A program made the position numbers and the translations under genes. Below, piece by piece: positions 1 through 64,000 of a stretch of DNA of 64,000 nucleotides. Source of the stretch: a virus. Its lineage: Duplodnaviria; Caudoviricetes. Under the pieces are notes generated by a model. The model did not search any database and was not told where the DNA came from. It saw only the letters and a list, made by a program, of their open reading frames with translations. The stretch is from positions 1 through 64,000 of the IMG/VR virus record IMGVR_UViG_2974779332_000001. One strand, written 5' to 3'. How positions within the stretch are numbered: position 1 is the first letter of the stretch; every line of letters begins with the position of its first letter.

Positions 1-59
1 GACAGGGACATTACAAGTCTTAACAAGCATTTGACCACCACATTCCAAGCCCTATCAAG

Positions 60-235
60 CATTCTGCCCCCGAATCCAAGGTAAATAAGGCTTTCAACCA
101 TCGATATTTTATGGCCAAAACAGCCCCAAAACGCTGAAAAATCACGATAAATCCCCCATTTCAAGGCAAAACGGACAGAAACGCCTGGTTTTCCCCACAA
201 TTTAACAGTCATTCGTAAAGAGACCCAAATCGGGG
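60..235. other. Phased A/T-tract (intrinsically curved) DNA
   Basis: A/T tracts start at about 83, 92, 105, 117, 128, 137, 149, 158, 168, 179, 189 and 199, a period of ~10-11 bp. No credible ORF. Confidence 0.7.
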
Positions 236-558
236 CATCATTCAGCCCCCAAATCTGACAGTCATCCCCCAAATCCATGGCAAAATACACTGTGATGCCT
301 TAGAATCGAAGCCGGTAGCCTATGAATCGTAGATTGGGTGTCGATTCTCCCTATATACACGACACACTCCTTGATTGGATTGAGATGAGTGATAGATTTG
401 GCCCGGTAATCGAAGGAACCCTTCGTAAATGAACCTATAAGTATCAACCCATTAGTAGAGTAGTTAGTTCTATGTATATAGGGGACAAGGACACCAACCA
501 CTACCGGCCCTCAATCTCAGATTGTCTTGTCTCGCATGTATATAGCAGCACACAACAC

Positions 559-586
559 AAAAGCCACCCCGAAGGGTGGCTATTTT
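559..586. terminator. Bidirectional intrinsic terminator
   Basis: AGCCACCC-CGAA-GGGTGGCT, flanked by AAAA on the left and ATTTTT on the right. Confidence 0.8.
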
Positions 587-774
587 TACATCCAAATATC
601 TCAGCAGAATTTTTCAAACTCTGGGGAAATTCAGCCCTTGCTTAAAGGGGAAATGTCTGGCAAAATTTGGAGTCCTTCGTAAAGGGGTTCCAATTCGGAC
701 ATCCGCGACATATCGCTGTTGATATTGGGAGTGATTAGGTTACTTAGGCTAAGTAAGTGTCCGGGCCGGACAAT

Positions 775-866
775 TGAAAGGTCCCTGGGTTGCGGCCGAC
801 CTTCCGCTATTTAACCCCTCGCCAGATTGACTGATAGGGGACCCAGGGACACACTTTGTACCTTAC
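775..866 (-). ncRNA. Candidate structured small RNA
   Basis: Lies downstream of TTGACA-17-TAGTAT (901..873). A 10-bp closing stem GTCCCTGGGT/ACCCAGGGAC encloses two hairpins. No ORF. Confidence 0.5.
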
Positions 867-903
867 TCTTCTATACTAGCAAGAGCCTGATAGCTTGTCA
901 ACA

Positions 904-1137
904 TCACTTGGTGTAGTCAGGGAACAGACGTTCCAGCTCCCAGTCTTCCAAGAGATAGGCAGAGTGAGTGGGAGAGGGTACGGGGATACTGACAGCCCTT
1001 CCCCACATCTTTGCCGGTTCGTTCCACACCTTGCCGATGAAAGAGTTGGGAGTGATTCCTTCCACCTTGAAGTAGAAGCTACCCGAGAGAACCAGGTCGC
1101 CCATGGACAGTTCGACACTTTCCTTTACCGGCTTCAT
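904..1137 (-). CDS. Hypothetical protein, leaderless
   Basis: 77-aa ORF whose ATG is 6 nt downstream of the TAGACT -10. Confidence 0.75.
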   Translation of the reverse strand: MKPVKESVELSMGDLVLSGSFYFKVEGITPNSFIGKVWNEPAKMWGRAVSIPVPSPTHSAYLLEDWELERLFPDYTK

Positions 1138-1249
1138 GAGTAGAGTCTATCAGTACAAGGAGGCCCTGTCTACCCACCGGGCCATCTGTCCGCCCCGGCC
1201 AAAATCCCCTAAACCCTTTCGGGCCTAGGGGACTCGGACCTTTCCTGGA

Positions 1250-2262
1250 TTAGCTGGCCAGGGCCAGGACCGCCTTACGGATGCGGTTCTTCTCGACGTT
1301 CACGACCGGGTCGAAACCGCTCGCAGCGATGAACAGGTTGTCCACGTTGCCCCCGCGCGGCATACGGTACCAGTCGATACGCTCGGTCAGCGCGTTGAGA
1401 GCACCGGCCATCGTGCCACCCAGAGACTGAGTGGTCTTGGGACCCTCACCCGTGTCGGTGAAGATGCCCATCAGGATGTCCCGCTTGCTCTCCCACTTGA
1501 CCATGGAACCCTTCACGTCCTTCTCAGGACGCGGGTACAGGTCCGCAATCAGAGCGTCGAACTGGTCCTTCGTGCACTTGGCAGCGGCCAGAGCGGTCAT
1601 CTCACGCTCGAACTCATCCGCGTACGCGAACGTGATGTTCAGAGCCTCGCGCGCCTGCGCCATGCGACCCTCAATGGTCTGCGTGTGGCGCATCTTGAAC
1701 TGCTGCTTCACACCGTTACGGAGTGCGAAGTTCAGCGTGTTCTGACACACGACGCGAACCGGAGTGATGGACGCCTGGACGGCAACGGAGCCGTCGTGAG
1801 AGGTGTTGACCAAGAGATACATCTTGGTCACGTCGTTGTCACCGATGACGATGTCACGAGAGATGGACAGAGAACCGAACACCACGCGACCGTCACGGAT
1901 GGAACCAGCCGTCTCCCACGTGCCACCACCCGCGAGGATGCCGTCACCGAAGCCGAACAGCTCCTCATTCTGGACGACCTTGTACCCTCGCCCACGGTGG
2001 CCAGAACGTCGTTCCGACCGTTGAACGGGTTGGTACGGACGACCATGTACGGCTCCGTGACGAAGTCGTAGTTGTCGGAAATCATGCCAAGGATGTCCTT
2101 GACGGATTCCAGTCGAACGTCCCAGCCGTTGAGGTGGGCCAGCGCCAGCATTTCGCTGGTCGTCAGCTCACCCTCGAACACGGTTCCGAGGTTGTGCCAC
2201 GCGGGCTCGTTGCGAGAAGCGAACGCGACCTGACCCTTGGAACCAATCTCAAGACCGTGCAT
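1250..2262 (-). pseudogene. DUF932-family phage/plasmid protein split by a 1-bp frameshift near 1987
   Basis: The N-terminal frame has PAWHNLG..VVRTNP..LATVGE. The other frame continues RYKVVQNEELFGF..WETAGSIRDGRVVF..NTSHDGS..TPVRVVCQNTL. SD GGAGG precedes the ATG at 2262. Confidence 0.8.
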
Positions 2263-2454
2263 TTTTGCCTCCATGGCAGATTGGTGTAAGGGCCGGTTTC
2301 CCTGCCCTTCGATGTCTCTAGTCTAGCAGTAGTCTGGGGGCGATGTCTACCCACCTGGTGTGTCTGCTATGTCCGTTTTGCCCTTTATGTTCCGGCCGCC
2401 CCGGACACACGAAAGCCCCTCCGAAGAGGGGCAGTGTGTCTAACCTACTAGAGA

Positions 2455-2886
2455 TTAGAAGGGCGGCTCGTCGCTGTAGTAGGAACCGGCCGCGTCCAGC
2501 TTCCGGCAGTAGTCGTCCACGATGTCCTTCGTGTCCTTGAGACCGAGACCGGTCATGGCGCGCAGCTCCTTGATGACCGGAATCTTCCGGTCGGAACCGT
2601 GCTTGACCACGATGGAAGCGACGTTGTCGTGGGCGCGCTGTACGGCCATCTCGTAGACCCGACGCAGCTTCGTCAGCTCCCACTCGTCGGGCGTGGGAAC
2701 GGAGACCAGGGACTTGCCGACCTCGTGACCGGACTTGTAGCCCTCGTCGTAGCTGCTGTTGCTGACCTCGTTGACCTTGCTCTGGTGCAGGGCCAGGATG
2801 TCACGGGCCATGCTGACCGCGTCGTTCAGGGAGAGCGTGGAGTCGCTACGCTCGTTCAGGATGTCGATGATGTCGCCGAGGTGCAT
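2455..2886 (-). CDS. Protein with ribosomal L7/L12 C-terminal-like domain
   Basis: KIPVIKELRAMTGLGLKDTKDIVD matches the bL12 CTD motif KIxVIKxVRxxTGLGLKEAKDLVE. SD AAGGAG. Confidence 0.8.
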   Translation of the reverse strand: MHLGDIIDILNERSDSTLSLNDAVSMARDILALHQSKVNEVSNSSYDEGYKSGHEVGKSLVSVPTPDEWELTKLRRVYEMAVQRAHDNVASIVVKHGSDRKIPVIKELRAMTGLGLKDTKDIVDDYCRKLDAAGSYYSDEPPF

Positions 2887-3009
2887 GACCACTCCTTCTC
2901 TTAGGGGCTCCTTGCCCCTTTCGATGTCTCTATCTTAGCAGTACAAGGGCTCTGTGTCTACCGGTCGAAATTTGTCCGGGCCCGACAGGGCCCCGAAGGG
3001 CCCTGTGGA

Positions 3010-3450
3010 TTACCAGCGGACACCCACACCCTCACCGGAGATGGATTCCACGATGTACTTCGCGGTACGCAGGTCCAGGGTGGGAAAGTTCTGTCGCAGG
3101 TGCTTGATGCACCGAATCTTGGTGTTCAGGTCGTAGTGGCTGAACTCACCATTGGCCCAGATGCTCGCACGGGTGACCAACTGCGTGTGGTCCTGCTCAG
3201 CGGTGTAGTTCGCGTTCCGCTGTCCCGAACGTCGCCCCGCCTCGAAACCCTCGTCATAGGCGTGCGTGACGCGCGTGTCGGTCTCCTTACGGGCCAGGTC
3301 CCAGGCGTTGTTTTCCACCTCGATGACCCGCTGCGAGTGCAGGTCTTCCACGATGCGGGCGACCTCGAACGCCTTCTTGAGGCTCATCCGGATGCCGTTG
3401 TTGTGGAAGATGCGAACGAGACGGTCCGAGTCCAGGGTCCACAGCGACAT
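3010..3450 (-). CDS. Paralogue of 2455..2886 with a divergent L7/L12-like domain
   Basis: KIRCIKHLRQNFPTLDLRTAKYIVE, plus the shared N-terminal SLxxAxxxARxxxxLH and YDEG motifs. Confidence 0.7.
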   Translation of the reverse strand: MSLWTLDSDRLVRIFHNNGIRMSLKKAFEVARIVEDLHSQRVIEVENNAWDLARKETDTRVTHAYDEGFEAGRRSGQRNANYTAEQDHTQLVTRASIWANGEFSHYDLNTKIRCIKHLRQNFPTLDLRTAKYIVESISGEGVGVRW

Positions 3451-3584
3451 GATGTCCTCCTGTCTTAGGGAGCTTGTCTCCCTTTCGATGTACTAAGCTT
3501 AGCAGCCATCGGGAGCAGATACAAGCCCAAAGCCAAAGTGTCCGGGCCCGACACGGGCCCCTCATGTCAAGGGGCCCGGCAGGG

Positions 3585-3920
3585 TTAGGGGTTCGTGTTC
3601 CCTCTCTTGAGAATGATTTGTTCGATGACGAATTTGGCATCCATCATTCGATTGAACTCAGCGTCAGAGCGGCTTTCCTTTCTGCCTGCCCATGCATTCA
3701 TGATAGCCACCACGAATGCGAACAGAACATCTTGCACAGGCTCAGGGTAGGTAGTCAGGAGGTAGGCGAATGCATTCACGTCGAATGAACGCTTATCCAT
3801 TTCCTCCATAAGCCTGTTTGCCAGTCGCTCATACGAGCCAGGGCGAGGGTTGACCAGTCGCGCACCCTCATACATGTCAGGCACAATCAGACTGGTCTGA
3901 CGGAAGGGGTCACGTGCCAT
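3585..3920 (-). CDS. Hypothetical protein
   Basis: 111-aa ORF, last gene of the Lsr2 cassette. Confidence 0.75.
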   Translation of the reverse strand: MARDPFRQTSLIVPDMYEGARLVNPRPGSYERLANRLMEEMDKRSFDVNAFAYLLTTYPEPVQDVLFAFVVAIMNAWAGRKESRSDAEFNRMMDAKFVIEQIILKRGNTNP

Positions 3921-4071
3921 CGAAATCCTCTGTTGTACCGTAGCCGTCAGATACGCTCACAGACAGGCCCAGCACCTTTGCCAGAAACTCGGCCGTAGCC
4001 GTAGCAAAGGGCCAGGCCCCATCGTGGGCGTCATCATCAGGAGTCTCAATTTCCAGGATGATGTTCGCCAT
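3910..4071 (-). CDS. Small acidic hypothetical protein (53 aa, not in ORF track)
   Basis: MANIILEIETPDDDAHDGAW...DFDGT*. It fills the gap between its neighbours and overlaps the next start. Confidence 0.65.
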   Translation of the reverse strand: MANIILEIETPDDDAHDGAWPFATATAEFLAKVLGLSVSVSDGYGTTEDFDGT

Positions 4072-4080
4072 GTCCCTATC

Positions 4081-4596
4081 CTATCGCGTGTGAACCTCAA
4101 CGTCCATCCCGAGCACCACGGGGGAGCCGCAGTGGCAGTGAGACAGGGAGTAACCGCACTTGCAGACCTCCCGCTCACTCAGGACGATACGCTTGTTGCC
4201 GTACCAGGCGGTGTACTCCGTACGGCTGGAACGGGTCGGGGCAGCGTGCGGACGCACGTCCTTACCGGTCACCTTGACGTGAACACCCGGCTCAGCGGGC
4301 TTGACGTCCGGGTTGTCCGCCTTGTAAGCGGCCAGCACCTCAGCGGAGAGGCGACCACGGGCGGACACGGTGAGACCCTTGGAAGCGGCCCATGCGCGAA
4401 CGGTCTTGGCATCGAACTGTCCCGCCTTGGGAGCGGAAGCGACGACCTTGCGCGGAGTGGCGTTGGTGTCAGAGAACACCTTGCCCTCACCCTCAGCCTT
4501 GGCAATGGCCGCGTGCGCTTCGGCACTCATCCGGCCACGGGCGTCAGCCTTGGCGAGACCCAGCGAAGCGGCGTAGGCGCGACGGGTCATGTTCAT
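4081..4596 (-). CDS. lsr2: Lsr2-like DNA-binding protein
   Basis: VRAWAASKGLTVSARGRLSAEVLAAY is the Lsr2 C-terminal RGR AT-hook domain. A second degenerate copy (ARGRMSAEA) is at the N-terminus, with a Cys/His-rich tail. Confidence 0.85.
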   Translation of the reverse strand: MNMTRRAYAASLGLAKADARGRMSAEAHAAIAKAEGEGKVFSDTNATPRKVVASAPKAGQFDAKTVRAWAASKGLTVSARGRLSAEVLAAYKADNPDVKPAEPGVHVKVTGKDVRPHAAPTRSSRTEYTAWYGNKRIVLSEREVCKCGYSLSHCHCGSPVVLGMDVEVHTR

Positions 4597-4720
4597 TGTG
4601 GGTTCCTCTCCCTTGGTGATGTCTCTAGTCTAAGGCATGGAAGGGGGCCGCGTCAACACGTCTAAATGTCCGTTTTGCCCCAAATGCCGGTTGTCCGGGG
4701 CGGCCCGAAGGCCCCCGCTG

Positions 4721-5455
4721 TCAAGCCTTACGACGACGGGGAACCTTGGACGCGAAACGAATGTCAGCCTTACCAAAGATGCAAAGGCCGCATGTGAAGC
4801 ACGCACCACCCTTTTCGGTGATAAGGGGAATGCGCTTGGCATTCTCAGGGCAAATAGCGCCAGGCTTGCCAGTCTCGGCAAGCATGAATTCCTTACCCTG
4901 GTCATGCGTTTCTGCCAGATAGGCAAGACGCACAAAGGGGTAAATCTCCTGAGTACCCAACGCAGCCTCTTTGTTCTCACTGTCTACACTCAGGTACACA
5001 GAGAGGTTAGGCACATCTTCCAGATAGGCCACGTACGCGAACGAACGTGTGTAAATCCAGAATTGCACGTCAGGGAATCGCTTGCACGTTTCCGCAAGGG
5101 CGTACGCGTAGTCAGAGGAAAAGATATCCCCATCGGCGTGCCAGCGGAATACCTTACTGATGTTGTGCTTTGCGCATTCCTGCGAGAATTCCGCAATCAT
5201 GTCAGTGAGCAGAGAAATCATCTCACCGATAGTTGCATCCTTCAACAGGTTCCAATTGTGCAATGCCAACTCACGGAATGCCGGATACATCTTTTCCAGC
5301 TTACCGGCATAGCAGACGCCTTCACATACACTTGTTGCGCCGGGGCAAGAATAGACCTTGCCACTGGGCAAAGAAAATGCATTCCTGAGAAGGGACTGAG
5401 TGCCAGCCTTGTTGACACGCGCAGTCGTCTTGCGGTCGTGAGAGCGCTTGAGCAT
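4721..5455 (-). CDS. Gp88-like (radical-SAM-like Fe-S) protein
   Basis: FSLPSG..SCPGATSVCEGVCYA, FRWHADGD, FWIYTRS and a C-terminal CxxCxxC. SD AAAGGA before the ATG at 5455. Confidence 0.7.
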   Translation of the reverse strand: MLKRSHDRKTTARVNKAGTQSLLRNAFSLPSGKVYSCPGATSVCEGVCYAGKLEKMYPAFRELALHNWNLLKDATIGEMISLLTDMIAEFSQECAKHNISKVFRWHADGDIFSSDYAYALAETCKRFPDVQFWIYTRSFAYVAYLEDVPNLSVYLSVDSENKEAALGTQEIYPFVRLAYLAETHDQGKEFMLAETGKPGAICPENAKRIPLITEKGGACFTCGLCIFGKADIRFASKVPRRRKA

Positions 5456-5555
5456 GGCAGTCCTTTCGTTGACGTAAGACGAGTCTAGCAGACATGAGGG
5501 ACGTAAACAAGCCCTCGATATGTCCGATTTGCCCGTTGTCCGTCCCCGACAGGGG

Positions 5556-5750
5556 CTAGAGGATAACGACGGAACGGTGAGAAGCATATGAGATTAGGTT
5601 CTCACGCTCAGTGGCTTCGTTGTAGAAAATCACCATTCGCTTGCCGCTGTAAGAGCCGATGTCACGAACGATGTGACCTTCCATGTAATATCCGCTATCG
5701 AAACGGACGCGCTCGTTGGGCTTGATTTCAGAAAAAGCCTTACGCTGCAT
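5556..5750 (-). CDS. Small hypothetical protein
   Basis: Starts MQRKAFSEIKP after GAGGA and overlaps the stop of the upstream gene. Confidence 0.65.
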   Translation of the reverse strand: MQRKAFSEIKPNERVRFDSGYYMEGHIVRDIGSYSGKRMVIFYNEATERENLISYASHRSVVIL

Positions 5751-6045
5751 TGCGTTCCTCCGAGCTGTAGGGCAGTTCCGTGTTACGAACAATGGTGCCA
5801 AGAGAGACAGCGTTGATTGTCTTGTGACCAAGAATCCAAGCCATCACAACACGATGCTGACCATTGTACACAGTGCCATTCTGAAAGTTGATAGGCATCT
5901 GAATTCCGTCACGCTCGCATGACTCAATGAATTCATCGCTCATCTCAAAGAAAAGCTGAGTGAACAGGTCCATCGTGCTCTGACCTTCCTCGCGGTCTGC
6001 GAAGTCGGCACGGGCAACGATTGCGTCTACACTCAGCTTCCTCAT
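5740..6045 (-). CDS. Minimal ParB/Srx-like domain protein, leaderless
   Basis: ESCERDGIQMPI..VYNGQHRV motif. The ATG is 7 nt from the -10. Confidence 0.7.
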   Translation of the reverse strand: MRKLSVDAIVARADFADREEGQSTMDLFTQLFFEMSDEFIESCERDGIQMPINFQNGTVYNGQHRVVMAWILGHKTINAVSLGTIVRNTELPYSSEERNAA

Positions 6046-6137
6046 GTTGTAGAGTCTAGCAGACATGACAGGCATACACAAGCACCAATTTCTGTCCGGG
6101 CCGGACATGACTAAGGGCCCCCGAAGGGGCCCGGTGG

Positions 6138-6197
6138 TCAGAAGAGAATCAGAAGAATGAACAGGGCTACGATGAGCCACACCCAACCATCACGCAT
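6138..6197 (-). CDS. 19-aa hydrophobic micropeptide
   Basis: MRDGWVWLIVALFILLILF*, with SD GGGAGGTG. It ends just before the terminator. Confidence 0.55.
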   Translation of the reverse strand: MRDGWVWLIVALFILLILF

Positions 6198-6267
6198 TCT
6201 CGCACACCTCCCTGTACCATGCGAAGTGACAGTACAGATAGAAGTGAAGCCATGTTGCGAAAGCCAT
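6190..6267 (-). CDS. 25-aa aromatic-rich micropeptide
   Basis: MAFATWLHFYLYCHFAWYREVCENA*, with SD AGGAG. Confidence 0.5.
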   Translation of the reverse strand: MAFATWLHFYLYCHFAWYREVCENA

Positions 6268-6275
6268 TACTACTC

Positions 6276-6584
6276 CTACTCGAACAGGCAGATTTCTGCC
6301 TCATCGAATTGCACGTACCATTCGGTCGTGTACTCGATGTCTTCAATGTTCAAAAGCCACGCGCACAGAATCCTGTGGTGACCCTCATAGACCTTGTTCT
6401 CATCGGGCTGATACATGATGGGAGTCTGAATCCCATCGGCCTGAATTGATTCAAGGAAGGTAGGGTTACCAATGAAGAGGTCATCGAACTTCTCTTCGAG
6501 CATCTGCCAGGTGGTGTGGCCCTTGGCCTCAGCATCATTGAAGATAGCCGACTCAATCAGCTTCGCAACAGATACCTTGGCCAT
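6276..6584 (-). CDS. Minimal ParB/Srx-like domain protein
   Basis: ESIQADGIQTPI..VYEGHHRI motif. SD AAGGAGG. Confidence 0.75.
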   Translation of the reverse strand: MAKVSVAKLIESAIFNDAEAKGHTTWQMLEEKFDDLFIGNPTFLESIQADGIQTPIMYQPDENKVYEGHHRILCAWLLNIEDIEYTTEWYVQFDEAEICLFE

Positions 6585-6699
6585 GACCCCTCCTTGGCTT
6601 GATAAGACTACTCTACACGACTACAGGGGCTATGTCTAGTGCCGGGCCAAACTGTCCGGGGCGGCCAAAAGGGGCCCCGAAGGGCCCCCAATGGGTTTG

Positions 6700-6972
6700 T
6701 CAGTCCTCGGAAGTGTCCTTGCTGCTGACCGCCTTGCCCTTCTTGAGAAGGGAAGCGTCACCGAGATTGACCTTACGCCGGGGACGCCCGACGTGAACGC
6801 TGGGGAAACGGGACAGAACGTCACGGGCACGGGTCTCGTCGGCTTCCAGGATGTCGAACCGCTGGAACGGAGCCTTAGTGGCCACCTCACCGAACACGAT
6901 GTCCACGCCCTGGACAATCATGGCCACACGGAGGGAGAGAGCGTGACGAACGGGAACGATACCGGCAATCAT
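6700..6972 (-). CDS. Hypothetical basic protein
   Basis: ORF with SD AGGAG, its own promoter (7086-7115) and a downstream TTCG terminator. Confidence 0.65.
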   Translation of the reverse strand: MIAGIVPVRHALSLRVAMIVQGVDIVFGEVATKAPFQRFDILEADETRARDVLSRFPSVHVGRPRRKVNLGDASLLKKGKAVSSKDTSED

Positions 6973-7101
6973 GTGCACTCCTGTGCTAGAAGTAAGCTGG
7001 GGTATTCAGTTATCAGAGACTTTGGCAGGAAGGGAAAAACCTCGTCTTGCGAGGCCCTGTGGCCTGTCCCCTTGTGCTTAGCTAGAGTCTAGCAGGCTGA
7101 C

Positions 7102-7275
7102 CTACTCGCAGTCAACCAGAATCTCCATGTCGTCCAGGTGGGCGTCAGGAGCCGGGTCGAACTCAAGGAACGTGTCCTCGAAGATGACCATCCAGGCGTA
7201 GCCCTCACGGTTCTTCGGGTTGCACTTGCCACGGTGCATGTCACCCATTGCCGCGCCACACTCGATGCACTTCAT
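7102..7275 (-). CDS. Small Cys/His protein
   Basis: MKCIECG...H...C, with SD GGGAGG. Confidence 0.7.
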   Translation of the reverse strand: MKCIECGAAMGDMHRGKCNPKNREGYAWMVIFEDTFLEFDPAPDAHLDDMEILVDCE

Positions 7276-7405
7276 GAGGTTCTTTCCTCCCTCTCGATGT
7301 TCTAAGTCTACACTAGAGATGCGACAGACACAACACCCAATATTCGTTAGGCTTGCTAAGGTGTCCGGGCCCGACACGGGCCCCGAAGGGCCCGGCGGGA
7401 AGAGA

Positions 7406-7690
7406 CTACTTCTTGCCAGCGCGCTTGTTGCTGTGGTTCCCGTTCATCAGGTTGGTGAAGTCCAGAACGATGTTCTGACGGAAGTTCGTTGCGCCGTGGA
7501 ACTTGCCGTCCTGGTCACGGACCACCACACGCACCTCGGTGTTGCCGAGAGCGGCACCCGGAACCTGCCAGGTCTCCAGTCGGATGGAGAAGGTGGACTT
7601 GGAACCCTTGACCTTGAAACCCTCGGTGAGGGTGACGGAGGAGACGACCTTGTGAGCGGCGTCGGTGACCTTGGCGAGGGAAACGGCCAT
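7406..7690 (-). CDS. Hypothetical protein
   Basis: 94-aa ORF, SD GAGGAG, in its own cassette. Confidence 0.8.
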   Translation of the reverse strand: MAVSLAKVTDAAHKVVSSVTLTEGFKVKGSKSTFSIRLETWQVPGAALGNTEVRVVVRDQDGKFHGATNFRQNIVLDFTNLMNGNHSNKRAGKK

Positions 7691-7834
7691 TTGAAGCTCC
7701 TCAGAGTCTCGCTCGGGGGTTCCTTCCCCCTTGCTGATAGCTAAAGTCTACACGACTCCAGAGACAAGTACAAGCCCTGAATTATGTCCGTTTTGTCGTC
7801 CGGGCCGGACAAGGGGCCCGAAGGCCCCAAGCCG

Positions 7835-8116
7835 TTAGCCCTCCTGCTCAGCCTTGACCTTTTGCAGGTGCGAAAGGTCTTCCAGGGTGCGAGAGATGGC
7901 GTTCAGCGTCTCATACGCTTCCGCCTTGCTGAAACCGATGTATCCACGGTCACCCGTGCCGGGAGCAGCCGAACCACCGTCAACGAACAGACGGTGAGCA
8001 ATGCCAGCCGAAGGGGTGCCCTCCTGGTAGTTCAGTTCGAGAGCGAAGCCCATGCCCTCCCAGTTGCGCTGGTAGCGCTGGATGGCGTTGAGAACGTCAG
8101 TCTTGGTAACCGTCAT
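7835..8116 (-). CDS. Hypothetical protein
   Basis: MTVTKTDV start after GAGGA, in its own cassette. Confidence 0.8.
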   Translation of the reverse strand: MTVTKTDVLNAIQRYQRNWEGMGFALELNYQEGTPSAGIAHRLFVDGGSAAPGTGDRGYIGFSKAEAYETLNAISRTLEDLSHLQKVKAEQEG

Positions 8117-8219
8117 TTCGGGTTCCTCTCCCTCGGTGTAAGACGAGTCTATCAGAGTCCAAGAGCCATTACAACCCACCGGCCAAAATGTCCGGGCCGG
8201 ACCCCGAAGGGCCCGACAC

Positions 8220-8543
8220 TCAGGTCAGCTTAGCCAGAAGCTTGCTGATTTCCTGCCGGAGTTCGCTCTGAGGGCGACGACCACGCTCCGCCTTGAGCGC
8301 ACGCTCAAAGTAGGCACGAAGTTCGGTCTTGTTGTACGGACCTGCGCACTCATCGGTGTAGTTGATGTCCTCGAACGGCTGAGGGCAGGAGCAACCGGAG
8401 TCGCTTGCCACAAAGTACCGTCCTCGGGCCTCCTTCCACACCTGAGTGATGTTGAACTGCCACTGTTCCTGGTCCCAGTCGAAGGAACCCACGTACTCAA
8501 GGTTGGTGAGCAGGACACGGCCGGGCTTAGAGAGGTTTGCCAT
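8220..8543 (-). CDS. Hypothetical phage protein (DSGCSC motif)
   Basis: 107-aa ORF, SD AAGGAG, contains ASDSGCSCPQPFED. Confidence 0.8.
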   Translation of the reverse strand: MANLSKPGRVLLTNLEYVGSFDWDQEQWQFNITQVWKEARGRYFVASDSGCSCPQPFEDINYTDECAGPYNKTELRAYFERALKAERGRRPQSELRQEISKLLAKLT

Positions 8544-8552
8544 GATGTCTCC

Positions 8553-8696
8553 TTAGACGTCTCTACGCTGTACCTTACCACACTTGGAACACTGGCGCAT
8601 CTGAATCAGCGCCTTCCATGTGCCGAGTCTGGGGAAGATGGGGGAATCGAACGTTCCCAACATCGTCTTCCAGTCAGACCATTTGTGGATGTGCAT
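8553..8696 (-). CDS. 47-aa putative Zn-binding peptide (not in ORF track)
   Basis: MHIHKWSDW...RQCSKCGKVQRRDV*, with SD GAGGAGG. Confidence 0.7.
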   Translation of the reverse strand: MHIHKWSDWKTMLGTFDSPIFPRLGTWKALIQMRQCSKCGKVQRRDV

Positions 8697-8805
8697 CCGG
8701 CCCTCCTCGATTTCTTAGTCATAGTCTACACGACCAGATTTTTAGTCGCAAGCCCATTTTTCAAGATTTTTAGTCCGGGGCGGACAGGGCCGAAGCCCCT
8801 TCCGC

Positions 8806-9117
8806 TCACTCCCAGGGCCGGTAGTCAGACCAGCTCGCACCCTCGCGGTTTTCGATGAGGATTTCCACGGTGTCCCCCAGACGGTGATTCACGCTGTACA
8901 GGGAACGATTTGAACCCTGGTAGCGCCTCTGAGTCTTGGCCCATTCGACCGTCCGCTCAGCCTGCCTATGGGAACGGTGAGGCCATGCCTCGATGTTCTC
9001 ACCGTAGTTGAACCACCATCCACCCTCTTCCGACCCTCCACAGGCCCGGTCGATAAGGTAGACATTCACCCAGTGCTTGTTACGCCGACGCTGACCCATA
9101 CGCAGACCCTTGGCCAT
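8806..9117 (-). CDS. Hypothetical protein
   Basis: MAKGLRMG start after GGGAGG, in its own cassette. Confidence 0.8.
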   Translation of the reverse strand: MAKGLRMGQRRRNKHWVNVYLIDRACGGSEEGGWWFNYGENIEAWPHRSHRQAERTVEWAKTQRRYQGSNRSLYSVNHRLGDTVEILIENREGASWSDYRPWE

Positions 9118-9211
9118 GATGTTCCTCCCTTGTCGGTGAGACCAGTCTAGCACCCCGTAATTGGAGATGCAACATGTCTGTAAGGATGGATTGTCATTGT
9201 CCGACCCGGAC

Positions 9212-9515
9212 AAAAAATTCACCTACAAATTCACCCCTGTTTCGAAGGAATTCCCGTAGAAAAACCTTGAAAACAGGGGTGAATTTATTTTGGGCCTTAT
9301 TTTCAGCCGATTTCGACCGTTTCATCCTTGCCTTTTCCGCAAAGGCAGTATTTCGAATGTGTGGCCGAAACAGGCCGAAGGCCCTTTTCGTTGTAGCGGA
9401 AAAGGAGATTTGACAGAAGGGACGAGTTGAAAACCGGAGTTTTCGAGTGAATCCCGTCCCTTTCCAGCAAAAGGGACATGCTGTGGAATCGAACCTGAGA
9501 AACAGCCTTTTTCCG
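9212..9515. other. Non-coding phased A-tract DNA with a 16-bp inverted repeat
   Basis: A/T tracts recur roughly every 10 bp for 300 bp. AAATTCACCCCTGTTT (9227) pairs with AAACAGGGGTGAATTT (ends 9286). Confidence 0.75.
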
Positions 9516-9533
9516 CATCATGTCCCCTTTGGG

Positions 9534-9680
9534 TCAGCCGAGTTCGGACATGTGCGCGTATGCGTCCTCGGTACCGAAGTCAACGGTACGGTCCGCATCC
9601 CGCACGGTGGAGACAGGCAGGGTCATGGTCGTGAACACGCCAGCGTCCACAGCCTGCTCAAGAAGGTCACGAAGGTCCAT
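9534..9680 (-). CDS. Small hypothetical protein
   Basis: MDLRDLLEQ..., SD GAAGGA, promoter at 9715-9743. Confidence 0.65.
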   Translation of the reverse strand: MDLRDLLEQAVDAGVFTTMTLPVSTVRDADRTVDFGTEDAYAHMSELG

Positions 9681-9789
9681 GGTGTGTACTTCCTTCCGTC
9701 TTGGTGATAGCTCAAGTCTAGCGTATGGGTAGGGTGGATGCAAGCCCAACATCTCCGGGATTTTTCAGCCCTATCGTACACGCGCGGGG

Positions 9790-9980
9790 GAAATGTGGGG
9801 AATGTACGTAATGCCCCGTAAAAGGGGTCTATATAGGTATGCCCTATATGGGCGGTATGTACTATATGGGTAGGTATGTACCCATATGCCCCATATGTAC
9901 CTATATGGGTGGGTATGTCCTGAATGTCCGTTTTGTCCACCCCAGATTTGGGGGTGTCCGATTTGCCCCATATGTCGGTC
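9790..9980. repeat. Degenerate 9-10 bp tandem repeat tract
   Basis: ATG recurs at 9839, 9848, 9857, 9866, 9876, 9886, 9895, 9905, 9915 and 9924. CTATATGGG(N1-2)GGTATGT occurs three times. Confidence 0.8.
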
Positions 9981-10088
9981 CGCCCCGGACGTTACCAAGT
10001 CTTTACCTAAAAGACTGCTGAATCTGGGGTTTAGGGCCCGGTGTCCGGGTAGGATGTAGGCATAGCCACTACAGACCAGGGAGACACG

Positions 10089-10526
10089 ATGAACGCCACC
10101 ACCACTCACCAGTGCCGCTACAACAACGAGACTGCCGTTAACGCGCGTATCCGCCGTCAGGTGCTCGCTACGGTGCTGTACCTGGCACAGCTTACGGGCC
10201 ACAGTGACGGGGCCACGTGGGCAACGTGCGTGGGGTGTGGGGAGCGTAGCCACGTGGGCGGTACGCCTAGGGCCATGGACACGTTCAACCTGGGCCACGT
10301 GCTGGCAGACGCTGAAGGTGGCATGTACTGCCCTTGCAACCTGTTGCCTCTGTGCCGTCAGTGCAACGCTGACATGGGTAAGGAAACCCTTACTGATGTA
10401 CTCATTCCGGTTTATGACAACCGAGAGTGCTGGGACGGTAAGCTCATGGCCGACCCTGGCACCGTGGCCGCCAAGCCTGAGAGCAACCGGGGACGGGCCC
10501 GCTGGAACGCCCCTGCTAGCGTCTGA
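10089..10526 (+). CDS. HNH endonuclease
   Basis: CVGCG...LGHVLADAEGG...NLLPLCRQCNADMG. SD AGGGAG. Confidence 0.85.
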   Translation: MNATTTHQCRYNNETAVNARIRRQVLATVLYLAQLTGHSDGATWATCVGCGERSHVGGTPRAMDTFNLGHVLADAEGGMYCPCNLLPLCRQCNADMGKETLTDVLIPVYDNRECWDGKLMADPGTVAAKPESNRGRARWNAPASV

Positions 10527-10540
10527 GACGCTGTGAATGT

Positions 10541-10572
10541 GCCCCCTAGGGTAGTTGCCTAGGGGGCTATTT
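10541..10572 (+). terminator. Intrinsic terminator
   Basis: GCCCCCTAGG...CCTAGGGGGC followed by TATTT. Confidence 0.7.
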
Positions 10573-10751
10573 CATGCCCTCAGAACGGCACACAGGGCTT
10601 TTGAAAAGCGTTTTCATCTGGCCTGGGACCTTCTGCGGAACCTTCCCCGGACAGGTTTGTCAAGGGTTATGGGCGCACTATCCAAATTGTTATTTAACTA
10701 TGCGAAGCATGTATCATACATCACAAAAAATTACTAACATTTGGATTTTGA

Positions 10752-10991
10752 TTAAGGTAACGAATTGATAACGTCCGCCTCGGACAAGCCAACAACATGG
10801 CCGCAGGATTCAAAGCCGATATGCGCTGCATGCTCGAAGCAGATTTCGGTTGTTGTCCATATGGTTGTTGGTTCTGTGCCACAAAATAGGCAGTTGGGAA
10901 GCCCTAGTTCTGCCTTTTGAAGGATTTCGTAATCCTGACAGAAGAACAGAAATTGATTTCTTCCTATATCACTGTCTGTCTTGTCACACAT
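10752..10991 (-). CDS. Hypothetical Cys-rich protein
   Basis: CLFCG...CFEH. The start overlaps the upstream stop. Confidence 0.55.
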   Translation of the reverse strand: MCDKTDSDIGRNQFLFFCQDYEILQKAELGLPNCLFCGTEPTTIWTTTEICFEHAAHIGFESCGHVVGLSEADVINSLP

Positions 10992-11214
10992 CTTCGTCAT
11001 CCATATGGTCTTCGACCGCATCTGACATATCAAAGCTAGGTGGTGGACCGAGAATCTTTCCTTGCATATGAGCCTCATATACTGCTTGAGCCTCTGTTGG
11101 ATTAATACCTCTTGCTATGCAAGTAAGTACATCGTAGATTCTCATTAGCATAATAGCTGTTACTACTTCGGAGGTGCCCTCATCAAACACGCCGGGCGTT
11201 TCTTCGTCATTCAC
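10984..11214 (-). CDS. Hypothetical protein
   Basis: 76-aa ORF, SD GAGGT, GTG start. Confidence 0.75.
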   Translation of the reverse strand: MNDEETPGVFDEGTSEVVTAIMLMRIYDVLTCIARGINPTEAQAVYEAHMQGKILGPPPSFDMSDAVEDHMDDEDV

Positions 11215-11341
11215 TGTCGTCTACCTCTATTACTATGCACATACCTTCTTCTGCGTCAAAGCAGTCTATGTACACATCTCGCACCGGGCCGATTACGTCC
11301 TTGGTTCCTATTTGAACTTCGTAATCAGGACAGTTCTTCAT
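11207..11341 (-). CDS. 44-aa hypothetical protein (not in ORF track)
   Basis: MKNCPDYEVQIG...EVDDSE*. It fills the gap between genes. Confidence 0.55.
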   Translation of the reverse strand: MKNCPDYEVQIGTKDVIGPVRDVYIDCFDAEEGMCIVIEVDDSE

Positions 11342-11354
11342 TCTCTCTATGAGT

Positions 11355-12044
11355 TCATGTACTTTCATTGAAGGGCCTCATAGCTACCGGCCAAATTGGC
11401 ACGGTTAGGTCTCGAACTGCCTGGGCGTAATTCTGAATTTCTAGCTGCGCCTTGTGCTCAAGACGCTCCTTGAGGAAATGCAGAACGGCCGCCAGACTTG
11501 TCGTCCAACGCCAGCGAACATACATACCATATGCAGGTAGGAATAGTCTTGCCTGTTCCGGGGCTAGTCCACTATCCAATGCTTGATTATATAGTGATTC
11601 ACCTTGGGCCAGGAATTCCTTTAGCATGTCGGTATATTGTCTTGAAGTCATGGGGTCAGCGTTATCTCCACTACCCTGCTTCTTGTTTGCCGGGGCCATT
11701 CTCCATTCATCAGGAATGTGATATACAGGCTCCTCGGTTACATACCGTCTTGATGACTCGTTCCATCCAATTTGGTCATCAAGATGGGTACTGGCAACAG
11801 TGTACTTCCACCACTGCCGGGCCACAAATAGTGGCGCATATACTTCAAACGTCAGCGCAACATGACGAAAAGGGCTGTATTCATTGTTACGAATTAGGTA
11901 ATTCAACAGACTCTCGTCACGGTCGCTGAATTCCTGACTTTCCTTGGCGTAGGAAACACGTGCAGCATTTACAATGGACAAATCGGAGCCCATGTGGTCA
12001 ACCAGCCGAACGTATCCTTGGTCAAGAACGTCTATTTTTGTCAA
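11355..12044 (-). CDS. thyX: Flavin-dependent thymidylate synthase
   Basis: IVNAARVSY, SPFRH, NESSRRY, PEQARLFLP and AQLEI motifs. Confidence 0.95.
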   Translation of the reverse strand: MTKIDVLDQGYVRLVDHMGSDLSIVNAARVSYAKESQEFSDRDESLLNYLIRNNEYSPFRHVALTFEVYAPLFVARQWWKYTVASTHLDDQIGWNESSRRYVTEEPVYHIPDEWRMAPANKKQGSGDNADPMTSRQYTDMLKEFLAQGESLYNQALDSGLAPEQARLFLPAYGMYVRWRWTTSLAAVLHFLKERLEHKAQLEIQNYAQAVRDLTVPIWPVAMRPFNEST

Positions 12045-12504
12045 GATAATCGATTGCCTTTCTCAAATATTCTGAATTGTCTCGGAAGTATCCAAGACCT
12101 ACATTACATCTGGCACACAAAATGCCACGGACACACTTTCCACAAAGACCTCTGTCCTTATTGCAGCAAGACCTATCATGGTCAATGACAAGTCTTCTCA
12201 ACTTGCCCTTTAGCATGACCGTCTCGTCTTCACCACAAATAGCACAGACCCAATTCTGAGCCTCTAGCATGTCATTGTACTGGTCTACAGAAATTCCCAT
12301 TCGAGGAATGTCTAGTGCCGCGCCATTTAGACGTCTCTTCTCAGCCACTGCGGCCAGAATCTTTTCTTTATTGCGCTCGTAATAGTCCTCATCATTTACT
12401 GATGCACAGCATTTGCAGAATGACTTAAGTCCATCCTTCTTTTGCTTGTCCTTGTAAAAGTCAGAATTCTCCTTATCGAGACCGCACTTAGTGCATCTCT
12501 TCAT
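12022..12504 (-). CDS. Recombination endonuclease VII-family nuclease
   Basis: CAICG...LVIDHD...VRGILCARCNVGLGYFRDN, plus an N-terminal CxxC..CxxC. Leaderless start. Confidence 0.9.
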   Translation of the reverse strand: MKRCTKCGLDKENSDFYKDKQKKDGLKSFCKCCASVNDEDYYERNKEKILAAVAEKRRLNGAALDIPRMGISVDQYNDMLEAQNWVCAICGEDETVMLKGKLRRLVIDHDRSCCNKDRGLCGKCVRGILCARCNVGLGYFRDNSEYLRKAIDYLDKNRRS

Positions 12505-12737
12505 GACGAAAGCATAGCATGTTTCGTCATGGTGTGCAAACGTAAAAAGCCAGGGAGTTACCCCTGGCTAATTACTTCTCAACAGGAGTGTTCTTTTCTA
12601 CAATGAAAACGACATCAGTACCAGTCTTAATGGTGAATCTGATAGTCTCATTGCCCCTGTTAATTACATCAACTGTTTCCACGATTGACCTCGCGCCTGG
12701 AAACGGCTGTAGATTCGCAATTCTAACTGCGTATCTA

Positions 12738-12980
12738 TCAATCTTCGTCAACTTCTAGCCATCCTTGTTCTTCAAAAGCGGTAACCCAGTCACTCGCTGG
12801 TAGGTCTGATGGCGTAAATTCTACCTTGAAGGTGTGAATTACACCAGTGTCGTATTCGCGTACTGCGAAATGGTTTCCCACGAAGGTAATCTGATGAGTA
12901 TCTTCGTGATGATTCCTGTTGTTGTAAATATCTTCGAATAGGAAGAGGTCAAGAATCTCTTGCGCACGTTCTCTTGTCAC
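12738..12980 (-). CDS. Hypothetical protein
   Basis: 80-aa ORF in a tightly packed leftward operon. Confidence 0.7.
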   Translation of the reverse strand: MTRERAQEILDLFLFEDIYNNRNHHEDTHQITFVGNHFAVREYDTGVIHTFKVEFTPSDLPASDWVTAFEEQGWLEVDED

Positions 12981-13141
12981 TTTAGGTTCTCAATCTCTCC
13001 ATCGAGCCGGGCAATTTCGCGCTTGTAGCGCTGCTCAAGAATCCTGTTTCCAGCACTCTTAGCCTTTTCCATTCCACGAGCTGCGTTCCTACGCTGCTCG
13101 TACAAGCTATTGAGAGCCTTCTTAACGTCCTTGTCGGTCAT
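12977..13141 (-). CDS. 54-aa basic coiled-coil protein (not in ORF track)
   Basis: MTDKDVKKALNSLYEQRR...EIENLK*, with a GTGA overlap into the next gene. Confidence 0.65.
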   Translation of the reverse strand: MTDKDVKKALNSLYEQRRNAARGMEKAKSAGNRILEQRYKREIARLDGEIENLK

Positions 13142-13280
13142 TTGCTATCAGCCATTCCTGTAGGGCGTATATCTCGGTCGCTATCTGCTTACCGCGCGGA
13201 GTGCTCCTGTGCTTCAAGTATTCGACCTTGAGCTTAGCAAGTCGCTTCTCTGCTTCGGCCTTGTTCTTAGGGGTACTCAT
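13122..13280 (-). CDS. 52-aa hypothetical protein (not in ORF track)
   Basis: MSTPKNKAEAEKRLAKLK..., with an ATGA overlap with the upstream gene. Confidence 0.65.
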   Translation of the reverse strand: MSTPKNKAEAEKRLAKLKVEYLKHRSTPRGKQIATEIYALQEWLIANDRQGR

Positions 13281-13597
13281 ATGTTATTCCTGTCAAGGAT
13301 ACCGTGTACATAGTCGGCATCTATATCGTCGTAGTTAGACAGCATTCTTAGTTCTGCTGTCGCTTCCTTGTACCGGCGATTTTCTGACAGATAGTTGTCA
13401 GCATCATTAGCCCACCGGTAGGCATCTTTGCGAAGTGCTAGGAACTTCTCTCGGGGAATCTCTTCATCGGGAAGGATATCAAATTCAACCCATACTGAAT
13501 ACTCCTCTTCTGTCATTCCTAGAAACTCGTGGAGTGACATTTTTGTGTCACTGTCATGCCACTTGTCCACGAGGTCTTCTAGTTGTCCTCTGTTCAT
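13277..13597 (-). CDS. Hypothetical protein
   Basis: 106 aa, contains SLHEFLGMTEEEY. SD GAGGA. Confidence 0.8.
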   Translation of the reverse strand: MNRGQLEDLVDKWHDSDTKMSLHEFLGMTEEEYSVWVEFDILPDEEIPREKFLALRKDAYRWANDADNYLSENRRYKEATAELRMLSNYDDIDADYVHGILDRNNI

Positions 13598-13995
13598 GTC
13601 CTCAGTTTGTCACGCGCCAGGGACATTGTCAAGACGTGACACTGCCTTGTTCACCGTATTGAGAGGAACGTCTGTCCCCTTGATGTCACAAATCTGCTTG
13701 TGAAGTTCTTTTCTGTCAGTGACACCCTTGTCCCATAGCTCTCTGACCAGGGCGGACACTGATTTGTCCTTACTTGTCACGGACGGATTTGTCACTGTCT
13801 TTGTCCGTGTCACCGGGACATTGGTGACAGTTTTGTCCGTGACAGGGACATCTGGAGTTGTCACCTTGAATGTCCTGTCACTTGTCTTGTCACTCTTGTC
13901 CTTCGTCTTCTTTCTGTCCAGAGGTTGTCCTGTCACATTTGTCACTGCCTCATTGAGACGGAAGAAGACAACGTCCTTGAATCCACCAAATGTCT
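13505..13995. repeat. Dense TGTC/GACA motif array
   Basis: About 40 TGTC or GACA tetramers by hand count in ~490 bp, versus about 4 expected. Mostly TGTCAC or TGTCC, in both orientations. Confidence 0.9.
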
Positions 13996-14467
13996 TGCCG
14001 GGGAAAATAAGCCAGCTAATCTTACCAAACACTGGCATTCTCTTCGGCACAAGTCCATTGGCGCGCATCTCGCTTCGGTGCACGAAGCGTAGATAAAGCT
14101 CGAAAAGGATTCCGGCAATAACTGGTGGCGCTCCAAAAAGCACCATTCCAGGAATGCCATAGGACAGCAGCATGGCATGTTCTACGTTGAGGTATACAGA
14201 CGCTCCCACGAAGAGATACGTCGCTAGTTTTGTTGCTAGGCCAGAATCTTCTGTTCTGGCGTACTTGCTGGCAAGGTCAGCAACAAACAAAGCCGCTCCA
14301 TCGAATGCCGCGCTGACGCCAATAGCAAGTATCTGTGGGACTCCATAAAAAGTTACTGCCAAGGAATAGAGTGACCACCAACTAAGGGCCAGGGCTACGA
14401 TGAGAACGACTCCGAATGAGATTGAACCTCGCCAATCAAGAACTCTCTTGAAATTTGGCTTGTTCAC
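13610..14467 (-). CDS. DUF2637/SpdB-like membrane protein with a putative C-terminal HTH
   Basis: Four hydrophobic helices, a Thr/Lys/Val/Asp-rich linker and a C-terminal SVSALVRELWDKG...LNTVNKAVSRL. SD AAGGAG. Confidence 0.7.
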   Translation of the reverse strand: MNKPNFKRVLDWRGSISFGVVLIVALALSWWSLYSLAVTFYGVPQILAIGVSAAFDGAALFVADLASKYARTEDSGLATKLATYLFVGASVYLNVEHAMLLSYGIPGMVLFGAPPVIAGILFELYLRFVHRSEMRANGLVPKRMPVFGKISWLIFPGKTFGGFKDVVFFRLNEAVTNVTGQPLDRKKTKDKSDKTSDRTFKVTTPDVPVTDKTVTNVPVTRTKTVTNPSVTSKDKSVSALVRELWDKGVTDRKELHKQICDIKGTDVPLNTVNKAVSRLDNVPGA

Positions 14468-14520
14468 TGTTCTCCTTAGACAAAAGTGCAGGCGGCCCTG
14501 ATGGACCGCCTGCTATTCAA

Positions 14521-14922
14521 TTATTTTGTTGACTCATTGAGCATCCAGAGCCACTTATCGACGCCTCGCTTTACTTCGATGAGAACATCTTGTGTTGCAA
14601 GGTCATCTGTTATGTTCAGTATAGCAGCGTTCAAAGTCCCAGTCAATCCCCTTAGAGAACTGATAAGACCTATAAGAACCTGCTGAAAACTGACAGACTC
14701 TCCGGACATTTCGTAGCTTACCTTGGGCGCAAGATATAGGTCAATTGCCCTGGCTCGTTCCGCAATGAGGTCAGCATATTCAGTTATATCGGAATCAAGC
14801 TTGTCAAGCTCGGGGTGAAAGAAGAAGAATTCCTTACCCCTGAGATTCCAATGACTCTCCTTGACGACCAAGGAGAGTATCAGAAGCCATTCTAGAGCTT
14901 CCTCCATTTTTGCTTCTAGCAC
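14521..14922 (-). CDS. dps: Dps/ferritin-like protein
   Basis: HWNLRGxxFxxxH, DLIAER and DxATxDxL..DKWLWML motifs. Confidence 0.85.
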   Translation of the reverse strand: MLEAKMEEALEWLLILSLVVKESHWNLRGKEFFFFHPELDKLDSDITEYADLIAERARAIDLYLAPKVSYEMSGESVSFQQVLIGLISSLRGLTGTLNAAILNITDDLATQDVLIEVKRGVDKWLWMLNESTK

Positions 14923-15133
14923 GCTCCACCTCCTTAATCGCTGATTTCACGTTGTGATGCATCTCTAGACCGGGCTTTATGTAGATATCACATATTGAAC
15001 ACCACAGTCTGAGGTCGGTAGATGCATCAGGCTTTAGTCTCACTATCAAGTGATTCCCGCAATCGGGACACTCTAGTGCCGGGGCCAGATTCTCTCTAAC
15101 CAGCCGGATGTATTTATGAAAATCCTGCCACAT
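14834..15133 (-). CDS. Zn-ribbon protein, leaderless
   Basis: CPDCG...CSIC. TACACT-6nt-ATG. Confidence 0.7.
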   Translation of the reverse strand: MWQDFHKYIRLVRENLAPALECPDCGNHLIVRLKPDASTDLRLWCSICDIYIKPGLEMHHNVKSAIKEVERARSKNGGSSRMASDTLLGRQGESLESQG

Positions 15134-15145
15134 GCATTCAGTGTA

Positions 15146-15355
15146 TCACGCATTACGTAGATTTGTCAGTACCGCTTCAACTCCGTGCACTGCATCCTCT
15201 ACTGCATTACGTAGATTGTTTACTTCGTTCTCATAAGCATTGTCCGCCTCCACAGCGTCCTGCTTTATCTCATCAATCAGTTCTTCAACTGTTGACTGCT
15301 TCATTCCATAGGCAACAGCCAGAACAATAAGCTCTGTCTCTGCTCTAGACTTCAC
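15146..15355 (-). CDS. Hypothetical protein
   Basis: GTG start after AAGGAG. Acidic and helical. Confidence 0.65.
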   Translation of the reverse strand: MKSRAETELIVLAVAYGMKQSTVEELIDEIKQDAVEADNAYENEVNNLRNAVEDAVHGVEAVLTNLRNA

Positions 15356-15797
15356 GAAGCTTCTCCTTGATTCTTGTCGTGGACATTCCAGTACGCCTGT
15401 CAATGTAAATCAGAATCAGGTCGTTCTCGTCAAGCCATTCCTTCGTGAACTTCATCTGACCGTAGTAATCTCTACCAGCCCAATCTGAACCGATGGCAAT
15501 TACCTCAATCATGTGATGTTTGCATGCCTCATAGATTGTTTCCTTGGAATCTTCCTCACCAATGTTCGGAATAACAAGGTCAACATACTTACATGCCTCA
15601 AGGACGAGCTTGCGTTCTCTGAATGACTGTACTGGCTTATTATTCTTGAATCTCTCAATGAACTCATCTGTATTCAGAGCGACAACCACAGCACCATCGC
15701 CTGCAAGTCGCTTACAGCTTCTCAGAAGCTCTACATGACCTTCATGAAACAGGTCAAACGTTCCTCCAGTATAGATGTTAGGCAAGACGCTCAACAT
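15345..15797 (-). CDS. Cytidylyltransferase-like nucleotidyltransferase (TagD family)
   Basis: YTGGTFDLFHEGH (HxGH), GSDW and MSTTRIK motifs. Confidence 0.9.
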   Translation of the reverse strand: MLSVLPNIYTGGTFDLFHEGHVELLRSCKRLAGDGAVVVALNTDEFIERFKNNKPVQSFRERKLVLEACKYVDLVIPNIGEEDSKETIYEACKHHMIEVIAIGSDWAGRDYYGQMKFTKEWLDENDLILIYIDRRTGMSTTRIKEKLREV

Positions 15798-16431
15798 CCT
15801 CTGCGAGGTGATACCTTACATACTCATTGAAGGCCCTTTCGTCGTTTTCCCATACCGGGCCTGCATTGGCCTCTTCGTATGTCTTGTCGTGCTCTGCCTT
15901 TCCAGCATAAGGGTGCAGATGCTCGATGTCAACATGCTCAAGGTAGGTGAGGGTTCCTAGGGCCTCTCCCAGAGCCTTCCAGTAGTTGTCAGCAAATAGG
16001 TGAATGAAAGTAGGTGGAACCATGTACCCAAGTGTTTTTACAATACGAGAGTCAAGGAATACACCCGTTGGGAGTCCTGCTCTCTGATGGCCATCATTCG
16101 CATAGGCCACCAGGTTCTTCTTGTAATGGTTCTGAATCTCTACATCCCAACGATAGGTGTTGGGCATGGTATCATCACCGAGAAATCCAATAATGTCGTA
16201 AGCCTCTGCATAATCCTTGGCCACTTCATTAAGGGTTCCCACCAAACGCTTACGTGTACCTACACGCAAAGGTAGATGGGTGTGCTGATATTCAATCAGC
16301 TTTGGGTCGTCATTGTCCACGCAGAAAATGGTATCCACTTCTGCTGTTGTGTAGATTGCGTGATAAAGCCTCTCGGCTTTATCTGGCCTGCCCCTTGTAG
16401 GAACAATGACCAGAATCTTTGGTCGTCTCAT
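15778..16431 (-). CDS. Glycosyltransferase (GT-A fold, GT2-like)
   Basis: VIVPTRGRP, FLGDD, HLFADN and IEHLHP motifs. Confidence 0.8.
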   Translation of the reverse strand: MRRPKILVIVPTRGRPDKAERLYHAIYTTAEVDTIFCVDNDDPKLIEYQHTHLPLRVGTRKRLVGTLNEVAKDYAEAYDIIGFLGDDTMPNTYRWDVEIQNHYKKNLVAYANDGHQRAGLPTGVFLDSRIVKTLGYMVPPTFIHLFADNYWKALGEALGTLTYLEHVDIEHLHPYAGKAEHDKTYEEANAGPVWENDERAFNEYVRYHLAEDVERLA

Positions 16432-17054
16432 GCGTAATCCGTTTCCTGTACGATGCTCTTTTCAAGACCTGTGATATATACAAGGTCTGCCCATGTAGGC
16501 TTTGAGCAATATCCATTTAGCTCACCGGCCTTAGCGTACATATAAAGGGTGTCATCGTACTGACCGGTCAATCCATCTCTTTCGAGTAGAGCTTTTATCT
16601 TCCGGGCTCCATTCTCAGAATACATCATGGAGACACCACCGTATCTCTGATAAACCTTTGTAAGAGTTCTACTCACACCATCTCGACGTTCATCAAACAT
16701 CTTGTCGGAGTCTCTTGGAATAAAGAGTGAGAAGAAATCCCAGTCGTCAGGTAGCTCAGCTACACGCTGCTCGAAATTGAGCTGGAAATCCTCATGCAGC
16801 AAAGCATCATCTTCAAAGGTTACGATGGGTGCCTTTTCAATAGCATTCAGTACGCTGTACCAAATACCCAAATGGCCCAGACGTGCATCCCAATTTACTG
16901 CATAGGGGTGCTTTGCCTGGGCCTCTCTTAGCTCGTCAATGTCGCGCCCATCTACTGTAGAAACGCGAACATGCTCCCAGCCTTCTAGCTTTGGGAGCAT
17001 CTTTTGAATGTAGTGCAGACGAGAATAGTCAATGCTGAATATTGTGTATTTCAT
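16428..17054 (-). CDS. Glycosyltransferase (GT25-like)
   Basis: TVDGR, GHLGIWYS and FEDDA motifs. Start moved to MKYTIF because the longer ORF overlaps the tRNA. Confidence 0.75.
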   Translation of the reverse strand: MKYTIFSIDYSRLHYIQKMLPKLEGWEHVRVSTVDGRDIDELREAQAKHPYAVNWDARLGHLGIWYSVLNAIEKAPIVTFEDDALLHEDFQLNFEQRVAELPDDWDFFSLFIPRDSDKMFDERRDGVSRTLTKVYQRYGGVSMMYSENGARKIKALLERDGLTGQYDDTLYMYAKAGELNGYCSKPTWADLVYITGLEKSIVQETDYA

Positions 17055-17071
17055 ATCTCTATTTCTGTAAG

Positions 17072-17142
17072 AGCCTGGCAAGAGAATCGAACTCTTGACT
17101 CTTCATTACGAAAGAAGTGCGTTTCCACTACGCCAGCCAGGC
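17072..17142 (-). tRNA. tRNA-Thr(CGT)
   Basis: Acceptor stem GCCTGGC/GCCAGGC, D arm GCGT/ACGC, anticodon loop TT-CGT-AA, T arm AAGAG-TTCGATT-CTCTT. No encoded CCA. Confidence 0.85.
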
Positions 17143-17153
17143 ATTTGGTGAAA

Positions 17154-17627
17154 TCAGAGCTTCCACCAGGCTCGTCTACGACGACGACGGGATTTCTTTA
17201 CCTTTATTACGCTAAGTATACACAAAGCAACGGCTACAGTCAACACTGTTGGACTTGCACTAAAGTAGAACGCTAGTGCAGTGAATCCAAACAGAGCAAT
17301 TCGTAGTTTCCACAGGTTGTTAATGAAACCAGGCCGCCGAGGGGCTGGTCTTGATGAGCCAGCAAATCTTGCTCCCTTTGATTGGTTGCATCTCAAGTGA
17401 GCAAGAGCCACATTGCCCCATACATGGCCGGGGGAATTCTCTCTCCAGCTAAGTGGAGTGATGTGGTCAAGGGACGCAGATTTTGGATGAGGATATTTCA
17501 AACCACGTCGAACCCTCTTGCCACAAAGGTGGCATGTCCAATTAGACTGCGCGTAGACCTGAGCCCTGGTAATGGTTGGGTCATATGGCACGCCGTACTC
17601 TATGCAACGGTCTTCATCTGTCTTCAT
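17154..17627 (-). CDS. HNH endonuclease fused to C-terminal transmembrane helices
   Basis: CHLCG...SLDHITPL...GNVALAHLRCNQSKG, then two hydrophobic segments and a poly-Arg tail. Leaderless. Confidence 0.8.
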   Translation of the reverse strand: MKTDEDRCIEYGVPYDPTITRAQVYAQSNWTCHLCGKRVRRGLKYPHPKSASLDHITPLSWRENSPGHVWGNVALAHLRCNQSKGARFAGSSRPAPRRPGFINNLWKLRIALFGFTALAFYFSASPTVLTVAVALCILSVIKVKKSRRRRRRAWWKL

Positions 17628-17654
17628 AACAGAAGCATAGCATGGTTGTCAAGC

Positions 17655-18191
17655 TCAGTACCAATTGTTGCTCTGGAAGAAGGCCCATGCATTACAAGGA
17701 GAGCCGTAGCGGTCCTCGATGTAGTTGATTCCCCATTTGATTTGGGTGAAAGGATTTGTTTTCCAATCACTGCCAGCACTGGCCATCTTTTTGGCCGGTA
17801 GTGCTTGAGGAATCCCATAAGCACCTGATGAAGAATTAGTTGCCCTTACATTCCATTCACTCTCGTGATGCCATAGATGATTCAAGCAAGAGAACTGCTT
17901 TGAACCAACCTTCTTCTTGGCAAATTCCTTCGGAGTAGGTTTCGGAAGTGGCTTTACCACAAGAAGTGTACTCAAGGAAGCTGTCGGAGAAAGTGTAAGA
18001 CTAGGCTTCGGTAGAGCCTTTGGAGCCTCACTCTTGCTTGGCTTTGGTGATGGTGAAGATGATGGAGCTTCTGCTACTTGCTTATCAAGTGGGAAGTTTC
18101 CAGTTTCTGAAACTGCTGTAACGATTGTTGCAGCAGCAACTCCCAGACAAAGAGCAATAGCAGCTATGTTGCCCCTCATATCTTGACCCAT
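17655..18191 (-). CDS. Exported or membrane-anchored lytic transglycosylase-like protein
   Basis: N-terminal hydrophobic helix, Pro/Ser linker, HESEWN..GAYGIPQALP..TQIKWGINYIEDRYG. Promoter TTGACA-17-TAGACT. Confidence 0.85.
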   Translation of the reverse strand: MGQDMRGNIAAIALCLGVAAATIVTAVSETGNFPLDKQVAEAPSSSPSPKPSKSEAPKALPKPSLTLSPTASLSTLLVVKPLPKPTPKEFAKKKVGSKQFSCLNHLWHHESEWNVRATNSSSGAYGIPQALPAKKMASAGSDWKTNPFTQIKWGINYIEDRYGSPCNAWAFFQSNNWY

Positions 18192-18252
18192 TGTTACCTC
18201 CAAGTTGAGTTGGTCCAATGAGTCTACAGATGTAACGGTTCTGTGTCAAGCG

Positions 18253-18423
18253 TTACTCCTGAAACAGAAGATGAACATATCTGATGATTTCTACGTTCTT
18301 AGCACCATCAGACTCTAGTTCCCTCTTCTCAAAGTTAGCAACTTCCCAGGAAACAAGTTCATCTGTTTCTTTTACCTTACCATTGAAGGTATATCTTAGG
18401 TAATACCTATGATTCTTATTCAT
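18253..18423 (-). CDS. 56-aa hypothetical protein (not in ORF track)
   Basis: MNKNHRYYLRYTFNGKVKE...LFQE*. Confidence 0.6.
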   Translation of the reverse strand: MNKNHRYYLRYTFNGKVKETDELVSWEVANFEKRELESDGAKNVEIIRYVHLLFQE

Positions 18424-18643
18424 ATTGCTATTACTTCCTTGCTATTGATTAGTAGGTATTTTTATGAGGTTACGTAGTAACCTCATCTACTAACATCGTT
18501 AGATGTTAGTAGTTAATTTATATAGTCCCGCTATGAAATAGCGGGTCTTACACACCCTACCAGGTCGAAACTGGAAGCAGTGACCGCAGAGTGAGGTAAG
18601 ACCCTTGGAGAACCCTCAGACCGTCAATCGGATTTTCGGGCAC

Positions 18644-18756
18644 AAAAAAATGTCCCCTCGGTAAGGGTCTTAAGCTTAACCGAGGGGACAAAAATACCTC
18701 GGATAGGCTGGCGGACTTATCCAAGGAGAACATGAGGGGCCGCCAGACACCTTCCT
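18644..18756 (-). ncRNA. Candidate sRNA with an anti-SD loop
   Basis: Promoter TTGACA-18-TACCTT (18792..18763). Stem CTGGCGG/CCGCCAG. A 12-bp terminator stem followed by T7. Confidence 0.6.
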
Positions 18757-18762
18757 AATTAG

Positions 18763-18833
18763 AAGGTAGCACACGGTCGCAGCATGTGTCAAGTCGTGGT
18801 TAGTTGAGCCATAGCTCAACCAACTGATATAAT
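18763..18833. promoter_or_regulatory. Divergent promoter pair at the strand switch
   Basis: Leftward TTGACA-18-TACCTT and rightward TTGAGC-18-TATAAT (18804-18833). Confidence 0.75.
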
Positions 18834-18875
18834 CGTAGCACACGCATGAAGCAGTGTCAACGACGAAGGGAAGCT

Positions 18876-19844
18876 ATGGATATCAGCTTTTCAACGATTC
18901 CGGGCAATTTGAACACGACCATTGGATATGGCGTGGCCGGATTCAACATGGTTCGTAGTCTACAGAAGCTTGGCCATAGAGTGCCCTTCGCAGACAAGAA
19001 CTGTCCTATCGAAATCTTCTTCTCTCAGCCAGATTACTGGGAGTGGAGCAATCAGTTCAACTACCATATCGGTTACACTCCTTGGGAGTCAACAGCTTTG
19101 CCACCAGGCTGGCTTGAGCATATGAATCTAGCTGATGAAGTCTGGACTACATCAGAAATCATTCGCAGATGGTACACAGCGGCCGGTGTGAAGAATGTAA
19201 GAGTTTATCCACATGGCATCGACCCCCAGTGGACTCCTAAGAACAGAAACGTATACGAGAAGATGCGATTTCTGCACATGGGAGAGCCTGCACCTCGTAA
19301 GGGTGGACAGATGGCTGTTGACGCATTCAGAGCAGCGTTCGGAGACAATCCAGATGTTGAACTGACTGTCAAGGCTCACAGACTCAATAACGCCCGGCGT
19401 ATCGAAAACGGTCATATCCTTGGACCAATTACTGACTACAGTAATGTCAAGCTAGTCACACAAGAGCTACCAGAAGACCACCTGGTCAGTTTTGTCAAGC
19501 AATTTCATTGCATGGTCTATCCAAGTTGGGGAGAGGGTTTCGGCCTCATTCCGTTCCAGGCAATGGCCACAGGAATGCCCACAATCTGCACAGGAAAATG
19601 GGCACATTACAAGAGCTATCTCGGACCACTGAGCCTTGATTCAAAGCTGGTGGACTCACCATGGCCCGGTGTGCACCCAGGAAAGATGCTAGAACCCAGC
19701 TTCGATGACCTTGTAGATAAGTACCGATATGCATATGAGCATTTCGATGCCCTGAGCAGCTATTTTTACCTACAGGCACCCAAGTTGCACGAAGAGTATA
19801 ACTGGGAAAAGCTCACAGAAGAAGCATTCGCCCACTTGATTTAG
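18876..19844 (+). CDS. Glycosyltransferase family 4 (GT-B)
   Basis: GYTPWES, RKGG and YPSWGEGFGLIPFQAMATGMPTI motifs. Confidence 0.9.
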   Translation: MDISFSTIPGNLNTTIGYGVAGFNMVRSLQKLGHRVPFADKNCPIEIFFSQPDYWEWSNQFNYHIGYTPWESTALPPGWLEHMNLADEVWTTSEIIRRWYTAAGVKNVRVYPHGIDPQWTPKNRNVYEKMRFLHMGEPAPRKGGQMAVDAFRAAFGDNPDVELTVKAHRLNNARRIENGHILGPITDYSNVKLVTQELPEDHLVSFVKQFHCMVYPSWGEGFGLIPFQAMATGMPTICTGKWAHYKSYLGPLSLDSKLVDSPWPGVHPGKMLEPSFDDLVDKYRYAYEHFDALSSYFYLQAPKLHEEYNWEKLTEEAFAHLI

Positions 19845-19922
19845 GTGGGCGTTTGCTGTACCATTGAGGAACTACGCGATGATAGCCCTGTCTCGACAAC
19901 AGGGCAAGAAGGGATTTTTGTT

Positions 19923-21866
19923 TTGACTTTGGTCGATGATAAGGGATTCCTAACAGACCCTTATAGAAACTTCATCCACACAAGCCGATACGCAAGGTAC
20001 CGTGATGACCTTGGACGACGTGAAACTTATGTGGAGACTGTCGATAGATACATGAATTACATGAGAGACAGTCTAGAAAAGAATCACGATTACATTGTTC
20101 CGGACGCAGATTACACTCTGGTTCGGGACTTTATTCTTGAGCAGGCTTCAATGCCATCTATGCGTGCCATGATGACTGCCGGGCCAGCTCTAGACCGTGA
20201 CAATGTTGCAGCCTACAACTGTTCTTACGTCACAATTGATGACCCACGAGCATTCGATGAGACTCTGTACATTCTGATGAATGGCACTGGAGTCGGATTC
20301 TCTGTTGAAGAGAAGTACGTTCGAAAGCTTCCAGTCATTGCAGAGGAGTTCGAAGCTACTGAAACAGTAGTTAAGGTAGCTGACAGTAAGGAAGGTTGGG
20401 CCCGAGCATATCGTGAGGTTCTAAGCCTTCTCTGGGGTGGTCGAGTGCCACGCTGGGATACCTCTAAGGTACGTCCTGCGGGTGCGAGGCTAAAGACTTT
20501 TGGTGGTAGAGCATCTGGTCCAGGTCCACTAGAACAGCTTTTCCAGTTCACGATTGATATCTTCACCAAGGCGGCCGGTAGGCAGTTGACTTCTCTTGAA
20601 GCTCATGACCTTGTATGTAAGATTGCAGAAGTTGTTGTTGTTGGTGGAGTAAGGCGTTCAGCGCTAATTTCTCTTTCTGACCTCAGTGACCTTCGTATGG
20701 CTACAGCAAAGTCCGGCAATTGGTGGGAGAATCAGCCTCAGCGCGCCCTTGCAAATAACTCAGTAGCTTACACCAGTAAGCCTGACATGACTGCATTCAT
20801 GGCTGAGTGGAAGAATCTCTACGACTCCAAGTCTGGAGAGCGTGGAATCTTCAATCGCCAGGCAGCAGTTACCCAGGTACTTAAGAATGGAAGGCGAGAC
20901 GGCAATTTCGACTTCGGAACTAATCCATGTAGCGAAATTATCCTTCGACCTAACCAGTTCTGTAACCTAACTGAGGTTGTTGTTCGACCAGATGACACAC
21001 AGGATACTCTGGCAAATAAGGTACGAGCCGCCACAATCCTTGGAACGTGGCAGTCAACTCTTACCAGCTTTAAGTATCTTCGTAAGGTCTGGAAGCGCAA
21101 TACCGAAGAAGAAAGACTACTTGGCGTTTCTCTTACCGGCCAGTTCGGTAACAGACTGATGTCAGGTCAGGAAGGAATTGACGAACTTTCCGCAGTCCTT
21201 TACGGACTAAAGAATGTAGCAATTGAAGCTAACGCAGAGACTGCCGACGCAATTGGTATTCCTCGCTCTGCTGCAATTACTTGCGTCAAGCCTTCTGGAA
21301 CTGTTTCACAGCTAGTGGGTGTTCCTTCTGGAATGCATACTGAGCATGACCACTTCTATATTCGAACAGTGCGAGGAGACAATAAGGACCCTCTTACTCA
21401 GTTCCTCAAGGACAGTGGAGTTCCAAACGAGCCAGACGTAATGAAGCCAAATGACACAACAGTCTTTAGCTTCCCCAAGAAGGCGGCAGAAGGTGCGCTT
21501 ACTCGAAATGACCTCACGGCAATTGAGCACCTTGAAATTTGGCTTGCTTACCAGCGAGCATGGTGTGAGCACAAGCCATCTATCACAGTTTCCGTAAAGG
21601 AAAGTGAATGGCTAGAAGTTGGAGCATGGGTTTACAAGCACTTCGATGAAGTGTCTGGAATTTCATTCCTTCCATTCTCTGAGCACACCTACAAGCAGGC
21701 TCCATATCAGACCATCACCGAAGCAGAGTACAAGGAATGGCTTGAGAAGATGCCTGATGAAATTCAGTGGGACCTTCTTCCTACATATGAAGAGGGTGAC
21801 AATACGACCGGAAGTCAAGAATTGGCCTGTGCGGCCGGTGCTTGCGAAGTCGTAGATATTGGCTAA
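19923..21866 (+). CDS. nrdJ: Class II (B12-dependent) ribonucleotide reductase
   Basis: MPSMR, YNCSY, GGVRRSA, GTNPCSEI, TCVKPSGT and C-terminal ACAAGACE. TTG start inferred. Confidence 0.95.
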   Translation: MTLVDDKGFLTDPYRNFIHTSRYARYRDDLGRRETYVETVDRYMNYMRDSLEKNHDYIVPDADYTLVRDFILEQASMPSMRAMMTAGPALDRDNVAAYNCSYVTIDDPRAFDETLYILMNGTGVGFSVEEKYVRKLPVIAEEFEATETVVKVADSKEGWARAYREVLSLLWGGRVPRWDTSKVRPAGARLKTFGGRASGPGPLEQLFQFTIDIFTKAAGRQLTSLEAHDLVCKIAEVVVVGGVRRSALISLSDLSDLRMATAKSGNWWENQPQRALANNSVAYTSKPDMTAFMAEWKNLYDSKSGERGIFNRQAAVTQVLKNGRRDGNFDFGTNPCSEIILRPNQFCNLTEVVVRPDDTQDTLANKVRAATILGTWQSTLTSFKYLRKVWKRNTEEERLLGVSLTGQFGNRLMSGQEGIDELSAVLYGLKNVAIEANAETADAIGIPRSAAITCVKPSGTVSQLVGVPSGMHTEHDHFYIRTVRGDNKDPLTQFLKDSGVPNEPDVMKPNDTTVFSFPKKAAEGALTRNDLTAIEHLEIWLAYQRAWCEHKPSITVSVKESEWLEVGAWVYKHFDEVSGISFLPFSEHTYKQAPYQTITEAEYKEWLEKMPDEIQWDLLPTYEEGDNTTGSQELACAAGACEVVDIG

Positions 21867-21871
21867 TAGAG

Positions 21872-21897
21872 GCCCGGTATTCGTACCGGGCTTCTTT
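21872..21897 (+). terminator. Intrinsic terminator
   Basis: GCCCGGTA-TTCG-TACCGGGC-TTCTTT. Confidence 0.85.
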
Positions 21898-21946
21898 GCT
21901 TTATATCCTCTTCGGATTTATACTACTTACCGAGGAGGTGATTAAA

Positions 21947-22855
21947 ATCGCAACACCAATGACTGCAAGTCAGATTGTAGCGCAACTAAAGAAGTGGGGA
22001 ATTCCATACAAGGAAGTAAAATCCTGGGAGACTCATAACAGGAATGCCAAGGGTGCATGGGGTGGAATGAACGGTTTCATCTGGCATCACACTGGTGCTG
22101 ATGTGAAGTCTGCTGATGCAGCTTCTTACGCTGGTTCAACGCTTTACAATGGATTGAGCACTCTGCCTGGCCCTCTTTGCCACTTTGGTCTAGCACCAGA
22201 TGGCACTGTCTATCTAGTTGGATGGGGTCGAGCAAATCACGCAGGTGGAGGTGACCCAACAGTTCTTAACCACGTAATCAACGAGGACTACTCTGGTCAG
22301 CTAAAGCCTACGCGCGGTAATGCAAATGGAGTGGATGGAAACGCTCACTTCTATGGAGTAGAGATTATGTACTCTGGAAGTCATGCAATGACTGACGCTC
22401 AGTACGCCACTGCTCTAAAGCTATCCGCAGCTATTCTAGACTTCCACAAGTGGACCGAGAAGTCTGTTATCGGACACGGTGAATGGTCAAACGACAAGTG
22501 GGACCCAGGTTATGCCCCAAGCAAGATTATGGATATGACCAAGGTTCGTTCTGCTGTCGCTGACACACTAAAGGCTGGTCCAAAGGGAACAGTTCCTACA
22601 ACTCCATCAAAGCCAACTACTCCAACAACGCCTACAAAGCCAAGTACAGGAGGTGCAACAGTGGCAAAGAAGGATGCAACATACAAGAGTGTATGGGACC
22701 TCGATGCAGCTACTCCACCAGCAGGACATGAGACAAAGGAAAACCCAACATGGGCACCAATGTCTATTCTGCGTGGAATCTATGAAAAGCTTGAGGCTCT
22801 AACCAAGAAGGTCGATGACCTTTCAAAGAAGGTTGACGCTCAGAACACCAAGTGA
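21947..22855 (+). CDS. Endolysin, N-acetylmuramoyl-L-alanine amidase
   Basis: IWHHTG, LPGPLCH, GRANHAG, YGVEI and IGHGEW..KWDPG motifs. Probable ATC start after GGAGGTG (alternative ATG at 21959). Confidence 0.9.
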   Translation: MATPMTASQIVAQLKKWGIPYKEVKSWETHNRNAKGAWGGMNGFIWHHTGADVKSADAASYAGSTLYNGLSTLPGPLCHFGLAPDGTVYLVGWGRANHAGGGDPTVLNHVINEDYSGQLKPTRGNANGVDGNAHFYGVEIMYSGSHAMTDAQYATALKLSAAILDFHKWTEKSVIGHGEWSNDKWDPGYAPSKIMDMTKVRSAVADTLKAGPKGTVPTTPSKPTTPTTPTKPSTGGATVAKKDATYKSVWDLDAATPPAGHETKENPTWAPMSILRGIYEKLEALTKKVDDLSKKVDAQNTK

Positions 22856-22867
22856 TATACTGTCCTT

Positions 22868-22969
22868 ACAGCCTAGGAAATGAGTCCGGGTTGTCTGTGC
22901 GTCTTCGTGCGCGCTGTCTTAGGATGGATTATTTTACCGCATTGGCCGGGTCTTCGGACTCGGCCTTTT
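22868..22969 (+). ncRNA. Candidate ~100-nt sRNA
   Basis: Promoter TTGACG-17-TATACT (22833-22861) and terminator GGCCGGGTC-TTCG-GACTCGGCC-TTTT. No credible ORF between them. Confidence 0.5.
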
Positions 22970-22994
22970 GCGTTAGACATGATAAAATAACTGT

Positions 22995-24737
22995 ATGTCC
23001 TATCAACTACAAGTTCTCGCAGACAATCCATTCAGCTATTGGAAGTTGGATGAAACAGGTCCAGCCTTTCCGGATTCTGCCGGTAGTCTAAGGACCGCTG
23101 ACCTAGTGGGAACAATTACTCGCCACCCTGCCCTTGTAACTGGTTCAGGCAGTGCCCTGCTTTTGAATAATACCAACCAGCTCCAGATGGACGACCCGGT
23201 ATTTAACAAAGGCTACGAGCTGCGTCAGTTCTCTCTAGAGGCATGGGTGAAGCCTGTTAACGTTACTGGTGAAGTAGCGTTGATGAGTCATTCCAGCACC
23301 TATGATGGTCTGGTCATTTCCCCAACCAATATCACTTTCAGAACAAAGTATCTAACGGCCGGTACGTGTGAAGTTACCTACGAATACGATGCTAGCAAGT
23401 CTTTTCACGTAGTAGGAGTCCACACCAATGCAAAGAACTCTCTTTATGTTGATGGAGTTCTAGTAGCAGAAACTGACCTAACTGATGAACAGCAGACAGA
23501 TGTTTACGCGTTCCTGACAACTGACCTTATTGCTGGACAATCAAGTGGCGTAAGCACGATTGCTCTAGATGCACCAGCCATTTACACCTTTGCTCTCACA
23601 AGAGACGCAGTAGCCAAGCATTACGGCTTTGGTATTGATGTAGATAGCAGCGAAGGAATTGCCGGGTACAATGATGCAATCTTCTGGAACTTCTCTGATG
23701 AAACAAGAAACATTGCACTCAAGCAGCTCTGGTCATCAGCAGCAGATTGGGCAACTGGAACTCTGTCAGATACAGTAATCATTGATGACACAATTGCTCC
23801 AGGATATTCCCAGTCAGAGTCATCTGTCGTCGAAGACGGTCTGATTATTCCTGTTTACACAAATACATCATTGCCCGGCACCTGGCAGGCATCCATTGCA
23901 TTCAATGTTATCCCAGAGACAACAATTTCAGATGCAAGAATCAACTGGAAGGGCCAGGGAAGCTACACAATCGAATACTCATTGGATGGTGGAACAGTTT
24001 GGCTGACACCTTCTGATTCCGGGGCAACGACGCTGGACAACGACAGCACCATTGATATCCGTATCACCTTTGATGGTGGAATTGTAGATGACACCAGTTT
24101 CGTAGAATACATTGAGGTTGTCGCCTATCTTGACAAGTATTTCAGAGGCAGTCGCTCAGACCGAACAGCTCAGATGTCAGGTACAGGAGTTGCGAGCGAT
24201 AATTACTACGAACCAATCGAATACGCAGACATCAATGGATTGAGAATGATTTCAGGAGCAATCAACGTATCTCTTGACAGCTCATATGCAGGTGAGGAGG
24301 AGCCTGGGGACCTATTCATTCGAGGATTCGATATGTGGGTCAAGCCAACTGCTGGAAACATTCTTAATGCGACCGGCGTGAATGTTGAGCGCTCTGGAAA
24401 TACAATTGTTTTCTCAGGCTTCTCAGCCTTCACGGTAAATGGTGCATCTGTGTCATCTGGTGCAACCGTATTCGGTTCAGATAGTTGGTATCACATTGCA
24501 GGAGTCTTTACGATACCAGCTAATCTGGCATTGCAGATAGGAAGCCCCGGCATAATCATTGCTCAACTTTCTGCAATTTATGACACCATCAACCTAGCTG
24601 GTCTACAACAGATGTATGCAGCCTATCTTGGATTGCCTGGCCTGGTTGTCAACGACTCTTCTGATGTCGGAATTGACGAAGCTACACCTACAACCAATTT
24701 GTATGCCCATGTCTGGGGCATTACACCAGCAGGATAA
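22995..24737 (+). CDS. LamG/concanavalin-A-like domain virion protein
   Basis: LADNPFSYWKLDE, FSLEAWVKP, HVVGV and SLYVDG motifs. Leaderless TAAAAT-6nt-ATG. Confidence 0.8.
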   Translation: MSYQLQVLADNPFSYWKLDETGPAFPDSAGSLRTADLVGTITRHPALVTGSGSALLLNNTNQLQMDDPVFNKGYELRQFSLEAWVKPVNVTGEVALMSHSSTYDGLVISPTNITFRTKYLTAGTCEVTYEYDASKSFHVVGVHTNAKNSLYVDGVLVAETDLTDEQQTDVYAFLTTDLIAGQSSGVSTIALDAPAIYTFALTRDAVAKHYGFGIDVDSSEGIAGYNDAIFWNFSDETRNIALKQLWSSAADWATGTLSDTVIIDDTIAPGYSQSESSVVEDGLIIPVYTNTSLPGTWQASIAFNVIPETTISDARINWKGQGSYTIEYSLDGGTVWLTPSDSGATTLDNDSTIDIRITFDGGIVDDTSFVEYIEVVAYLDKYFRGSRSDRTAQMSGTGVASDNYYEPIEYADINGLRMISGAINVSLDSSYAGEEEPGDLFIRGFDMWVKPTAGNILNATGVNVERSGNTIVFSGFSAFTVNGASVSSGATVFGSDSWYHIAGVFTIPANLALQIGSPGIIIAQLSAIYDTINLAGLQQMYAAYLGLPGLVVNDSSDVGIDEATPTTNLYAHVWGITPAG

Positions 24738-24800
24738 TGAAAAGCCTCCGATGTGGAGGCTTTTCTTGCTTAATAACGTCAATGTGCTTAAGATATCAGT

Positions 24801-25136
24801 ATGAAAAAGACCAATATCCAGACAGTCGATGAGGCTGCATACGGAGTTTATGTATGGGAAATGCCTAATGGCCAGTGGGTTGGAGATGATGAAGGCAACT
24901 TCCTCTCCATCGCATCCATGAAGGGTGACCTTAAGCGCATAAACGAACTCACCGAGGCAGCTCGTCACTATGGAATTATGGTCGGTAAGCCACTGTTTCT
25001 TTCTGGTAACCGAAAGATTTCTGATGAGGAATTCGAATACCAGAAGCAGCGTCAGGCTTTCGGACTCATTCCAGACGAGCATGATATTCCAGCTCTCGTA
25101 AGTGAGCAGATTTACAAGGAGCATAATGACAAGTAA
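24801..25136 (+). CDS. Hypothetical protein
   Basis: 111 aa, leaderless (TAAGAT-6nt-ATG), overlaps the portal start. Confidence 0.8.
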   Translation: MKKTNIQTVDEAAYGVYVWEMPNGQWVGDDEGNFLSIASMKGDLKRINELTEAARHYGIMVGKPLFLSGNRKISDEEFEYQKQRQAFGLIPDEHDIPALVSEQIYKEHNDK

Positions 25137-26706
25137 TCGAGTTGTAGAGGCCGAGCCAGAAGATGAGCGAGTAATCGAAGTTTCTCTGGGCAATGAATAT
25201 AGTCGTGACATTGGTCACGACCCCGACCCATTTGCCAAGTCAGCCGATGAGCTGAACAAGAGCTTGGATGGCCTATCCCGTTCCTTCAAGATTCGCACCA
25301 CGAAGTCTTTGCAGAAGTTTTATCGTGGTGTAGATGGCGCTGCCTCAAAGAAGGAAGAAAGCCAGGAGGTCACGGGATACAATGCCTTCCAGGTAATGCT
25401 TCCTCCGTACAATCTCGATTATCTGGCTAAGCTTTACGAGGTTTCATCACCTCACTACGCAGCAGTTAAGGCCAAGGTTTCCAACATTGTTGGTCTAGGC
25501 TATGACCTTGTAGAGACACCAGCAGCCAAGCGTAAGCTTGATGAAATTGATGGTGAGGACAAGGTTAAGAAGGCCCGGAAGAAGATTGCAGTTGAGAAGG
25601 AAAGAATCATGGATTGGATTACTTCCTGCAATGAAGAAGACGACTTCATGGAAACCCTTATCAAGGTATGGACCGATTACGAGGTAACTGGAAATGGATA
25701 CCTTGAGGTAGGTCGAACCAGCAATGGTGAAATCGGCTACCTTGGACATGTACCAAGCACAACAATGAGAATCAGGCAGCGCAGAGATGGATTTGTTCAA
25801 ATCATTTCCAATAAGGCTGTATTCTTCCGAAACTTCGGAGACAAGGAAACAACGGACCCGGTAGGAAATGACCCAAGACCAAATGAAGTCATCCACATCA
25901 AGAAGTATGCTCCGAGCAATGGATATTACGGAATCCCTGACATCGTGGCAGCTAAGGCTGCTGTCGCAGGTAATGAGTTCGCTACCAGATTCAACTTGGA
26001 CTACTTCGAGAACAAGGCTGTTCCTAGGTATGTCATTGTCATCAAGGGAGGAAAGCTCAGCCCAGCAGCAGAGCGACGAATCACTGAGTTCTTCCAGACT
26101 TCCCTAAAGGGTAAGAATCACAGAACCCTGTATGTTCCTCTGCCACCAGATGAGCAGGACCGTAAGACGAGCTTTGAAATGAAGCCAGTTGAGGCCGGTA
26201 CCCAGGACAGCTCATTCAACAATTACCGTAAGGGAAACCTGAATGACATCCTCATGGCACACCGAGTTCCAATTACAAAGGTTGGCCTTGCAGAAGGAGC
26301 CAGTCTAGCAGTCGCAAGAGACGCAGACAAGACCTTCAAGGAACAGGTTTGCCGTCCAGAACAGACCATTTTTGAAAATAAGCTCAACAAGATTATGAAG
26401 GAAGTCAGCGATGTATTCCTTATTCATCTAAATGAGCTATCACTCACCGACGAAGACACTCAGAGCAAGATTGACGAGCGTGCTATTCGTAACCAGTGGA
26501 CGACTCCTAACGAGATTCGTGCTCGTGGTGGTAGGCCAGGTCTTCCAGGAGGTGACAAGATTGTCGAGCAGAAGCCGCAGCAGAAGGCCGAGGCAAACGC
26601 TCAGACAAATCAGACAAGGGCTCGTGACGCAGAGCGTTCAGCGAATTCTTCTGATACGTCAGGAGAGGCCCGGCAGCCGAAGGGTGAAGGAAGAGCAACA
26701 GCATGA
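25126..26706 (+). CDS. Portal protein
   Basis: TGNGYLEV, NEVIHIK..YYGIPD, YFENKAVP and TPNEIRAR..PGLPGGD motifs. Confidence 0.9.
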   Translation: MTSNRVVEAEPEDERVIEVSLGNEYSRDIGHDPDPFAKSADELNKSLDGLSRSFKIRTTKSLQKFYRGVDGAASKKEESQEVTGYNAFQVMLPPYNLDYLAKLYEVSSPHYAAVKAKVSNIVGLGYDLVETPAAKRKLDEIDGEDKVKKARKKIAVEKERIMDWITSCNEEDDFMETLIKVWTDYEVTGNGYLEVGRTSNGEIGYLGHVPSTTMRIRQRRDGFVQIISNKAVFFRNFGDKETTDPVGNDPRPNEVIHIKKYAPSNGYYGIPDIVAAKAAVAGNEFATRFNLDYFENKAVPRYVIVIKGGKLSPAAERRITEFFQTSLKGKNHRTLYVPLPPDEQDRKTSFEMKPVEAGTQDSSFNNYRKGNLNDILMAHRVPITKVGLAEGASLAVARDADKTFKEQVCRPEQTIFENKLNKIMKEVSDVFLIHLNELSLTDEDTQSKIDERAIRNQWTTPNEIRARGGRPGLPGGDKIVEQKPQQKAEANAQTNQTRARDAERSANSSDTSGEARQPKGEGRATA

Positions 26707-27164
26707 ACAAGCTTTGGGAAAAGACTGACCAGATAGCACGAGGACTAAGGAAGCCAATCAATACCGCTGCAATCTCCATCATGGGTGTTTATACATTCGT
26801 GTGGGGATTGTGGCTGGCTCTCCCATGGGACACGTTTATGCGTAGCCCAATCTATGACAGCATGAGCAATCTTGCCCCGGAACTAGTATGGGGAATTGCA
26901 GCAATGGTCATAGGGGTTCTCATGCTATGGGGTGTAGTCAAAATGGGATATGGTGCTCTGCACAGAGGAGCACTCGCAGGTTTCTACTACTGGCTTGTCA
27001 TCAGTGGATTCTATCTATTTGGTGCCTGGCAGTCAGTGGGATGGATTAATGCATTCATGGTCGCCATCTATTGTGCCTTCGTAGCCATCAATCTACGGGT
27101 AAACAAGAAGGTTATCGACCCTAGTTTGCATGATAATAAAGAAGTAACTAAGATAAGACCATGA
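26703..27164 (+). CDS. Four-TM membrane protein
   Basis: Four hydrophobic helices. ATGA overlaps on both sides. Confidence 0.75.
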   Translation: MNKLWEKTDQIARGLRKPINTAAISIMGVYTFVWGLWLALPWDTFMRSPIYDSMSNLAPELVWGIAAMVIGVLMLWGVVKMGYGALHRGALAGFYYWLVISGFYLFGAWQSVGWINAFMVAIYCAFVAINLRVNKKVIDPSLHDNKEVTKIRP

Positions 27165-28444
27165 AGATTGAGAAGGCATCCTGGCATGCCGACGAACATA
27201 ATGTTCGTTTGACAATGCCAATTGCAAAGTATGATGTGGAGAAGCGTCAGGTTAGTGGTTTTGCTACTCTTGACAACTTCGACTCTCATGGTGACATTGT
27301 TCTAGCAGAAGCTTCACAGAAGGCTTTTGCTCGTTTCCGTGGAAACATCCGTGAGATGCATCAGCCTATTGCAGTGGGAAAGCTGGTTGACTTCCGAGAG
27401 GAAGAGTTCTTTGACTCAACAACCCAGAAGTTTTTCCGTGGCATTTTCGCAACAGCGTATGTCTCAAAGGGTGCTCAGGACACATGGGAAAAGGTACTTG
27501 ACGGTACTCTAAGCGGTTTTAGTATCGGCGGTAGCATCATTGACTCTGACACTGAGTGGAATAAGGATGCCCAGACAAACGTACGATTCATTAAGGACTA
27601 CGAACTCATCGAACTGTCCCTTGTTGATAATCCGGCCAATCAGCTTGCTAACATTTTCAGCATTGAAAAGGTGGCTGGTGGCGACAAGGTAATGAAGGGT
27701 ATGGTCGTAGAAACCTCCGTAGAGAATGTCTTCTGGTGTCCAGCAGATGAAATCGCAAAGACTACAACCGAGGAAAGCGCAGACTGTTCCGCTTGCGGAA
27801 AGTCAATGCAAAACATTGGTTGGTTCGAGACAGACAGCAACCGTCAGGAAGCAGTCAAGAATCTCGTACAAGAATTTACTAAGTCTTCTGACAAGGACAC
27901 TGAAAAGGGAGGTGCAGAACAAATGGCAGATGAGCGTAAGGACGACGTTGCGGAGCAGGGTCGAGCCGAATCAGAGACTCCGGTTGAGGAATCAACAACT
28001 GAGAATGCTCCAGAGGTTGAGGCTGATGGAACTGTTGAGTCTGAGGGTGCAGAAACCGCAGCAGAAGTAGATGAGGGCGGCGCAGAGGAGCCAAACTTCG
28101 AGAAGATGCTTGAGCAGGTCCAGGAAACAATTAAGAAGGGCCTAGAGCAGACTCGTGAAGCTACTGCTGAGGAAATTAAGACTATCGAGACCAAGGTTGA
28201 TGAAATCAACAAGGCATTCGATTCAAAGTTTTCTGAGCTAGTCGAAAAGCACGGCGAGCTTAGCAAGAAGTTTGACAGTCTAACCGACCAGCACGAGGAA
28301 GTTGCAAAGCGACTTGACAGTGTTGAGAAGGAGACTGCTATCAAGAAGTCCGGCGACGTTGGCACGTCAAAGGAAGAGACCATTAGCAAGGCTAAGGGCT
28401 CAAAGTGGGGCGGACACTTCCTCAGTGTTTCCGACATCAAGTAA
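27161..28444 (+). CDS. Prohead protease fused to an acidic/coiled-coil scaffold
   Basis: IREMHQ, LSGFSIGG and ELSLVDNPAN motifs. The C-terminal half is acidic coiled coil. Confidence 0.9.
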   Translation: MKIEKASWHADEHNVRLTMPIAKYDVEKRQVSGFATLDNFDSHGDIVLAEASQKAFARFRGNIREMHQPIAVGKLVDFREEEFFDSTTQKFFRGIFATAYVSKGAQDTWEKVLDGTLSGFSIGGSIIDSDTEWNKDAQTNVRFIKDYELIELSLVDNPANQLANIFSIEKVAGGDKVMKGMVVETSVENVFWCPADEIAKTTTEESADCSACGKSMQNIGWFETDSNRQEAVKNLVQEFTKSSDKDTEKGGAEQMADERKDDVAEQGRAESETPVEESTTENAPEVEADGTVESEGAETAAEVDEGGAEEPNFEKMLEQVQETIKKGLEQTREATAEEIKTIETKVDEINKAFDSKFSELVEKHGELSKKFDSLTDQHEEVAKRLDSVEKETAIKKSGDVGTSKEETISKAKGSKWGGHFLSVSDIK

Positions 28445-28475
28445 TCCAAGAAAAGGAAAGAGGTGAACAAACAAC

Positions 28476-29471
28476 ATGAGCGATGAGCTAATTGAAAAGG
28501 TCATTCGTACCACTGAGGTAGCATCTGGTGGCGGTGGTCTGCTAAACGCAGAACAGTCCAACCGCTTTATTGACTACATGTGGGAAGCCACTGTACTCGG
28601 TACCCAGGTTCGAACCATTCGTATGAGAGCTGATACAGTTGACATTGACAAGCTCGGAATTGGTGAGCGTCTAATGAGAGTTGCCACTGAGGCAGTTGAC
28701 GACGGTGTAAACGCCGGAGCAACATTCTCCAAGATTTCTCTTACCACCAAGAAGCTTCGTCTAGACTGGGAAATCTCTAGCGAGTCCCTTGAAGACAACA
28801 TTGAAGGTGACGCACTTGAGGACCACATTGCACGTCTAATGGCAACTCAGGCCGGTAACGACCTTGAGGACGTAGCCATTAACGGTAATACGGCCCTCAC
28901 CACGGACCCTCTACTAAAGGCATTCGATGGATGGCGCAAGCGTGCTCTTGCAGGCGGTCACGTAATTGACCACGGCGGTAACGGTGTAGACCGTTCTGTC
29001 TTCAACAAGGCCCTAAAGGCTATGCCACGTAAGTACATGCAGCGTCGTAACGGTCTTAAGTTCTTCACAGGTTCAAATGTAATTCAGGACTACCTATTCA
29101 GTCTACAGAACACATCTGCTGACTATGTTACCCCAGAGGCTATGGCCGCTGCTGGTATCAACAGTGGAGTTCGTACTGAGGGTCCAGCCGGTTTCACAAC
29201 GGGTAATGCATTTGGTATCCCTGTACAGGAGGTTCCTCTATTCGAGGAGACCCTGAACGGAGACTACTCAGGTGCCGCTGGTAACCACGCAGATGTATGG
29301 CTAACATTCCCTAACAACATGCTATGGGGTGTCAAGCGTGAAATCCAGGTCTTCCGTGAGTTCAAGCCTAAGAAGGACACCACGGAGTACACTATGTACT
29401 GCCGTGTAGGTACTCAGATTGAGAACGCAGACGCATTCGTTGTCGTCAAGAACGTCAAGATTGCCGCCTAA
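28476..29471 (+). CDS. Major capsid protein
   Basis: Follows the protease, has a strong SD and HK97-like signatures (GGLLNAEQ..FI, EISSESLEDNIEG), and is followed by a terminator. Confidence 0.9.
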   Translation: MSDELIEKVIRTTEVASGGGGLLNAEQSNRFIDYMWEATVLGTQVRTIRMRADTVDIDKLGIGERLMRVATEAVDDGVNAGATFSKISLTTKKLRLDWEISSESLEDNIEGDALEDHIARLMATQAGNDLEDVAINGNTALTTDPLLKAFDGWRKRALAGGHVIDHGGNGVDRSVFNKALKAMPRKYMQRRNGLKFFTGSNVIQDYLFSLQNTSADYVTPEAMAAAGINSGVRTEGPAGFTTGNAFGIPVQEVPLFEETLNGDYSGAAGNHADVWLTFPNNMLWGVKREIQVFREFKPKKDTTEYTMYCRVGTQIENADAFVVVKNVKIAA

Positions 29472-29494
29472 TCAATCAGGCACAACTTAATAGC

Positions 29495-29526
29495 GAAAGA
29501 GGGCTTCGGCCCTCTTTCTGCTTTCT
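29495..29526 (+). terminator. Intrinsic terminator
   Basis: GAAAGAGGGC-TTCG-GCCCTCTTTC. Confidence 0.85.
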
Positions 29527-29555
29527 ATGCTACAATCGTTGTATGGAGGATATGA

Positions 29556-29954
29556 ATGAGTTTTGACAAAATGAAGGTCGATGAGCTTAGGCAGATTGCG
29601 GACGACTTCGCAGTTGATATTGACCCCAAGGACAATAAGAGCGTTATTCTTACCAAACTGATGGAGAATGGTGTCACCTGGGACTACTACCAGAAGCAGC
29701 TAGGTGAGGCTGAGGAGGTTCAGGAAGCCCCGGTAGAAAAGCCGGTATTCAATGCGCCAGTAGAATCAGCAGACGAGAATAAGGTTCTTCTTAGAATGAC
29801 CAGGGAGAACGGTACCTTCCAGGTAAGAGGAGTCACGTTCACCAGAGACAATCCTTACGCAATCGTCAAGGAAAGAGACGCAGATTTCATCCTTGAGAAG
29901 TACGAAGGATTCAGGATTGCCTCTCCAAAGGAAGTAAGAGAGTTCTATAGCTGA
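29556..29954 (+). CDS. Hypothetical protein with an N-terminal helix-extension-helix-like motif
   Basis: MKVDELRQIADDFAVDI..NKSVIL. Has its own promoter (TACAAT) and a terminator at 29956-29977. Confidence 0.75.
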   Translation: MSFDKMKVDELRQIADDFAVDIDPKDNKSVILTKLMENGVTWDYYQKQLGEAEEVQEAPVEKPVFNAPVESADENKVLLRMTRENGTFQVRGVTFTRDNPYAIVKERDADFILEKYEGFRIASPKEVREFYS

Positions 29955-30010
29955 CAGAGGCCCTTCGGGGCCTCTTTGCTATTTAAGGCAAAACGATATA
30001 CAATCTGAGC

Positions 30011-30880
30011 ATGGAAATCTACAGAGACACTACAAGCACTGTCATACTGGAACATCCAGTAGCAGGACCACTAACCGCTGATATTTATCGCGGTGATGAG
30101 CTGATTTCCGCTAACCAGTCCGTAACCTCTACCACCGGAAAGCATTCCACAGTATTGGACTGGAATCTCACAGCATATGATGGCCAGCTAAAGATTGTTT
30201 GGAAGAAGACTGGATTCTCACGTACGACGTGGGAAGAGGTAGTCACGCCAATCATTCCTTTGTCAGAGCTAGCAGAGCTGCTTGAAGACGTTTCTGATGA
30301 TGACCGCTACGATGCAGAGTCAGTAGTCAGAAGAATTATTGAAGCATACACAGGACAGTCATTCGGAAAGTTTACCGGAACTGAGATGGTCAATGGAAAT
30401 GACAGCACTCAGCTAGCCCTTCCAAGGCCACTCCTGTCTTTTACAGATATGTCAGACGACATGTTCGTCTTCGACGTTAACTCCTTTATCACACGAGGAC
30501 AGGGCTGGTTTCTAGCAGGTCGTCCAGGAGCCTATTGGACTATCAAGGACGCTCCGCCAGAGGATGTGCTAGATGACTTCAACAATGTTATCTACGCGCC
30601 CGGCACGATAAAGAAGCGTGACTTCTCATACACCAGCGTCTATACCATTACAGGAGACTGGGGATATGAAACAGTTCCTTATCCAGTAATTCAGGCAGCA
30701 AGACTTCTTATCTCTGATTACGCTTGCCAAGACAGCTCATACCGAGACAGATATCTACAATCAATCAAGGCGGCGGACTGGAGACTACAATTTACCCAGG
30801 CAGCATATGATGGAACTGGAAATCTAAAGGCAGACCAGCTTCTGAATGATTACAAGCTAAGTAATCTGGCGGTAATATGA
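30011..30880 (+). CDS. Head-to-tail adaptor
   Basis: IIEAYTGQSF and ITGDWGY..VPYPVIQAARLL, plus gene position. Confidence 0.75.
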   Translation: MEIYRDTTSTVILEHPVAGPLTADIYRGDELISANQSVTSTTGKHSTVLDWNLTAYDGQLKIVWKKTGFSRTTWEEVVTPIIPLSELAELLEDVSDDDRYDAESVVRRIIEAYTGQSFGKFTGTEMVNGNDSTQLALPRPLLSFTDMSDDMFVFDVNSFITRGQGWFLAGRPGAYWTIKDAPPEDVLDDFNNVIYAPGTIKKRDFSYTSVYTITGDWGYETVPYPVIQAARLLISDYACQDSSYRDRYLQSIKAADWRLQFTQAAYDGTGNLKADQLLNDYKLSNLAVI

Positions 30881-31365
30881 GTTGCCTTCTTTCTTCTCGC
30901 TTTAACATGCGAGCCACAGTTCTTCGTCAGGTTGGAACCAATCCACAGGAAAATCCCGGTGGTCATTGGACAACACAGCAGGACCCAGAAACAGGAGATA
31001 TCATCCGTGTATGGGTTCCAGACGAAGATGCTGATGAACCTGGCGACCAGACCCTTGTTATCAAATGCATGGTTCGTGGTGTAACGAATGGAGGAATCCG
31101 AGTAGCAGGAACAACCCAGCGATACTCAGAAGTTTATGAGAATATCGACTGGGCTACTTTGGTTTTCCCTAGAAGCGTTACTCTCTCAAAGAGAGACAGA
31201 ATCACCAATGTATCAAATGGTAAGGGTGAGATAATCTGGCGCGAAGAAGAAATCGAAGGCTCTCCACCAACTGTATTCCTTGTCATGGGTGTAACTCCAG
31301 TGGTTGACCCATTCGGAAACCATGTCGAAAATACAGCTCTGATTCAGAGGGCGCAGGTTCAATAA
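30877..31365 (+). CDS. Putative head closure/stopper protein
   Basis: Position and size. Confidence 0.6.
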   Translation: MSCLLSSRFNMRATVLRQVGTNPQENPGGHWTTQQDPETGDIIRVWVPDEDADEPGDQTLVIKCMVRGVTNGGIRVAGTTQRYSEVYENIDWATLVFPRSVTLSKRDRITNVSNGKGEIIWREEEIEGSPPTVFLVMGVTPVVDPFGNHVENTALIQRAQVQ

Positions 31366-32165
31366 TGGCTACGGCTAAGGGAAAGGCGTTTCTTGCTGTA
31401 AACGCTGATACGGTTGAAGCATCTGCTCTGGCAGGCTTTCTGACAACATTGTCTACACAAGTAAAGACTGATGCCAATATGGGAGCAGTTCTCAATTACA
31501 CTCACGATAAGTTGTCTCAGAGATTTGACGCCTATATGTCAGCAGTTGCCCCAGCCTCACCGAATACATTTCATCACGTATATGACTGGGGACACATTGG
31601 TGCTCCGCAGTATCAGCTATGGAAGAATGTACTAAGAGGGCGCGGCAGTGAAAGGTATGCATCCTTTGAATTCCGAGCCTCTGTATTGCCAGTACCCTTG
31701 CCAGAAGGGGACAAGGTTCCATTCAAGCGAGTCCATAGATTCATCTACAAGGCGATGATTATGGAATACAATATTGGAGTAACCATCAAGCCAAAGCGTG
31801 CAAAGATTCTAGCATTCCCAGTAGACGACAGAATCATTTTCACGAGAGGCCCAGTATTCGTACAGAATCCTGGAGGCTCAGCTACAACTGGAGCATTTAC
31901 AGCAGCATGGACCAATTGGTGGACAGGCCCAGGAGCCTCACAGGCGTTCGATGAGGGAATTAGAAGAACACTTGAGGGAGACTTCGCCGAAAGAAATATG
32001 GCAAAGTTCATGAGGCGATTCAAGGTCGCCCGGCGCAAAACAGGAAGAATCTCTGTTGCTGACAGCAGAGCCAGTTTTGAGAATGGTGCTCGTCTAGCAG
32101 AAGAATTCCTACAGGAAAGACTAAGAAAGAATGTAGCAAGAAGGAGAGGAAATGCCGAACTATAA
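31365..32165 (+). CDS. Putative neck/tail-completion protein
   Basis: Position, basic C-terminus. Confidence 0.55.
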   Translation: MATAKGKAFLAVNADTVEASALAGFLTTLSTQVKTDANMGAVLNYTHDKLSQRFDAYMSAVAPASPNTFHHVYDWGHIGAPQYQLWKNVLRGRGSERYASFEFRASVLPVPLPEGDKVPFKRVHRFIYKAMIMEYNIGVTIKPKRAKILAFPVDDRIIFTRGPVFVQNPGGSATTGAFTAAWTNWWTGPGASQAFDEGIRRTLEGDFAERNMAKFMRRFKVARRKTGRISVADSRASFENGARLAEEFLQERLRKNVARRRGNAEL

Positions 32166-32658
32166 ACTAACAGGGTCACATGCGGTTAACGCATTCACAC
32201 AGGCCAAGCTTGTAGAAGCTGGCATTATCAACATGAATGATTACAAGATGTTGACTCCTATCATCCCAGCACAACAGCAGCCAGAATTCACTAACTTGGC
32301 CAAGGGAATCCCGTTCATCGTTTACAACTATGCACAGGAAGGCACCTACGAAGATTGGTGGCTTGAGCACGAGCAACTTGCGTACGTGGTATATACCGAT
32401 GACGCAAATAAAATCAGAGACATTATTCACTATCTCAATCAGCTCTACAGAAGATATGACTGGTCAGCAGATGAGGTAAACGACTGGCTTCGTGCAAATG
32501 GCACAGCAAACCAGAAGGCATTTGAGATGAAGTACATCCGAGTAGTAAACGCAACAAGTATCGAACCGGCAACAGAAGAGGGCGGAAGGCATTCAGCAAT
32601 GATTGTTCTTAACGTATGCTTCACTGGCAGTCTAGATAATGACGGTATGAGAGTCTAG
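32152..32658 (+). CDS. Putative tail terminator
   Basis: PFIVY motif, immediately upstream of the major tail gene. Confidence 0.6.
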   Translation: MPNYKLTGSHAVNAFTQAKLVEAGIINMNDYKMLTPIIPAQQQPEFTNLAKGIPFIVYNYAQEGTYEDWWLEHEQLAYVVYTDDANKIRDIIHYLNQLYRRYDWSADEVNDWLRANGTANQKAFEMKYIRVVNATSIEPATEEGGRHSAMIVLNVCFTGSLDNDGMRV

Positions 32659-32749
32659 TTTGCTTCATAACCTCGGAGCCATTAACATAATCTTGAGGAA
32701 GTGCTCTAGCCAAGCAACACTTTTTCAAGAAAAGAGGTGAAAAGCAAAC

Positions 32750-33373
32750 ATGGCATATCAGGTAAAGAACATCATTATTGGTGCAGCAGCGGTTTACCTT
32801 TCTGCTGAGGACTCAACAGAATGGACCAGCGCGCCAGTCCTTCCAACCGTTTCCGGAACTAACAGCATGACGCCTGCCCTAGATGGTAGCGCTGACTGGA
32901 AGCACTCTGGATTTACGTCCGAAGGTGTCGAGGTTTCTTACGAGCCAGACTACGGCGAGGTAGAAGTTGACCAGCTTCTTGACTCTGCGAAGCTATTCAA
33001 GCAGTCCATGAGAGTTATGGTTAACACCACATTCTCTGAGGCTACCCTTGAGAATCTTCTCATTGTTTGGGGTCAGCAGAACAGCAGCTTCTCAACTGAC
33101 GCTACTTCTGAGACTCTGGCGATTTCCGCTGGTGCACTTGGAGACGAGCCAACTGAGCGTTCCGTAGCATTTGTCGGCCCTGCACCACGTGCAGACGCCG
33201 GTACGAAGAGAGAGCGTGTATACCACGTAAGACGTGCTCTATCAATTGAGTCTTCTTCTCACTCACTGAGGAGAAATGAGGCAACGGTATTCCCAGTCTC
33301 ATTCCGACTTCTTCCAGACCCAAGCTTCTCTGGTCAGGAATACGGTGTGATTAAGGACAGGAACATCGCCTAA
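32750..33373 (+). CDS. Major tail (tube) protein
   Basis: NIIIGAA and GFTSEGVEVSYEP..VEVDQ. Strong SD, terminator at 33392-33411. Confidence 0.85.
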   Translation: MAYQVKNIIIGAAAVYLSAEDSTEWTSAPVLPTVSGTNSMTPALDGSADWKHSGFTSEGVEVSYEPDYGEVEVDQLLDSAKLFKQSMRVMVNTTFSEATLENLLIVWGQQNSSFSTDATSETLAISAGALGDEPTERSVAFVGPAPRADAGTKRERVYHVRRALSIESSSHSLRRNEATVFPVSFRLLPDPSFSGQEYGVIKDRNIA

Positions 33374-33469
33374 TCCAAGACGTTTAGCGTTAGCCCCCGA
33401 AAGGGGGCTTTCGCATTTTGGATTGTGACAAAGCGTTGATATAATGATTTCAAACACATAGGAGGAAAT

Positions 33470-33811
33470 GTGGCAACAAGCGTATACACAGTCGAAGAGA
33501 TTGTGCTACAGGACGGTAATGAGGTGACACTCAAGCCGCTAAACATTAAGAATCTTCGTAAGTTCATGAAGAAGTTCAAGGAACTAGATGGACTTAAGGA
33601 TGACGACCAGGTAGTTGACTTCCTAATTGAGGTAGGACAGCTATGTCTCTCATCTCTGTACAAGGAGTACGAGGACACCGAGAAGTTTGAGGATGCCGTT
33701 GACATGCCAACAGTCCACAAGATTATTGAAATTTGTGGAGGGGTCAAGCTCAACGACCCGGAACTGATGGCCGCAGCAGCGGCAGCGATGGAACAAGCTG
33801 GGACGAGCTAA
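33470..33811 (+). CDS. Tail assembly chaperone (G-like)
   Basis: Lies between the major tail and tape measure genes. SD AGGAGG, GTG start. Confidence 0.75.
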   Translation: MATSVYTVEEIVLQDGNEVTLKPLNIKNLRKFMKKFKELDGLKDDDQVVDFLIEVGQLCLSSLYKEYEDTEKFEDAVDMPTVHKIIEICGGVKLNDPELMAAAAAAMEQAGTS

Positions 33812-34107
33812 ATCTAGTTAAGCTTGAAGCAGAACTTTTCCTGCTAGGCATTTGGAAGAATTTTGAGGAGATGGAAGAAAACCTCACGTTGGCAGAGCTG
33901 GAAACTCTCCTTGAAGCCAAACGTGATGCAGACTTCCAGCAGAACAAATTTACGGCAGCACTCAAGGGAATTGACCTTGAAGAACCGCAAAGTGATGCAC
34001 CTACCTTTGATGACATCAAGCGCAGAGCAGAAGCCAAGAACAGAGGAGTCTCAACCGAGGTGTTGGAGTTCGCTGAAATTGGCATTGGTATAGAAGGAGA
34101 TGACTGA
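33733..34107 (+). CDS. Tail assembly chaperone (T-like, -1 frame)
   Basis: Overlapping -1 frame ORF with no good start. It ends at the tape measure gene. Confidence 0.6.
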   Translation: MWRGQAQRPGTDGRSSGSDGTSWDELNLVKLEAELFLLGIWKNFEEMEENLTLAELETLLEAKRDADFQQNKFTAALKGIDLEEPQSDAPTFDDIKRRAEAKNRGVSTEVLEFAEIGIGIEGDD

Positions 34108-34109
34108 CA

Positions 34110-37100
34110 ATAGAGAATATTAATATCCGCTTTAGCGCTACTGCGGATTTCCGTGCGGCTTCCAGAGAAATCGAAGCCATTAATGCTCAGCTTGCAGCAA
34201 TGCAGGCTAATTTGGCACGCGGAATGACGCCAGCGGCACTATCAGCAAATCAGGCGGCATTCAGGAATCAGGTTCGCAGTCTTGGTAGCATGACTACCGA
34301 GACTATGCGTGTTGCCTCAGCTTCCGAAATGTACACCAAGGCATTGCAGAAGCAGGATATTTCTCTACGTCAGGCTCTCCGTAATCGCCAGACCTTTAAC
34401 CAGGTTCTTCGTGAGCAGTATCAGCTAAGTCGAGCTGCATCTGTTCAGTGGACGACAGGTACGCGAGGTGCGTCTACTATGGACCTAATCGTCCCTAGAG
34501 ACGCACCAGAGCGCCTAGGTAAATTCAGACAAACACTTAACGCGGTACGCGCAGGAACCATTACTACAAATGCTGCGCTAGGCGAGATGGCCATTAAGAT
34601 GGGTCTCGTCAGCCAGGTCACGTCTTCTGCCGCTGCCAACATGATTAAGTGGGGTAAGAACACTCAGTGGGCCGGACGCCAGCTAATGGTTGGTCTTACT
34701 GTTCCTGTTGTAGCGGCCGGTGCTGCAATGGGTAAGCTTGCATACGATGTAGAATCACAGATGACACGTATTGCAAAGGTATATGACTTCTCTGTATCAA
34801 AGGACACGAATGCAGCGAAGTTTGCTCAGGAGTCAGCATCCCTAAGAGCTAATTCATTCCGAGTTGCCAAGAATGCCGCAGAGCAATATGGTGCTTCAAT
34901 GAAGGACACTCTAAAGGTAGAGGCTGACCTAGCAGCGACCGGTGAAAAGGGTAATGAACTTATCGGTAAGACCAACGAGGTTATGCGTCTCGCCACCCTT
35001 GGTGAAATGGATTACCAGAAGGCTCTTGACACAACCATCACCTTGCAGTCAGTATATGGTGACAATACTTCAAAGCTTGCCGAAGACTTTAACTATATGA
35101 ACGCGGTAGAGAATGCTACCTCACTTTCTATTGAGGACTTCTCTAAGGCTATTCCAAAGGTAGCAGCGCCTATGAAGACTCTTGGAGGTTCACTCCAGGA
35201 CGTAGGTACGCTGCTCGTTGCCATGCGTGCACGTGGTATTAATGCAGTCGAAGGTGCTAACGCAATCAAGGCGTCATTCACCCGAGTCCTCAAGCCTACA
35301 AAGCAGGCAAAGGACATGTTCGAAATTCTTACGCGCCAGTCTCTGACGGAGCTGACTGACAAGACAAAGGGTGAGGTAATCCCTACCTTTGTAGCATTGC
35401 AGAAGGCAACCGCAGGACTGTCCGGTAAGAACAAGCAGAAGCTATTCTCAGCTCTATTCGGAACTCAGCAGACGACACGTCTCCAGGCAATCGTCGAGGA
35501 AATGGCCAATCTTGAGGACACAACGACTCAGGTTGGTAAGGCTTACGCGCTTGCAGGAAAGGAGTCTTCTAGCTGGGCAGACGCAGCCAGCCGAGAGATG
35601 GAAGCATTGCAGAAGTCTCCATCAGGACGACTAAAGATTGCCATTGAGTCTCTAAAGGTTGAGCTGGCAGAGGCAGGTAAGCCATTCCTTACTGTAGCAG
35701 GTGCAATTGTTCAGGCGGTAACAAAGATTGTCTCAGCATTCAATGAGCTACCAGGACCAGTAAAGTCATTCGCAACCATCGCAATTATTGCCGGTGCGAT
35801 TGCAGGTCCAATCATTATGCTAGTCGGTCTATTTGCCAACCTTGCTGGACAGGCTCTTGCAATGGGTGCAGGGCTTCTTGGACTCGTATTCCGATTCCGT
35901 GCACTTCTACCAGAACAGGTGGCATCACGTCTTGCCTCAATGCAGCAGGCAACAGCAATGCAGACTCAGGCTGGTGCCACACAGGCCCTTATCGCAACTG
36001 TTAATGAATTGACAGCAGCCCTTACACGAGCTACAGCAGCTCAGACAGGGCTACAAACTGCTGCCCGCAGAACGGCTCAAATGGGTGTGCAGCCAGGAAT
36101 TGTTTCTGGTGCTCCACTTCCACCAGCAAGGCCAGCTACCCCAACGGTTACCGGCCCAATTACAATGACTGGTGCTGGATACCGCGATGCAACTGGACGT
36201 GCTCTAACACAGGCAGAAGTTAGAAACTGGCAGGCGGCTCAGAACGCGTCTACGCAGATTAACAACAATGCCACAAGAACACGTCGTACATGGCAGCAGA
36301 TGGGAAGCAGTTTCCAGAACGTAGCGCTAGCAGCAGGATTTATGGGAACAATGGTTACCGACTCAGGAACCATGGCTAACAACATTTCCCAGATGATTAT
36401 CCCTCTAGCCCTGTTCGGACCAATGCTTATTGGACCTATCACCAAGTTCGCAGGAGCCATTAAGACAATTGCTATGCCAGCAATCAGTGCCATTGGTAGT
36501 GCAGCCACATCCGTATTCGGAACTGTTGCTACCAGAGGCCGAGCAGCCATGGGCGCAGTACGTAGCTCAATTGGAGGCGCGGTAGCTGCAATGGGTGGTC
36601 TTAGTGCGATTATGGGTACAGCCCTAGCAGTTGCCCTTGCAATTGGTGCAGCCTGGTACATTATCAACAAGAACATTGCAGCCTCTCGAAAGGAACAGGA
36701 AAACATTGAGAGGTCTGCCGATGCATGGTCAAAGACTCTAGGATTTGCCTACACCGAGCAGCAGAAGATTGTTGCTCAGGGTGGAAAGAATGTAGATTCT
36801 CTTAACGACAAGATGAACACCTTCAAGAAGAACAACAAGGACGCATACAACGATATGCAGAAGTTCTACGACGCATCCGAAGCTGAGAAGTGGGGACGTG
36901 CTATTGAAGAGGGTGTAAAGGTTCGTCTTCACGGTGGTACAAAGAGCGCGGCAGAAGAGGCCACGAAGGTTGCTCTTGGTATCATGGGTCAGCGTTATTC
37001 AAAGGCTCAATTTGAGTACAAGCTAAAGGCTCAAATTGACTTTGATGACGTAGAGGCAACCATTAAGAAGAGAATGAAGGACGCAGCTCAGGATATGTCT

Positions 37101-40100
37101 GACGCAACGAATCTAAAGTTCGACCAGTCAAAGTCTGAGAGTTTCGGACGATTTTTTGCCAACCCAGGAACCATTCAGCAGAAGGCCGGTGTTGCAGTAA
37201 GACAGAACGCTAAGGACTTGTGGGATATTTATGACAATACCCAGGAGGCCGAAAAGAAGCGTGTCTTCGCACAGATTGCCGACGCAGCAAACTCTGAATC
37301 AGTAAAGCTATTCGAGACCTATAAGAAGAAGTATTCCAAGGAATTCAAGGAAATGGGTATCGAGACCTTCAAGGACTGGACTGACTACCTCAGTGAAAAC
37401 ACGGGCGGCGGCCAGGAAGGAACTACCCTTGGAGTAAAGCTTGGACTATCTGATGGAGAAATCCACAAGGTCCAGCGTGCTGCTGATGCTGTAAAGGACT
37501 TCAATAAGGAATTCGCAGACCAGCAGGGTATTCCAAAGGGTAAAGCAACCTACAACACAGAAGACCTTAAGAAGTACATCCCAGAACTCAATAAGGTTGA
37601 AAAGCAGACCTGGACTGTAAAGCAGGCTCAGGACATGTACAACTCAACTCTTAGAGAGTATTCACGAGCAGGTGTAAGCATGGATAACCAGACCAAGCTT
37701 AACACTCTTAACACCTATCGTAGAATGGCTGGGCTCGAAGATGCTACTAAGGTCGAGCAGGGATTCCAGAAGGCAATCGATAATTCAACCGATTCCCTAA
37801 GCCAGAACCTTGACGCCATTGAAATGAATTCTGACAATGTTGGTCAGTTTGTAGATGCTTACAAGAGCGCGTTCTCAAACACACAGAGCGACGCTCTAGG
37901 TGAGGCTGAGAACATTATGAACAACCAGCAGGAAGCTGAAATCGACGCCATCAACGCTCGCTCAGAGGCCCGCTCAAAGGCCCTGGACGCTGCTCAGGAA
38001 AAGGCAGATGACAGGTTCGATGCTCGCCAGGAACGAACTGAAAAGCGTTTCGAGGCGAAGCAGGACGCCCTTGATAAGAAGTACGAGAAGAAGCAGAAGG
38101 CGTTCGACAAGAAGTGGGATAACATCATGGAAAACCACGACAAGAAGTGGGAAGGCCGTACTGATGCTATCAACAAGCTATACGACGCACGAGTAAAGAA
38201 GATTGAAGACGCAATCAAGGCTGAGGAAGATGCCGAGAATAAGCGTCAGGAAATCTTCGAGAAGGAAAAGACTCGTATGCAGCGCATGGCTTCTTTGGCG
38301 AATCAGAACATCGATTTCAACATGGCCATCAATTCAGGTAATCTAGATGAGGCTGCCAAGATTGGTAACAACATTCAGGCTGACATGAATGAATGGGCAA
38401 CTGAGGATGCTGCTGCGTCAAGTCAGTCTGCTTCCGACAAGAAGATTGAAGGACTTAACAAGCAGAAGGATTCTGTTGAGGCAGAGCGTGACAAGCGACT
38501 AAAGGTCATCCAGCAAATGGAAGAGGCCGAAAAGAAGCAGCTCGAAAACCGAAAGGAAAGAGAGCAGGAAGCTCTGAATGCTCAGCGTGAAGCTGCAAAC
38601 AAGTCATTGCAGGTTGCCCGTGAAAAGGCCCTAAAGCAGATTCAGATTGAGCGTGAAGCTTACCAGAAGATGATTCAGGCTCAGCGTGAGGCTCTACAGA
38701 AGGAGACTCAGGATAAGACAAAGGCTGTACAGCGCAAGTACGAGGCTGCTAAGCGTGGTCTTGAAAATGAGCTGGCGACATTGAAGGCATTTGTTCCTCG
38801 TAACAAGAAGGAGCTAGATGACCATATCAAGAAGATTGAAGAGGCTTACAAGAAGTATGGTGTAAACCTAAAGGGCAAGGGTAATGACTGGTCCAAGTAC
38901 ATCAAGGAAAGTCTTAACAAGAACATCAAGGCTGCCGCTTCTGACCTAAAGAACACCATCGCTTGGGACAAGCTTGGTAAGTCTGTCGCAAACGAGATTT
39001 CTGAGGGAGCCTTTGGTCTAACTATCGGTCAGTTCTCAACTTGGGTAACTAAGGGAACTCTGCCAAAGTCTGGTCTCAATGAGAAGTCTGGAAAGAATAA
39101 GTCTCTAGACGCTCACCACGAGGGTGGACTAATTGGTGGAAAGGCCGGTGGTTCTGGTAGAACCGGTTACTCTGGTGGACGTGCTCATTCAGAGATTGAT
39201 ATTCGTGCCAAGAAGGGCGAGTTCATGATGAAGGACAAGGCCGTAAAGAAGTACGGTGTTGACTTCATGGAGAATCTAAACTCTGGAAAGCTCGGAACTG
39301 GTGGAATTGGTGGAGCCGAAGGAATGGGTCTCGCTGGTGTCCTTGGTGCTGGAATGTTCGGAATGATGCAGAATGTAATCCAGGCTGGTCTACAGCAGGG
39401 TGCTAACCAGGCAATGATGCTCGGTATTGCAGGAACCGCTATTCCTGGAGCTGCTGGTATTTATGGTGGAATCAACCTAACCGCTGAGCAGCTACAGAAT
39501 GCGGCTACCATTATTGCGACCGGTAAGGGAATGGGTGCAAACAACAATGACCTTATCGTATCCATCATGACTGCAATGCAGGAATCAGGAATCCGAAACC
39601 TCAAGTACGGTGACCGTGACTCCATTGGTCTATTCCAGCAGCGTCCTTCTCAGGGCTGGGGTACAGTAGAGCAGATTCTAAATCCTTCTTACGCAGCAAC
39701 GCAGTTCTTCAAGCACTTGCTTGCAATGAAGGGAAGAGGAAAGCTCAGCCTAACTCAGCAGGCTCAGGCAGTTCAGCGTTCTGGATTCCCTGGCGCTTAT
39801 GCTAAGTGGGAAGACATGGCTCGTGCGGTTGTTTCTGCTACTACGTTCCAGGCTCTTACTGGAAATGGTGGATTCCGTCGTCCAGTTCAGGGACCTGTTT
39901 CCCGAGACTGGGCACACCACAGCAACCTTCCAAGAGCTACTGACTTCGGAGTTCCAGTTGGAACACCAATTGTCGCGGCAATGAATGGTAATGTCACTAC
40001 ATCTAAGGACCTTAAGGGTTCTGGTAATGGTGGATACCGTTCATACGGTAGATACATCACCATTGGAAATGGAATGGACAGCACACTCTACGCTCACCTT

Positions 40101-40505
40101 TCAAGGAGAAGCGTAAGCGCTGGACAGAGTGTTCGTGCAGGACAGCTAATTGGTTACTCTGGTAACACAGGTAATTCAACCGGTCCTCACCTCCACTTTG
40201 AGACCTGGCGCGGTGGAAAGGATATTCCTCCAGGCACCTTTGGAATTCCTGGTCTTGCAGTAGGTGGAAAGATTAAGTACGACAACACCATTGCAAACCT
40301 TCATAGAAATGAGGCAGTTCTTACAGCTCCACTCACAGCAAAGCTTGAGAATGGAATTGACAGAATTGACTCAGGAGGCGGTAACACTTACAATTTCAAT
40401 ATCAATGCAGAAGCTATCAACACTGAGATTGACTTTGAGAAGGTTGTTACCAAGGTTCTTAACAAGGTTGAGAGCAATAAGGGAAGGAGCAGGAAGGTAC
40501 AGTAA
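34110..40505 (+). CDS. Tape measure protein with C-terminal lysozyme-like and M23 peptidase domains
   Basis: Over 2100 aa, Ala-rich and helical. TAMQESG..GLFQQRPSQGWG and GNSTGPHLHFE. The open frame extends upstream to an ATA at 34110. Confidence 0.95.
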   Translation: MENINIRFSATADFRAASREIEAINAQLAAMQANLARGMTPAALSANQAAFRNQVRSLGSMTTETMRVASASEMYTKALQKQDISLRQALRNRQTFNQVLREQYQLSRAASVQWTTGTRGASTMDLIVPRDAPERLGKFRQTLNAVRAGTITTNAALGEMAIKMGLVSQVTSSAAANMIKWGKNTQWAGRQLMVGLTVPVVAAGAAMGKLAYDVESQMTRIAKVYDFSVSKDTNAAKFAQESASLRANSFRVAKNAAEQYGASMKDTLKVEADLAATGEKGNELIGKTNEVMRLATLGEMDYQKALDTTITLQSVYGDNTSKLAEDFNYMNAVENATSLSIEDFSKAIPKVAAPMKTLGGSLQDVGTLLVAMRARGINAVEGANAIKASFTRVLKPTKQAKDMFEILTRQSLTELTDKTKGEVIPTFVALQKATAGLSGKNKQKLFSALFGTQQTTRLQAIVEEMANLEDTTTQVGKAYALAGKESSSWADAASREMEALQKSPSGRLKIAIESLKVELAEAGKPFLTVAGAIVQAVTKIVSAFNELPGPVKSFATIAIIAGAIAGPIIMLVGLFANLAGQALAMGAGLLGLVFRFRALLPEQVASRLASMQQATAMQTQAGATQALIATVNELTAALTRATAAQTGLQTAARRTAQMGVQPGIVSGAPLPPARPATPTVTGPITMTGAGYRDATGRALTQAEVRNWQAAQNASTQINNNATRTRRTWQQMGSSFQNVALAAGFMGTMVTDSGTMANNISQMIIPLALFGPMLIGPITKFAGAIKTIAMPAISAIGSAATSVFGTVATRGRAAMGAVRSSIGGAVAAMGGLSAIMGTALAVALAIGAAWYIINKNIAASRKEQENIERSADAWSKTLGFAYTEQQKIVAQGGKNVDSLNDKMNTFKKNNKDAYNDMQKFYDASEAEKWGRAIEEGVKVRLHGGTKSAAEEATKVALGIMGQRYSKAQFEYKLKAQIDFDDVEATIKKRMKDAAQDMSDATNLKFDQSKSESFGRFFANPGTIQQKAGVAVRQNAKDLWDIYDNTQEAEKKRVFAQIADAANSESVKLFETYKKKYSKEFKEMGIETFKDWTDYLSENTGGGQEGTTLGVKLGLSDGEIHKVQRAADAVKDFNKEFADQQGIPKGKATYNTEDLKKYIPELNKVEKQTWTVKQAQDMYNSTLREYSRAGVSMDNQTKLNTLNTYRRMAGLEDATKVEQGFQKAIDNSTDSLSQNLDAIEMNSDNVGQFVDAYKSAFSNTQSDALGEAENIMNNQQEAEIDAINARSEARSKALDAAQEKADDRFDARQERTEKRFEAKQDALDKKYEKKQKAFDKKWDNIMENHDKKWEGRTDAINKLYDARVKKIEDAIKAEEDAENKRQEIFEKEKTRMQRMASLANQNIDFNMAINSGNLDEAAKIGNNIQADMNEWATEDAAASSQSASDKKIEGLNKQKDSVEAERDKRLKVIQQMEEAEKKQLENRKEREQEALNAQREAANKSLQVAREKALKQIQIEREAYQKMIQAQREALQKETQDKTKAVQRKYEAAKRGLENELATLKAFVPRNKKELDDHIKKIEEAYKKYGVNLKGKGNDWSKYIKESLNKNIKAAASDLKNTIAWDKLGKSVANEISEGAFGLTIGQFSTWVTKGTLPKSGLNEKSGKNKSLDAHHEGGLIGGKAGGSGRTGYSGGRAHSEIDIRAKKGEFMMKDKAVKKYGVDFMENLNSGKLGTGGIGGAEGMGLAGVLGAGMFGMMQNVIQAGLQQGANQAMMLGIAGTAIPGAAGIYGGINLTAEQLQNAATIIATGKGMGANNNDLIVSIMTAMQESGIRNLKYGDRDSIGLFQQRPSQGWGTVEQILNPSYAATQFFKHLLAMKGRGKLSLTQQAQAVQRSGFPGAYAKWEDMARAVVSATTFQALTGNGGFRRPVQGPVSRDWAHHSNLPRATDFGVPVGTPIVAAMNGNVTTSKDLKGSGNGGYRSYGRYITIGNGMDSTLYAHLSRRSVSAGQSVRAGQLIGYSGNTGNSTGPHLHFETWRGGKDIPPGTFGIPGLAVGGKIKYDNTIANLHRNEAVLTAPLTAKLENGIDRIDSGGGNTYNFNINAEAINTEIDFEKVVTKVLNKVESNKGRSRKVQ

Positions 40506-40906
40506 TGCCTATTACATTTGCCAAGCCAAGACTGATGCGTTGGGCTAACAACGCAATTTCTGACCACAATCGTGCGGAACTCTCAATCGACGTTGAGCGA
40601 ATTGAGAAAAAGCAGCGTATGGCAGATGGCACCATGAGAAAGTACATTGTTGCAGACAAGCGTACTTTCGGTGTGTCATGGCAGAACCTACCGCATTCCT
40701 CCTCCTATACGGTAGACGGTTTCTGGGGTGCGCGTCAAATGAAGTCATTCTTTGACGCCACCCCAGGGGCCTTTACACTAGAGCTGACGTATGGAGACGG
40801 AACGGTAGAAACATATCAGGTCATGTTTTCTGACTTCAACATGAACCTAACAAAGAGAGGTCATTACGACTTCTACGAAGTCACAGTTTCATTGGAACAG
40901 GTATAA
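40505..40906 (+). CDS. Minor tail protein (distal-tail-like)
   Basis: Directly after the tape measure gene. RMADGTMR motif. Confidence 0.7.
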   Translation: MPITFAKPRLMRWANNAISDHNRAELSIDVERIEKKQRMADGTMRKYIVADKRTFGVSWQNLPHSSSYTVDGFWGARQMKSFFDATPGAFTLELTYGDGTVETYQVMFSDFNMNLTKRGHYDFYEVTVSLEQV

Positions 40907-43900
40907 ATGCAGACAACGACACTTGAAGTGAACAAGCTATTGAAGGAGGGGCTAGCCGTAAAGGCTCTGCCCCAGCTTATTGCTGAATGGAATATGAATC
41001 GTTATGCTGGGATTCAGACAGTAGACAGCACCCCAACAGAATATGATGAGGGTGACCCAGAATACTACCCAATTGAATCAATTGCCGACCCACTGAGACC
41101 ATCCTCACGAGGAATTGTAAAGGCGCGAGCCAGCGTTGAGGGAATTGTTTCTGAGTACACAGACAGGCCCGGCGATAAAAGGTATTACCTTGCAGACTAT
41201 GATGACCCATATAAGTATTGGTCATCCCCAGTAGCAAGTTCTCTTATTGGTGGGCTCAATGGCTTCTCAAAGACTGTACGACCTTACATCATTTACAAGA
41301 CAGCAAGCTGGACCAACAAGCTGTATTTCCTGTTTGAGAATTCAGCAGCATGGCCTGTGGATTACGATATCGACATCACTACTGACGGTACCAACTGGAC
41401 TACTGTTGGTGGAGACATCATTCCTGATTCCAAGGGGCGTGTTGTTCTGTATCGCCAGGCAAATGGAACTTGGGGTACAGCAGTTTACCGAGACAATCCT
41501 GTAAAGCTAAAGGGTATTCGCCTCAAGGTAAATACGCTTTCATCTGTGGGCAAGTACCTTGAGCTAATCGAGATGTCTTGCCGACTTGAACAGGATTTGA
41601 CAGCAACGTTGATGACTAGCAGTTCTCAGTTCAATATGGGAACAACTTCCTTCATCACGCCTTTGGGCTCAGCTTCATCAAATACTGCAAGCATTCAGCT
41701 TTCAAACATTGATGGACGATACAACAACACCAATGATGAATCCCTGTTTTACGGTCTTGTAGATAAAAACATCAAGTTCACTTATAGAATTGGTTATGAC
41801 ACGACGCCGGTAGGCGGAAGTGGCATGGTCTATGTAACTGAATACACAATGTTCGCAGATAGCTGGGCAGGCCAGGGAGAGGAAATTGCAACAGTTTCCT
41901 TGAAGGACGCATCAAAGTTCTTGCAGGAAATCAAGCCTCCAAAGATGTTCTTCGAGAACATGACTCTTGGACGTATTGTTTGGCAGCTCTGTGACATTAT
42001 TGGATTCAGTGACTATTTCTATGACAAGACTGATGACGACAAGGCAACCATCGTTCCATACTTCTGGACAGATGGAGAAAAGACCATCTGGGAGATTTTC
42101 AGTAGTCTCGCCAGCACGACCCAGTCAGCCATCTACTTTGATGAATTTGGAATTCTACAGATTCTCACCAGAGACAAGGCGTACAACATTGGTAATCCAA
42201 TTGCGTGGCAGCTAGATGGTGTAGTCAATGGAACTAAGCAGCCAGACATTGTTGACGTGGCTCAGAGCTATGACTTCGAAGCAAACAACGTAACTGTCAG
42301 ATATCAGGCTACCAGTATTTCTGATGTCCAGGGTAGAACCCCTGTCATGGACATTGCTTGGCAGCCAGAAGGCGATGTTGTTCTTAGAAGCAGCCAGCTC
42401 AGAGAGTCAATGGATGCTACACAAATGTTCATCAGAATGACCGGCAGCGAAGCATCAGTCTGGCCTTATTCAGGAATCATTGAGTGTGAAGGTGAACTGA
42501 TGCGTTATGACGCAAAGGGCTATTGGTACTACAACAAGTCTGGGGTGGCGACCTTTAAGGCCATCACATCAGCCGATGAAAAGAAGCAGATTGATGAGGA
42601 GCTAAGTTCACCAGAGCTAGCATTCAAGAACTACTTCTCTGGATGGTTCAGAATTGCTGAGCGAGGTCTATGGAACACATATCCAGCAGCACATAAGGAT
42701 GACGCATCTGGATATGGAGTGAAGGTTGCTAATTACAAGGGGGATTACAAGACCTGGACTGGCGGATTCGTTCACAATAAGGACCAGTCAACCATCAGCT
42801 TGAAGGCCACCACATCCACTAACGTCAATACATGTTACGTGGCGTCTCGTGGTAGTGAAACTGATAAAAGCATTTGGTACGTGGGCACCAGGCTTCGTTT
42901 CAGGGACACTGGATACAACCACGGAATGGCTGGCATCGCCTTCAATCTCGGCAGCAAGGACAAGGGCTACTACATGGAGATTTGCCGAACAGACAGACTT
43001 CCAGGTGGGCGAAAGTATCAGAATGAAATCAACTTCTATATCCGTAGAAGCAATGGAAAGCTGGAGCGATTCGGCCCAAGCTCTGGTAAGGGTGTTGCCA
43101 TGGCCATTTCAAAGAATATTTGGTACGACATTGACATCGCCATCAGAATGGAGAACGGTGTTTATGGAGACCCAGGTGCATTTGTTGGTCACGTTATTCA
43201 GGTAAGCATCAATGGTAATTCAGTCATGACCTTCACTATTCCAGTATCAAAGAAGGAGCCTTTGACAGGACGCTTTGGTGTCTTTACTCGTGGAAGCACT
43301 CACGCTGACTTTGAATATCTGTATGGAAATGGAACAACAGAAGACCTGCACATCGATACCACTGATATGTTCGATAGAATTCGCGGCGGCATTGTAAGTA
43401 GCCAGGCTGATTCAGAGTGGATTTACAAGTGGCACTACACAAGTCACATCGTAAAGAAAAAGAAGAAGTATCTGTGGGCCAGATATGCTCAGAGATTCTT
43501 TGATGACTTCGGTCCTATCTGTCATGAGCTTAGAGAGTATGACGTGCAGTTTGATAAGTTCCCTGCCGTTCACTCAAATATCTATTTCTCAAATGACACA
43601 CAGGTCGTCTGTCCTGAATACAATGCCAATCCATTTGGTGCCAAGTTCATTCTTGCAAATGCTTACAGGAATAATGCTATTGTCAACGGTGAAGACACTT
43701 TGACGTTTGGTGCAGATAATCCTGTTGAGCAGAAGCTCATGATTTATGGTCGAACAGTAAACAAGGAAGATGAGAAGACAATTGTTTCCAAGAACGACGA
43801 TGCTATTCGTCGTCGTGGAAGCGTAGAAACAGAAGTCTCCTCTGACTGGATTCAGACAGAGAGTGCTGCTCAAGCCCTCGCAGACTGGATTACTTATCAC

Positions 43901-44098
43901 TGGGCAGATGGTTGTGATGAGGTGGAGGCTGAAATCTTTGGTAACCCATTGATTCAGCTTGGAGACATCGTGTCCATCAATTATCCACAGAAGGATTTTG
44001 ACCCGGTACATCATAGGTACTTTGTCGTAGAACTCAATAGAGGATATGACACTGGATATGACACGACGAAGCTCACGTTGCGCAGAGTCAAGGCTTAA
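40907..44098 (+). CDS. Minor tail protein (hub/Tal-like)
   Basis: 1063 aa, C-terminal GNPLIQLGDIV, plus gene position. Confidence 0.75.
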   Translation: MQTTTLEVNKLLKEGLAVKALPQLIAEWNMNRYAGIQTVDSTPTEYDEGDPEYYPIESIADPLRPSSRGIVKARASVEGIVSEYTDRPGDKRYYLADYDDPYKYWSSPVASSLIGGLNGFSKTVRPYIIYKTASWTNKLYFLFENSAAWPVDYDIDITTDGTNWTTVGGDIIPDSKGRVVLYRQANGTWGTAVYRDNPVKLKGIRLKVNTLSSVGKYLELIEMSCRLEQDLTATLMTSSSQFNMGTTSFITPLGSASSNTASIQLSNIDGRYNNTNDESLFYGLVDKNIKFTYRIGYDTTPVGGSGMVYVTEYTMFADSWAGQGEEIATVSLKDASKFLQEIKPPKMFFENMTLGRIVWQLCDIIGFSDYFYDKTDDDKATIVPYFWTDGEKTIWEIFSSLASTTQSAIYFDEFGILQILTRDKAYNIGNPIAWQLDGVVNGTKQPDIVDVAQSYDFEANNVTVRYQATSISDVQGRTPVMDIAWQPEGDVVLRSSQLRESMDATQMFIRMTGSEASVWPYSGIIECEGELMRYDAKGYWYYNKSGVATFKAITSADEKKQIDEELSSPELAFKNYFSGWFRIAERGLWNTYPAAHKDDASGYGVKVANYKGDYKTWTGGFVHNKDQSTISLKATTSTNVNTCYVASRGSETDKSIWYVGTRLRFRDTGYNHGMAGIAFNLGSKDKGYYMEICRTDRLPGGRKYQNEINFYIRRSNGKLERFGPSSGKGVAMAISKNIWYDIDIAIRMENGVYGDPGAFVGHVIQVSINGNSVMTFTIPVSKKEPLTGRFGVFTRGSTHADFEYLYGNGTTEDLHIDTTDMFDRIRGGIVSSQADSEWIYKWHYTSHIVKKKKKYLWARYAQRFFDDFGPICHELREYDVQFDKFPAVHSNIYFSNDTQVVCPEYNANPFGAKFILANAYRNNAIVNGEDTLTFGADNPVEQKLMIYGRTVNKEDEKTIVSKNDDAIRRRGSVETEVSSDWIQTESAAQALADWITYHWADGCDEVEAEIFGNPLIQLGDIVSINYPQKDFDPVHHRYFVVELNRGYDTGYDTTKLTLRRVKA

Positions 44099-44134
44099 TT
44101 TTGCCTTTGTGCAACTGTGAGATATAATCAATCC

Positions 44135-44509
44135 ATGAGCATTAACAGCAATCAAATCATCAAGAAGCCTGATGTCGTCATCAACCCCAACTTCTTTCTT
44201 CCACCTGGGGTTGTTGATGCACGCTATCCAAATGATGAAGAGGTCACCACTGGTGATGTCGATATCATCAGCGATATCACGGATACAACCGATGATATTG
44301 TAAATACCGATGGTGACACAGTCACTGATGACCCAAGTGATGTTGGTGAAGAAAATGACACCGACAAGCTCTATCCACCTGACACGGTAATCGTAGTGAG
44401 CCAAACAATTCGTTTTAGCGAAACTGGCCAGCAGGTAGTAGATGTAATTCTTGAGGTTCCAGACGTGCAGGACTCAATTCAGGTAGACGTTAGGATGACA
44501 AAGGCATGA
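44135..44509 (+). CDS. Minor tail-region protein, leaderless
   Basis: TATAAT-6nt-ATG. Asp/Thr-rich. Confidence 0.7.
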   Translation: MSINSNQIIKKPDVVINPNFFLPPGVVDARYPNDEEVTTGDVDIISDITDTTDDIVNTDGDTVTDDPSDVGEENDTDKLYPPDTVIVVSQTIRFSETGQQVVDVILEVPDVQDSIQVDVRMTKA

Positions 44510-45303
44510 TAACAACTCAAGGAAAGTCTGTAATCTTTAGATACCTGGCAGGAAACCTACCTCGCATCGCAGATTCAATTGCTATCGGTATTGGCGCATC
44601 AGCCGAAAATGTAAACGATACAGCATTGGACTTCGAGGCGGACAGGGTTCCTGTCTCTTTGGTGTCTGCTGATATTGTCAACGACAAAATCGTATTCAAG
44701 GGAACCATTCCACAGGAATACGTTGGAACAATTTATGAGGTTGGTCTGTGGTTCGGAACTCCACCACAAACGGCTGGTAATAGTTCTGTGATTGTAAGCT
44801 TTGATTCCACTACAGAAGACTGGTCTACGCCAACATGGAATACCAGCCTAGCAAGAATTGGAACAGATGCCTTGCAGGTAGCTGGAGGGGCTAGCTCAAC
44901 TCTGACAGACATTGTTCTTGACCTCTCTGTATTCTCAGATTCAGACTTTATGTCTCTGGCTTACAATGCAGATGCAGCCATTAACAATGTAGCTGTCAGA
45001 TTCAGCACAGACGACACAAACTATTACGAATATAGCTTTGCTGCTGCCACAGGGTATGAAATCAAGACTATGGGCAAGACGGCATTTACGGCTACTGGAA
45101 CACCAGATTGGGCAAACATCACCAAGATTACTGTTTCAGCGACCGGCACAGGAAACGCAGTATTTGATGGTATTAGAGCAGAAGACGCTGACACACTAAG
45201 TGTAGATTACTCACTTGTTGCCAGAAGCGTATTGCCATCACCAAAGCTAAAGACTGCGGATACTGAGATGGATATTGAGTACGCATTGGAAATCACTATA
45301 TGA
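44506..45303 (+). CDS. Minor tail protein
   Basis: MITTQGK..IAIGIG..IYEVGL, typical of baseplate or fibre-attachment proteins. Confidence 0.7.
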   Translation: MITTQGKSVIFRYLAGNLPRIADSIAIGIGASAENVNDTALDFEADRVPVSLVSADIVNDKIVFKGTIPQEYVGTIYEVGLWFGTPPQTAGNSSVIVSFDSTTEDWSTPTWNTSLARIGTDALQVAGGASSTLTDIVLDLSVFSDSDFMSLAYNADAAINNVAVRFSTDDTNYYEYSFAAATGYEIKTMGKTAFTATGTPDWANITKITVSATGTGNAVFDGIRAEDADTLSVDYSLVARSVLPSPKLKTADTEMDIEYALEITI

Positions 45304-48300
45304 GAATTCTTCTAAGAGACTTGACCCCAGGAACGGATTACAATATTCAGCTCCGTTCAAACGACGGAACGAATGTTTCTGACTGGAGCCGTATCTTTGA
45401 ACTGACAACGATTCAGGATACGCTTCCTCCAGCCGCTCCAACTGGGCTCACATGGGTAGTAAACCGAACCGCATTTTCCGCTAAATGGAATGCGGTTACT
45501 CAGAATGCCGATGCATCCGACCTACTGGATTTCTCTCATTACCTAGTCCGCATCGCAATTCCGGGCGGTAGCTATGTTGAGGTAAAGACGACCAACACAT
45601 TCTATGACCTAGCCTTCGAAACCAATAAAGCTTTCTTTGGCACGCCAAAGGCCACTCTGGAATGCACCATTTATGCTGTAGACCTTACTGGTAATATCTC
45701 ATTGCCATCTGCAACTGTTACAGCAACGAACCCACCACCACCAGACCCAACCGGTGTAGTTGCGGCCGGAATTGTGGGTGGCGTCAGCATGCGTTGGGAT
45801 GTACAGGTAATTGATGACCTAGCAGCTTATGACGTATACATGAGCACATCAGGTTCAGGATTTACCCCAAGCAATGCAAACAGGGTATACAGCGGTACTG
45901 GAAATACTCTGGTATATGACTCAAGCTCCCTAGGTGTAGTCCACTACTTCAAGATTCGCTCTCGTGACGTGTTTGATAGTATTTCAAACTATGTCACTGT
46001 TTCAGCGACTCCAATTTCACCTACTGATGTAGACACGACAGCCCCAGGGCTTCCAACAGGTGTTAGTGCTTCAATGGCTGTAGATTCAAATGATTCAGCG
46101 TTTGCCACGGCCACAGTTTCTTGGACCGCTCCATCAGATACTGACCTTGCAGGATATGTTGTCAGATACAAGCAGACTGCTGGAACTAATTACAACTATG
46201 TAAACGTTCCTGTAGGCACGACCACGATTACTATTGGTGGTCTAGTTGTTGGCGTCCAGTACGACTTCTCAGTGCAGGCATTTGACCGAAGCACCAACAG
46301 AAGTGCATTTACCACAGCCGTAAATGCGACGGCGGCAAATACTGCCCCTTCTACTCCTGCTGCACCTACTGCTGTAGCTAATGTGCAGAGCATCCAGGTA
46401 AGCCACTCCTTGCAGAAGTCAACCTCTGGACGACTAGAGGCAGACGTTACTTACTTCGAGGTTCACCTAGGAACCACCTCTACATTCACTGCAAGCGACT
46501 CCACAATGATTGGACAATTGCAGGTAGAGTCTGGCAGCACATTCGTTTCTGAAATTTTCCCAGCGCCTGCTATTGACTCTGCTCTGGCTCGTTGGGTTCG
46601 AGTGATTGCTGTGGACCGTGGTGGACTAAAGTCTGCTGCTTCCGCAGTTGCCTCAGTCACTGTTGGATTGGTAAGTAATGCATACATCGCTAACGCAACC
46701 ATTACCTCTGCCAAGATTAACAATGTTGATGCTAACCAGATTACGGCCGGAACGGGTATTGTCAACAATCTACTCATCAAGTCCTCCTTGACCGTAGATA
46801 CTGGCGGTATTATCAAGAGCACCAATTACTCATCAGGCACAGCGGGATACCAGCTAACCAACAACACCCTTGAAATCAATCAGGGTGTAATCAAGGCTGC
46901 CGCATTGCAGCTACAGGATAGCCAGAATGTTTGGTTGACACCTTACTCTGACTTTGAATTTGCATCTAGTTGGTACACAGGAAAGATTACTACATCTACT
47001 CCAACAGGAACTGTTACTTGGTCAATTGCCACTGCTCCAGAAATAACTTCAAAGTACGGAAACCAGTGCCTAAAGATTGTTAGAGCGGGGGCAACAGCAG
47101 GTGATGACTCAGACGTTTGGTTCAGTTCTTCATTTTCAACAGGATACAATCTAACTCTTGAATCAAACACTACATACATCATGTCAGCGTGGATTTTCAA
47201 TCCTTCTGGCTCTGGTTCAAAGAATTGCCAGCTAAAGATTAGAACAAATGACGGAACCTACAGAGCATTTACTCCGATGGTTGCAGTTACTGACAATGGC
47301 GTCTGGACAAGATATTCTGGCGCTCTAAATGTTGGTGCCAACACAGCCGGAACTGTTGGATTCTCAATTGAGACAAATGGAACCGTATATGTTGATGGCA
47401 TTCAAATAGAAATTCAGTCTGCTGGTTCCGGTAGCCCATCACCATGGAGAGCACCAAGCTCAACGACAATTGATGGTGGAATTATTCGTACTGGTGAAAT
47501 TCGTTCATCTGCGTTGGCAGATGGCCTTTCAGGGCAGCCAGCATGGTCAATTAACATGACTGGTGGGGCCCAATTTGGTGATGCCACGGTTCGAGGACGC
47601 ATTGTAGTCGGAGACCCAACCAATCCATCTGCTGACGGAGTGAATTCACGCATTCACTCTGCGAATTATGTGGCCGGTACGAGTGGTTGGATTATCCGTA
47701 ACGACGGATATGCCGAATTCCGTAACCTTGCTGTCAACTCAATTAAGGTAACTGCACTGGACTCTCCAATGCAGAACAATACCTATGCAAAGCTGTTTGA
47801 CTACATGCAGGACGGAAACCTGTGGCTACAGTATGGTTCTGTAACTCAGAAGACTGACCCCGGTGCCTACTCCGCTGAATCCCTCTTTGAATTCGCGGGC
47901 TCCGGCCTTGTTCTTAGAAATGCAGTTGGTGTTACCAAGGTTGCTTATGACCCTACCATTCTGTACCGCATCTCAGCTCGTATTCGCGCATACACTGTAG
48001 CGACTCTCAACAGCAATCCAGGCTTTGAAACAAACACGACTGGATGGTACTCCTACGGCACAAACAGCATTACCAGAGACACCACTAAGAAGTTCGCTGG
48101 AACTGCTTCCGTTCGTTGGGACCAGGTGGGCTCATCCGTAGGTTCCTATGGTATGGGAACTAATGTTACGGTCAAGGCTGGATACACGTACACCTTCGGA
48201 TGCCGTGTTCTTCCTAACAACGCTCTGATTCGAGACAATCTAAAGATGAATATTGTCTGGAAGAATTCTGGTGGAACAACCATCAGTACAACTTTCAATG

Positions 48301-51300
48301 ACATGGCACCACCAGTTGACTCAAACGGTACGGTAATTCCTATTGACGGAACGACCTGGAGCCAGTTTTCAGTTCAGGCAACTGCGCCAGCAGGCGCGGT
48401 AACTGGAGCGTTTGAAGTTCAGGCTGGTGCGTCAGGTGTGGCTATTGCCGGAATTCAGGGATGGTTCGATGAAGTAACAGTCACTACGCCACCACGTATC
48501 AAGGTTGGCCTATTCGGATTCGACAATGCGAATAACATCATTGACTGGGACTACGTTGACGATGCAACAACGCCTACAAAGAAGCACTCCATGCCAACAG
48601 ATTACAGCCTGCTTTCTGGATATTCTGCAAACCAGTATATGATGGTTCAGAACAATTCAGAAGTCCAGATTGCGACCGGTAGCTCAACGACTACGGCTGA
48701 CTGGATTACCGTTACTGGATATCTACGTGGTCGTGGTGGAGCAGGAACAACTGGTGTGCTAGGAACTCAGGGTCAGTACAATGACCCATATAATCCAGCA
48801 TCACTTAACCAGGCCGTCCGTTACCTTGTCCCTTATGTTGAATGGGACATTGCAACTGGCTCAATTGCTCAACTTGACCAGTTCTCTGTTGAGGCTTATG
48901 AGAATGGTGCTCCTGCAAAGGTTGCAACCACTGATGTTAATGGTGAGAAGGCTGTCTCTGTTGAAAACATTCAGGGCAGCCTATTTGACCACGCAATCAG
49001 ATTCTACACTGGTGAACCAGACGAAATCTATCCAGGTATGATTGGTCATATCATGGATGGTGACTGGAATGACGCAGCTCATCTCAGAATCTCTCCACCA
49101 CTCATTAACAAGAATTCTGATTACGGAAATGTTTACATCGGTATCTATGACCGTAACCCTAACTACATCTACGATGCTTCATTCGAAGATGGAATTGCTG
49201 GATGGACCGGAATGGCAAATACCACTCTGGCTCAGGAAACAACTGTTGGACGAGAGGATACAAACTCTCTAAAGATTACTGCTACTGGAACCATCTCAAG
49301 CCCTTCAACGACTGAGCTTCTAGGTAAGTACAGCGTAAGCACTTTGGTGAATCAGGAACTTATTGGCCAGCTCGTAACTGTATCTGGCTATGCAATGATG
49401 GGAACGGCGACCGGCAGAAATGTACGTCTTGTTGTTAAGTTCCTTGACGAAGCTGGTGCAATGATTCAAGGATACTTCGTAGAGAAGGCAGTAACAAATG
49501 CTGCTTGGGTGCCTTACACATTCATCTCTCCGATTGTTATTCCAGATACCTGCTACTCAGTTGAATTCTCATTCTCATGGTTCAATGGAGCTACTGGTGA
49601 CATTGTTTATGTTGATGATGTTCAGCTTGAAATGGGTACAAAGTCTGAATTCCGTACAGCATCTGCTAGCCGAATCTATCTACAGTCTGACGTTGTTCGA
49701 AGCAATGGTACAATCATTGTTTCAACATCTGAGCTTGACCTTCCTACTAACGTTCTTGGTGCGAATGCCCGTCTGGATGCTCCACTTTATCCAGGTGTCA
49801 TTCTCCAATCCGAAGGTGGAACGGCGGCATTCAGATACGTCAACTACACAGACTCTGCTGGCAACCGTTCAAGCACTCAGTTCACCAACTTCTCTCCATC
49901 AGGGGCGGAAGAGCATGCGCTGAGACTTTACGGAATGAATGATGCTACGTATCCTGGTCGATGGGTTCTCACAAATGCCACGGGCCAGTTTGTAATGTCC
50001 TCATACGCTAACGCAGACGAAGACATGACGACTGCAAGGAATGTTCGTGTCTACGGCCACCTTGACGTAGATGGCGACCCGCCTTGGGAAGCTATGACAC
50101 TGCTTAATGGAACTGGCATTGTATCAGGTGCATACACTCCTTCTGTATTCACTAGCAATGGTAATACATACATGCGAGGCTCTGTAACTGGATGGACAAA
50201 GGGTTCTGGTACTCCAATCATGACTCTTCCAACCGCATACAGACCAGCTAAGGTTGTTTATCTATCCACAGTTTCATATACAACTACTTCTGACGCTCAG
50301 GCAACAGTATTGGTTGTTAACACTGCTGGCTCTGTGTATGCATACTCTGCTGTAGCAGCGAAGACAAACATTATGCTCGACGGTTTGTCATTCTCTAATG
50401 CACCAGACACCTATGTAGCTCCACCAAGCGGTGACACGACGGCTCCAGGAACTCCTTCTGGATTCAAGATTACACCACTATCCTCAAGTACATCAACAGG
50501 TACTTATCGTCTGAACTGGACTAACCCAACAGCAACAGACACGGCTGGTGTAAAGGTCATCTGGAGAAGCGACAGGTACCCTACTGTAACAATTGCAGGA
50601 AGCGGAGTGAAGACTCTGACCACAGATGGAAAAATCATTACTGTAACCGGTGGCGCAAGCGCTGCAAAGCAGTACGACCACTCAGGTCTACCAGTGAACA
50701 AGACCATCTACTACCGAGTTGTTTCCTACGACACAAGCGGAAACCACTCAACATATGTGTCAGCTTCTCGATACTTGCTAGCTTCACCAGTCACAGTAAC
50801 GGCAAACTCATCTGGTTCATACCGTCTTGGATATGGCGGTATGTGGAGAAACGACGGTGACGACGTTTATCAGGGTGACTGGACAGGAAATGACAATCAC
50901 AGAGGATTGTATTTCTATGGAACAAAGATTTATGATGCTCTAAACAAGGGCGGTGTTGTTAGAACCCCTACAAAGGCGACTATCTATCTCAAGAGAGAAA
51001 GCACTGCTCATGGTAACAATGCTGGAGTTGGAATCAATCTAAGAGGACATCTCTACCAGACAAAGCCATCTGGTGACCCTGTTGGAGGTATGACAAATGA
51101 AGGTTCTGACGGAGATGACATTGTATTCCTGTCAAGAGGAGAGGCGGCTACAGTAACAATTCCATCAAGTTGGTATAACAATATTGTGGACTCAACTGCC
51201 GCAAATAGAATTGAAGGAATCGGTGTTTATGGAAGTGCTACAGCCGACTACGCAGTAATGTATGGAGTCAGCTCAGGTTCTTCTTACGGAAAGATTACGC

Positions 51301-51317
51301 TCTACCACAAGGGCTGA
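45300..51317 (+). CDS. Large tail fibre/host-recognition protein with FN3 and carbohydrate-binding-like repeats
   Basis: 2005 aa. Several DTTAPxxPTG FN3 starts and repeated (N)xxFE..GW CBM-like modules. Confidence 0.85.
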   Translation: MRILLRDLTPGTDYNIQLRSNDGTNVSDWSRIFELTTIQDTLPPAAPTGLTWVVNRTAFSAKWNAVTQNADASDLLDFSHYLVRIAIPGGSYVEVKTTNTFYDLAFETNKAFFGTPKATLECTIYAVDLTGNISLPSATVTATNPPPPDPTGVVAAGIVGGVSMRWDVQVIDDLAAYDVYMSTSGSGFTPSNANRVYSGTGNTLVYDSSSLGVVHYFKIRSRDVFDSISNYVTVSATPISPTDVDTTAPGLPTGVSASMAVDSNDSAFATATVSWTAPSDTDLAGYVVRYKQTAGTNYNYVNVPVGTTTITIGGLVVGVQYDFSVQAFDRSTNRSAFTTAVNATAANTAPSTPAAPTAVANVQSIQVSHSLQKSTSGRLEADVTYFEVHLGTTSTFTASDSTMIGQLQVESGSTFVSEIFPAPAIDSALARWVRVIAVDRGGLKSAASAVASVTVGLVSNAYIANATITSAKINNVDANQITAGTGIVNNLLIKSSLTVDTGGIIKSTNYSSGTAGYQLTNNTLEINQGVIKAAALQLQDSQNVWLTPYSDFEFASSWYTGKITTSTPTGTVTWSIATAPEITSKYGNQCLKIVRAGATAGDDSDVWFSSSFSTGYNLTLESNTTYIMSAWIFNPSGSGSKNCQLKIRTNDGTYRAFTPMVAVTDNGVWTRYSGALNVGANTAGTVGFSIETNGTVYVDGIQIEIQSAGSGSPSPWRAPSSTTIDGGIIRTGEIRSSALADGLSGQPAWSINMTGGAQFGDATVRGRIVVGDPTNPSADGVNSRIHSANYVAGTSGWIIRNDGYAEFRNLAVNSIKVTALDSPMQNNTYAKLFDYMQDGNLWLQYGSVTQKTDPGAYSAESLFEFAGSGLVLRNAVGVTKVAYDPTILYRISARIRAYTVATLNSNPGFETNTTGWYSYGTNSITRDTTKKFAGTASVRWDQVGSSVGSYGMGTNVTVKAGYTYTFGCRVLPNNALIRDNLKMNIVWKNSGGTTISTTFNDMAPPVDSNGTVIPIDGTTWSQFSVQATAPAGAVTGAFEVQAGASGVAIAGIQGWFDEVTVTTPPRIKVGLFGFDNANNIIDWDYVDDATTPTKKHSMPTDYSLLSGYSANQYMMVQNNSEVQIATGSSTTTADWITVTGYLRGRGGAGTTGVLGTQGQYNDPYNPASLNQAVRYLVPYVEWDIATGSIAQLDQFSVEAYENGAPAKVATTDVNGEKAVSVENIQGSLFDHAIRFYTGEPDEIYPGMIGHIMDGDWNDAAHLRISPPLINKNSDYGNVYIGIYDRNPNYIYDASFEDGIAGWTGMANTTLAQETTVGREDTNSLKITATGTISSPSTTELLGKYSVSTLVNQELIGQLVTVSGYAMMGTATGRNVRLVVKFLDEAGAMIQGYFVEKAVTNAAWVPYTFISPIVIPDTCYSVEFSFSWFNGATGDIVYVDDVQLEMGTKSEFRTASASRIYLQSDVVRSNGTIIVSTSELDLPTNVLGANARLDAPLYPGVILQSEGGTAAFRYVNYTDSAGNRSSTQFTNFSPSGAEEHALRLYGMNDATYPGRWVLTNATGQFVMSSYANADEDMTTARNVRVYGHLDVDGDPPWEAMTLLNGTGIVSGAYTPSVFTSNGNTYMRGSVTGWTKGSGTPIMTLPTAYRPAKVVYLSTVSYTTTSDAQATVLVVNTAGSVYAYSAVAAKTNIMLDGLSFSNAPDTYVAPPSGDTTAPGTPSGFKITPLSSSTSTGTYRLNWTNPTATDTAGVKVIWRSDRYPTVTIAGSGVKTLTTDGKIITVTGGASAAKQYDHSGLPVNKTIYYRVVSYDTSGNHSTYVSASRYLLASPVTVTANSSGSYRLGYGGMWRNDGDDVYQGDWTGNDNHRGLYFYGTKIYDALNKGGVVRTPTKATIYLKRESTAHGNNAGVGINLRGHLYQTKPSGDPVGGMTNEGSDGDDIVFLSRGEAATVTIPSSWYNNIVDSTAANRIEGIGVYGSATADYAVMYGVSSGSSYGKITLYHKG

Positions 51318-51392
51318 CCTTGAACTTGACAGGTCAGCCCGGTATGGGCTAGAGTAGGATTACACTAGAGAAAAGAAAGAGAAAAATATAAA

Positions 51393-51617
51393 TTGAATCA
51401 CAAAGATACTCTAAAGGTTCTTGCTCTTAAAGAAAGAATAGCAGAACTTACTGCTGGATATGAAGACAAGATTGCGGATATCCGTGCTGACTTCACCCTT
51501 GCCGTAGAAGAGTTCCAAGAGCGAATCAAGAAGCTTGAAGATGAGAATAAGCTCATCAAGGATGCGAATGCTGGATACTTGGAGAAACTTGATGGTGTGG
51601 TGGAAGAGACGAACTAA
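51393..51617 (+). CDS. Small coiled-coil protein
   Basis: 74 aa, TTG start, promoter TTGACA...TAGAGT upstream. Confidence 0.7.
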   Translation: MNHKDTLKVLALKERIAELTAGYEDKIADIRADFTLAVEEFQERIKKLEDENKLIKDANAGYLEKLDGVVEETN

Positions 51618-52038
51618 GCCACTCCTTCCAGCGCCTACAGTCCCTGTGGATTATCCCACAGGGACTTGTGTGCAGACTGAGAATGGAGTATTCTTCATCA
51701 AGGGCAAGTTCAGGTTCCGAGTCACTTCTGACAGGATTCTGTCAAGCTGGCAATTCCCCCTTGTGATTCGTTCAACAGAGTCAGCTTGCTCCAAGTACAA
51801 GATTGCTGGTAAGCTAGGTTTCCGTCAAGGAACTTTGGTTAAGGATATGTCCAATGGTAAAATGTATCTGATATCAGAGAACCTTCGACGACAGATAGTC
51901 TCACCAGACTTCTTTGATGTCATGCTATTTCCTCGTGAAGCAATGATTGAAGCTTCACCAGACGAACTAGCTCTACACAAGGAAGGAGAGAACATAACTT
52001 GGCAACTACCCCCTACAAGCCTACAAGCTGGTCAGTAG
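51592..52038 (+). CDS. Hypothetical protein
   Basis: MVWWKRR start after GGAG. Confidence 0.7.
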   Translation: MVWWKRRTKPLLPAPTVPVDYPTGTCVQTENGVFFIKGKFRFRVTSDRILSSWQFPLVIRSTESACSKYKIAGKLGFRQGTLVKDMSNGKMYLISENLRRQIVSPDFFDVMLFPREAMIEASPDELALHKEGENITWQLPPTSLQAGQ

Positions 52039-52439
52039 GCGAACAGATTACTCGTGAGAAGCTGAACCAGATGACTTCTAACGACCAGTATATCTTCGAG
52101 AACCAGCCAAACGCATTCTATAATGCTCATGGAATTAAGAAGACTTCTGGCCTAAAGATTATGGCTGGTTACGTTTACATTGCGGGTGGAAAGGCCCGGC
52201 ACTACGAGAAGGCTGTATACTTTGGTAACTTCTTCTCAGTAGGATGTAAGCCAGTAGTGGTAACAGGACAAGTCATTCAGAAGCAGTCACGAATCCATTG
52301 CATCATTCGTGGATTGACTGGAGAATACTGGCCGGACCACAGAGGCTTCACGGCTGTCGTTGACTCAGATGAACTAAGCTCAAAGTCTAACTATTTCCAC
52401 TATGGCGTAAACGTTCAGTTTATCGCAGTTGGATATTAA
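51999..52439 (+). CDS. Hypothetical protein, possibly virion-associated
   Basis: WSVGEQITREKLNQM N-terminus resembles those of tail-fibre-like proteins. Confidence 0.7.
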   Translation: MATTPYKPTSWSVGEQITREKLNQMTSNDQYIFENQPNAFYNAHGIKKTSGLKIMAGYVYIAGGKARHYEKAVYFGNFFSVGCKPVVVTGQVIQKQSRIHCIIRGLTGEYWPDHRGFTAVVDSDELSSKSNYFHYGVNVQFIAVGY

Positions 52440-52735
52440 TGTACAGACCTATCCGTAATTGGCACAACCGAAAGAGAATGCTTTCCGAGGATGGATATAC
52501 GTTGGTATTTGCGCCGGAACATCCAAAGAGCTTCAATGGAGGATGGTACTATGAGCATCGGATGGTCTTTGAGGCTAGACTAGGAAGACTTCTTAAGAGC
52601 GATGAAACTGTTCATCATATAGGATGCAAGACAGATAATACTCGAAAGAATCTCTTCCTGTGTACGTGGGCAGAGCATGAACGTCTCAATCGCCAAGAGC
52701 ACATGGCCTTGACACAGCGTCAGCGTATGTGTTAG
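52439..52735 (+). CDS. HNH endonuclease
   Basis: YEHRMVFEARLGRLL..ETVHH..KTDN..NLFL. Confidence 0.85.
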   Translation: MYRPIRNWHNRKRMLSEDGYTLVFAPEHPKSFNGGWYYEHRMVFEARLGRLLKSDETVHHIGCKTDNTRKNLFLCTWAEHERLNRQEHMALTQRQRMC

Positions 52736-52766
52736 GCTTGTCCGTACAACAACGAAAGGAACAAGC

Positions 52767-53522
52767 ATGTCTGACATGACATGGCTCTTTGCGTCTGACA
52801 TTCACTTTCCGTATCATGATGAGCGGATGGTGTCTCTATGGTTTCAGGTGCTAAAGTATCTAAAGCCAGGAGCTATTGACCTTCCAGGAGATATTGATGA
52901 CGCAGAAGAGACGAGCCGGTGGGCAGAAGGAACGTCCTCCGAGGGATTCTCACTGAATTATCCAGGAATCCAACTGACACGCAAGTTCCTCGCAGACATT
53001 CATGAGGCTGCTCCGAATGCTGACAAGCATTTCCACGATGGAAATCATGGTTGGCATCGCCACGTAAAGTGGCTGGATAAGAACGCCCCATTTACCTTGA
53101 CAGACAATCTCTACAATCCTGATGTACTATACGAGTACAAAAAGTCAGGATTCGTATGGCATGAGTACAAGGACCAGGCGGTTCATCGCTATGGTGACAT
53201 GTATGTACATCATGGCGATGCAATCTCAAAGCACGCTGGCCAGTCCGTCATGGCAGACTGTGAGAACTGGGGAGTATCCCTTGTACGAGGGCACTCCCAC
53301 AGGCAGGCAGAATGGTTTCGTACCTTTGACCTGACTGGGCGAGAGTACCGAGGTTACGAAATTGGTCACATGTGTGACGTGTCCAAGATGGACTATGACC
53401 GAACTCGTAACTGGCAAGCAGGATTCGCCTATGGTGTTGTAAGTGGAGATGAAGTCTTCATCGACACCGTAGAAATTCACAACTACACATGCAATATCGG
53501 AACGAAGGTATTCCGAGCATAA
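52767..53522 (+). CDS. Calcineurin-like metallophosphoesterase
   Basis: SDIHFP, GDIDD, GNHG, HHG and GHSHR motifs. Confidence 0.9.
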   Translation: MSDMTWLFASDIHFPYHDERMVSLWFQVLKYLKPGAIDLPGDIDDAEETSRWAEGTSSEGFSLNYPGIQLTRKFLADIHEAAPNADKHFHDGNHGWHRHVKWLDKNAPFTLTDNLYNPDVLYEYKKSGFVWHEYKDQAVHRYGDMYVHHGDAISKHAGQSVMADCENWGVSLVRGHSHRQAEWFRTFDLTGREYRGYEIGHMCDVSKMDYDRTRNWQAGFAYGVVSGDEVFIDTVEIHNYTCNIGTKVFRA

Positions 53523-53575
53523 AGATAAGACCTCCCATGCTATAATGAAAGAAAAAGCAAGGGAGGTTAAGTCTT

Positions 53576-53923
53576 TTGGGTAAGTACGCCAAGTTCGCCC
53601 TAGCTGTCGTTGCCACTGTTCTAACTGCTGTGGTAGGATTCGCTGGCGGAGGCATTACTGATGTCGAATGGGTTAACGTTGCTATCGCTGGTGTAGGTGC
53701 ATGCTCTGTATTTGCTGCTCCTAATGTTCCAGGCGCACGTTACACCAAGTCCATTCTCGCAGTTCTTGCAGCAGTTCTGGCATTCCTTACTTCTGCCATC
53801 ATCGGTGGGGTCTCCCCTGTTGAATGGGGTCAGATTGGAATTCTAGCACTGGGTGCTCTAGGTATTTACGCTGTCCCTAACAAGGTTGGCGATTCAGTAC
53901 AGGGAGTACGACTTGAACCATAA
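53576..53923 (+). CDS. Holin-like membrane protein with an internal duplication
   Basis: Two homologous halves (Y.K..LAV.A.VL...GG....EW......G.....PN), four TM segments. Confidence 0.65.
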   Translation: MGKYAKFALAVVATVLTAVVGFAGGGITDVEWVNVAIAGVGACSVFAAPNVPGARYTKSILAVLAAVLAFLTSAIIGGVSPVEWGQIGILALGALGIYAVPNKVGDSVQGVRLEP

Positions 53924-54092
53924 GAAGTGCGGTGGACGAGTGTTCATCGATAGAGTCTTCTCAGACAGGACTCATCTTGAATTGGCCTGCATTGAATGCG
54001 GTGCCAGATGGATGCTAGACAAAACCAAGAATAAGCTTGCCGCGTGGCTGACTGCTAGAGAGAAGTCTCACTCAGCACAGTTTGCTCGGTGA
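53913..54092 (+). CDS. Small Zn-ribbon protein
   Basis: HKKCGGRVF...CIECG. Confidence 0.7.
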   Translation: MNHKKCGGRVFIDRVFSDRTHLELACIECGARWMLDKTKNKLAAWLTAREKSHSAQFAR

Positions 54093-54170
54093 AGAACAGA
54101 ATGCTATACTCGACATAGCGCTCCCCTGCGTACGCAAGTGCGCAGGGGCATTATTTATTTGGAGACCATT

Positions 54171-54650
54171 TTGGGTAAAAAGAAGGGCGGCCCTCGTAAG
54201 GCCAAGAAATACTTCTTTCTAGATGGGATTCCTCACAAGAAACTACAAGTAAATCATGGCGCAGACATTCTGATTGCCTGGAACTATGTTGACAAGAAGA
54301 GTGTTGCCTATGTATGGTCTGTAGCCAGAAGAAACATGGGTCGAGCTTTCCTAGGGCCAGAGGTTCAGAAAATGCTCGGCAGACATAGAAACAGTCTTCG
54401 CAATTACATTACTCAAGGACAGATACGAGAGCCGTACAAGACTTACTCTCTTGATGGCAGATTCAGTCCAGGTATGTATCTCTGGTCTGAGAAGGATATC
54501 CTTGACCTGCACGAGATGCTTGTGCATCGCAAGTATGGTGCGCTACCATCTAGAGCAGAGCTGCTAGCGATGATGCGTAATGATGTGGTTCTATACACAA
54601 AGACCCGTGATGGTGAGTTCACACCAGTGTGGCAAGAGAAAGATTGGTGA
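54171..54650 (+). CDS. HTH DNA-binding protein (MerR/excisionase-like)
   Basis: EVQKMLGRHRNSLRNYITQGQI...WSEKDI. Confidence 0.7.
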   Translation: MGKKKGGPRKAKKYFFLDGIPHKKLQVNHGADILIAWNYVDKKSVAYVWSVARRNMGRAFLGPEVQKMLGRHRNSLRNYITQGQIREPYKTYSLDGRFSPGMYLWSEKDILDLHEMLVHRKYGALPSRAELLAMMRNDVVLYTKTRDGEFTPVWQEKDW

Positions 54651-54653
54651 GAC

Positions 54654-54935
54654 ATGGCGACAGCCAAATACACTCCATTTGGAGATAGACTTAATCCTGC
54701 AATTGCTATCATTCAGGCAGCTAACGCTTTGGACGTTGCAGCAAAGATGGCTGTAGAATGCAAGGATGCTAGGACTCTCATTGAGGTCGCCAAGGAGTGG
54801 GTTGAAATCAGCGGCCATCTGGCGTATGATGACGAAGAAGAGAGCGACGCCCCGGAAGACAACGAGGAGCGTCGTTCATTTGGTTTCTCAGTGACGAGTG
54901 ACATTGGAGAGGAGGAAGATAGTGACAACGATTAG
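54654..54935 (+). CDS. Hypothetical protein
   Basis: 93 aa with an acidic tail. Confidence 0.7.
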   Translation: MATAKYTPFGDRLNPAIAIIQAANALDVAAKMAVECKDARTLIEVAKEWVEISGHLAYDDEEESDAPEDNEERRSFGFSVTSDIGEEEDSDND

Positions 54936-55113
54936 AGGTAGCATGACCTACACACATAACCTTGGTAACTTCCAGAGTGTTAAGGTTGACGTAGGTATCG
55001 AAGACACGGTTCGCGAAGGCGAGACGGTAGACTCAGCGTTTGATAGACTCTTCAAGAAGTTGGAAGACCAGCTTGGAGAGCGTGTTGAGAAGGCGGTGCG
55101 TGAGCTAGGATGA
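54922..55113 (+). CDS. Hypothetical conserved phage protein
   Basis: THNLGNFQSVKVDVG. GTG start after GGAGG. Confidence 0.75.
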   Translation: MTTIRGSMTYTHNLGNFQSVKVDVGIEDTVREGETVDSAFDRLFKKLEDQLGERVEKAVRELG

Positions 55114-55475
55114 CCAGGAAGCAGAAGAGTCCAAGGGCAAGAGCATTCGAGCTGATTGGCGTCTACAAAAAGCTCTATCGTGAGAAGTATGGCAAGAACC
55201 CCATGCTAAACAGCAATGTTCTACAGTGGGGTTTCATGGCTGCTATCGATGACCTTGAGTACAGTAACGCAAGGAAAGCTCTGGAATACTTTTTCACTTG
55301 CGACTCTCCTGGTCACGATGTTCAGGTCTTCTTGAACAAGTATGATAAACTCCACGAGAATCGTCTCAAGGTGGAGGAAGACGCCCGGAAGAGTAGGGAA
55401 CGTCTCCGTAAGACGGCAGCTCTAGTAGCTGCACTAGAAAAGAAGAATGAGGAGGCAATAAGTGGCGAACACTGA
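55110..55475 (+). CDS. Hypothetical protein (possible helicase loader)
   Basis: Directly upstream of and overlapping dnaB. Confidence 0.6.
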   Translation: MTRKQKSPRARAFELIGVYKKLYREKYGKNPMLNSNVLQWGFMAAIDDLEYSNARKALEYFFTCDSPGHDVQVFLNKYDKLHENRLKVEEDARKSRERLRKTAALVAALEKKNEEAISGEH

Positions 55476-56682
55476 GTCAAAGCTAATCAACGCTGTTTGT
55501 CGTTCAAAGCAGGTTTCAGCCCTACTCGCTGACAACGTCGATGACCTATTCATTTCACACAAAGATGTCTGGCTTGGACTGCGTAAGTATTACATGCAGT
55601 TCAAGGCAATTCCGGACCTTTCTGTGTTGCAGGAGCGTTATGCGCTTCTTGAGGAAGTCGATGTAAAGGGCGAGCCAGAGTTCTACCTTGACGAGCTTAA
55701 GGGAGAATTCCTTCGCACTCGAATTGATGCAATCATGGGTAAGGCCGATGAGGCTCTATCCAGAGAAGCACCAGCACGAGTTCTGGCAAAAATGACCGCA
55801 GAGCTTGGTAAGCTTAACAAGTTCACCAACAATGTGCGAGACCTTAACCTGACAGATTACGAATCTGCTGAGACATACTTCCAGCAGGTTAAGGAAAAGG
55901 CGGCGGCAAATGGTAGTCCTGGTATTCCTACAGGTATCAAGGCCATCGACGCAGCATACCCAACAGGCATGGCACCTGGTCACCTAATCGTGGCTATCGG
56001 TTGGCCTGGTAAGGGAAAGACTTGGTTCACTTCCTACCTTGCCGTAAAGGCATGGGAACGTGGATTCAAGCCTATGATTGTCAGCCTTGAGATGAGTCCT
56101 GAGAACATGCGTGACCGAATTTATACTCTTATGGGTTCTGGTTTGTTCTCAGCAACTGACTTTGCTCGTGGCCAAGTAGACATTGACAACTTCCGTGCAT
56201 GGGGACAGAAGAAGCTTTCTGACCGCCCAGACTTTGTCATTGTTTCAAACGAGGGTGTTGGCGATGTTACACCAAACACTGTTCAGGCTAAGATTGAACA
56301 GCACAGGCCAGACCTGGTAATCTGTGACTATCACCAGCTATTCACCAACAACAACCGTTCAAGCTCTCCTACAGAGCGTGCAATGGGCGTGTCTCGTGAG
56401 TTCAAGCAGCTTGCAATCACGAATAACATTCCTTTGATTGACATCACCGCTGCTACTGCCGATGACACTTCAAGTAGCAAGACTGCTCCGATGCTGAACC
56501 AGGTTGCCTGGTCCAAGGCTATCGAGTATGATGCTGATATGGCGTTCGCGGTTCACCGTGACCCTGACAGCGGCCTGATGCAGGTTATTTGCCGAAAGAA
56601 CCGTCATGGTTCTGATTTCGAATTTGAAATTGATGCAGACCTGGACAAGGGTGTCTGGAAGGAATCATACGGCGGTTTCTGA
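55462..56682 (+). CDS. dnaB: DnaB-like replicative helicase
   Basis: Walker A GWPGKGKT, SLEMS, DYHQL, IEYDAD and KNRHG motifs. Confidence 0.95.
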   Translation: MANTESKLINAVCRSKQVSALLADNVDDLFISHKDVWLGLRKYYMQFKAIPDLSVLQERYALLEEVDVKGEPEFYLDELKGEFLRTRIDAIMGKADEALSREAPARVLAKMTAELGKLNKFTNNVRDLNLTDYESAETYFQQVKEKAAANGSPGIPTGIKAIDAAYPTGMAPGHLIVAIGWPGKGKTWFTSYLAVKAWERGFKPMIVSLEMSPENMRDRIYTLMGSGLFSATDFARGQVDIDNFRAWGQKKLSDRPDFVIVSNEGVGDVTPNTVQAKIEQHRPDLVICDYHQLFTNNNRSSSPTERAMGVSREFKQLAITNNIPLIDITAATADDTSSSKTAPMLNQVAWSKAIEYDADMAFAVHRDPDSGLMQVICRKNRHGSDFEFEIDADLDKGVWKESYGGF

Positions 56683-56978
56683 TGCACAGCAATGTCAAAA
56701 AGTTTCAGGTGGACGGTGTCATTCATGATGATGCTGATTTTCCACGTCTGAGGTCACAATTCGAAGACATGCTGGTAAAAGAAATGCGCGGTAGTGGATA
56801 CATTCCGGTCCTTGACCTAGGTCCATACTTTTCAACTGAATATCGTGAAGACAGCAGATATAACTTTGTAATAACGGCCTATGGGACATACGTTGGGAGG
56901 AGAAAAGCTTGGGAGATTCAAGGGATATGCAATGGGCAGCCAATCTCAATGACTACACCGAAGAACAAATTGAAGTAG
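56682..56978 (+). CDS. Hypothetical protein
   Basis: 98 aa, between helicase and primase. Confidence 0.75.
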   Translation: MHSNVKKFQVDGVIHDDADFPRLRSQFEDMLVKEMRGSGYIPVLDLGPYFSTEYREDSRYNFVITAYGTYVGRRKAWEIQGICNGQPISMTTPKNKLK

Positions 56979-57973
56979 TCATTCAGGGTCTTGGCGTAGA
57001 GGTTGAAGGCGAGACGGGAAACGACTTTCTCTGTTATTGTCCGTTCCATGGAAATACGGATACCCCAAGCTTCTCCGTATCCAAGAGGAACGGTACGTAC
57101 ATCTGCTTTAACGCTGCCTGTGCAGAACAAGGAAATCTGACTGGACTAGTTCAGCGGATTCGTAAGTGCAATTTGATGGAAGCCCTTCGCTTCGTCATGA
57201 AGCACAAGGAGACACGACGTGTGTCCCTTGCAGAACGCAGAGCCAAGCGTGCTAAGATGGCTGGAGACTTCACCATCTTTCCTGATGGACCATTTGACCG
57301 AATGCATGATGACTTTTGGAATTATCCAGAAGCAGTTCGATACATGGTAGAAGATAGGGGCTTCGAAGAGGAAACTCTAGAGAAGTTTCGTATTGGTTAC
57401 TCAGCAAAGAATGATATGGTGATTGTTCCAATGCATTCACCAGAAGGTCAGCACGTTGGCCTGATTGGACGTTCTTTGGAGGGGAAGAGATTCAAGAATT
57501 CCCCCGGCCTCCCAGTAAGTCGTACCTTGTGGAACCTTCACAGGGCAAAGGCTGCTGGAGATACCGTAGTAATTACAGAAGCATCTTTCGATGGTATGCG
57601 AGTAGACCAGGCTGGCTATCCTTGTGTGGTAGCATTGCTTGGTGGACATCTAAGCCTGCTGCACATCGATTTTCTTGACCGCTACTTCAACACCATCATT
57701 ATCATGACAGACTTTGATGACAAGGAGCAGCACAGGTCTCCAGTATGTAAGAAGTGTCGTGGTAAGTGTGTTGGACACAATCCAGGGCGTGACCTTGGAG
57801 TTGCTATAGTAGAAGCACTTCCTCGCAAGCGAGTGAAGTGGGCTTCATATGGCTACAAGGAGGTCTATCCAAATGGAGCAAAGGATGCTGGTAATCTCAC
57901 CGACAAGGAGATTAAAATCTGCATCCAGAACTCTGTGAGTAATTTTGAGTACAGGAGATGGGGCTTGTACTAA
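56927..57973 (+). CDS. dnaG: DNA primase (CHC2 zinc finger + Toprim)
   Basis: CPFH..TPSF..CFNAAC, ITEASFD, DFD and KDAG motifs. Confidence 0.9.
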   Translation: MQWAANLNDYTEEQIEVVIQGLGVEVEGETGNDFLCYCPFHGNTDTPSFSVSKRNGTYICFNAACAEQGNLTGLVQRIRKCNLMEALRFVMKHKETRRVSLAERRAKRAKMAGDFTIFPDGPFDRMHDDFWNYPEAVRYMVEDRGFEEETLEKFRIGYSAKNDMVIVPMHSPEGQHVGLIGRSLEGKRFKNSPGLPVSRTLWNLHRAKAAGDTVVITEASFDGMRVDQAGYPCVVALLGGHLSLLHIDFLDRYFNTIIIMTDFDDKEQHRSPVCKKCRGKCVGHNPGRDLGVAIVEALPRKRVKWASYGYKEVYPNGAKDAGNLTDKEIKICIQNSVSNFEYRRWGLY

Positions 57974-58047
57974 AGCCCCTCACCTGCTACAATATACATT
58001 AGTAGGTTCTAGGTAGCCTCAAATTCATACAGGAGATAATAAACTAA

Positions 58048-58821
58048 ATGGGAACTCTTAAGGGTCTAGCTGCAATTCGTGCCTTCGGTGAGAAGCAGGC
58101 ACAGGCGGCAAAGGAGCGCGAAGACCGTCTCAATGCACCAAAGGTTGAGTATCTAAACCTTAACGATGGTCAGAGCGTCCGGGTCCGTTTCCTCCAGGAA
58201 ATGGATGCCGAATCAGAGAACTACGACAAGACTCGTGGAACCGGTACACTTGCCGTTGAGCACGTAGTCTTCGTAAAGTCTCTGCGAAGGATGTATCGAG
58301 CAACTTGCACCATTGAAGACGAGGGTCGCTGCTACGGCTGCGAGCGTGCTCGTGCTGGTGACAAGGAATTCGCTCAGAAGCGTAACTACTACATCAATGC
58401 ACTTGTTGACTTCATGGATGGCGAAGCGCCAAAGACCATGATTGTCTCCCGAGGAATGGGTTCAACATTCTTCGCTCAGCTTTTTGAGGAGGCCGAGGAA
58501 GGTACCATCACAGAGTCCAACTACAAGATTACTCGTAAGGGTTCTGGTACCGACACCAAGTGGCTTCTAAAGGTTCTTCCAAAGGATGAACCTCTGGACG
58601 ACAGCGAGGCCACTGTTCACGACATTGACGACGAGAAGAACGGCATCATCAGGAGCTTCCCTTACGAGGCTACGAATGACAAGGCTTCTCAGGAGCAGTA
58701 TTTCTCTGGTGAGACTTACAACGACACCAAGAGCGACGCTGGTTCAGAGTCCAAGGATGCAAATGTTAAGGCAGCGCCAATGAATGGCGGCTCTGGCTAC
58801 AACATGGACGAGTCCTGGTAA
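58048..58821 (+). CDS. Single-stranded DNA-binding protein (gp32-like)
   Basis: VRVRFL, H..C..C..C Zn site, ITRKGSGTDTKW, acidic tail. Terminator at 58835-58857. Confidence 0.75.
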   Translation: MGTLKGLAAIRAFGEKQAQAAKEREDRLNAPKVEYLNLNDGQSVRVRFLQEMDAESENYDKTRGTGTLAVEHVVFVKSLRRMYRATCTIEDEGRCYGCERARAGDKEFAQKRNYYINALVDFMDGEAPKTMIVSRGMGSTFFAQLFEEAEEGTITESNYKITRKGSGTDTKWLLKVLPKDEPLDDSEATVHDIDDEKNGIIRSFPYEATNDKASQEQYFSGETYNDTKSDAGSESKDANVKAAPMNGGSGYNMDESW

Positions 58822-58912
58822 GACAAACAAGATTGCCCCGCTTCGGCGGGGCTTCTTGCGTCTCTGGACCACATCTGATAGAGTTGACCTACAACAACGA
58901 GGAAGGGAATCA

Positions 58913-61900
58913 ATGAAGCAGAACGTTGAACTTCACCTTCATGACCATTATTCATCCATGGACGGAACCAATACCGGAGCAGAGTATATGGTTCGTGCCA
59001 AGGAACTGGGAATGACGCACCTTGCCCAAACAAATCACGGAACCCTTGCAGGTCACCGTGAGTTTCAGCAGGCTGCGAAGGATGCAGGTATTGTTCCGAT
59101 TCTGGGAGTAGAGGCTTATATCTCTCCCACAGACCGTTTCGACAAGCGCTCAAAGGCGTCACGCTCAGACGGTACAAACGCATATAACCACCTAATCGTT
59201 CTTGCTCAGAACGAGACTGGTCTACAGACTCTCAACCGAATTAACCGTGTTGGATGGACCGAAGGCTTTTATTCAAAGCCTCGTATCGACATGGAGGTTC
59301 TGGAAAGCGACAATGAGGGTCTGATTGTTCTTTCAGGATGTCTTAACGGACTTATCTGTAAGGCGATTGAGCGAGGTGAGCTTGATGAGGCTATGGCTAT
59401 TGCCGACCGATTCAAGTCTATGCTTGGTGACCGATTCTTCATCGAGGTTCAGGGTCACAACCCTGTCGAGATGAATGAGGCATTGTTCCACATTGCTGAC
59501 ACAAAGGGAATCCTTCCTGTTGTCACAAGTGACTGCCACTACGCTCGCAAGGAAGACCTATGGATTCAGGAAGCAATGCTCATCCTGAGCACGAATCCAA
59601 AGAAGAACAAGGATGCTGAGTTCTCCAAGTCTCAGAAGATGGAGATGCTTGAGCGATTCAATTACCTGTACCCTGACCGCAAGATGACGTTCGAGAAGAT
59701 TGAGATTTACCTTCACGACGCTCAGGAGCACATGGATGCTTTTAGGGCTCAGGGATTTGACCGTGAGGACATCATCACCAATACGCATGTTGTAGCAGAC
59801 ATGATTGGTGATTATCCATTCCATCAGGGACTTGACCTGCTTCCTCGTCCAAAGGACATTAGTCCTGATGACTTGCTGGAAGAAAAGGCCCGGCAGGGAT
59901 TGAAGGACAAGGGCTTTGCAGATAATCAGAAGTACGTAGAACGACTTGAAGAAGAACTAGAAATCATCAAGTCAAAGGACTTCTCAACCTACTTCATCAT
60001 TGTCGAAGACATGATTACGTGGGCAAAGAGTCAGGGCATTCTGGTTGGTCCTGGTCGTGGTTCCGGTGCTGGTTCCCTTGTGAACTACGTTCTTGGTATC
60101 ACTGACATTGACCCAATTGCTGAGAACCTTCTGTTCTTCCGATTCATTAACCCTGAGCGAAATGACTTCCCTGACATTGACACCGACTTCGAGGATGCTC
60201 GTCGTGGTGAGGTCAAGGAATACCTTCGTAAGAAGTACAAGAATGTAGCATCCATCGCTACATTCGGATACTTCAAGGATAAGGTGGTAATCAAGGACGC
60301 TGCTCGTGTATTCTGCGTTCCTGTTGGTGAGGTCAACCGTGCTCTTAAGTACGTTGACAACTGGGACCAGTTCATGTCATCATCTACCACTGAGGAGTTT
60401 CGTAAGAAGTATCCAGAAGTGCTCAAGCTGGCAGACAGGCTTCGTGGCCGAATCCGTCAGTCTGGCATGCACGCGGCTGGTGTGGTAATTGCAAATCAGC
60501 CTCTGGCCAACTTCGCACCGATTGAAACTGCAAAGGACCCGAACGACCCTGATGGTCCTCGTATCCCCCTTGTGGCTATGGACATGGACCAGGCTGCCGA
60601 CCTTGGGCTCGTAAAGCTTGATGCTCTTGGTCTAAAGTGTCTCAGCATTATCAAGGACACTCTTCGCATGATTGAGGAGCGACACGGAAAGAAGGTTGTT
60701 CTAAACGACATTCCTCTGACTGACAGCCGTGTGTACGGAATGCTTTCTGATGGATACACCAAGGGTGTCTTCCAGTGTGAGGCTACCGCATACACCAAGC
60801 TGATTATCAAGATGGGTGGAGTTAGCAACTTCGATGAGCTAGCAGCGTCCAACGCTCTTGTTCGTCCTGGTGCAATGAACACCATTGGTGCTGAGTACAT
60901 CGCTCGAAAGAACGGAAAGTCTCCTGTAAAGTACCACCACTTTGAGATGAAGCCATTCACCTCAGAGACCTATGGTGAGATTCTGTACCAGGAGCAGGTC
61001 ATGCAGACCATGACGGAATTGGCCGGAATGGGAATGGCCACTGCTGACAAGGTTCGTAAGATTATTGGTAAGAAGAAGGACGCTAGTGAGTTCGATGCCT
61101 ACCGTGACGAATTCATGGAAGGTGCGAGTAAGAAGGTTCATCCTGCTGTTGCTGAAAAGCTCTGGCACGACTTCGAGGCTCACGCTGGCTATTCCTTCAA
61201 CAAGTCTCACGCTGTTGCCTACTCACGGCTTAGCTACTGGACTGCATGGCTCAAGAAGCATTACCCACTTGAGTTCATGTGTGCTACGCTTCGCAATGAG
61301 GGCGACAAGGATGCTCTGACCGAATACCTGATTGAGACAAAGCGCATGGGCATCAAGATGCTTCTGCCTCACGTCAATATCTCAGGAGTCAACTTCGAAA
61401 TTGAGGGTGACGCAATTCGGTTCGGTCTCACGAATATTAAGTTCATTCGTGAGAATGGTGCTCGTCAGCTCATGGAGTATCGTCCATTCACGTCATACAC
61501 TGACCTTGAAGAGAAGGTCAAGGAAAAGGGTAATGGTCTGACGGTACGTACACTGACCGGTCTAAACGCCATTGGTGCAGCGGCCTTTGAGGACCATCCT
61601 CGTACAGGAAATGAGCGTGAGAACTTCTACGAGTATCTTCGCATTCCTGCTTTCGAATTGAAGTTCATTCCACCAAAGGTCAGGGCTCAAATGACTGATT
61701 TGGAAGACTTCAAGGACAAGGGTGCATTCTGTGTCCTTGCCATGGTTCGAGGAATCAAGCGTGGTGAAGGATGGGCTCGACTGGATATGATTGATGAGAC
61801 TGGCACTGCTGGTGTCTTCACAAATCCAGAGACTCCTATTGAGTCTGGCCAGATGTATGCTATCCTGGTATCTGACAACAGGGTCGCGAGGTTTGCGACT

Positions 61901-62197
61901 ATGGATGAACTAATCCACAAGATTCCAAATGGCTTCGTGGAATACCTTTACGCAAGTGAGTACGGTGACATTCCGGAAGGAATGTACAAGGTTCTCGCTT
62001 TTCAGAGGTACAAGACGAAGGCCGGTAAGATGATGGCGTACACAACAGTATGTGATTCTGAAAAGAACATGTATCCTGTTATGGCCTTCCCTACCATGTT
62101 CCATAAGGCATATGGTAAGTGCAAAGATGGTGCAGTAATCGATGCAGTCCTTAAGCAGACGCAGGAAGGTAGCTGGTTCTACGACAATATCCTGTGA
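58913..62197 (+). CDS. dnaE: DNA polymerase III alpha subunit
   Basis: PHP HLHDHYS..DG, GPGRGSGAGSLV, PDIDTDF, HAAGVVI and YSFNKSHAVAY motifs. Confidence 0.97.
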   Translation: MKQNVELHLHDHYSSMDGTNTGAEYMVRAKELGMTHLAQTNHGTLAGHREFQQAAKDAGIVPILGVEAYISPTDRFDKRSKASRSDGTNAYNHLIVLAQNETGLQTLNRINRVGWTEGFYSKPRIDMEVLESDNEGLIVLSGCLNGLICKAIERGELDEAMAIADRFKSMLGDRFFIEVQGHNPVEMNEALFHIADTKGILPVVTSDCHYARKEDLWIQEAMLILSTNPKKNKDAEFSKSQKMEMLERFNYLYPDRKMTFEKIEIYLHDAQEHMDAFRAQGFDREDIITNTHVVADMIGDYPFHQGLDLLPRPKDISPDDLLEEKARQGLKDKGFADNQKYVERLEEELEIIKSKDFSTYFIIVEDMITWAKSQGILVGPGRGSGAGSLVNYVLGITDIDPIAENLLFFRFINPERNDFPDIDTDFEDARRGEVKEYLRKKYKNVASIATFGYFKDKVVIKDAARVFCVPVGEVNRALKYVDNWDQFMSSSTTEEFRKKYPEVLKLADRLRGRIRQSGMHAAGVVIANQPLANFAPIETAKDPNDPDGPRIPLVAMDMDQAADLGLVKLDALGLKCLSIIKDTLRMIEERHGKKVVLNDIPLTDSRVYGMLSDGYTKGVFQCEATAYTKLIIKMGGVSNFDELAASNALVRPGAMNTIGAEYIARKNGKSPVKYHHFEMKPFTSETYGEILYQEQVMQTMTELAGMGMATADKVRKIIGKKKDASEFDAYRDEFMEGASKKVHPAVAEKLWHDFEAHAGYSFNKSHAVAYSRLSYWTAWLKKHYPLEFMCATLRNEGDKDALTEYLIETKRMGIKMLLPHVNISGVNFEIEGDAIRFGLTNIKFIRENGARQLMEYRPFTSYTDLEEKVKEKGNGLTVRTLTGLNAIGAAAFEDHPRTGNERENFYEYLRIPAFELKFIPPKVRAQMTDLEDFKDKGAFCVLAMVRGIKRGEGWARLDMIDETGTAGVFTNPETPIESGQMYAILVSDNRVARFATMDELIHKIPNGFVEYLYASEYGDIPEGMYKVLAFQRYKTKAGKMMAYTTVCDSEKNMYPVMAFPTMFHKAYGKCKDGAVIDAVLKQTQEGSWFYDNIL

Positions 62198-62400
62198 GGA
62201 GTATGATGGATGAAGCAATCAGGCCAGAAGACATTCTGCGCCTGTTGCTTATCGCTAATGGCCCTGTCACTATCTCTGCTGATGAGATGGACAGGGCCCT
62301 CGGTGATGCAACACAATATCAAGTAGCTGTAAGCTACGAACCATTCAAAGATGAGTTCACTATACACTTGGAGAGTAATGAACGACCTGTCAATGACTGA
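62194..62400 (+). CDS. Hypothetical protein
   Basis: 68-aa ORF filling the gap between genes. Confidence 0.7.
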   Translation: MRSMMDEAIRPEDILRLLLIANGPVTISADEMDRALGDATQYQVAVSYEPFKDEFTIHLESNERPVND

Positions 62401-62728
62401 TTACCAGATGGCTGCTGCTGAAACTGGCATCTATCCTGGACATGGCGAGGCGACCACAGAGGCAATCGGTTATACCGTCCTTGGCCTTGTGGGCGAAGCT
62501 GGTGAAATTGCCAATGGCTTCAAGAAGACCATCCGAGATGAGGATGGAATTGTTACCGCAGAGAAGGCGAAGGCTCTGGCAGCAGAGCTTGGAGATGTTC
62601 TCTGGTATGTTGCCAATCTTGCCAATGAGCTTGGATATCCTCTGGAGCTAATCGCAAAGCAGAATCTCCAGAAGCTCAAGTCACGTCAGGCTCGTGGCGT
62701 AATCAGCGGTAGCGGCGACAACCGCTAG
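62378..62728 (+). CDS. MazG-like nucleotide pyrophosphohydrolase
   Basis: LGLVGEAGEIAN..KK..ELGDVLWYVA..N..KL.SR..RG..SGSGDNR. Confidence 0.9.
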   Translation: MNDLSMTDYQMAAAETGIYPGHGEATTEAIGYTVLGLVGEAGEIANGFKKTIRDEDGIVTAEKAKALAAELGDVLWYVANLANELGYPLELIAKQNLQKLKSRQARGVISGSGDNR

Positions 62729-62743
62729 ATGCTACAATAGAGC

Positions 62744-62944
62744 ATGAGCACAGAAGCATATTTCCTCCGGGGAGTCGAAGACGAACACCTATTGGTATTC
62801 CGAGGCGACGACGCGGAGGAAATTTTGTTTATCATTAAGCGGTTGGCCGCCTGCCGCGATAAAAAAATAAAGGCAATGGCAGAAAAACTTGAAGAGGAAT
62901 GGAACCAAAGAGAATATGGAAATAGAAGAGGAGATTCTAGCTAA
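62744..62944 (+). CDS. Hypothetical protein, leaderless
   Basis: TACAAT-5nt-ATG. Confidence 0.7.
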   Translation: MSTEAYFLRGVEDEHLLVFRGDDAEEILFIIKRLAACRDKKIKAMAEKLEEEWNQREYGNRRGDSS

Positions 62945-63920
62945 GCTGAGTCCAAAGGTTCTGGCAAGAGCCAAGATGGCTTCCGAAGTGCAATTGATGA
63001 AGCAGCCCACTCCAAGCACAGGGCTTAACTCTGCATTGCGTGGTGGCATCGGTTATGGACGGCAGACCCTTATTTGGGGTAGCAAGTCAGCAGGAAAGTC
63101 AACATTCTGTCTGGGAACGTTGGGAATTGCTCAGGCGTCCGGAAAGCGGGCGGCATTTATCGATGCAGAGCAGTCCTTTGACCCTTCTTGGGCAGAGCGT
63201 CTAGGAGTAGATACTAGAAAGCTTATCTACACAGACGTAAAAACCATTGAGGATATGGTAAGTGCAGGCGTCGAATTCATGAAGGCTGGCGTGGACATTG
63301 TCACCGTAGACTCAATCTCAGCACTATTGTCCTCAGCGTATTTTGAAAAGGACAAGAAGAATGACGAACTAAAGGAACTTTCTGGAACAAAGCAGATTGG
63401 TTCTGAGGCTCGTGAGTTGGCTAACGGCGTAAAGATGCTGAACTACGCTAACAAGCAGACTGCTCTGATTCTTATCTCTCAGGTTCGTAACAAGATTACG
63501 ACTTATGGAGCAATGCATCAGGCAACTGGTGGTCACGCAGTAGATTTCTTTAGCTCTACAGTAGTAAAGCTATGGAGTTCTGCCAGGGATGATGACCAGA
63601 TTAAGGGTGAAGTCTACAACGGCGACCTTGTTCTAAAGCAGCCAATTGGCCGTAAGGTCATCTGGAATATCGATAAGAACAAGCTTGGGCCTCCAAACAG
63701 GTCTGGCGAATACAGCCTCTTTTACGATGGAGACTTCATCGGAATTGACCAGGTTGGAGAAGCAGTGGACGTGGGTGTAGCTCTAGGCATCGTCAATAAG
63801 TCAGGAAACTGGCTTACGTATGAAGACCTCAAGGTCAACGGTAAGGACAGCTTCACCATTCAACTGAGACAGCAGCCAGAATTGGCAGAAAAGCTGGTGA
63901 AGGAGGTAGAGGCTTCATGA
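62916..63920 (+). CDS. recA: RecA/UvsX-like recombinase
   Basis: GSKSAGKST, FIDAEQ, VDSISAL, ISQVR and TGGHA motifs. Confidence 0.93.
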   Translation: MEIEEEILAKLSPKVLARAKMASEVQLMKQPTPSTGLNSALRGGIGYGRQTLIWGSKSAGKSTFCLGTLGIAQASGKRAAFIDAEQSFDPSWAERLGVDTRKLIYTDVKTIEDMVSAGVEFMKAGVDIVTVDSISALLSSAYFEKDKKNDELKELSGTKQIGSEARELANGVKMLNYANKQTALILISQVRNKITTYGAMHQATGGHAVDFFSSTVVKLWSSARDDDQIKGEVYNGDLVLKQPIGRKVIWNIDKNKLGPPNRSGEYSLFYDGDFIGIDQVGEAVDVGVALGIVNKSGNWLTYEDLKVNGKDSFTIQLRQQPELAEKLVKEVEAS

Positions 63921-64000
63921 TTAATCCATTTCTACAGCCGCCACAGAAGCCCGTCGATGATGTACCTCAAGGTATTCTCATCGACGGTACCTTTGTCTGC
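63917..64000 (+). CDS. 5' part of the next gene (truncated by the window)
   Basis: ATGA overlap with the recA stop, SD GGAGGT, open to the window end. Confidence 0.6.
   Translation, partial: MINPFLQPPQKPVDDVPQGILIDGTFVC

Follow-up and report, generated by a model that had tools for sequence, protein, structure and literature searches.

Genes of the Bacillus phage SPO1 are reportedly organized into numerous short operons that each have a strong early promoter for the host sigma factor, a description ascribed to Stewart et al. 1998. To our knowledge, no repeated palindrome separates terminators from promoters in this phage. As far as the available part of its description goes, the SPO1 host-takeover module comprises 24 genes and fills most of a 13.2-kb terminal redundancy (PMC10531801). 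Cluster-BE phages were likened to T5 by Hughes et al. 2018: both groups consist of siphoviruses whose genomes measure 120-135 kb, end in direct terminal repeats of roughly 10-11 kb and encode many tRNAs (PMC5764925). For the T5 repeat, the accessible portion of the source reports non-coding repeats and palindromes that are conserved, together with an HNH gene in some of the phages (bioRxiv 10.1101/866236). A third system, the promoter-early stem-loop (PeSL) cassettes of T4-type phages, is treated in the part of Arbiol et al. 2010 considered here (PMC2839356). The locus compared with these systems lies in the first 64,000 bp (the window) of the 133,090-bp genome of a lytic cluster-BE Streptomyces phage.

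Anatomy of the terminal-repeat array

The array fills an exact 10,714-bp direct terminal repeat (DTR, Table 1), the core of which (701-10600) has a G+C content of 57% compared with 47-49% in the remaining genome. A sequence-only reading had described a self-standing cassette array at 758-9991, an anatomy we confirm, while overlooking that the array is the terminal repeat. Around 20 small genes form 16 units, each with a host-type promoter, and most units end in a UUCG-loop hairpin. With 16 promoters, the UUCG hairpins and 15 boxes in the DTR, the ~15 cassettes of terminator, palindromic box and promoter proposed earlier are borne out. All 16 accepted promoters lie on the minus strand, have the form (TTGnnn or TAGACA)-17/18-TAGACT-like and were hand-picked from 25 pattern-search rows, with in-gene and overlapping alternative rows left out. 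They agree with the -35/17-18/-10 TAGACT promoter previously assigned to each cassette and are, judging by their motifs, of the host's principal-sigma type. The UUCG hairpins named before are present (loops 2997, 6125, 6681, 7387 and 7822), and each of the nine UUCG hairpins with loops in Table 1 is followed by a box, either adjoining, a few bases on or overlapping the 3' arm. Two suspected paralog pairs also held up: both L12-like genes match phrog_5819, one of them additionally the Pfam L7/L12 C-terminal domain, and both ParB-like genes, labeled as such in relatives' annotation, match phrog_4635 and gave no Pfam match at E <= 0.01. Relatives' annotation further assigns RecA-like and resolvase proteins to the phage. 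The region is best explained as the first-expressed (pre-early or 'host-takeover'-type) gene array of a long DTR.

Table 1. Features of the DTR and its flank (window coordinates).
Feature	Position	Strand	Remarks
DTR	1..10714	.	exact identity with 122377-133090
UUCG hairpin without box	562..581	-	then T-rich run; conserved in S-type relatives
Candidate small non-coding RNA	745..872	-	promoter TTGACA-17-TAGTAT at 873-901
Small early ORFs, ~20	span 904..9671	-	individual rows below
ORF	904-1137	-	
ORF	1250-2274	-	frameshifted
L12-like pair	2455-2886 and 3010-3450	-	
ORFs	3585-3920, 3910-4071	-	
Lsr2-like ORF	4081-4596	-	
GP88 family ORF	4721-5455	-	
ORF	5556-5750	-	
ParB-like pair	5740-6045 and 6276-6584	-	
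ORFs	6700-6972, 7102-7275, 7406-7690, 7835-8116	-	
DUF7574 ORF	8220-8543	-	
ORFs	8553-8696, 8806-9117, 9303-9521, 9534-9671	-	8553-8696: 47 codons
HNH endonuclease-family gene	10089..10526	+	inside DTR, divergent from array; candidate box reader
Promoters, n=16	span 873..9743	-	(TTGnnn/TAGACA)-17/18-TAGACT-like
-10 hexamers, first bases	9720, 9149, 8728, 8151, 7750, 7310, 7091, 6615, 6058, 5487, 4632, 3501, 2937, 2325, 1149, 878	-	
UUCG-loop GC hairpins, n=9	span 2415..8801	-	loops 8794, 8208, 7822, 7387, 6681, 6125, 4709, 2997, 2425
Other DTR terminators	about 1215-1250, 3560-3590, 9240-9290		longer stems or different loops
AAA(A/T)CGGACA motif	2370, 4667, 5521, 7785, 9925, 9955	-	span 2370..9964
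AAA(A/T)CGGACA motif	168	+	
Box 1, perfect	758..772	.	closes candidate small RNA; without downstream promoter
Box, 1 mismatch	1187..1201	.	
Box, 2 mismatches	2393..2407	.	
Box, 1 mismatch	2973..2987	.	TGT drawn into stem of preceding hairpin
Box, 1 mismatch	3539..3553	.	
Box, 2 mismatches	4692..4706	.	left half overlaps hairpin 3' arm
Box, 1 mismatch	5537..5551	.	
Box, perfect	6093..6107	.	
Box, 1 mismatch	6653..6667	.	
Box, 1 mismatch	7362..7376	.	
Box, 1 mismatch	7797..7811	.	
Box, 1 mismatch	8189..8203	.	overlaps hairpin 3' arm
Box, 1 mismatch	8772..8786	.	
Box, perfect	9198..9212	.	spacer ACC on + strand
Box, 2 mismatches	9977..9991	.	98 nt upstream of HNH start codon; left arm of 34-nt inverted repeat
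Box, 1 mismatch	10772..10786	.	58 bp outside DTR; 246 nt downstream of HNH; right arm of inverted repeat

The perfect box TGTCCGNNNCGGACA occurs three times in the window and in none of 100 shuffles; the copies at 758 and 6093 had been noticed before, the third (9198) had been missed. Allowing up to 2 mismatches, 19 matches were found in the window, 16 of them between 758 and 10786, whereas shuffles averaged 2.2 and never exceeded 8. Genome-wide, 35 matches comprise 15 per DTR copy, the one at 10772 and four in the 111.7-kb unique part, all four weak (two mismatches). The genome-wide search proposed earlier gives an uneven, DTR-concentrated density; the box at 10772, just outside the DTR, had been overlooked before. 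Terminators and terminator-promoter junctions of the unique region carry no box and show T-runs instead (19 GC hairpins examined). The restriction to the DTR holds in four lineages, and counts in the first 11-13 kb versus the remaining at least 100 kb were 12 vs 0 for MulchMansion, 11 vs 0 for Bmoc and 15 vs 0 for Karimac. Among 113 distinct S-type promoter variants (orthologs included and thus not independent), 91 contain CGGAC in the 70 nt that precede the -35 element, ending 11-16 nt from it in 50 and 21-29 nt from it in 28, the second class being about one helical turn further away. No published description of the box was found in the literature.

Box types across lineages and a candidate reader

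The order of terminator, box and promoter is common to all 18 relatives examined. The box sequence itself is uniform inside each genome and lineage-specific, with at least six types among the 18: S (TGTCCG-N3-CGGACA, the present one), B (GGGCCG-CCC-CGGCCC), K (GCCG-CCC-CGGY, then AAAAGATCTT), T (GACCG-GCC-CGGTC), C (GGCGCC-C-GGCGCC) and M (TGCGCC-C-GGCGCA). B-type and K-type boxes are similar, not identical. In Bmoc, 11 junctions carry B-type boxes, and the rest of its DTR shares 72-83% identity with the present one. Warpy (S-type) and Karimac (K-type) were both isolated on S. griseus ATCC 10137, which makes a host factor an unlikely reader. This in-step change of boxes across phage lineages points to a phage protein that would read the box, for which we can name a candidate only.

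The HNH protein encoded in the DTR is the only candidate reader found, a role weakly suggested by the position and lineage distribution of its gene. In 87 of 87 records holding it, the gene lies inside the DTR. The lineage's own box (up to 2 mismatches) is found 97-108 nt upstream of the HNH start codon in 16 S, B, K and T genomes, counting unannotated Naboo, for which 154 nt was measured from where the tblastn match begins; for Coruscant and Mandalore the upstream distance is 385-399 nt. Further, in five S-type genomes a box-like half-site sits in the spacer of a promoter-like TTGCAT-16/17-TAGGAT upstream of HNH (motif read by eye). Bmoc HNH is 57-59% identical to S-type and 67-72% to K-type HNH, while its Lsr2-like, GP88 and ParB-like proteins group with the S-type backbone, a link that comes from one discordant lineage (Bmoc, Riptide, Anedea) in which 48 of 1127 Bmoc sequence windows (22 segments) likewise resemble Karimac more closely than they do either S-type genome.

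Candidate roles of the box

We tentatively favor, at somewhat under even chances, the reading that a phage-encoded protein binds the box and so coordinates or insulates the genes expressed first. Between a terminator and the next promoter, the box would most likely be recognized in the DNA by its sequence, probably as two half-sites. Its reader would be encoded by the phage, would have drifted in specificity along with all its sites and might act on all DTR units jointly, by silencing them or by insulating one from another after the early phase. The earlier suggestion of an operator for one regulator fits the DTR restriction, the concerted switches between lineages and the non-hairpin evolution of the box described below, but its only candidate is a protein of a nuclease family. 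On the other side, repressors do not usually act at sites centered, like the box, about 55-70 nt upstream of the transcription start, and promoters required to fire first need no activator. The promoters at 9720, 7091 and 878, which have no upstream terminator, also have no adjacent box, and the box at 758 follows the small RNA without a promoter, so that the box tracks terminators as well as promoters. The fixed box-promoter spacing may reflect common descent of duplicated modules.

An unlikely alternative is that the box is a target nicked or cut by the DTR-encoded HNH nuclease, with breaks driving DNA transactions specific to the terminal repeat, either cassette-swapping recombination within or between co-infecting phages or nicks for copying or processing the repeat. 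The box would then be akin to a nuclease-associated repeat and not to a signal for transcription. HNH proteins are nucleases, the catalytic His/Asn and the Cys residues are conserved, the catalytic ones being invariant in 33 homologs, and a fold search with the protein gave weak HNH nuclease matches only, all of which counts against a DNA-binding regulator. In the Bmoc lineage the HNH protein changes along with the box type, and about 9 of 18 genomes have own-type boxes on both sides of HNH, ~100 nt upstream and 240-270 nt downstream; in the window these boxes extend to a 34-nt inverted repeat, which is however not conserved in relatives. In Riptide, one cassette junction of an otherwise B-type array retains an S-type-like box, and T5 relatives with roughly 10-kb terminal repeats carry specific nicks according to the accessible part of the source (PMC10644984). 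Homology breakpoints fall within 10 nt of a box center in 58 of 460 cases (13%, against a random rate of 3%) and peak at its promoter-side edge, an enrichment that is confounded because a conserved motif alone ends BLAST alignments. The clearest gains and losses have other breakpoints: the second L12-like cassette breaks in a 52-nt promoter/5'UTR repeat overlap, and the ORF at 8553-8696 was deleted precisely without involvement of a box. Self-cutting at 15 sites would be harmful unless restricted to nicking or tightly controlled, and this reading leaves the set distance from box to -35 unexplained.

Quite unlikely, in our estimate, is a role in RNA, where the box would form a second hairpin after the UUCG hairpin as a termination aid without U-tract, as 3'-end protection or as a site for a phage RNA-binding or RNA-cutting protein. 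It always lies at the unit's 3' end, ~10 nt or less after the hairpin and often in place of a U-tract, forms a stem of 6 bp when the small-RNA candidate is folded, and remains a palindrome through the changes between lineages, with an orientation-biased spacer (nearly all K-type and B-type copies read CCC on the sense strand). Within the S-type lineage, however, 83.7% of cells were paired compared with 84.9% after shuffling (468 of 500 shuffles reach the observed value; 97 sites including orthologs, 42 distinct), compensatory change was seen in 0 of 6 pairs, and 46 cells departing from the commonest pair comprise 5 U-G wobbles and 41 without a standard pair. The adjacent UUCG hairpin (64 sites, 27 distinct) showed 90.5% pairing compared with 67.6% (reached by 0 of 500 shuffles) and compensatory change in 6 of 7 pairs. 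Given this difference, the box looks like a site read by sequence and not like an RNA hairpin. Its left half is often inside the UUCG stem, so that the two stems cannot coexist, lone right half-sites recur in AAAWCGGACA (7 copies compared with 0.2 expected), and terminators beyond the DTR manage without a box. Lineage-specific box types, evolution unlike that of a hairpin, box-free terminators and promoters beyond the DTR, a genome lacking tyrosine and serine recombinases, and cassette gains and losses of which some break in promoter/5'UTR repeats or away from any box are the new observations of this work.

We consider it improbable that the box is a functionless passenger of a much-duplicated terminator-promoter module, kept alike by recombination between copies. 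The modules are clearly paralogous, sharing spacers such as TTTGGCC(C)GG and 5'UTRs, inter-module recombination is documented, and the annotated RecA-like and resolvase proteins would be compatible with it. Homogenization should nevertheless reach the hairpin 0-10 nt away, yet 10 DTR hairpins have 10 different 5' arms. Both box halves switched jointly at at least 10 sites in several lineages while flanks kept the lineage sequence, and columns G2, C4, G6, G12 and C14 are invariant over 97 sites, to which the 2-mismatch site filter, favoring the consensus, contributes. Largely refuted, and unsupported as first proposed, is an integron-like system in which a site-specific recombinase excises or inserts cassettes at the box: chromosomal-integron attC sites likewise lie at cassette 3' ends and are uniform within a genome and lineage-specific, but the complete 133-kb genome gave no tyrosine or serine recombinase (extending the lack of an integrase noted for the window) while control genomes gave matches, every cassette has its own promoter, the 15-bp box is far shorter than attC sites, and junctions occur in promoter repeats and without boxes.

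Comparison with known systems

Stoperators of cluster A mycobacteriophages, which are asymmetric, belong to temperate phages and are bound by the immunity repressor, and the RK2 plasmid operators of KorB, a ParB-family protein with a helix-turn-helix domain, are short sites in many intergenic gaps with one element-encoded reader whose specificity varies among relatives. The box is similarly a short site repeated through the intergenic gaps of one replicon, but it is a GC-rich palindrome of a lytic phage, confined to the terminal repeat, and its reader is a candidate only. REP elements are short extragenic palindromes at gene 3' ends, genome-uniform and numbering hundreds genome-wide, and their RAYTs are HUH/Y1 enzymes. 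Palindromes at gene 3' ends and a nuclease-type gene flanked by repeat copies are common to both, whereas the present protein is HNH, not HUH/Y1, and 15 copies are fixed to terminator and promoter in one 10-kb block.

Taken as a whole, the array is similar to the host-takeover module of SPO1, the pre-early region of T5 and the PeSL cassettes of T4-type phages. Compared with T5, whose repeats, in the accessible text, are concentrated in three non-coding blocks, the present boxes lie at gene junctions throughout. The T5 pre-early region is the first-step-transfer region, whereas two-step injection is not known for BE phages, and a Pfam scan of 20 DTR proteins gave no counterpart of dmp, A1 or A2. 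With SPO1, as far as the available description goes, the array shares about two dozen small, mostly unmatched genes filling a long terminal repeat; it differs in host phylum and lacks protein homology. PeSLs, in the part of the source considered, have a stem-loop overlapping or adjoining the promoter boxes with no third element described and are scattered in hyperplastic regions, while the array lies in a terminal repeat with its hairpin 30-80 nt upstream and the palindrome in between. Both have a repeated strong host-type early promoter and a terminator stem-loop before small function-unassigned genes, and in both, recombination between repeats shuffles genes. The PeSL analogy drawn in the sequence-only reading is apt for the array, with the 52-nt overlap marking one such gene-shuffling event.

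Early-gene array and palindrome in the terminal repeat

The genome of this phage comprises 133,090 bp, of which the window is the first 64 kb, and bases 1-10,714 recur exactly at its opposite end. The nearest public records are 86 cluster BE Streptomyces phages (ca. 80% identity, two match places each), and the nearest relatives are classified in the family Stanwilliamsviridae, genus Samistivirus and relatives. BE phages have direct terminal repeats of ca. 11 kb with 20-25 ORFs, which were likened to those of T5 and SPO1 in a paper that does not mention promoters or repeats within them (PMC5764925). The array and box copies that the sequence-only reading had located at 758-9991 are real, while their position inside the terminal repeat had not been recognized. 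The core of the repeat has a G+C content of 57%, ca. 9 points richer than the 47-49% found elsewhere in the genome. Approximately 20 ORFs are arranged in 16 units, each with its own promoter, and the array genes all lie on the minus strand, directed at the left genome end. Six of the 20 repeat proteins matched Pfam families above the curated cut-off. The proposed paralogue pairs in neighbouring cassettes, two L12-like and two ParB-like, were recovered as protein-family matches. The L12-like early paralogues may interfere with translation; ribosome-related genes are also mentioned in the Riptide genome announcement.

We accepted 16 minus-strand promoters of the form (TTGnnn or TAGACA)-17/18-TAGACT-like, in line with the Streptomyces principal-sigma consensus. 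The repeat has ten exact TTGNNN-17/18-TAGACT promoters, without exception on the minus strand, versus eight in the other 111.7 kb, and the distribution of TTGACA-type promoters was reversed (one in the repeat versus 47 outside). Ten UUCG-loop hairpins were found, with stems of 4-9 bp and ten different 5' arms. The hairpin lies upstream of the box, here the 15-bp palindrome TGTCCG-N3-CGGACA (S type), which is placed at the end of a transcription unit, directly after the hairpin or overlapping it, and ends 11-45 nt upstream of the -35 element. Box 1 closes the last unit and is followed by no promoter, and none of the three promoters that are not preceded by a terminator (9720, 7091 and 878) has an adjacent box. 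CGGAC was present within 70 nt upstream in 91 of 113 distinct S-type promoter variants, and among these 91 the distance from its end to the -35 element was 11-16 nt in 50 and 21-29 nt in 28. The box centre is found near -55 to -70, on roughly one helix face.

Three perfect boxes occur in the window compared with none in 100 shuffles. Allowing up to two mismatches, 19 matches were found in the window, 16 of them within 758-10786 (expected: 2.2). At the same threshold, the whole genome contains 15 boxes per repeat copy and one further box at 10772, whereas the other 111.7 kb hold four weak matches. The box counts, promoters and hairpins bear out the repeated box grammar first described by the sequence-only reading. 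That reading saw no full box outside the region; the box is indeed nearly confined to the repeat, with one more copy at 10772. Counts in the repeat versus the other 100 kb or more were 12 versus 0 for MulchMansion, 11 versus 0 for Bmoc and 15 versus 0 for Karimac. UUCG terminators outside the repeat are never followed by a box; T-runs are found instead, some followed directly by promoters. The box is thus a component of the terminal repeat, and this phage does not use it as a standard part of its terminators or of its promoters.

Further, the structured stretch ending in box 1 had a folding energy of -49.4 kcal/mol (z = -2.58), is kept in the S, B and T lineages and shows compensatory changes in 12 of 29 predicted pairs (10 sequences). 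An Rfam scan of 1-11500 returned a single sub-threshold chance match and none for this stretch, which may be a phage small RNA. A Ro-like RNA-binding protein is among the gene products of the relatives.

Features of the terminal repeat and related loci (window positions unless another genome is named)
Feature	Position	Strand	Observation
Direct terminal repeat	1-10714		Exact, 10,714 bp
Box 1	758-772		S-type palindrome
Structured stretch	745-901	-	Near-consensus promoter TTGACA-17-TAGTAT (873-901) before an apparently non-coding stretch of ca. 100 nt that ends in box 1
Interrupted gene	1250-2274	-	At ca. 1987 one base fewer than in MulchMansion and Targaryen (GAG-GGT vs GAGCGNT), breaking a conserved 338-codon gene into ORFs 1828-2274 and 1250-1885; the frameshift may be genuine or an error of sequencing
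Second L12-like cassette	2352-2908		Absent from Mildred21
L12-like paralogues	2455-2886; 3010-3450		One C-terminal domain matches ribosomal protein L7/L12 (Pfam E = 4e-9)
Lsr2-like protein	4081-4596		Lsr2 DNA-binding domain at residues 62-93, similar second stretch ahead of it; C-terminus Cys/His-rich; typical Lsr2 N-terminal domain absent
Embedded promoter	7086-7125		Promoter of the next unit in the last codons of ORF 7102-7275 (..LVDCE, then stop); terminator and box absent; arrangement kept in Bmoc, Coruscant and Karimac
Deleted segment	8549-8700		Precisely absent from MulchMansion
Repeat-rich stretch	9780-10030		Non-coding, from first early promoter to HNH gene; many short direct/inverted repeats (CCCATATG, TATGGGTAGG, CATATGGGGC) as well as two AAAWCGGACA half-sites; might function as an origin or, in the manner of the T5 repeat blocks, in entry
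Inverted repeat	9978-10011; 10752-10785		34 nt, 79% complementary, composed of the box and GTTACC..TTACCTAA; one arm on each side of the HNH gene, so that it spans the repeat boundary at 10714; box part alone recurs in relatives
HNH gene	10089-10526	+	Divergent from the array
Outlying box	10772		58 bp beyond the repeat
Methyltransferase slot	ca. 67186-67210 of the whole genome		Gene absent; in Bmoc, MulchMansion, Mildred21, Squillium and Karimac it has a small helix-turn-helix gene on one side and thymidylate kinase on the other
S-type box in Riptide	ca. 3075-3100 of Riptide		One degenerate copy (TGTCGGGCCAGGACA) inside an otherwise B-type array

Box types and a candidate reader

We compared the repeats of 18 named relatives and three metagenome relatives. 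The order of hairpin, palindrome, spacer and promoter was the same in all of them, and the palindrome was uniform inside each genome and different between lineages. The Bmoc repeat is 72-83% identical to that of the window along its length, yet carries the other box type at 11 junctions. In Coruscant, a second palindrome (TAGATG..CATCTA) follows the box, with a box-to--35 spacing of 23 nt (four junctions, by eye), and Mandalore has a similar, less regular second palindrome. The single S-type copy in Riptide looks like a recently imported junction that is still unconverted.

Box types of the phages compared
Type	Palindrome	Phages
S	TGTCCG-N3-CGGACA	Window's phage and seven Samistivirus phages
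B	GGGCCG-CCC-CGGCCC	Bmoc, Riptide
K	GCCG-CCC-CGGY then AAAAGATCTT	Five Karimacvirus phages
T	GACCG-GCC-CGGTC	Tomas, Naboo
C	GGCGCC-C-GGCGCC	Coruscant
M	TGCGCC-C-GGCGCA	Mandalore

Between lineages, both halves of the box change together at all sites, as they should if the box is bound by a dimeric protein and the specificity of that protein has shifted. We tentatively favor, at a little under even confidence, the interpretation of the box as a putative binding site of a regulatory or insulating protein. A host factor or RNA polymerase alpha-subunit site was rejected, as box types differ among phages of one host strain.

The candidate reader is the HNH endonuclease-family protein (phrog_7426; Pfam HNH_5 match under the curated cut-off), whose gene lies inside the repeat in all 87 records that hold it. 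The Bmoc copy is 57-59% identical to S-type and 67-72% identical to K-type copies, whereas three other Bmoc proteins side with the S-type backbone (Lsr2-like 78 vs 53%, GP88 82 vs 69%, ParB-like 90 vs 45%). In a scan of Bmoc from 1 to 113 kb, which took in Karimac and MulchMansion up to the same 113 kb and covered all but the last ca. 9.6 kb of the Bmoc unique region, 48 of 1127 windows (22 segments, the HNH region among them) were nearer to Karimac than to both the window's genome and MulchMansion. Eight other ORFs scanned from these segments matched no DNA-binding Pfam family (one was vWA-TerF-like), a screen through which a regulator with specificity altered by few substitutions would slip. 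A methyltransferase (Bmoc gp91) was discarded as a co-varying gene; it follows the backbone, with identities of 85-87% in MulchMansion, Mildred21 and Squillium, which are S-type phages.

In 16 genomes of types S, B, K and T, the HNH start codon is preceded at 97-108 nt by a box of the type proper to the lineage (154 nt in the unannotated Naboo, counted from the tblastn match start), and in about nine of 18 genomes such a box is found 240-270 nt downstream of the gene. A half-site resembling the box is located in the spacer of a promoter-like TTGCAT-16/17-TAGGAT motif upstream of the gene in five S-type genomes. The predicted model of the protein is confident (mean pLDDT 81.8) and resembles only HNH nuclease domains, and those weakly, with Cas9 HNH domains, a nicking HNH, Hpy99I and PacI in the top rows. 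Foldseek of the model against the PDB gave no matches at E <= 0.001, and comparison of the sequence with solved structures gave nothing meaningful. The catalytic and zinc-binding residues are invariant. An IMG/VR scan with the HNH profile yielded 24 loci, mostly the same isolates, among which no further discordant HNH/box lineage was found. At three of the four metagenome loci the HNH agrees with the box type (S, M and K), and no box array was seen at the fourth (36% identical).

With one discordant lineage and positional evidence, the HNH protein as box reader is a lead, not a demonstration. A reading in which the HNH nuclease acts on the box in recombination or in processing of the repeat seems possible to us, but less likely than the regulatory or insulating one. 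We judge it rather unlikely that the small HNH-family protein of the terminal repeat co-evolves with the 15-bp palindrome as a specificity pair marking every pre-early unit, in which the protein would be either a global early-gene regulator with a nuclease fold or a nicking enzyme making the repeat a hotspot of cassette exchange. A role as HNH site for host-DNA degradation was dismissed (by our own estimate ca. one full S-type site per 8-Mb, 72% G+C genome), as was a conserved terminal inverted repeat around the HNH gene, since the extended repeats measure 15-18 nt in Bmoc and Tomas and are missing in four others.

RNA structure, passenger sequence and gene exchange

Covariation was analyzed in 97 S-type boxes, collected with a two-mismatch filter and in many cases mutual orthologues, and in 64 adjacent UUCG hairpins, from seven genomes (Evy, near-identical to Targaryen, was omitted). 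In the hairpin, 90.5% of cells were paired versus 67.6% after shuffling (reached by 0 of 500 shuffles), with compensatory change in six of seven pairs; by this pattern the hairpin behaves as structure. The corresponding values for the box were 83.7% versus 84.9% (reached by 468 of 500), and compensatory change was seen in none of six pairs. The absence of pairing-type evolution, unlike in the hairpin, indicates that the box is kept by sequence within a lineage. S-type variants are one-sided, with positions 3 and 5 often changed to G and the partner unchanged. In the Peebs group, positions 5 and 11 vary and do not pair, so that its boxes may be in the middle of a switch. The promoter-side half, CGGAC, is better kept, and in many copies the other half also forms the 3' arm of the UUCG hairpin. 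Lone AAA(A/T)CGGACA half-sites number seven in the first 10 kb and none elsewhere in the window (expected: 0.2), and such half-sites also persist in lineages of other box types. An RNA-level element is therefore improbable in our estimation.

We give even less credence to the box as a passenger sequence. The set box-promoter spacing may be partly inherited from duplicated modules. Simple repeat homogenization hardly accounts for the box, since it would have left no such diversity in the hairpin only a few bases off.

For gene exchange, an all-against-all BLAST of nine genomes provided 460 alignment ends, of which 58 (13%, versus 3% at random) fell within 10 nt of a box centre. Ends were also enriched at the -10 hexamer (7 vs 3%) and the hairpin loop (7 vs 2%). 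Since alignments stop at a conserved motif in any case, the enrichment at the box is no proof of site-specific exchange. In Mildred21, the alignments flanking the missing L12-like cassette share 52 nt of the promoter/5'UTR repeat, and the loss in MulchMansion does not involve a box. The suggestion that gene gains and losses break at the box thus finds a confounded enrichment on its side, while the clearest events lie in the promoter/5'UTR repeat or proceed without a box. Homologous recombination between repeated regulatory modules would be the best-fitting route of gene shuffling, by analogy with the PeSLs (promoter-early stem-loops) of T4-type phages, for which PMC2839356 shows such a route.

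Neither tyrosine nor serine recombinase families (PF00589, PF00239) were matched in the complete genome, control genomes being matched, which extends the earlier remark that the window holds no integrase. The integron-like site once proposed is hardly credible, given that no IntI-type tyrosine recombinase is encoded in the complete genome and that integrons have promoterless cassettes and a long imperfect palindrome (attC), whereas the array units carry promoters and the box is merely 15 bp long.

Implications and comparison with known systems

Large lytic phages keep host-takeover and anti-defence tools in long terminal repeats of small early genes. To our knowledge, the timing of such early blocks is poorly known beyond SPO1 and T5. 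Here, one short site stands on every unit of the early block and changes in concert between close relatives, offering a direct handle to find the reader protein, switch the whole block and test box type against gene exchange. If the HNH/box pair were true, the six or more box types would be compatibility groups among co-infecting BE phages, deciding which of them regulate, or recombine with, each other's early arrays; a reader of this family would also be an unusual use of the HNH fold. Further, the modules are compact self-contained promoter-terminator parts for Streptomyces engineering. We found no description of the box in the literature, including PMC5764925 and PMC7650747; in the latter, 'palindrom', 'promoter', 'motif' and 'terminator' each have 0 occurrences.

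Among known systems, REP/RAYT elements differ in that the gene flanked by repeats encodes an HUH/Y1 transposase, whereas the gene flanked by boxes encodes an HNH protein. Structured RNA hairpins differ in their compensatory pairing, which the box lacks and for which the adjacent UUCG hairpin served as positive control. The array is similar to PeSLs in that an early promoter of the host sigma-70 type and a terminator stem-loop recur together between its genes; the PeSL stem-loop lies within, overlapping or beside the -35/-10 elements, whereas the hairpin of the array lies upstream of the box. In T5-type first-step transfer, a terminal repeat of roughly 10 kb carries the pre-early genes and enters first; the terminal repeat and promoters of this phage may serve such an entry. 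The T5 dmp, A1 and A2 families had no Pfam match among the 20 repeat proteins, and distant homology is possible. The likeness to SPO1-type host takeover lies in the location within a long terminal redundancy and in the grouping of numerous small genes into short operons under strong host-sigma promoters of their own. The array is probably an early-gene module such as SPO1 or T5 carry in their terminal repeats, equipped with regulatory cassettes that resemble PeSLs; it is ordinary in kind yet undescribed for BE phages. Its added element appears to be a palindrome that is restricted to the repeat, is read by its sequence and changes in step from lineage to lineage.

Follow-up and report, generated by a model that had tools for sequence, protein, structure and literature searches.

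Several described systems from Streptomyces resemble the locus reported here. In the available text of Thoma et al. (2014, PMC4170104), SpdA2 of plasmid pIJ101 binds a palindrome within its own coding region, synonymous removal of that palindrome lowers plasmid stability, and loss of either the sps sites or SpdA2 lowers segregational stability. The available text of Thoma et al. (2015, PMC4447253, citing Tiffert et al. 2007) describes putative homologues of SpdB2, a protein of pSVH1, on the actinophages phiC31 and VWB. SpdB2 binds double-stranded DNA and acts with the TraB translocase in intramycelial spreading, and the authors suggested that the phage homologues might help to spread phage DNA (PMC4447253). 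TraB reads 8-bp plasmid-specific repeats (clt) of Streptomyces plasmids (PMC4447253). TraB itself is an FtsK-like motor.

More distant comparisons are available from other elements. Plasmid centromeres (parC/ParR, omega heptad arrays) are dense sets of 6-11-bp repeats, both direct and inverted, that are bound cooperatively by small domains, with words specific to each element. In phage phi29, replicating DNA is kept at the membrane by p16.7, a membrane protein anchored through its N terminus that contacts DNA with its C-terminal domain; its binding is not known to be sequence-specific or to use a dedicated site array. Lambda O binds iterons inside the O gene, and satellite Rep proteins bind element-specific hexamer iterons adjoining rep.

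We define "the window" as the whole 64-kb stretch of DNA that was analysed; it forms the left-hand part of the 133-kb genome of a Streptomyces phage of the cluster-BE type. The features of the locus, in window coordinates, are:

13277..13597, minus strand: downstream 106-aa gene (phrog_12828), the first third of which holds the tail end of the array
13511..13994, no strand assigned: array 1, 40 TGTC/GACA cores with irregular spacing and both orientations (sliding counts, resampling)
13610..14467, minus strand: DUF2637 membrane protein gene, 285 aa, with HTH-like tail (open reading frame, Pfam and phrog)
13613..13771, minus strand: three-helix HTH-like tail, residues 233-285 (domain model)
13772..13921, minus strand: disordered linker, about residues 183-232, carrying the densest part of the array (pLDDT)
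13922..14467, minus strand: four long membrane helices and two shorter helices, residues 1-182 (AlphaFold2)
14488..14513, minus strand: terminator-like hairpin between the ferritin/Dps-like gene and the membrane-HTH gene
14521..14922, minus strand: ferritin/Dps-like "DNA binding protein" gene, the upstream neighbour (Pfam Ferritin E 1.5e-8, phrog_3636)

The 285-aa protein matches phrog_10376 (E 2.6e-144), and the annotation of its gene in relatives is "membrane protein" or "DUF2637 domain-containing protein". The hairpin, which is a consensus match only, has an 11-pair stem, in which 9 pairs are G-C, and a run of T after it. Neither neighbouring gene is a constant partner: Karimacvirus relatives have a different gene in place of the phrog_12828 gene, and the ferritin/Dps-like gene does not lie beside the membrane-HTH homologues of the prophage and satellites. 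When eight sampled loci were compared over +/-3 kb, the only gene common to all of them was the membrane-HTH gene.

The original prediction placed about 40 TGTC/GACA tetramers in 13505-13995 and put their enrichment at about 10-fold. The exact count is 40 (30 TGTC and 10 GACA on the plus strand), and the enrichment is real but measures about 8-fold, with 81 sites per kb in array 1 and 9.8 per kb over the remainder of the window. Of all sliding 500-nt windows across the 64 kb, the richest starts at 13501; the mean is 5.2 sites per 500 nt (sd 3.5). The array word is G[T/G]GACA, equivalently TGTC[A/C][C/T], and appears on the coding strand as GTGACA or GGACA; TGTCAC and GTGACA together account for 16 copies, as do TGTCC and GGACA. 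The sites are spaced 5-35 nt apart and, as predicted, lie in both orientations and in differing frames, covering both strands and all three reading frames. TRF reports just one 24-nt stretch of tandem structure, and a tandem-repeat origin of array 1 was rejected on that result.

The TGTC/GACA signal is selected at the DNA level. The opposing explanation, that the array has no DNA function and is a by-product of a V/T/D/K-rich low-complexity linker, of codon habits or of slippage history, can in our estimate be given almost no weight. The linker is indeed of low complexity, with abundant VT, DK and TD, and amino-acid content explains part of the signal. In codon controls of 5000 draws each, resampling from genome codon usage gave 9.0 +/- 2.3 sites as the expectation for codons 158-285, compared with 2.2 for the membrane half, where one site is seen. 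Codons 158-285 nevertheless carry 32 sites (0/5000), a 3.5-fold excess with the protein sequence fixed, and the enrichment thus persists under the codon-preserving control that had been proposed for it. Permuting synonymous codons within the segment raised the expectation to 17.3 +/- 2.2, and the observed 32 again stood at 0/5000. The excess extends from codons 158-235 (23 sites against 6.0 +/- 1.9 expected, 0/5000) into codons 236-285, which encode the structured tail (9 against 3.0 +/- 1.3, 0/5000). The array was also predicted to spill past the stop codon into the next gene. The spill is real, with 11 sites in the 106-aa gene against 5.5 +/- 1.6 expected (8/5000), but weaker: the first 31 codons hold 6 sites against 2.8 +/- 1.2 (35/5000) under usage resampling, and within-segment permutation gave 2458/5000.

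Site-by-site conservation lends the by-product explanation some support, in that 29% of sites are invariant compared to 18% of other synonymous positions (n = 17 and 167), a difference that is not significant (Fisher p = 0.33). The argument for the array therefore rests on density. Against a by-product stand the occurrence of sites on both strands and in all frames, the lack of tandem structure, and the spread of sites beyond the linker: they are found in the coding part for the structured tail, downstream of the stop codon and, at a second locus, over unrelated genes and in intergenic DNA.

The array at this second locus, array 2, carries the same word; its genome position, 78.1-79.4 kb, is beyond the window and 65 kb from array 1. 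The original description of a one-gene system is therefore not strictly correct for this phage. Array 2 overlays two unrelated genes, one for a PhoD-like hydrolase (19 sites against 6.2 expected, z 6.6) and one for a DUF3307 protein (8 against 1.5, z 6.5); the hydrolase gene of Jay2Jay has 25 sites against 7.2 expected (z 8.9). In LukeCage, a member of a related genus, array 2 is intergenic. Tomas has no second array, and its hydrolase orthologue, a similar protein (79% identical by tblastn), has 4 sites against 4.1 expected, which again argues against a by-product of protein sequence. Together with the codon resampling, the presence of array 2 over unrelated genes upholds the claim of selection on DNA.

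Site density is maintained among relatives. All nine Boydwoodruffvirinae relatives that were fetched keep 31-41 sites per ~580 nt, while the protein sequence of the linker diverges with insertions and deletions. Among loci with this type of tail, a GACA-core array was found in 19 of 19 (one prophage island and 18 IMG/VR loci, several of which duplicate named phages), at 32-78 sites per kb compared with 3.6-11.5 per kb in the flanks. These loci span 38-87% identity and 34-54% GC, and retention of the same core over that range of base composition is a further point against a by-product. The bases flanking the GACA core vary by clade and are common to arrays 1 and 2 of one genome. The base before GACA is T or G where helix 3 of the tail begins N-T, and A where it begins G-T.

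Homologues with other tails carry other words, as the original prediction had proposed to check. At the position taken by the array here, such relatives have CGCATCA (13 copies), GAGAC(C) (39 copies, in every frame and on either strand, seven of them past the stop codon), TGCGAA (16 copies, MiniFlayer) or CGACA (26 copies, MulchRoom). The words of two published satellites do not overlap with those of their helper phages. In these comparisons word and tail co-vary, although the classes are few and follow phylogeny.

The same data bear on the idea that the array is a sponge or recruitment platform for a host protein, such as a regulator or nucleoid protein that recognises a short TGTC-type sequence. 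So many closely packed sites could titrate a host factor even if it were abundant, and TTGTCC (8 copies) and one TTGTCCAC in the array resemble the Streptomyces DnaA box. The words differ, though, among elements of the same host and between helper and satellite in one cell, and they track the element's own tail, so we consider a host-directed role very improbable. The DnaA-box reading was rejected separately, since there is no preference for the remaining bases of the box after TGTCC.

The distribution of arrays among DUF2637 proteins has limits. Some homologues (Muntaha, a linear plasmid designated L080, and locus L077) have no clear array, and the phiC31 gp25 gene gives only a weak array signal. 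No comparable cluster was found in 30 chromosomal Streptomyces DUF2637 paralogues that served as a negative control, indicating that the trait is a property of the branch from phages, plasmids and satellites that has the HTH-like tail. A search of contigs returned two loci with an alignment as query and no confirmed locus with one cellular homologue as query. No description of such an array was found among the papers searched.

The predicted architecture of four transmembrane helices, a linker and an HTH-like C-terminal domain is supported by AlphaFold2 models and by generic fold matches. The model of the whole protein (35 sequences) has helices at residues 6-39, 45-69, 76-100, 104-136, 146-154 and 156-179 (pLDDT 59-84 for this block), followed by a linker with pLDDT below 50 for residues 186-230. 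The first four of these helices match the four-transmembrane-helix feature given for SpdB2 in the available text of PMC4447253. The tail, modeled as 55 residues, has a mean pLDDT of 83.4 and helices at positions 7-16, 22-33 and 39-50. With this model VIA returned as its best match the HTH of a small terminase (Z 6.4, below the tool's distinctive level) and many HTH and winged-helix regulators at Z ~5, within the range that the tool calls common. Foldseek returned nothing at E <= 0.001; its best E was 1.8, and a weak match to the DNA-binding domain of StbA of R388 had E 3.2. A Pfam search with the tail alone found no family, and a PDB profile search with it gave chance-level rows only.

The proposed link to DUF2637/Spd-type proteins holds in part. 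Pfam places the protein in DUF2637 (PF10935; 26.6 bits against a cut-off of 22.8, E 6.2e-6, residues 21-165), and precomputed annotation lists PF10935 for most homologues, but similarity to SpdB of pIJ101 is not significant: SpdB has no Pfam match at E <= 0.01, a BLASTP E of 1.6, and an hhalign probability of 0.6% (E 0.093) against the family profile. The phiC31 protein gp25 has the same layout as the 285-aa protein, with an hhalign probability of 0.3% against the family profile.

We think it probable, on the evidence of sequence comparison, that the array is a set of self-addressed docking sites that tether phage DNA to the membrane. The array would act in cis as DNA while superimposed on coding sequence, with about 40 putative docking sites, and its putative reader is the C-terminal HTH-like tail of the protein encoded by the array-bearing gene. 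The four helices would anchor the protein in the cytoplasmic membrane and the flexible linker of about 50 residues would reach the DNA. With many copies of the protein bound along so dense an array, the phage genome would be pinned at the membrane, and array 2 would be a second pinning point. Every element of the family would have its own pair of word and tail, and a helper phage and a satellite in one cell would therefore be held separately.

Such a system would resemble SpdA2-sps (PMC4170104) in belonging to a Streptomyces mobile element and in having specific, synonymously removable sites inside the coding region of the binder, which is putative here. The sps half-site CGTCAC/GTGACG (PMC4170104) is also similar to CGTGACA, the word seen in Karimacvirus relatives. 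The proposed system differs in that sps is a 12-bp palindrome present in 1-3 copies (PMC4170104), compared with about 40 irregularly spaced non-palindromic words of 6-7 bp. SpdA proteins have 117-163 aa, an N-terminal DNA-binding part and, in the available text, no described membrane anchor (PMC4170104), whereas the phage protein has four membrane helices and carries its tail at the C terminus. The likeness to SpdB2 extends to the phage's encoding an FtsK/TraB-like protein as well. DNA binding by SpdB2 is reported as non-specific, with no site array described in the available text (PMC4447253), whereas word-specific binding is proposed here. The likeness to phi29 p16.7 is one of layout, and plasmid centromeres differ from the present case, in which no partner ATPase is known, the putative binder has a membrane anchor of its own, and the arrays overlap coding sequence.

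TraB and clt offer a different model, in which a membrane-associated protein with a C-terminal DNA-reading part, here putative, acts on cis-acting arrays of short repeats in DNA movement (PMC4447253). The arrays might accordingly be loading sites of the clt type for an FtsK/TraB-like membrane ATPase that the phage itself encodes, much as TraB reads its 8-bp repeats. The candidate reader is a membrane-spanning FtsK/SpoIIIE-like protein (615 aa, genome 74162-76009, phrog_12531), whose gene is located 2.1-3.2 kb upstream from array 2 and was found in five of five BE-type genomes checked. TGTC is the commoner plus-strand orientation in most array parts whatever the gene direction, the exception being part 3 of Jay2Jay (10:15). 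We nonetheless regard this model as quite unlikely. The FtsK-like gene is 60 kb from array 1, Tomas has the gene and lacks array 2, and the last 120 residues of the ATPase yielded no Pfam domain. Private arrays occur in a 32-kb prophage island and in both satellites; tblastn found no FtsK-like homologue on the prophage contig, and none is annotated in the satellites. Since the satellite words differ from the helper words, a helper's pump that is specific for the helper word could not also recognise those of the satellite. The array word follows the DUF2637 tail and not the FtsK-like gene, and the 285-aa protein, unlike TraB, has no ATPase part.

The arrays could also be replication-origin iterons, with the membrane-HTH protein as an origin-binding organiser. 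In favour of this proposal, element-specific short repeats are located within or next to the gene of their putative binder, the two arrays per BE genome could correspond to two origins, and the prophage homologue lies in the early region adjoining a repressor-like gene. The satellites, moreover, retain the module though reported, in the available text of PMC10690885, to have no obvious replicase. Several features make an origin unlikely. GC content is 0.43-0.53 across 12.8-15.0 kb, and no AT-rich stretch adjoins array 1; the strand switch and the cumulative GC-skew minimum are at 16-18.8 kb, away from the array. Some 40 copies at 5-35 nt in mixed orientation contrast with classical iterons, which are few and regularly spaced, and no helicase, primase or AAA+ part was recognised in the 285-aa protein by Pfam or in the AlphaFold2 model.

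If the array does dock phage DNA at the membrane, its purpose is most likely the organisation of replication or segregation there, or the handover of DNA to a septal translocation apparatus, the part that Spd proteins play for plasmids of Streptomyces. A bolder version, which we consider doubtful but worth stating, is an orthogonal "address label" system shared by phages, satellites, related prophages and plasmids. A 6-7-bp word private to each replicon, present in tens of copies in the gene of a membrane protein, would be read by the tail of that protein, and a TraB/FtsK-like pump would then move the membrane-docked genome through hyphal cross-walls, so that a virulent phage and its satellite would spread between mycelial compartments as naked DNA, with no virions involved.

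Binding of the array by the tail would make the two a compact pair of protein and site for attaching a chosen DNA to the membrane, of which many natural and mutually non-overlapping versions would exist. It would provide a handle on the movement and retention of plasmid, and possibly phage, DNA in Streptomyces mycelium, and on the role of the poorly understood Spd-type proteins. For helper-satellite biology, it matters that the two published satellites (PMC10690885) retain the module with private words. The array is also a clear case of a second code over protein-coding sequence, which matters for the annotation and synonymous recoding of such genomes.

Two further links suggested by the original prediction concern the genome ends. 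The sequence GACAGGGACAT occurs at genome positions 1, 13841 and 122377. The match at 13841 is present as claimed but is not conserved in the four relatives examined (Jay2Jay, Tomas, Coruscant and LukeCage), whose ends differ, and a functional genome-end match was rejected. Array 1 was likewise rejected as a packaging site or terminal-repeat boundary, the repeat ending at 10714, 2.8 kb away. The terminal-repeat boxes, TGTCCGGGCCGGACA, occur at about 17 places in 0.7-10.8 kb. Their proposed connection to the array through TGTCC..GGACA applies to this genome, where the box is real, but in relatives the outer bases of the box do not follow the array word. Coruscant has no terminal-repeat box; in Tomas the outer bases are GACC..GGTC and in LukeCage they are variable, and the boxes were rejected as sites of the same protein. 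Tomas and LukeCage keep their GACA arrays despite the altered outer bases of the box.

TGTC/GACA tetramers are concentrated in positions 13505-13995, the densest region of the window. The interval holds exactly 40 of them, 30 as TGTC on the + strand, compared to a window mean of 5.2 ± 3.5 per 500 nt. The original observation of about 40 sites in both orientations and differing frames was accurate: the sites occupy both strands and all three frames. They are spaced 5-35 nt apart, and TRF detects no tandem structure beyond 24 nt. Most of this array lies in one gene of a leftward block that spans about 9.8 to 18.2 kb:

13610-14467, - strand: membrane-HTH gene, 285 residues, with Pfam DUF2637 and phrog_10376 matches

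To evaluate the enrichment we fixed the protein sequence and redrew codons from genome usage (5000 draws). Codons 158-285 carry 32 sites versus 9.0 ± 2.3 expected (0/5000), and the expectation is still only 17.3 ± 2.2 (0/5000) when synonymous codons are permuted within the segment. The membrane half of the gene has 1 site versus 2.2 expected. The array does continue past the stop codon, though modestly: the downstream gene has 11 sites versus 5.5 ± 1.6 expected (8/5000).

The virus record is 133,090 bp, of which the window is bases 1-64000, and has direct terminal repeats (1-10714; the right copy begins at 122377). Among named phages, the nearest are Streptomyces phages of the cluster-BE type (Stanwilliamsviridae, Boydwoodruffvirinae, genus Samistivirus), at 81-88% DNA identity over 12.5-15.5 kb. 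A whole-genome scan revealed a sole other comparable cluster, outside the window and in two parts:

genome 78129-78206: array 2, first part, 8 TGTC and 1 GACA, inside a DUF3307 gene (+ strand)
genome 79167-79383: array 2, second part, inside a PhoD-like hydrolase gene (+ strand)

By codon resampling, the DUF3307 part has 8 sites versus 1.5 expected (z 6.5) and the hydrolase part 19 versus 6.2 (z 6.6). Jay2Jay, Coruscant and LukeCage likewise have exactly two dense regions each, in syntenic positions. LukeCage is without the hydrolase, and its array 2 is intergenic, after the DUF3307 gene. The Tomas hydrolase is 79% identical (tblastn), yet has 4 sites versus 4.1 expected, and Tomas has no second array. 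From this contrast between natural genomes and from the codon test it follows that the words are a feature of the DNA itself and are not demanded by the encoded proteins. The same evidence, and the use of all frames and both strands, contradicts the alternative that low-complexity coding produces the word density as a side effect.

The PhoD-like phosphatase gene (genome 78455-80410; positions 1956-3911 of compared stretch L007) is found in some genera only. In Samistivirus, array 2 falls in the coding sequence for its N-terminal domain, and the Tomas orthologue carries none.

The arrays are conserved even as the proteins diverge. All nine Boydwoodruffvirinae relatives fetched have 31-41 sites per roughly 580 nt, and this density is kept through many substitutions and indels in the linker protein. 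Single sites turn over: synonymous positions are invariant at 29% inside sites and 18% elsewhere (n = 17 versus 167, p = 0.33). A family alignment retrieved 20 IMG/VR loci, 18 of which share the tail type; with one prophage island these make 19 loci, several being copies of named phages already counted. In all 19, the 3' half of the gene bears an array with a GACA core, at 32-78 sites per kb versus 3.6-11.5 per kb in the flanks, over a span of 38-87% protein identity and 34-54% GC. The membrane-HTH gene is the only gene common to eight sampled loci within ±3 kb. As a control, 41 Streptomyces genomes supplied 30 chromosomal DUF2637 paralogues, in which the same statistic found no comparable cluster; homologues in Muntaha, stretch L077 and linear plasmid L080 showed no clear array, and the signal in phiC31 gp25 was weak.

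The island (32 kb, about 50% GC, at ~50-82 kb of contig C17 in genome G001, a 72%-GC Streptomyces contig) is a prophage, because terminase, portal and repressor-like XRE-TPR genes are present; its membrane-HTH gene is 45% identical and carries a GGACAG-type array. The 34-kb linear Streptomyces plasmid L080 has ten TGCCCCA in about 350 nt (541-900), some 3.8 kb upstream of its DUF2637 gene, which is itself without an array and adjoins a GntR regulator and a weak FtsK_SpoIIIE match.

The Pfam DUF2637 match is narrowly above cut-off, and the phrog_10376 match is strong. An AlphaFold2 model built with 35 homologues contains four long membrane helices and two shorter ones, a linker (186-230) with pLDDT below 50, and three confident C-terminal helices, in agreement with the layout first proposed. 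The tail modelled alone has a pLDDT of 83. Foldseek with this model returned no match at E ≤ 0.001, and in VIA the HTH of a small terminase scored Z 6.4 and many winged-helix regulators about 5, a level that the tool flags as common. Because these matches are generic, "HTH-like" is a fair description of the tail, with membership unproven.

The word follows the tail. On the coding strand it is G[T/G]GACA, the base just before GACA being T in 20 of 40 sites and G in 16. The flanks of the GACA core vary by clade ([G/A][G/T]GACA in Samistivirus, CGTGACA in Karimacvirus, AGACA-type in small viral contigs) and do not differ between the two arrays of a genome. The base before GACA tracks the opening of helix 3, N-T occurring with T/G and G-T with A. 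Relatives with unrelated tails have unrelated words at the same place in the gene: a 72%-GC viral contig has 13 CGCATCA, and a 94-kb Streptomyces plasmid has 39 GAGAC(C) in all frames and both strands, seven of them beyond the stop. Both published satellites of BE phages add to this pattern:

L113 (MulchRoom) 11331-12287: membrane-HTH gene, 26 CGACA
L114 (MiniFlayer) 14392-15336: membrane-HTH gene, 16 TGCGAA or 22 TCGCA

Their helpers, MulchMansion (17 GTGACA, 18 GGACA) and MindFlayer (24 GTGACA), are without satellite words, and the satellites are without helper words. The co-variation of motif and tail that was to be checked is seen across clades, other-tail relatives and satellites. Words so element-specific do not fit a sponge for a host factor.

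Outside the window, at genome 74162-76009 (4163-6010 of stretch L020), the phage also encodes an FtsK/SpoIIIE/TraB-like ATPase of 615 aa. It has membrane helices and a C-terminal part of 120 residues with no assignment, is kept in five of five BE-type genomes checked, and is located 2-3 kb upstream of array 2. An FtsK-like protein is unlikely to read the arrays, because the prophage, in which no FtsK-like homologue was detected, and the satellites, none of which is annotated with such a gene, have private arrays, and satellite words differ from those of the helpers. The satellites are reported in PMC10690885 to be without a replicase, which keeps replication origins in play as a reading of the arrays. 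We consider an origin less likely: there is no AT-rich stretch at array 1, site spacing is irregular, and neither the strand switch nor the minimum of the skew coincides with the array.

The comparisons show selection at the level of DNA, conservation of the arrays, and a co-variation of word and tail that extends to orthogonal helper and satellite words; that the protein binds the word, sits in the membrane and serves a given purpose is inferred. In the simplest account, the word is read by the tail. The array would then be a multivalent docking platform for the membrane protein that this DNA itself encodes, and the genome would be pinned to the membrane at a single site, or at two sites in most BE phages. 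Two of the possible purposes have precedent. One is DNA spreading: PMC4447253 describes Spd proteins and TraB as the plasmid-spreading apparatus of Streptomyces, and its authors propose that phage SpdB2 homologues might aid the spread of phage DNA. The other is segregational stability, to which SpdA2, which binds a site within its own gene, contributes according to PMC4170104. A self-encoded cis site with its binder is therefore a known arrangement on Streptomyces mobile elements, but here the predicted binder is membrane-anchored, and the array has about 40 copies of words private to each element. We found no description of such arrays in the open-access papers searched on Streptomyces phages, DUF2637, SpdB2/TraB/clt, FtsK or cluster BE.

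As originally noted, GACAGGGACAT at 13841 matches bases 1-11, but the genome ends of four relatives differ. A palindromic 15-bp box and its near variants occur at about 17 places, almost only in the terminal repeat and about once per small gene there (allowing up to 3 mismatches, 30 strand-matches versus 1.4 expected):

window 758-772, 6093-6107 and about 15 more between 0.7 and 10.8 kb: TGTCCGGGCCGGACA box family

The outer half-sites are indeed the GGACA word (TGTCC..GGACA) in the present phage, but the relatives do not follow: related phages with the box have the same inner CCGGGSCGG core and other outer bases, the Tomas box ending in GACC..GGTC and LukeCage box ends being variable, though both keep GACA arrays, and no such box was found in Coruscant. 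The likeness between box and array is therefore unproven and probably coincidental; the box could be an operator or terminator.

The terminal-repeat boundaries (window 10675-10754; genome 122337-122416) are kept among genera. The repeat end reads ...GCGAAGCATGTAT then CATACAT in four of five genomes, with a variant in Coruscant, and GTGTAATG (GTGTAATA in Coruscant) precedes the right copy; conservation does not extend to the opening bases of the repeat. The leftward block also includes ThyX, a nucleotidyltransferase and two glycosyltransferase-like genes (window 11355-12044, 15345-17081), a set that could point to modification of DNA or of nucleotides.
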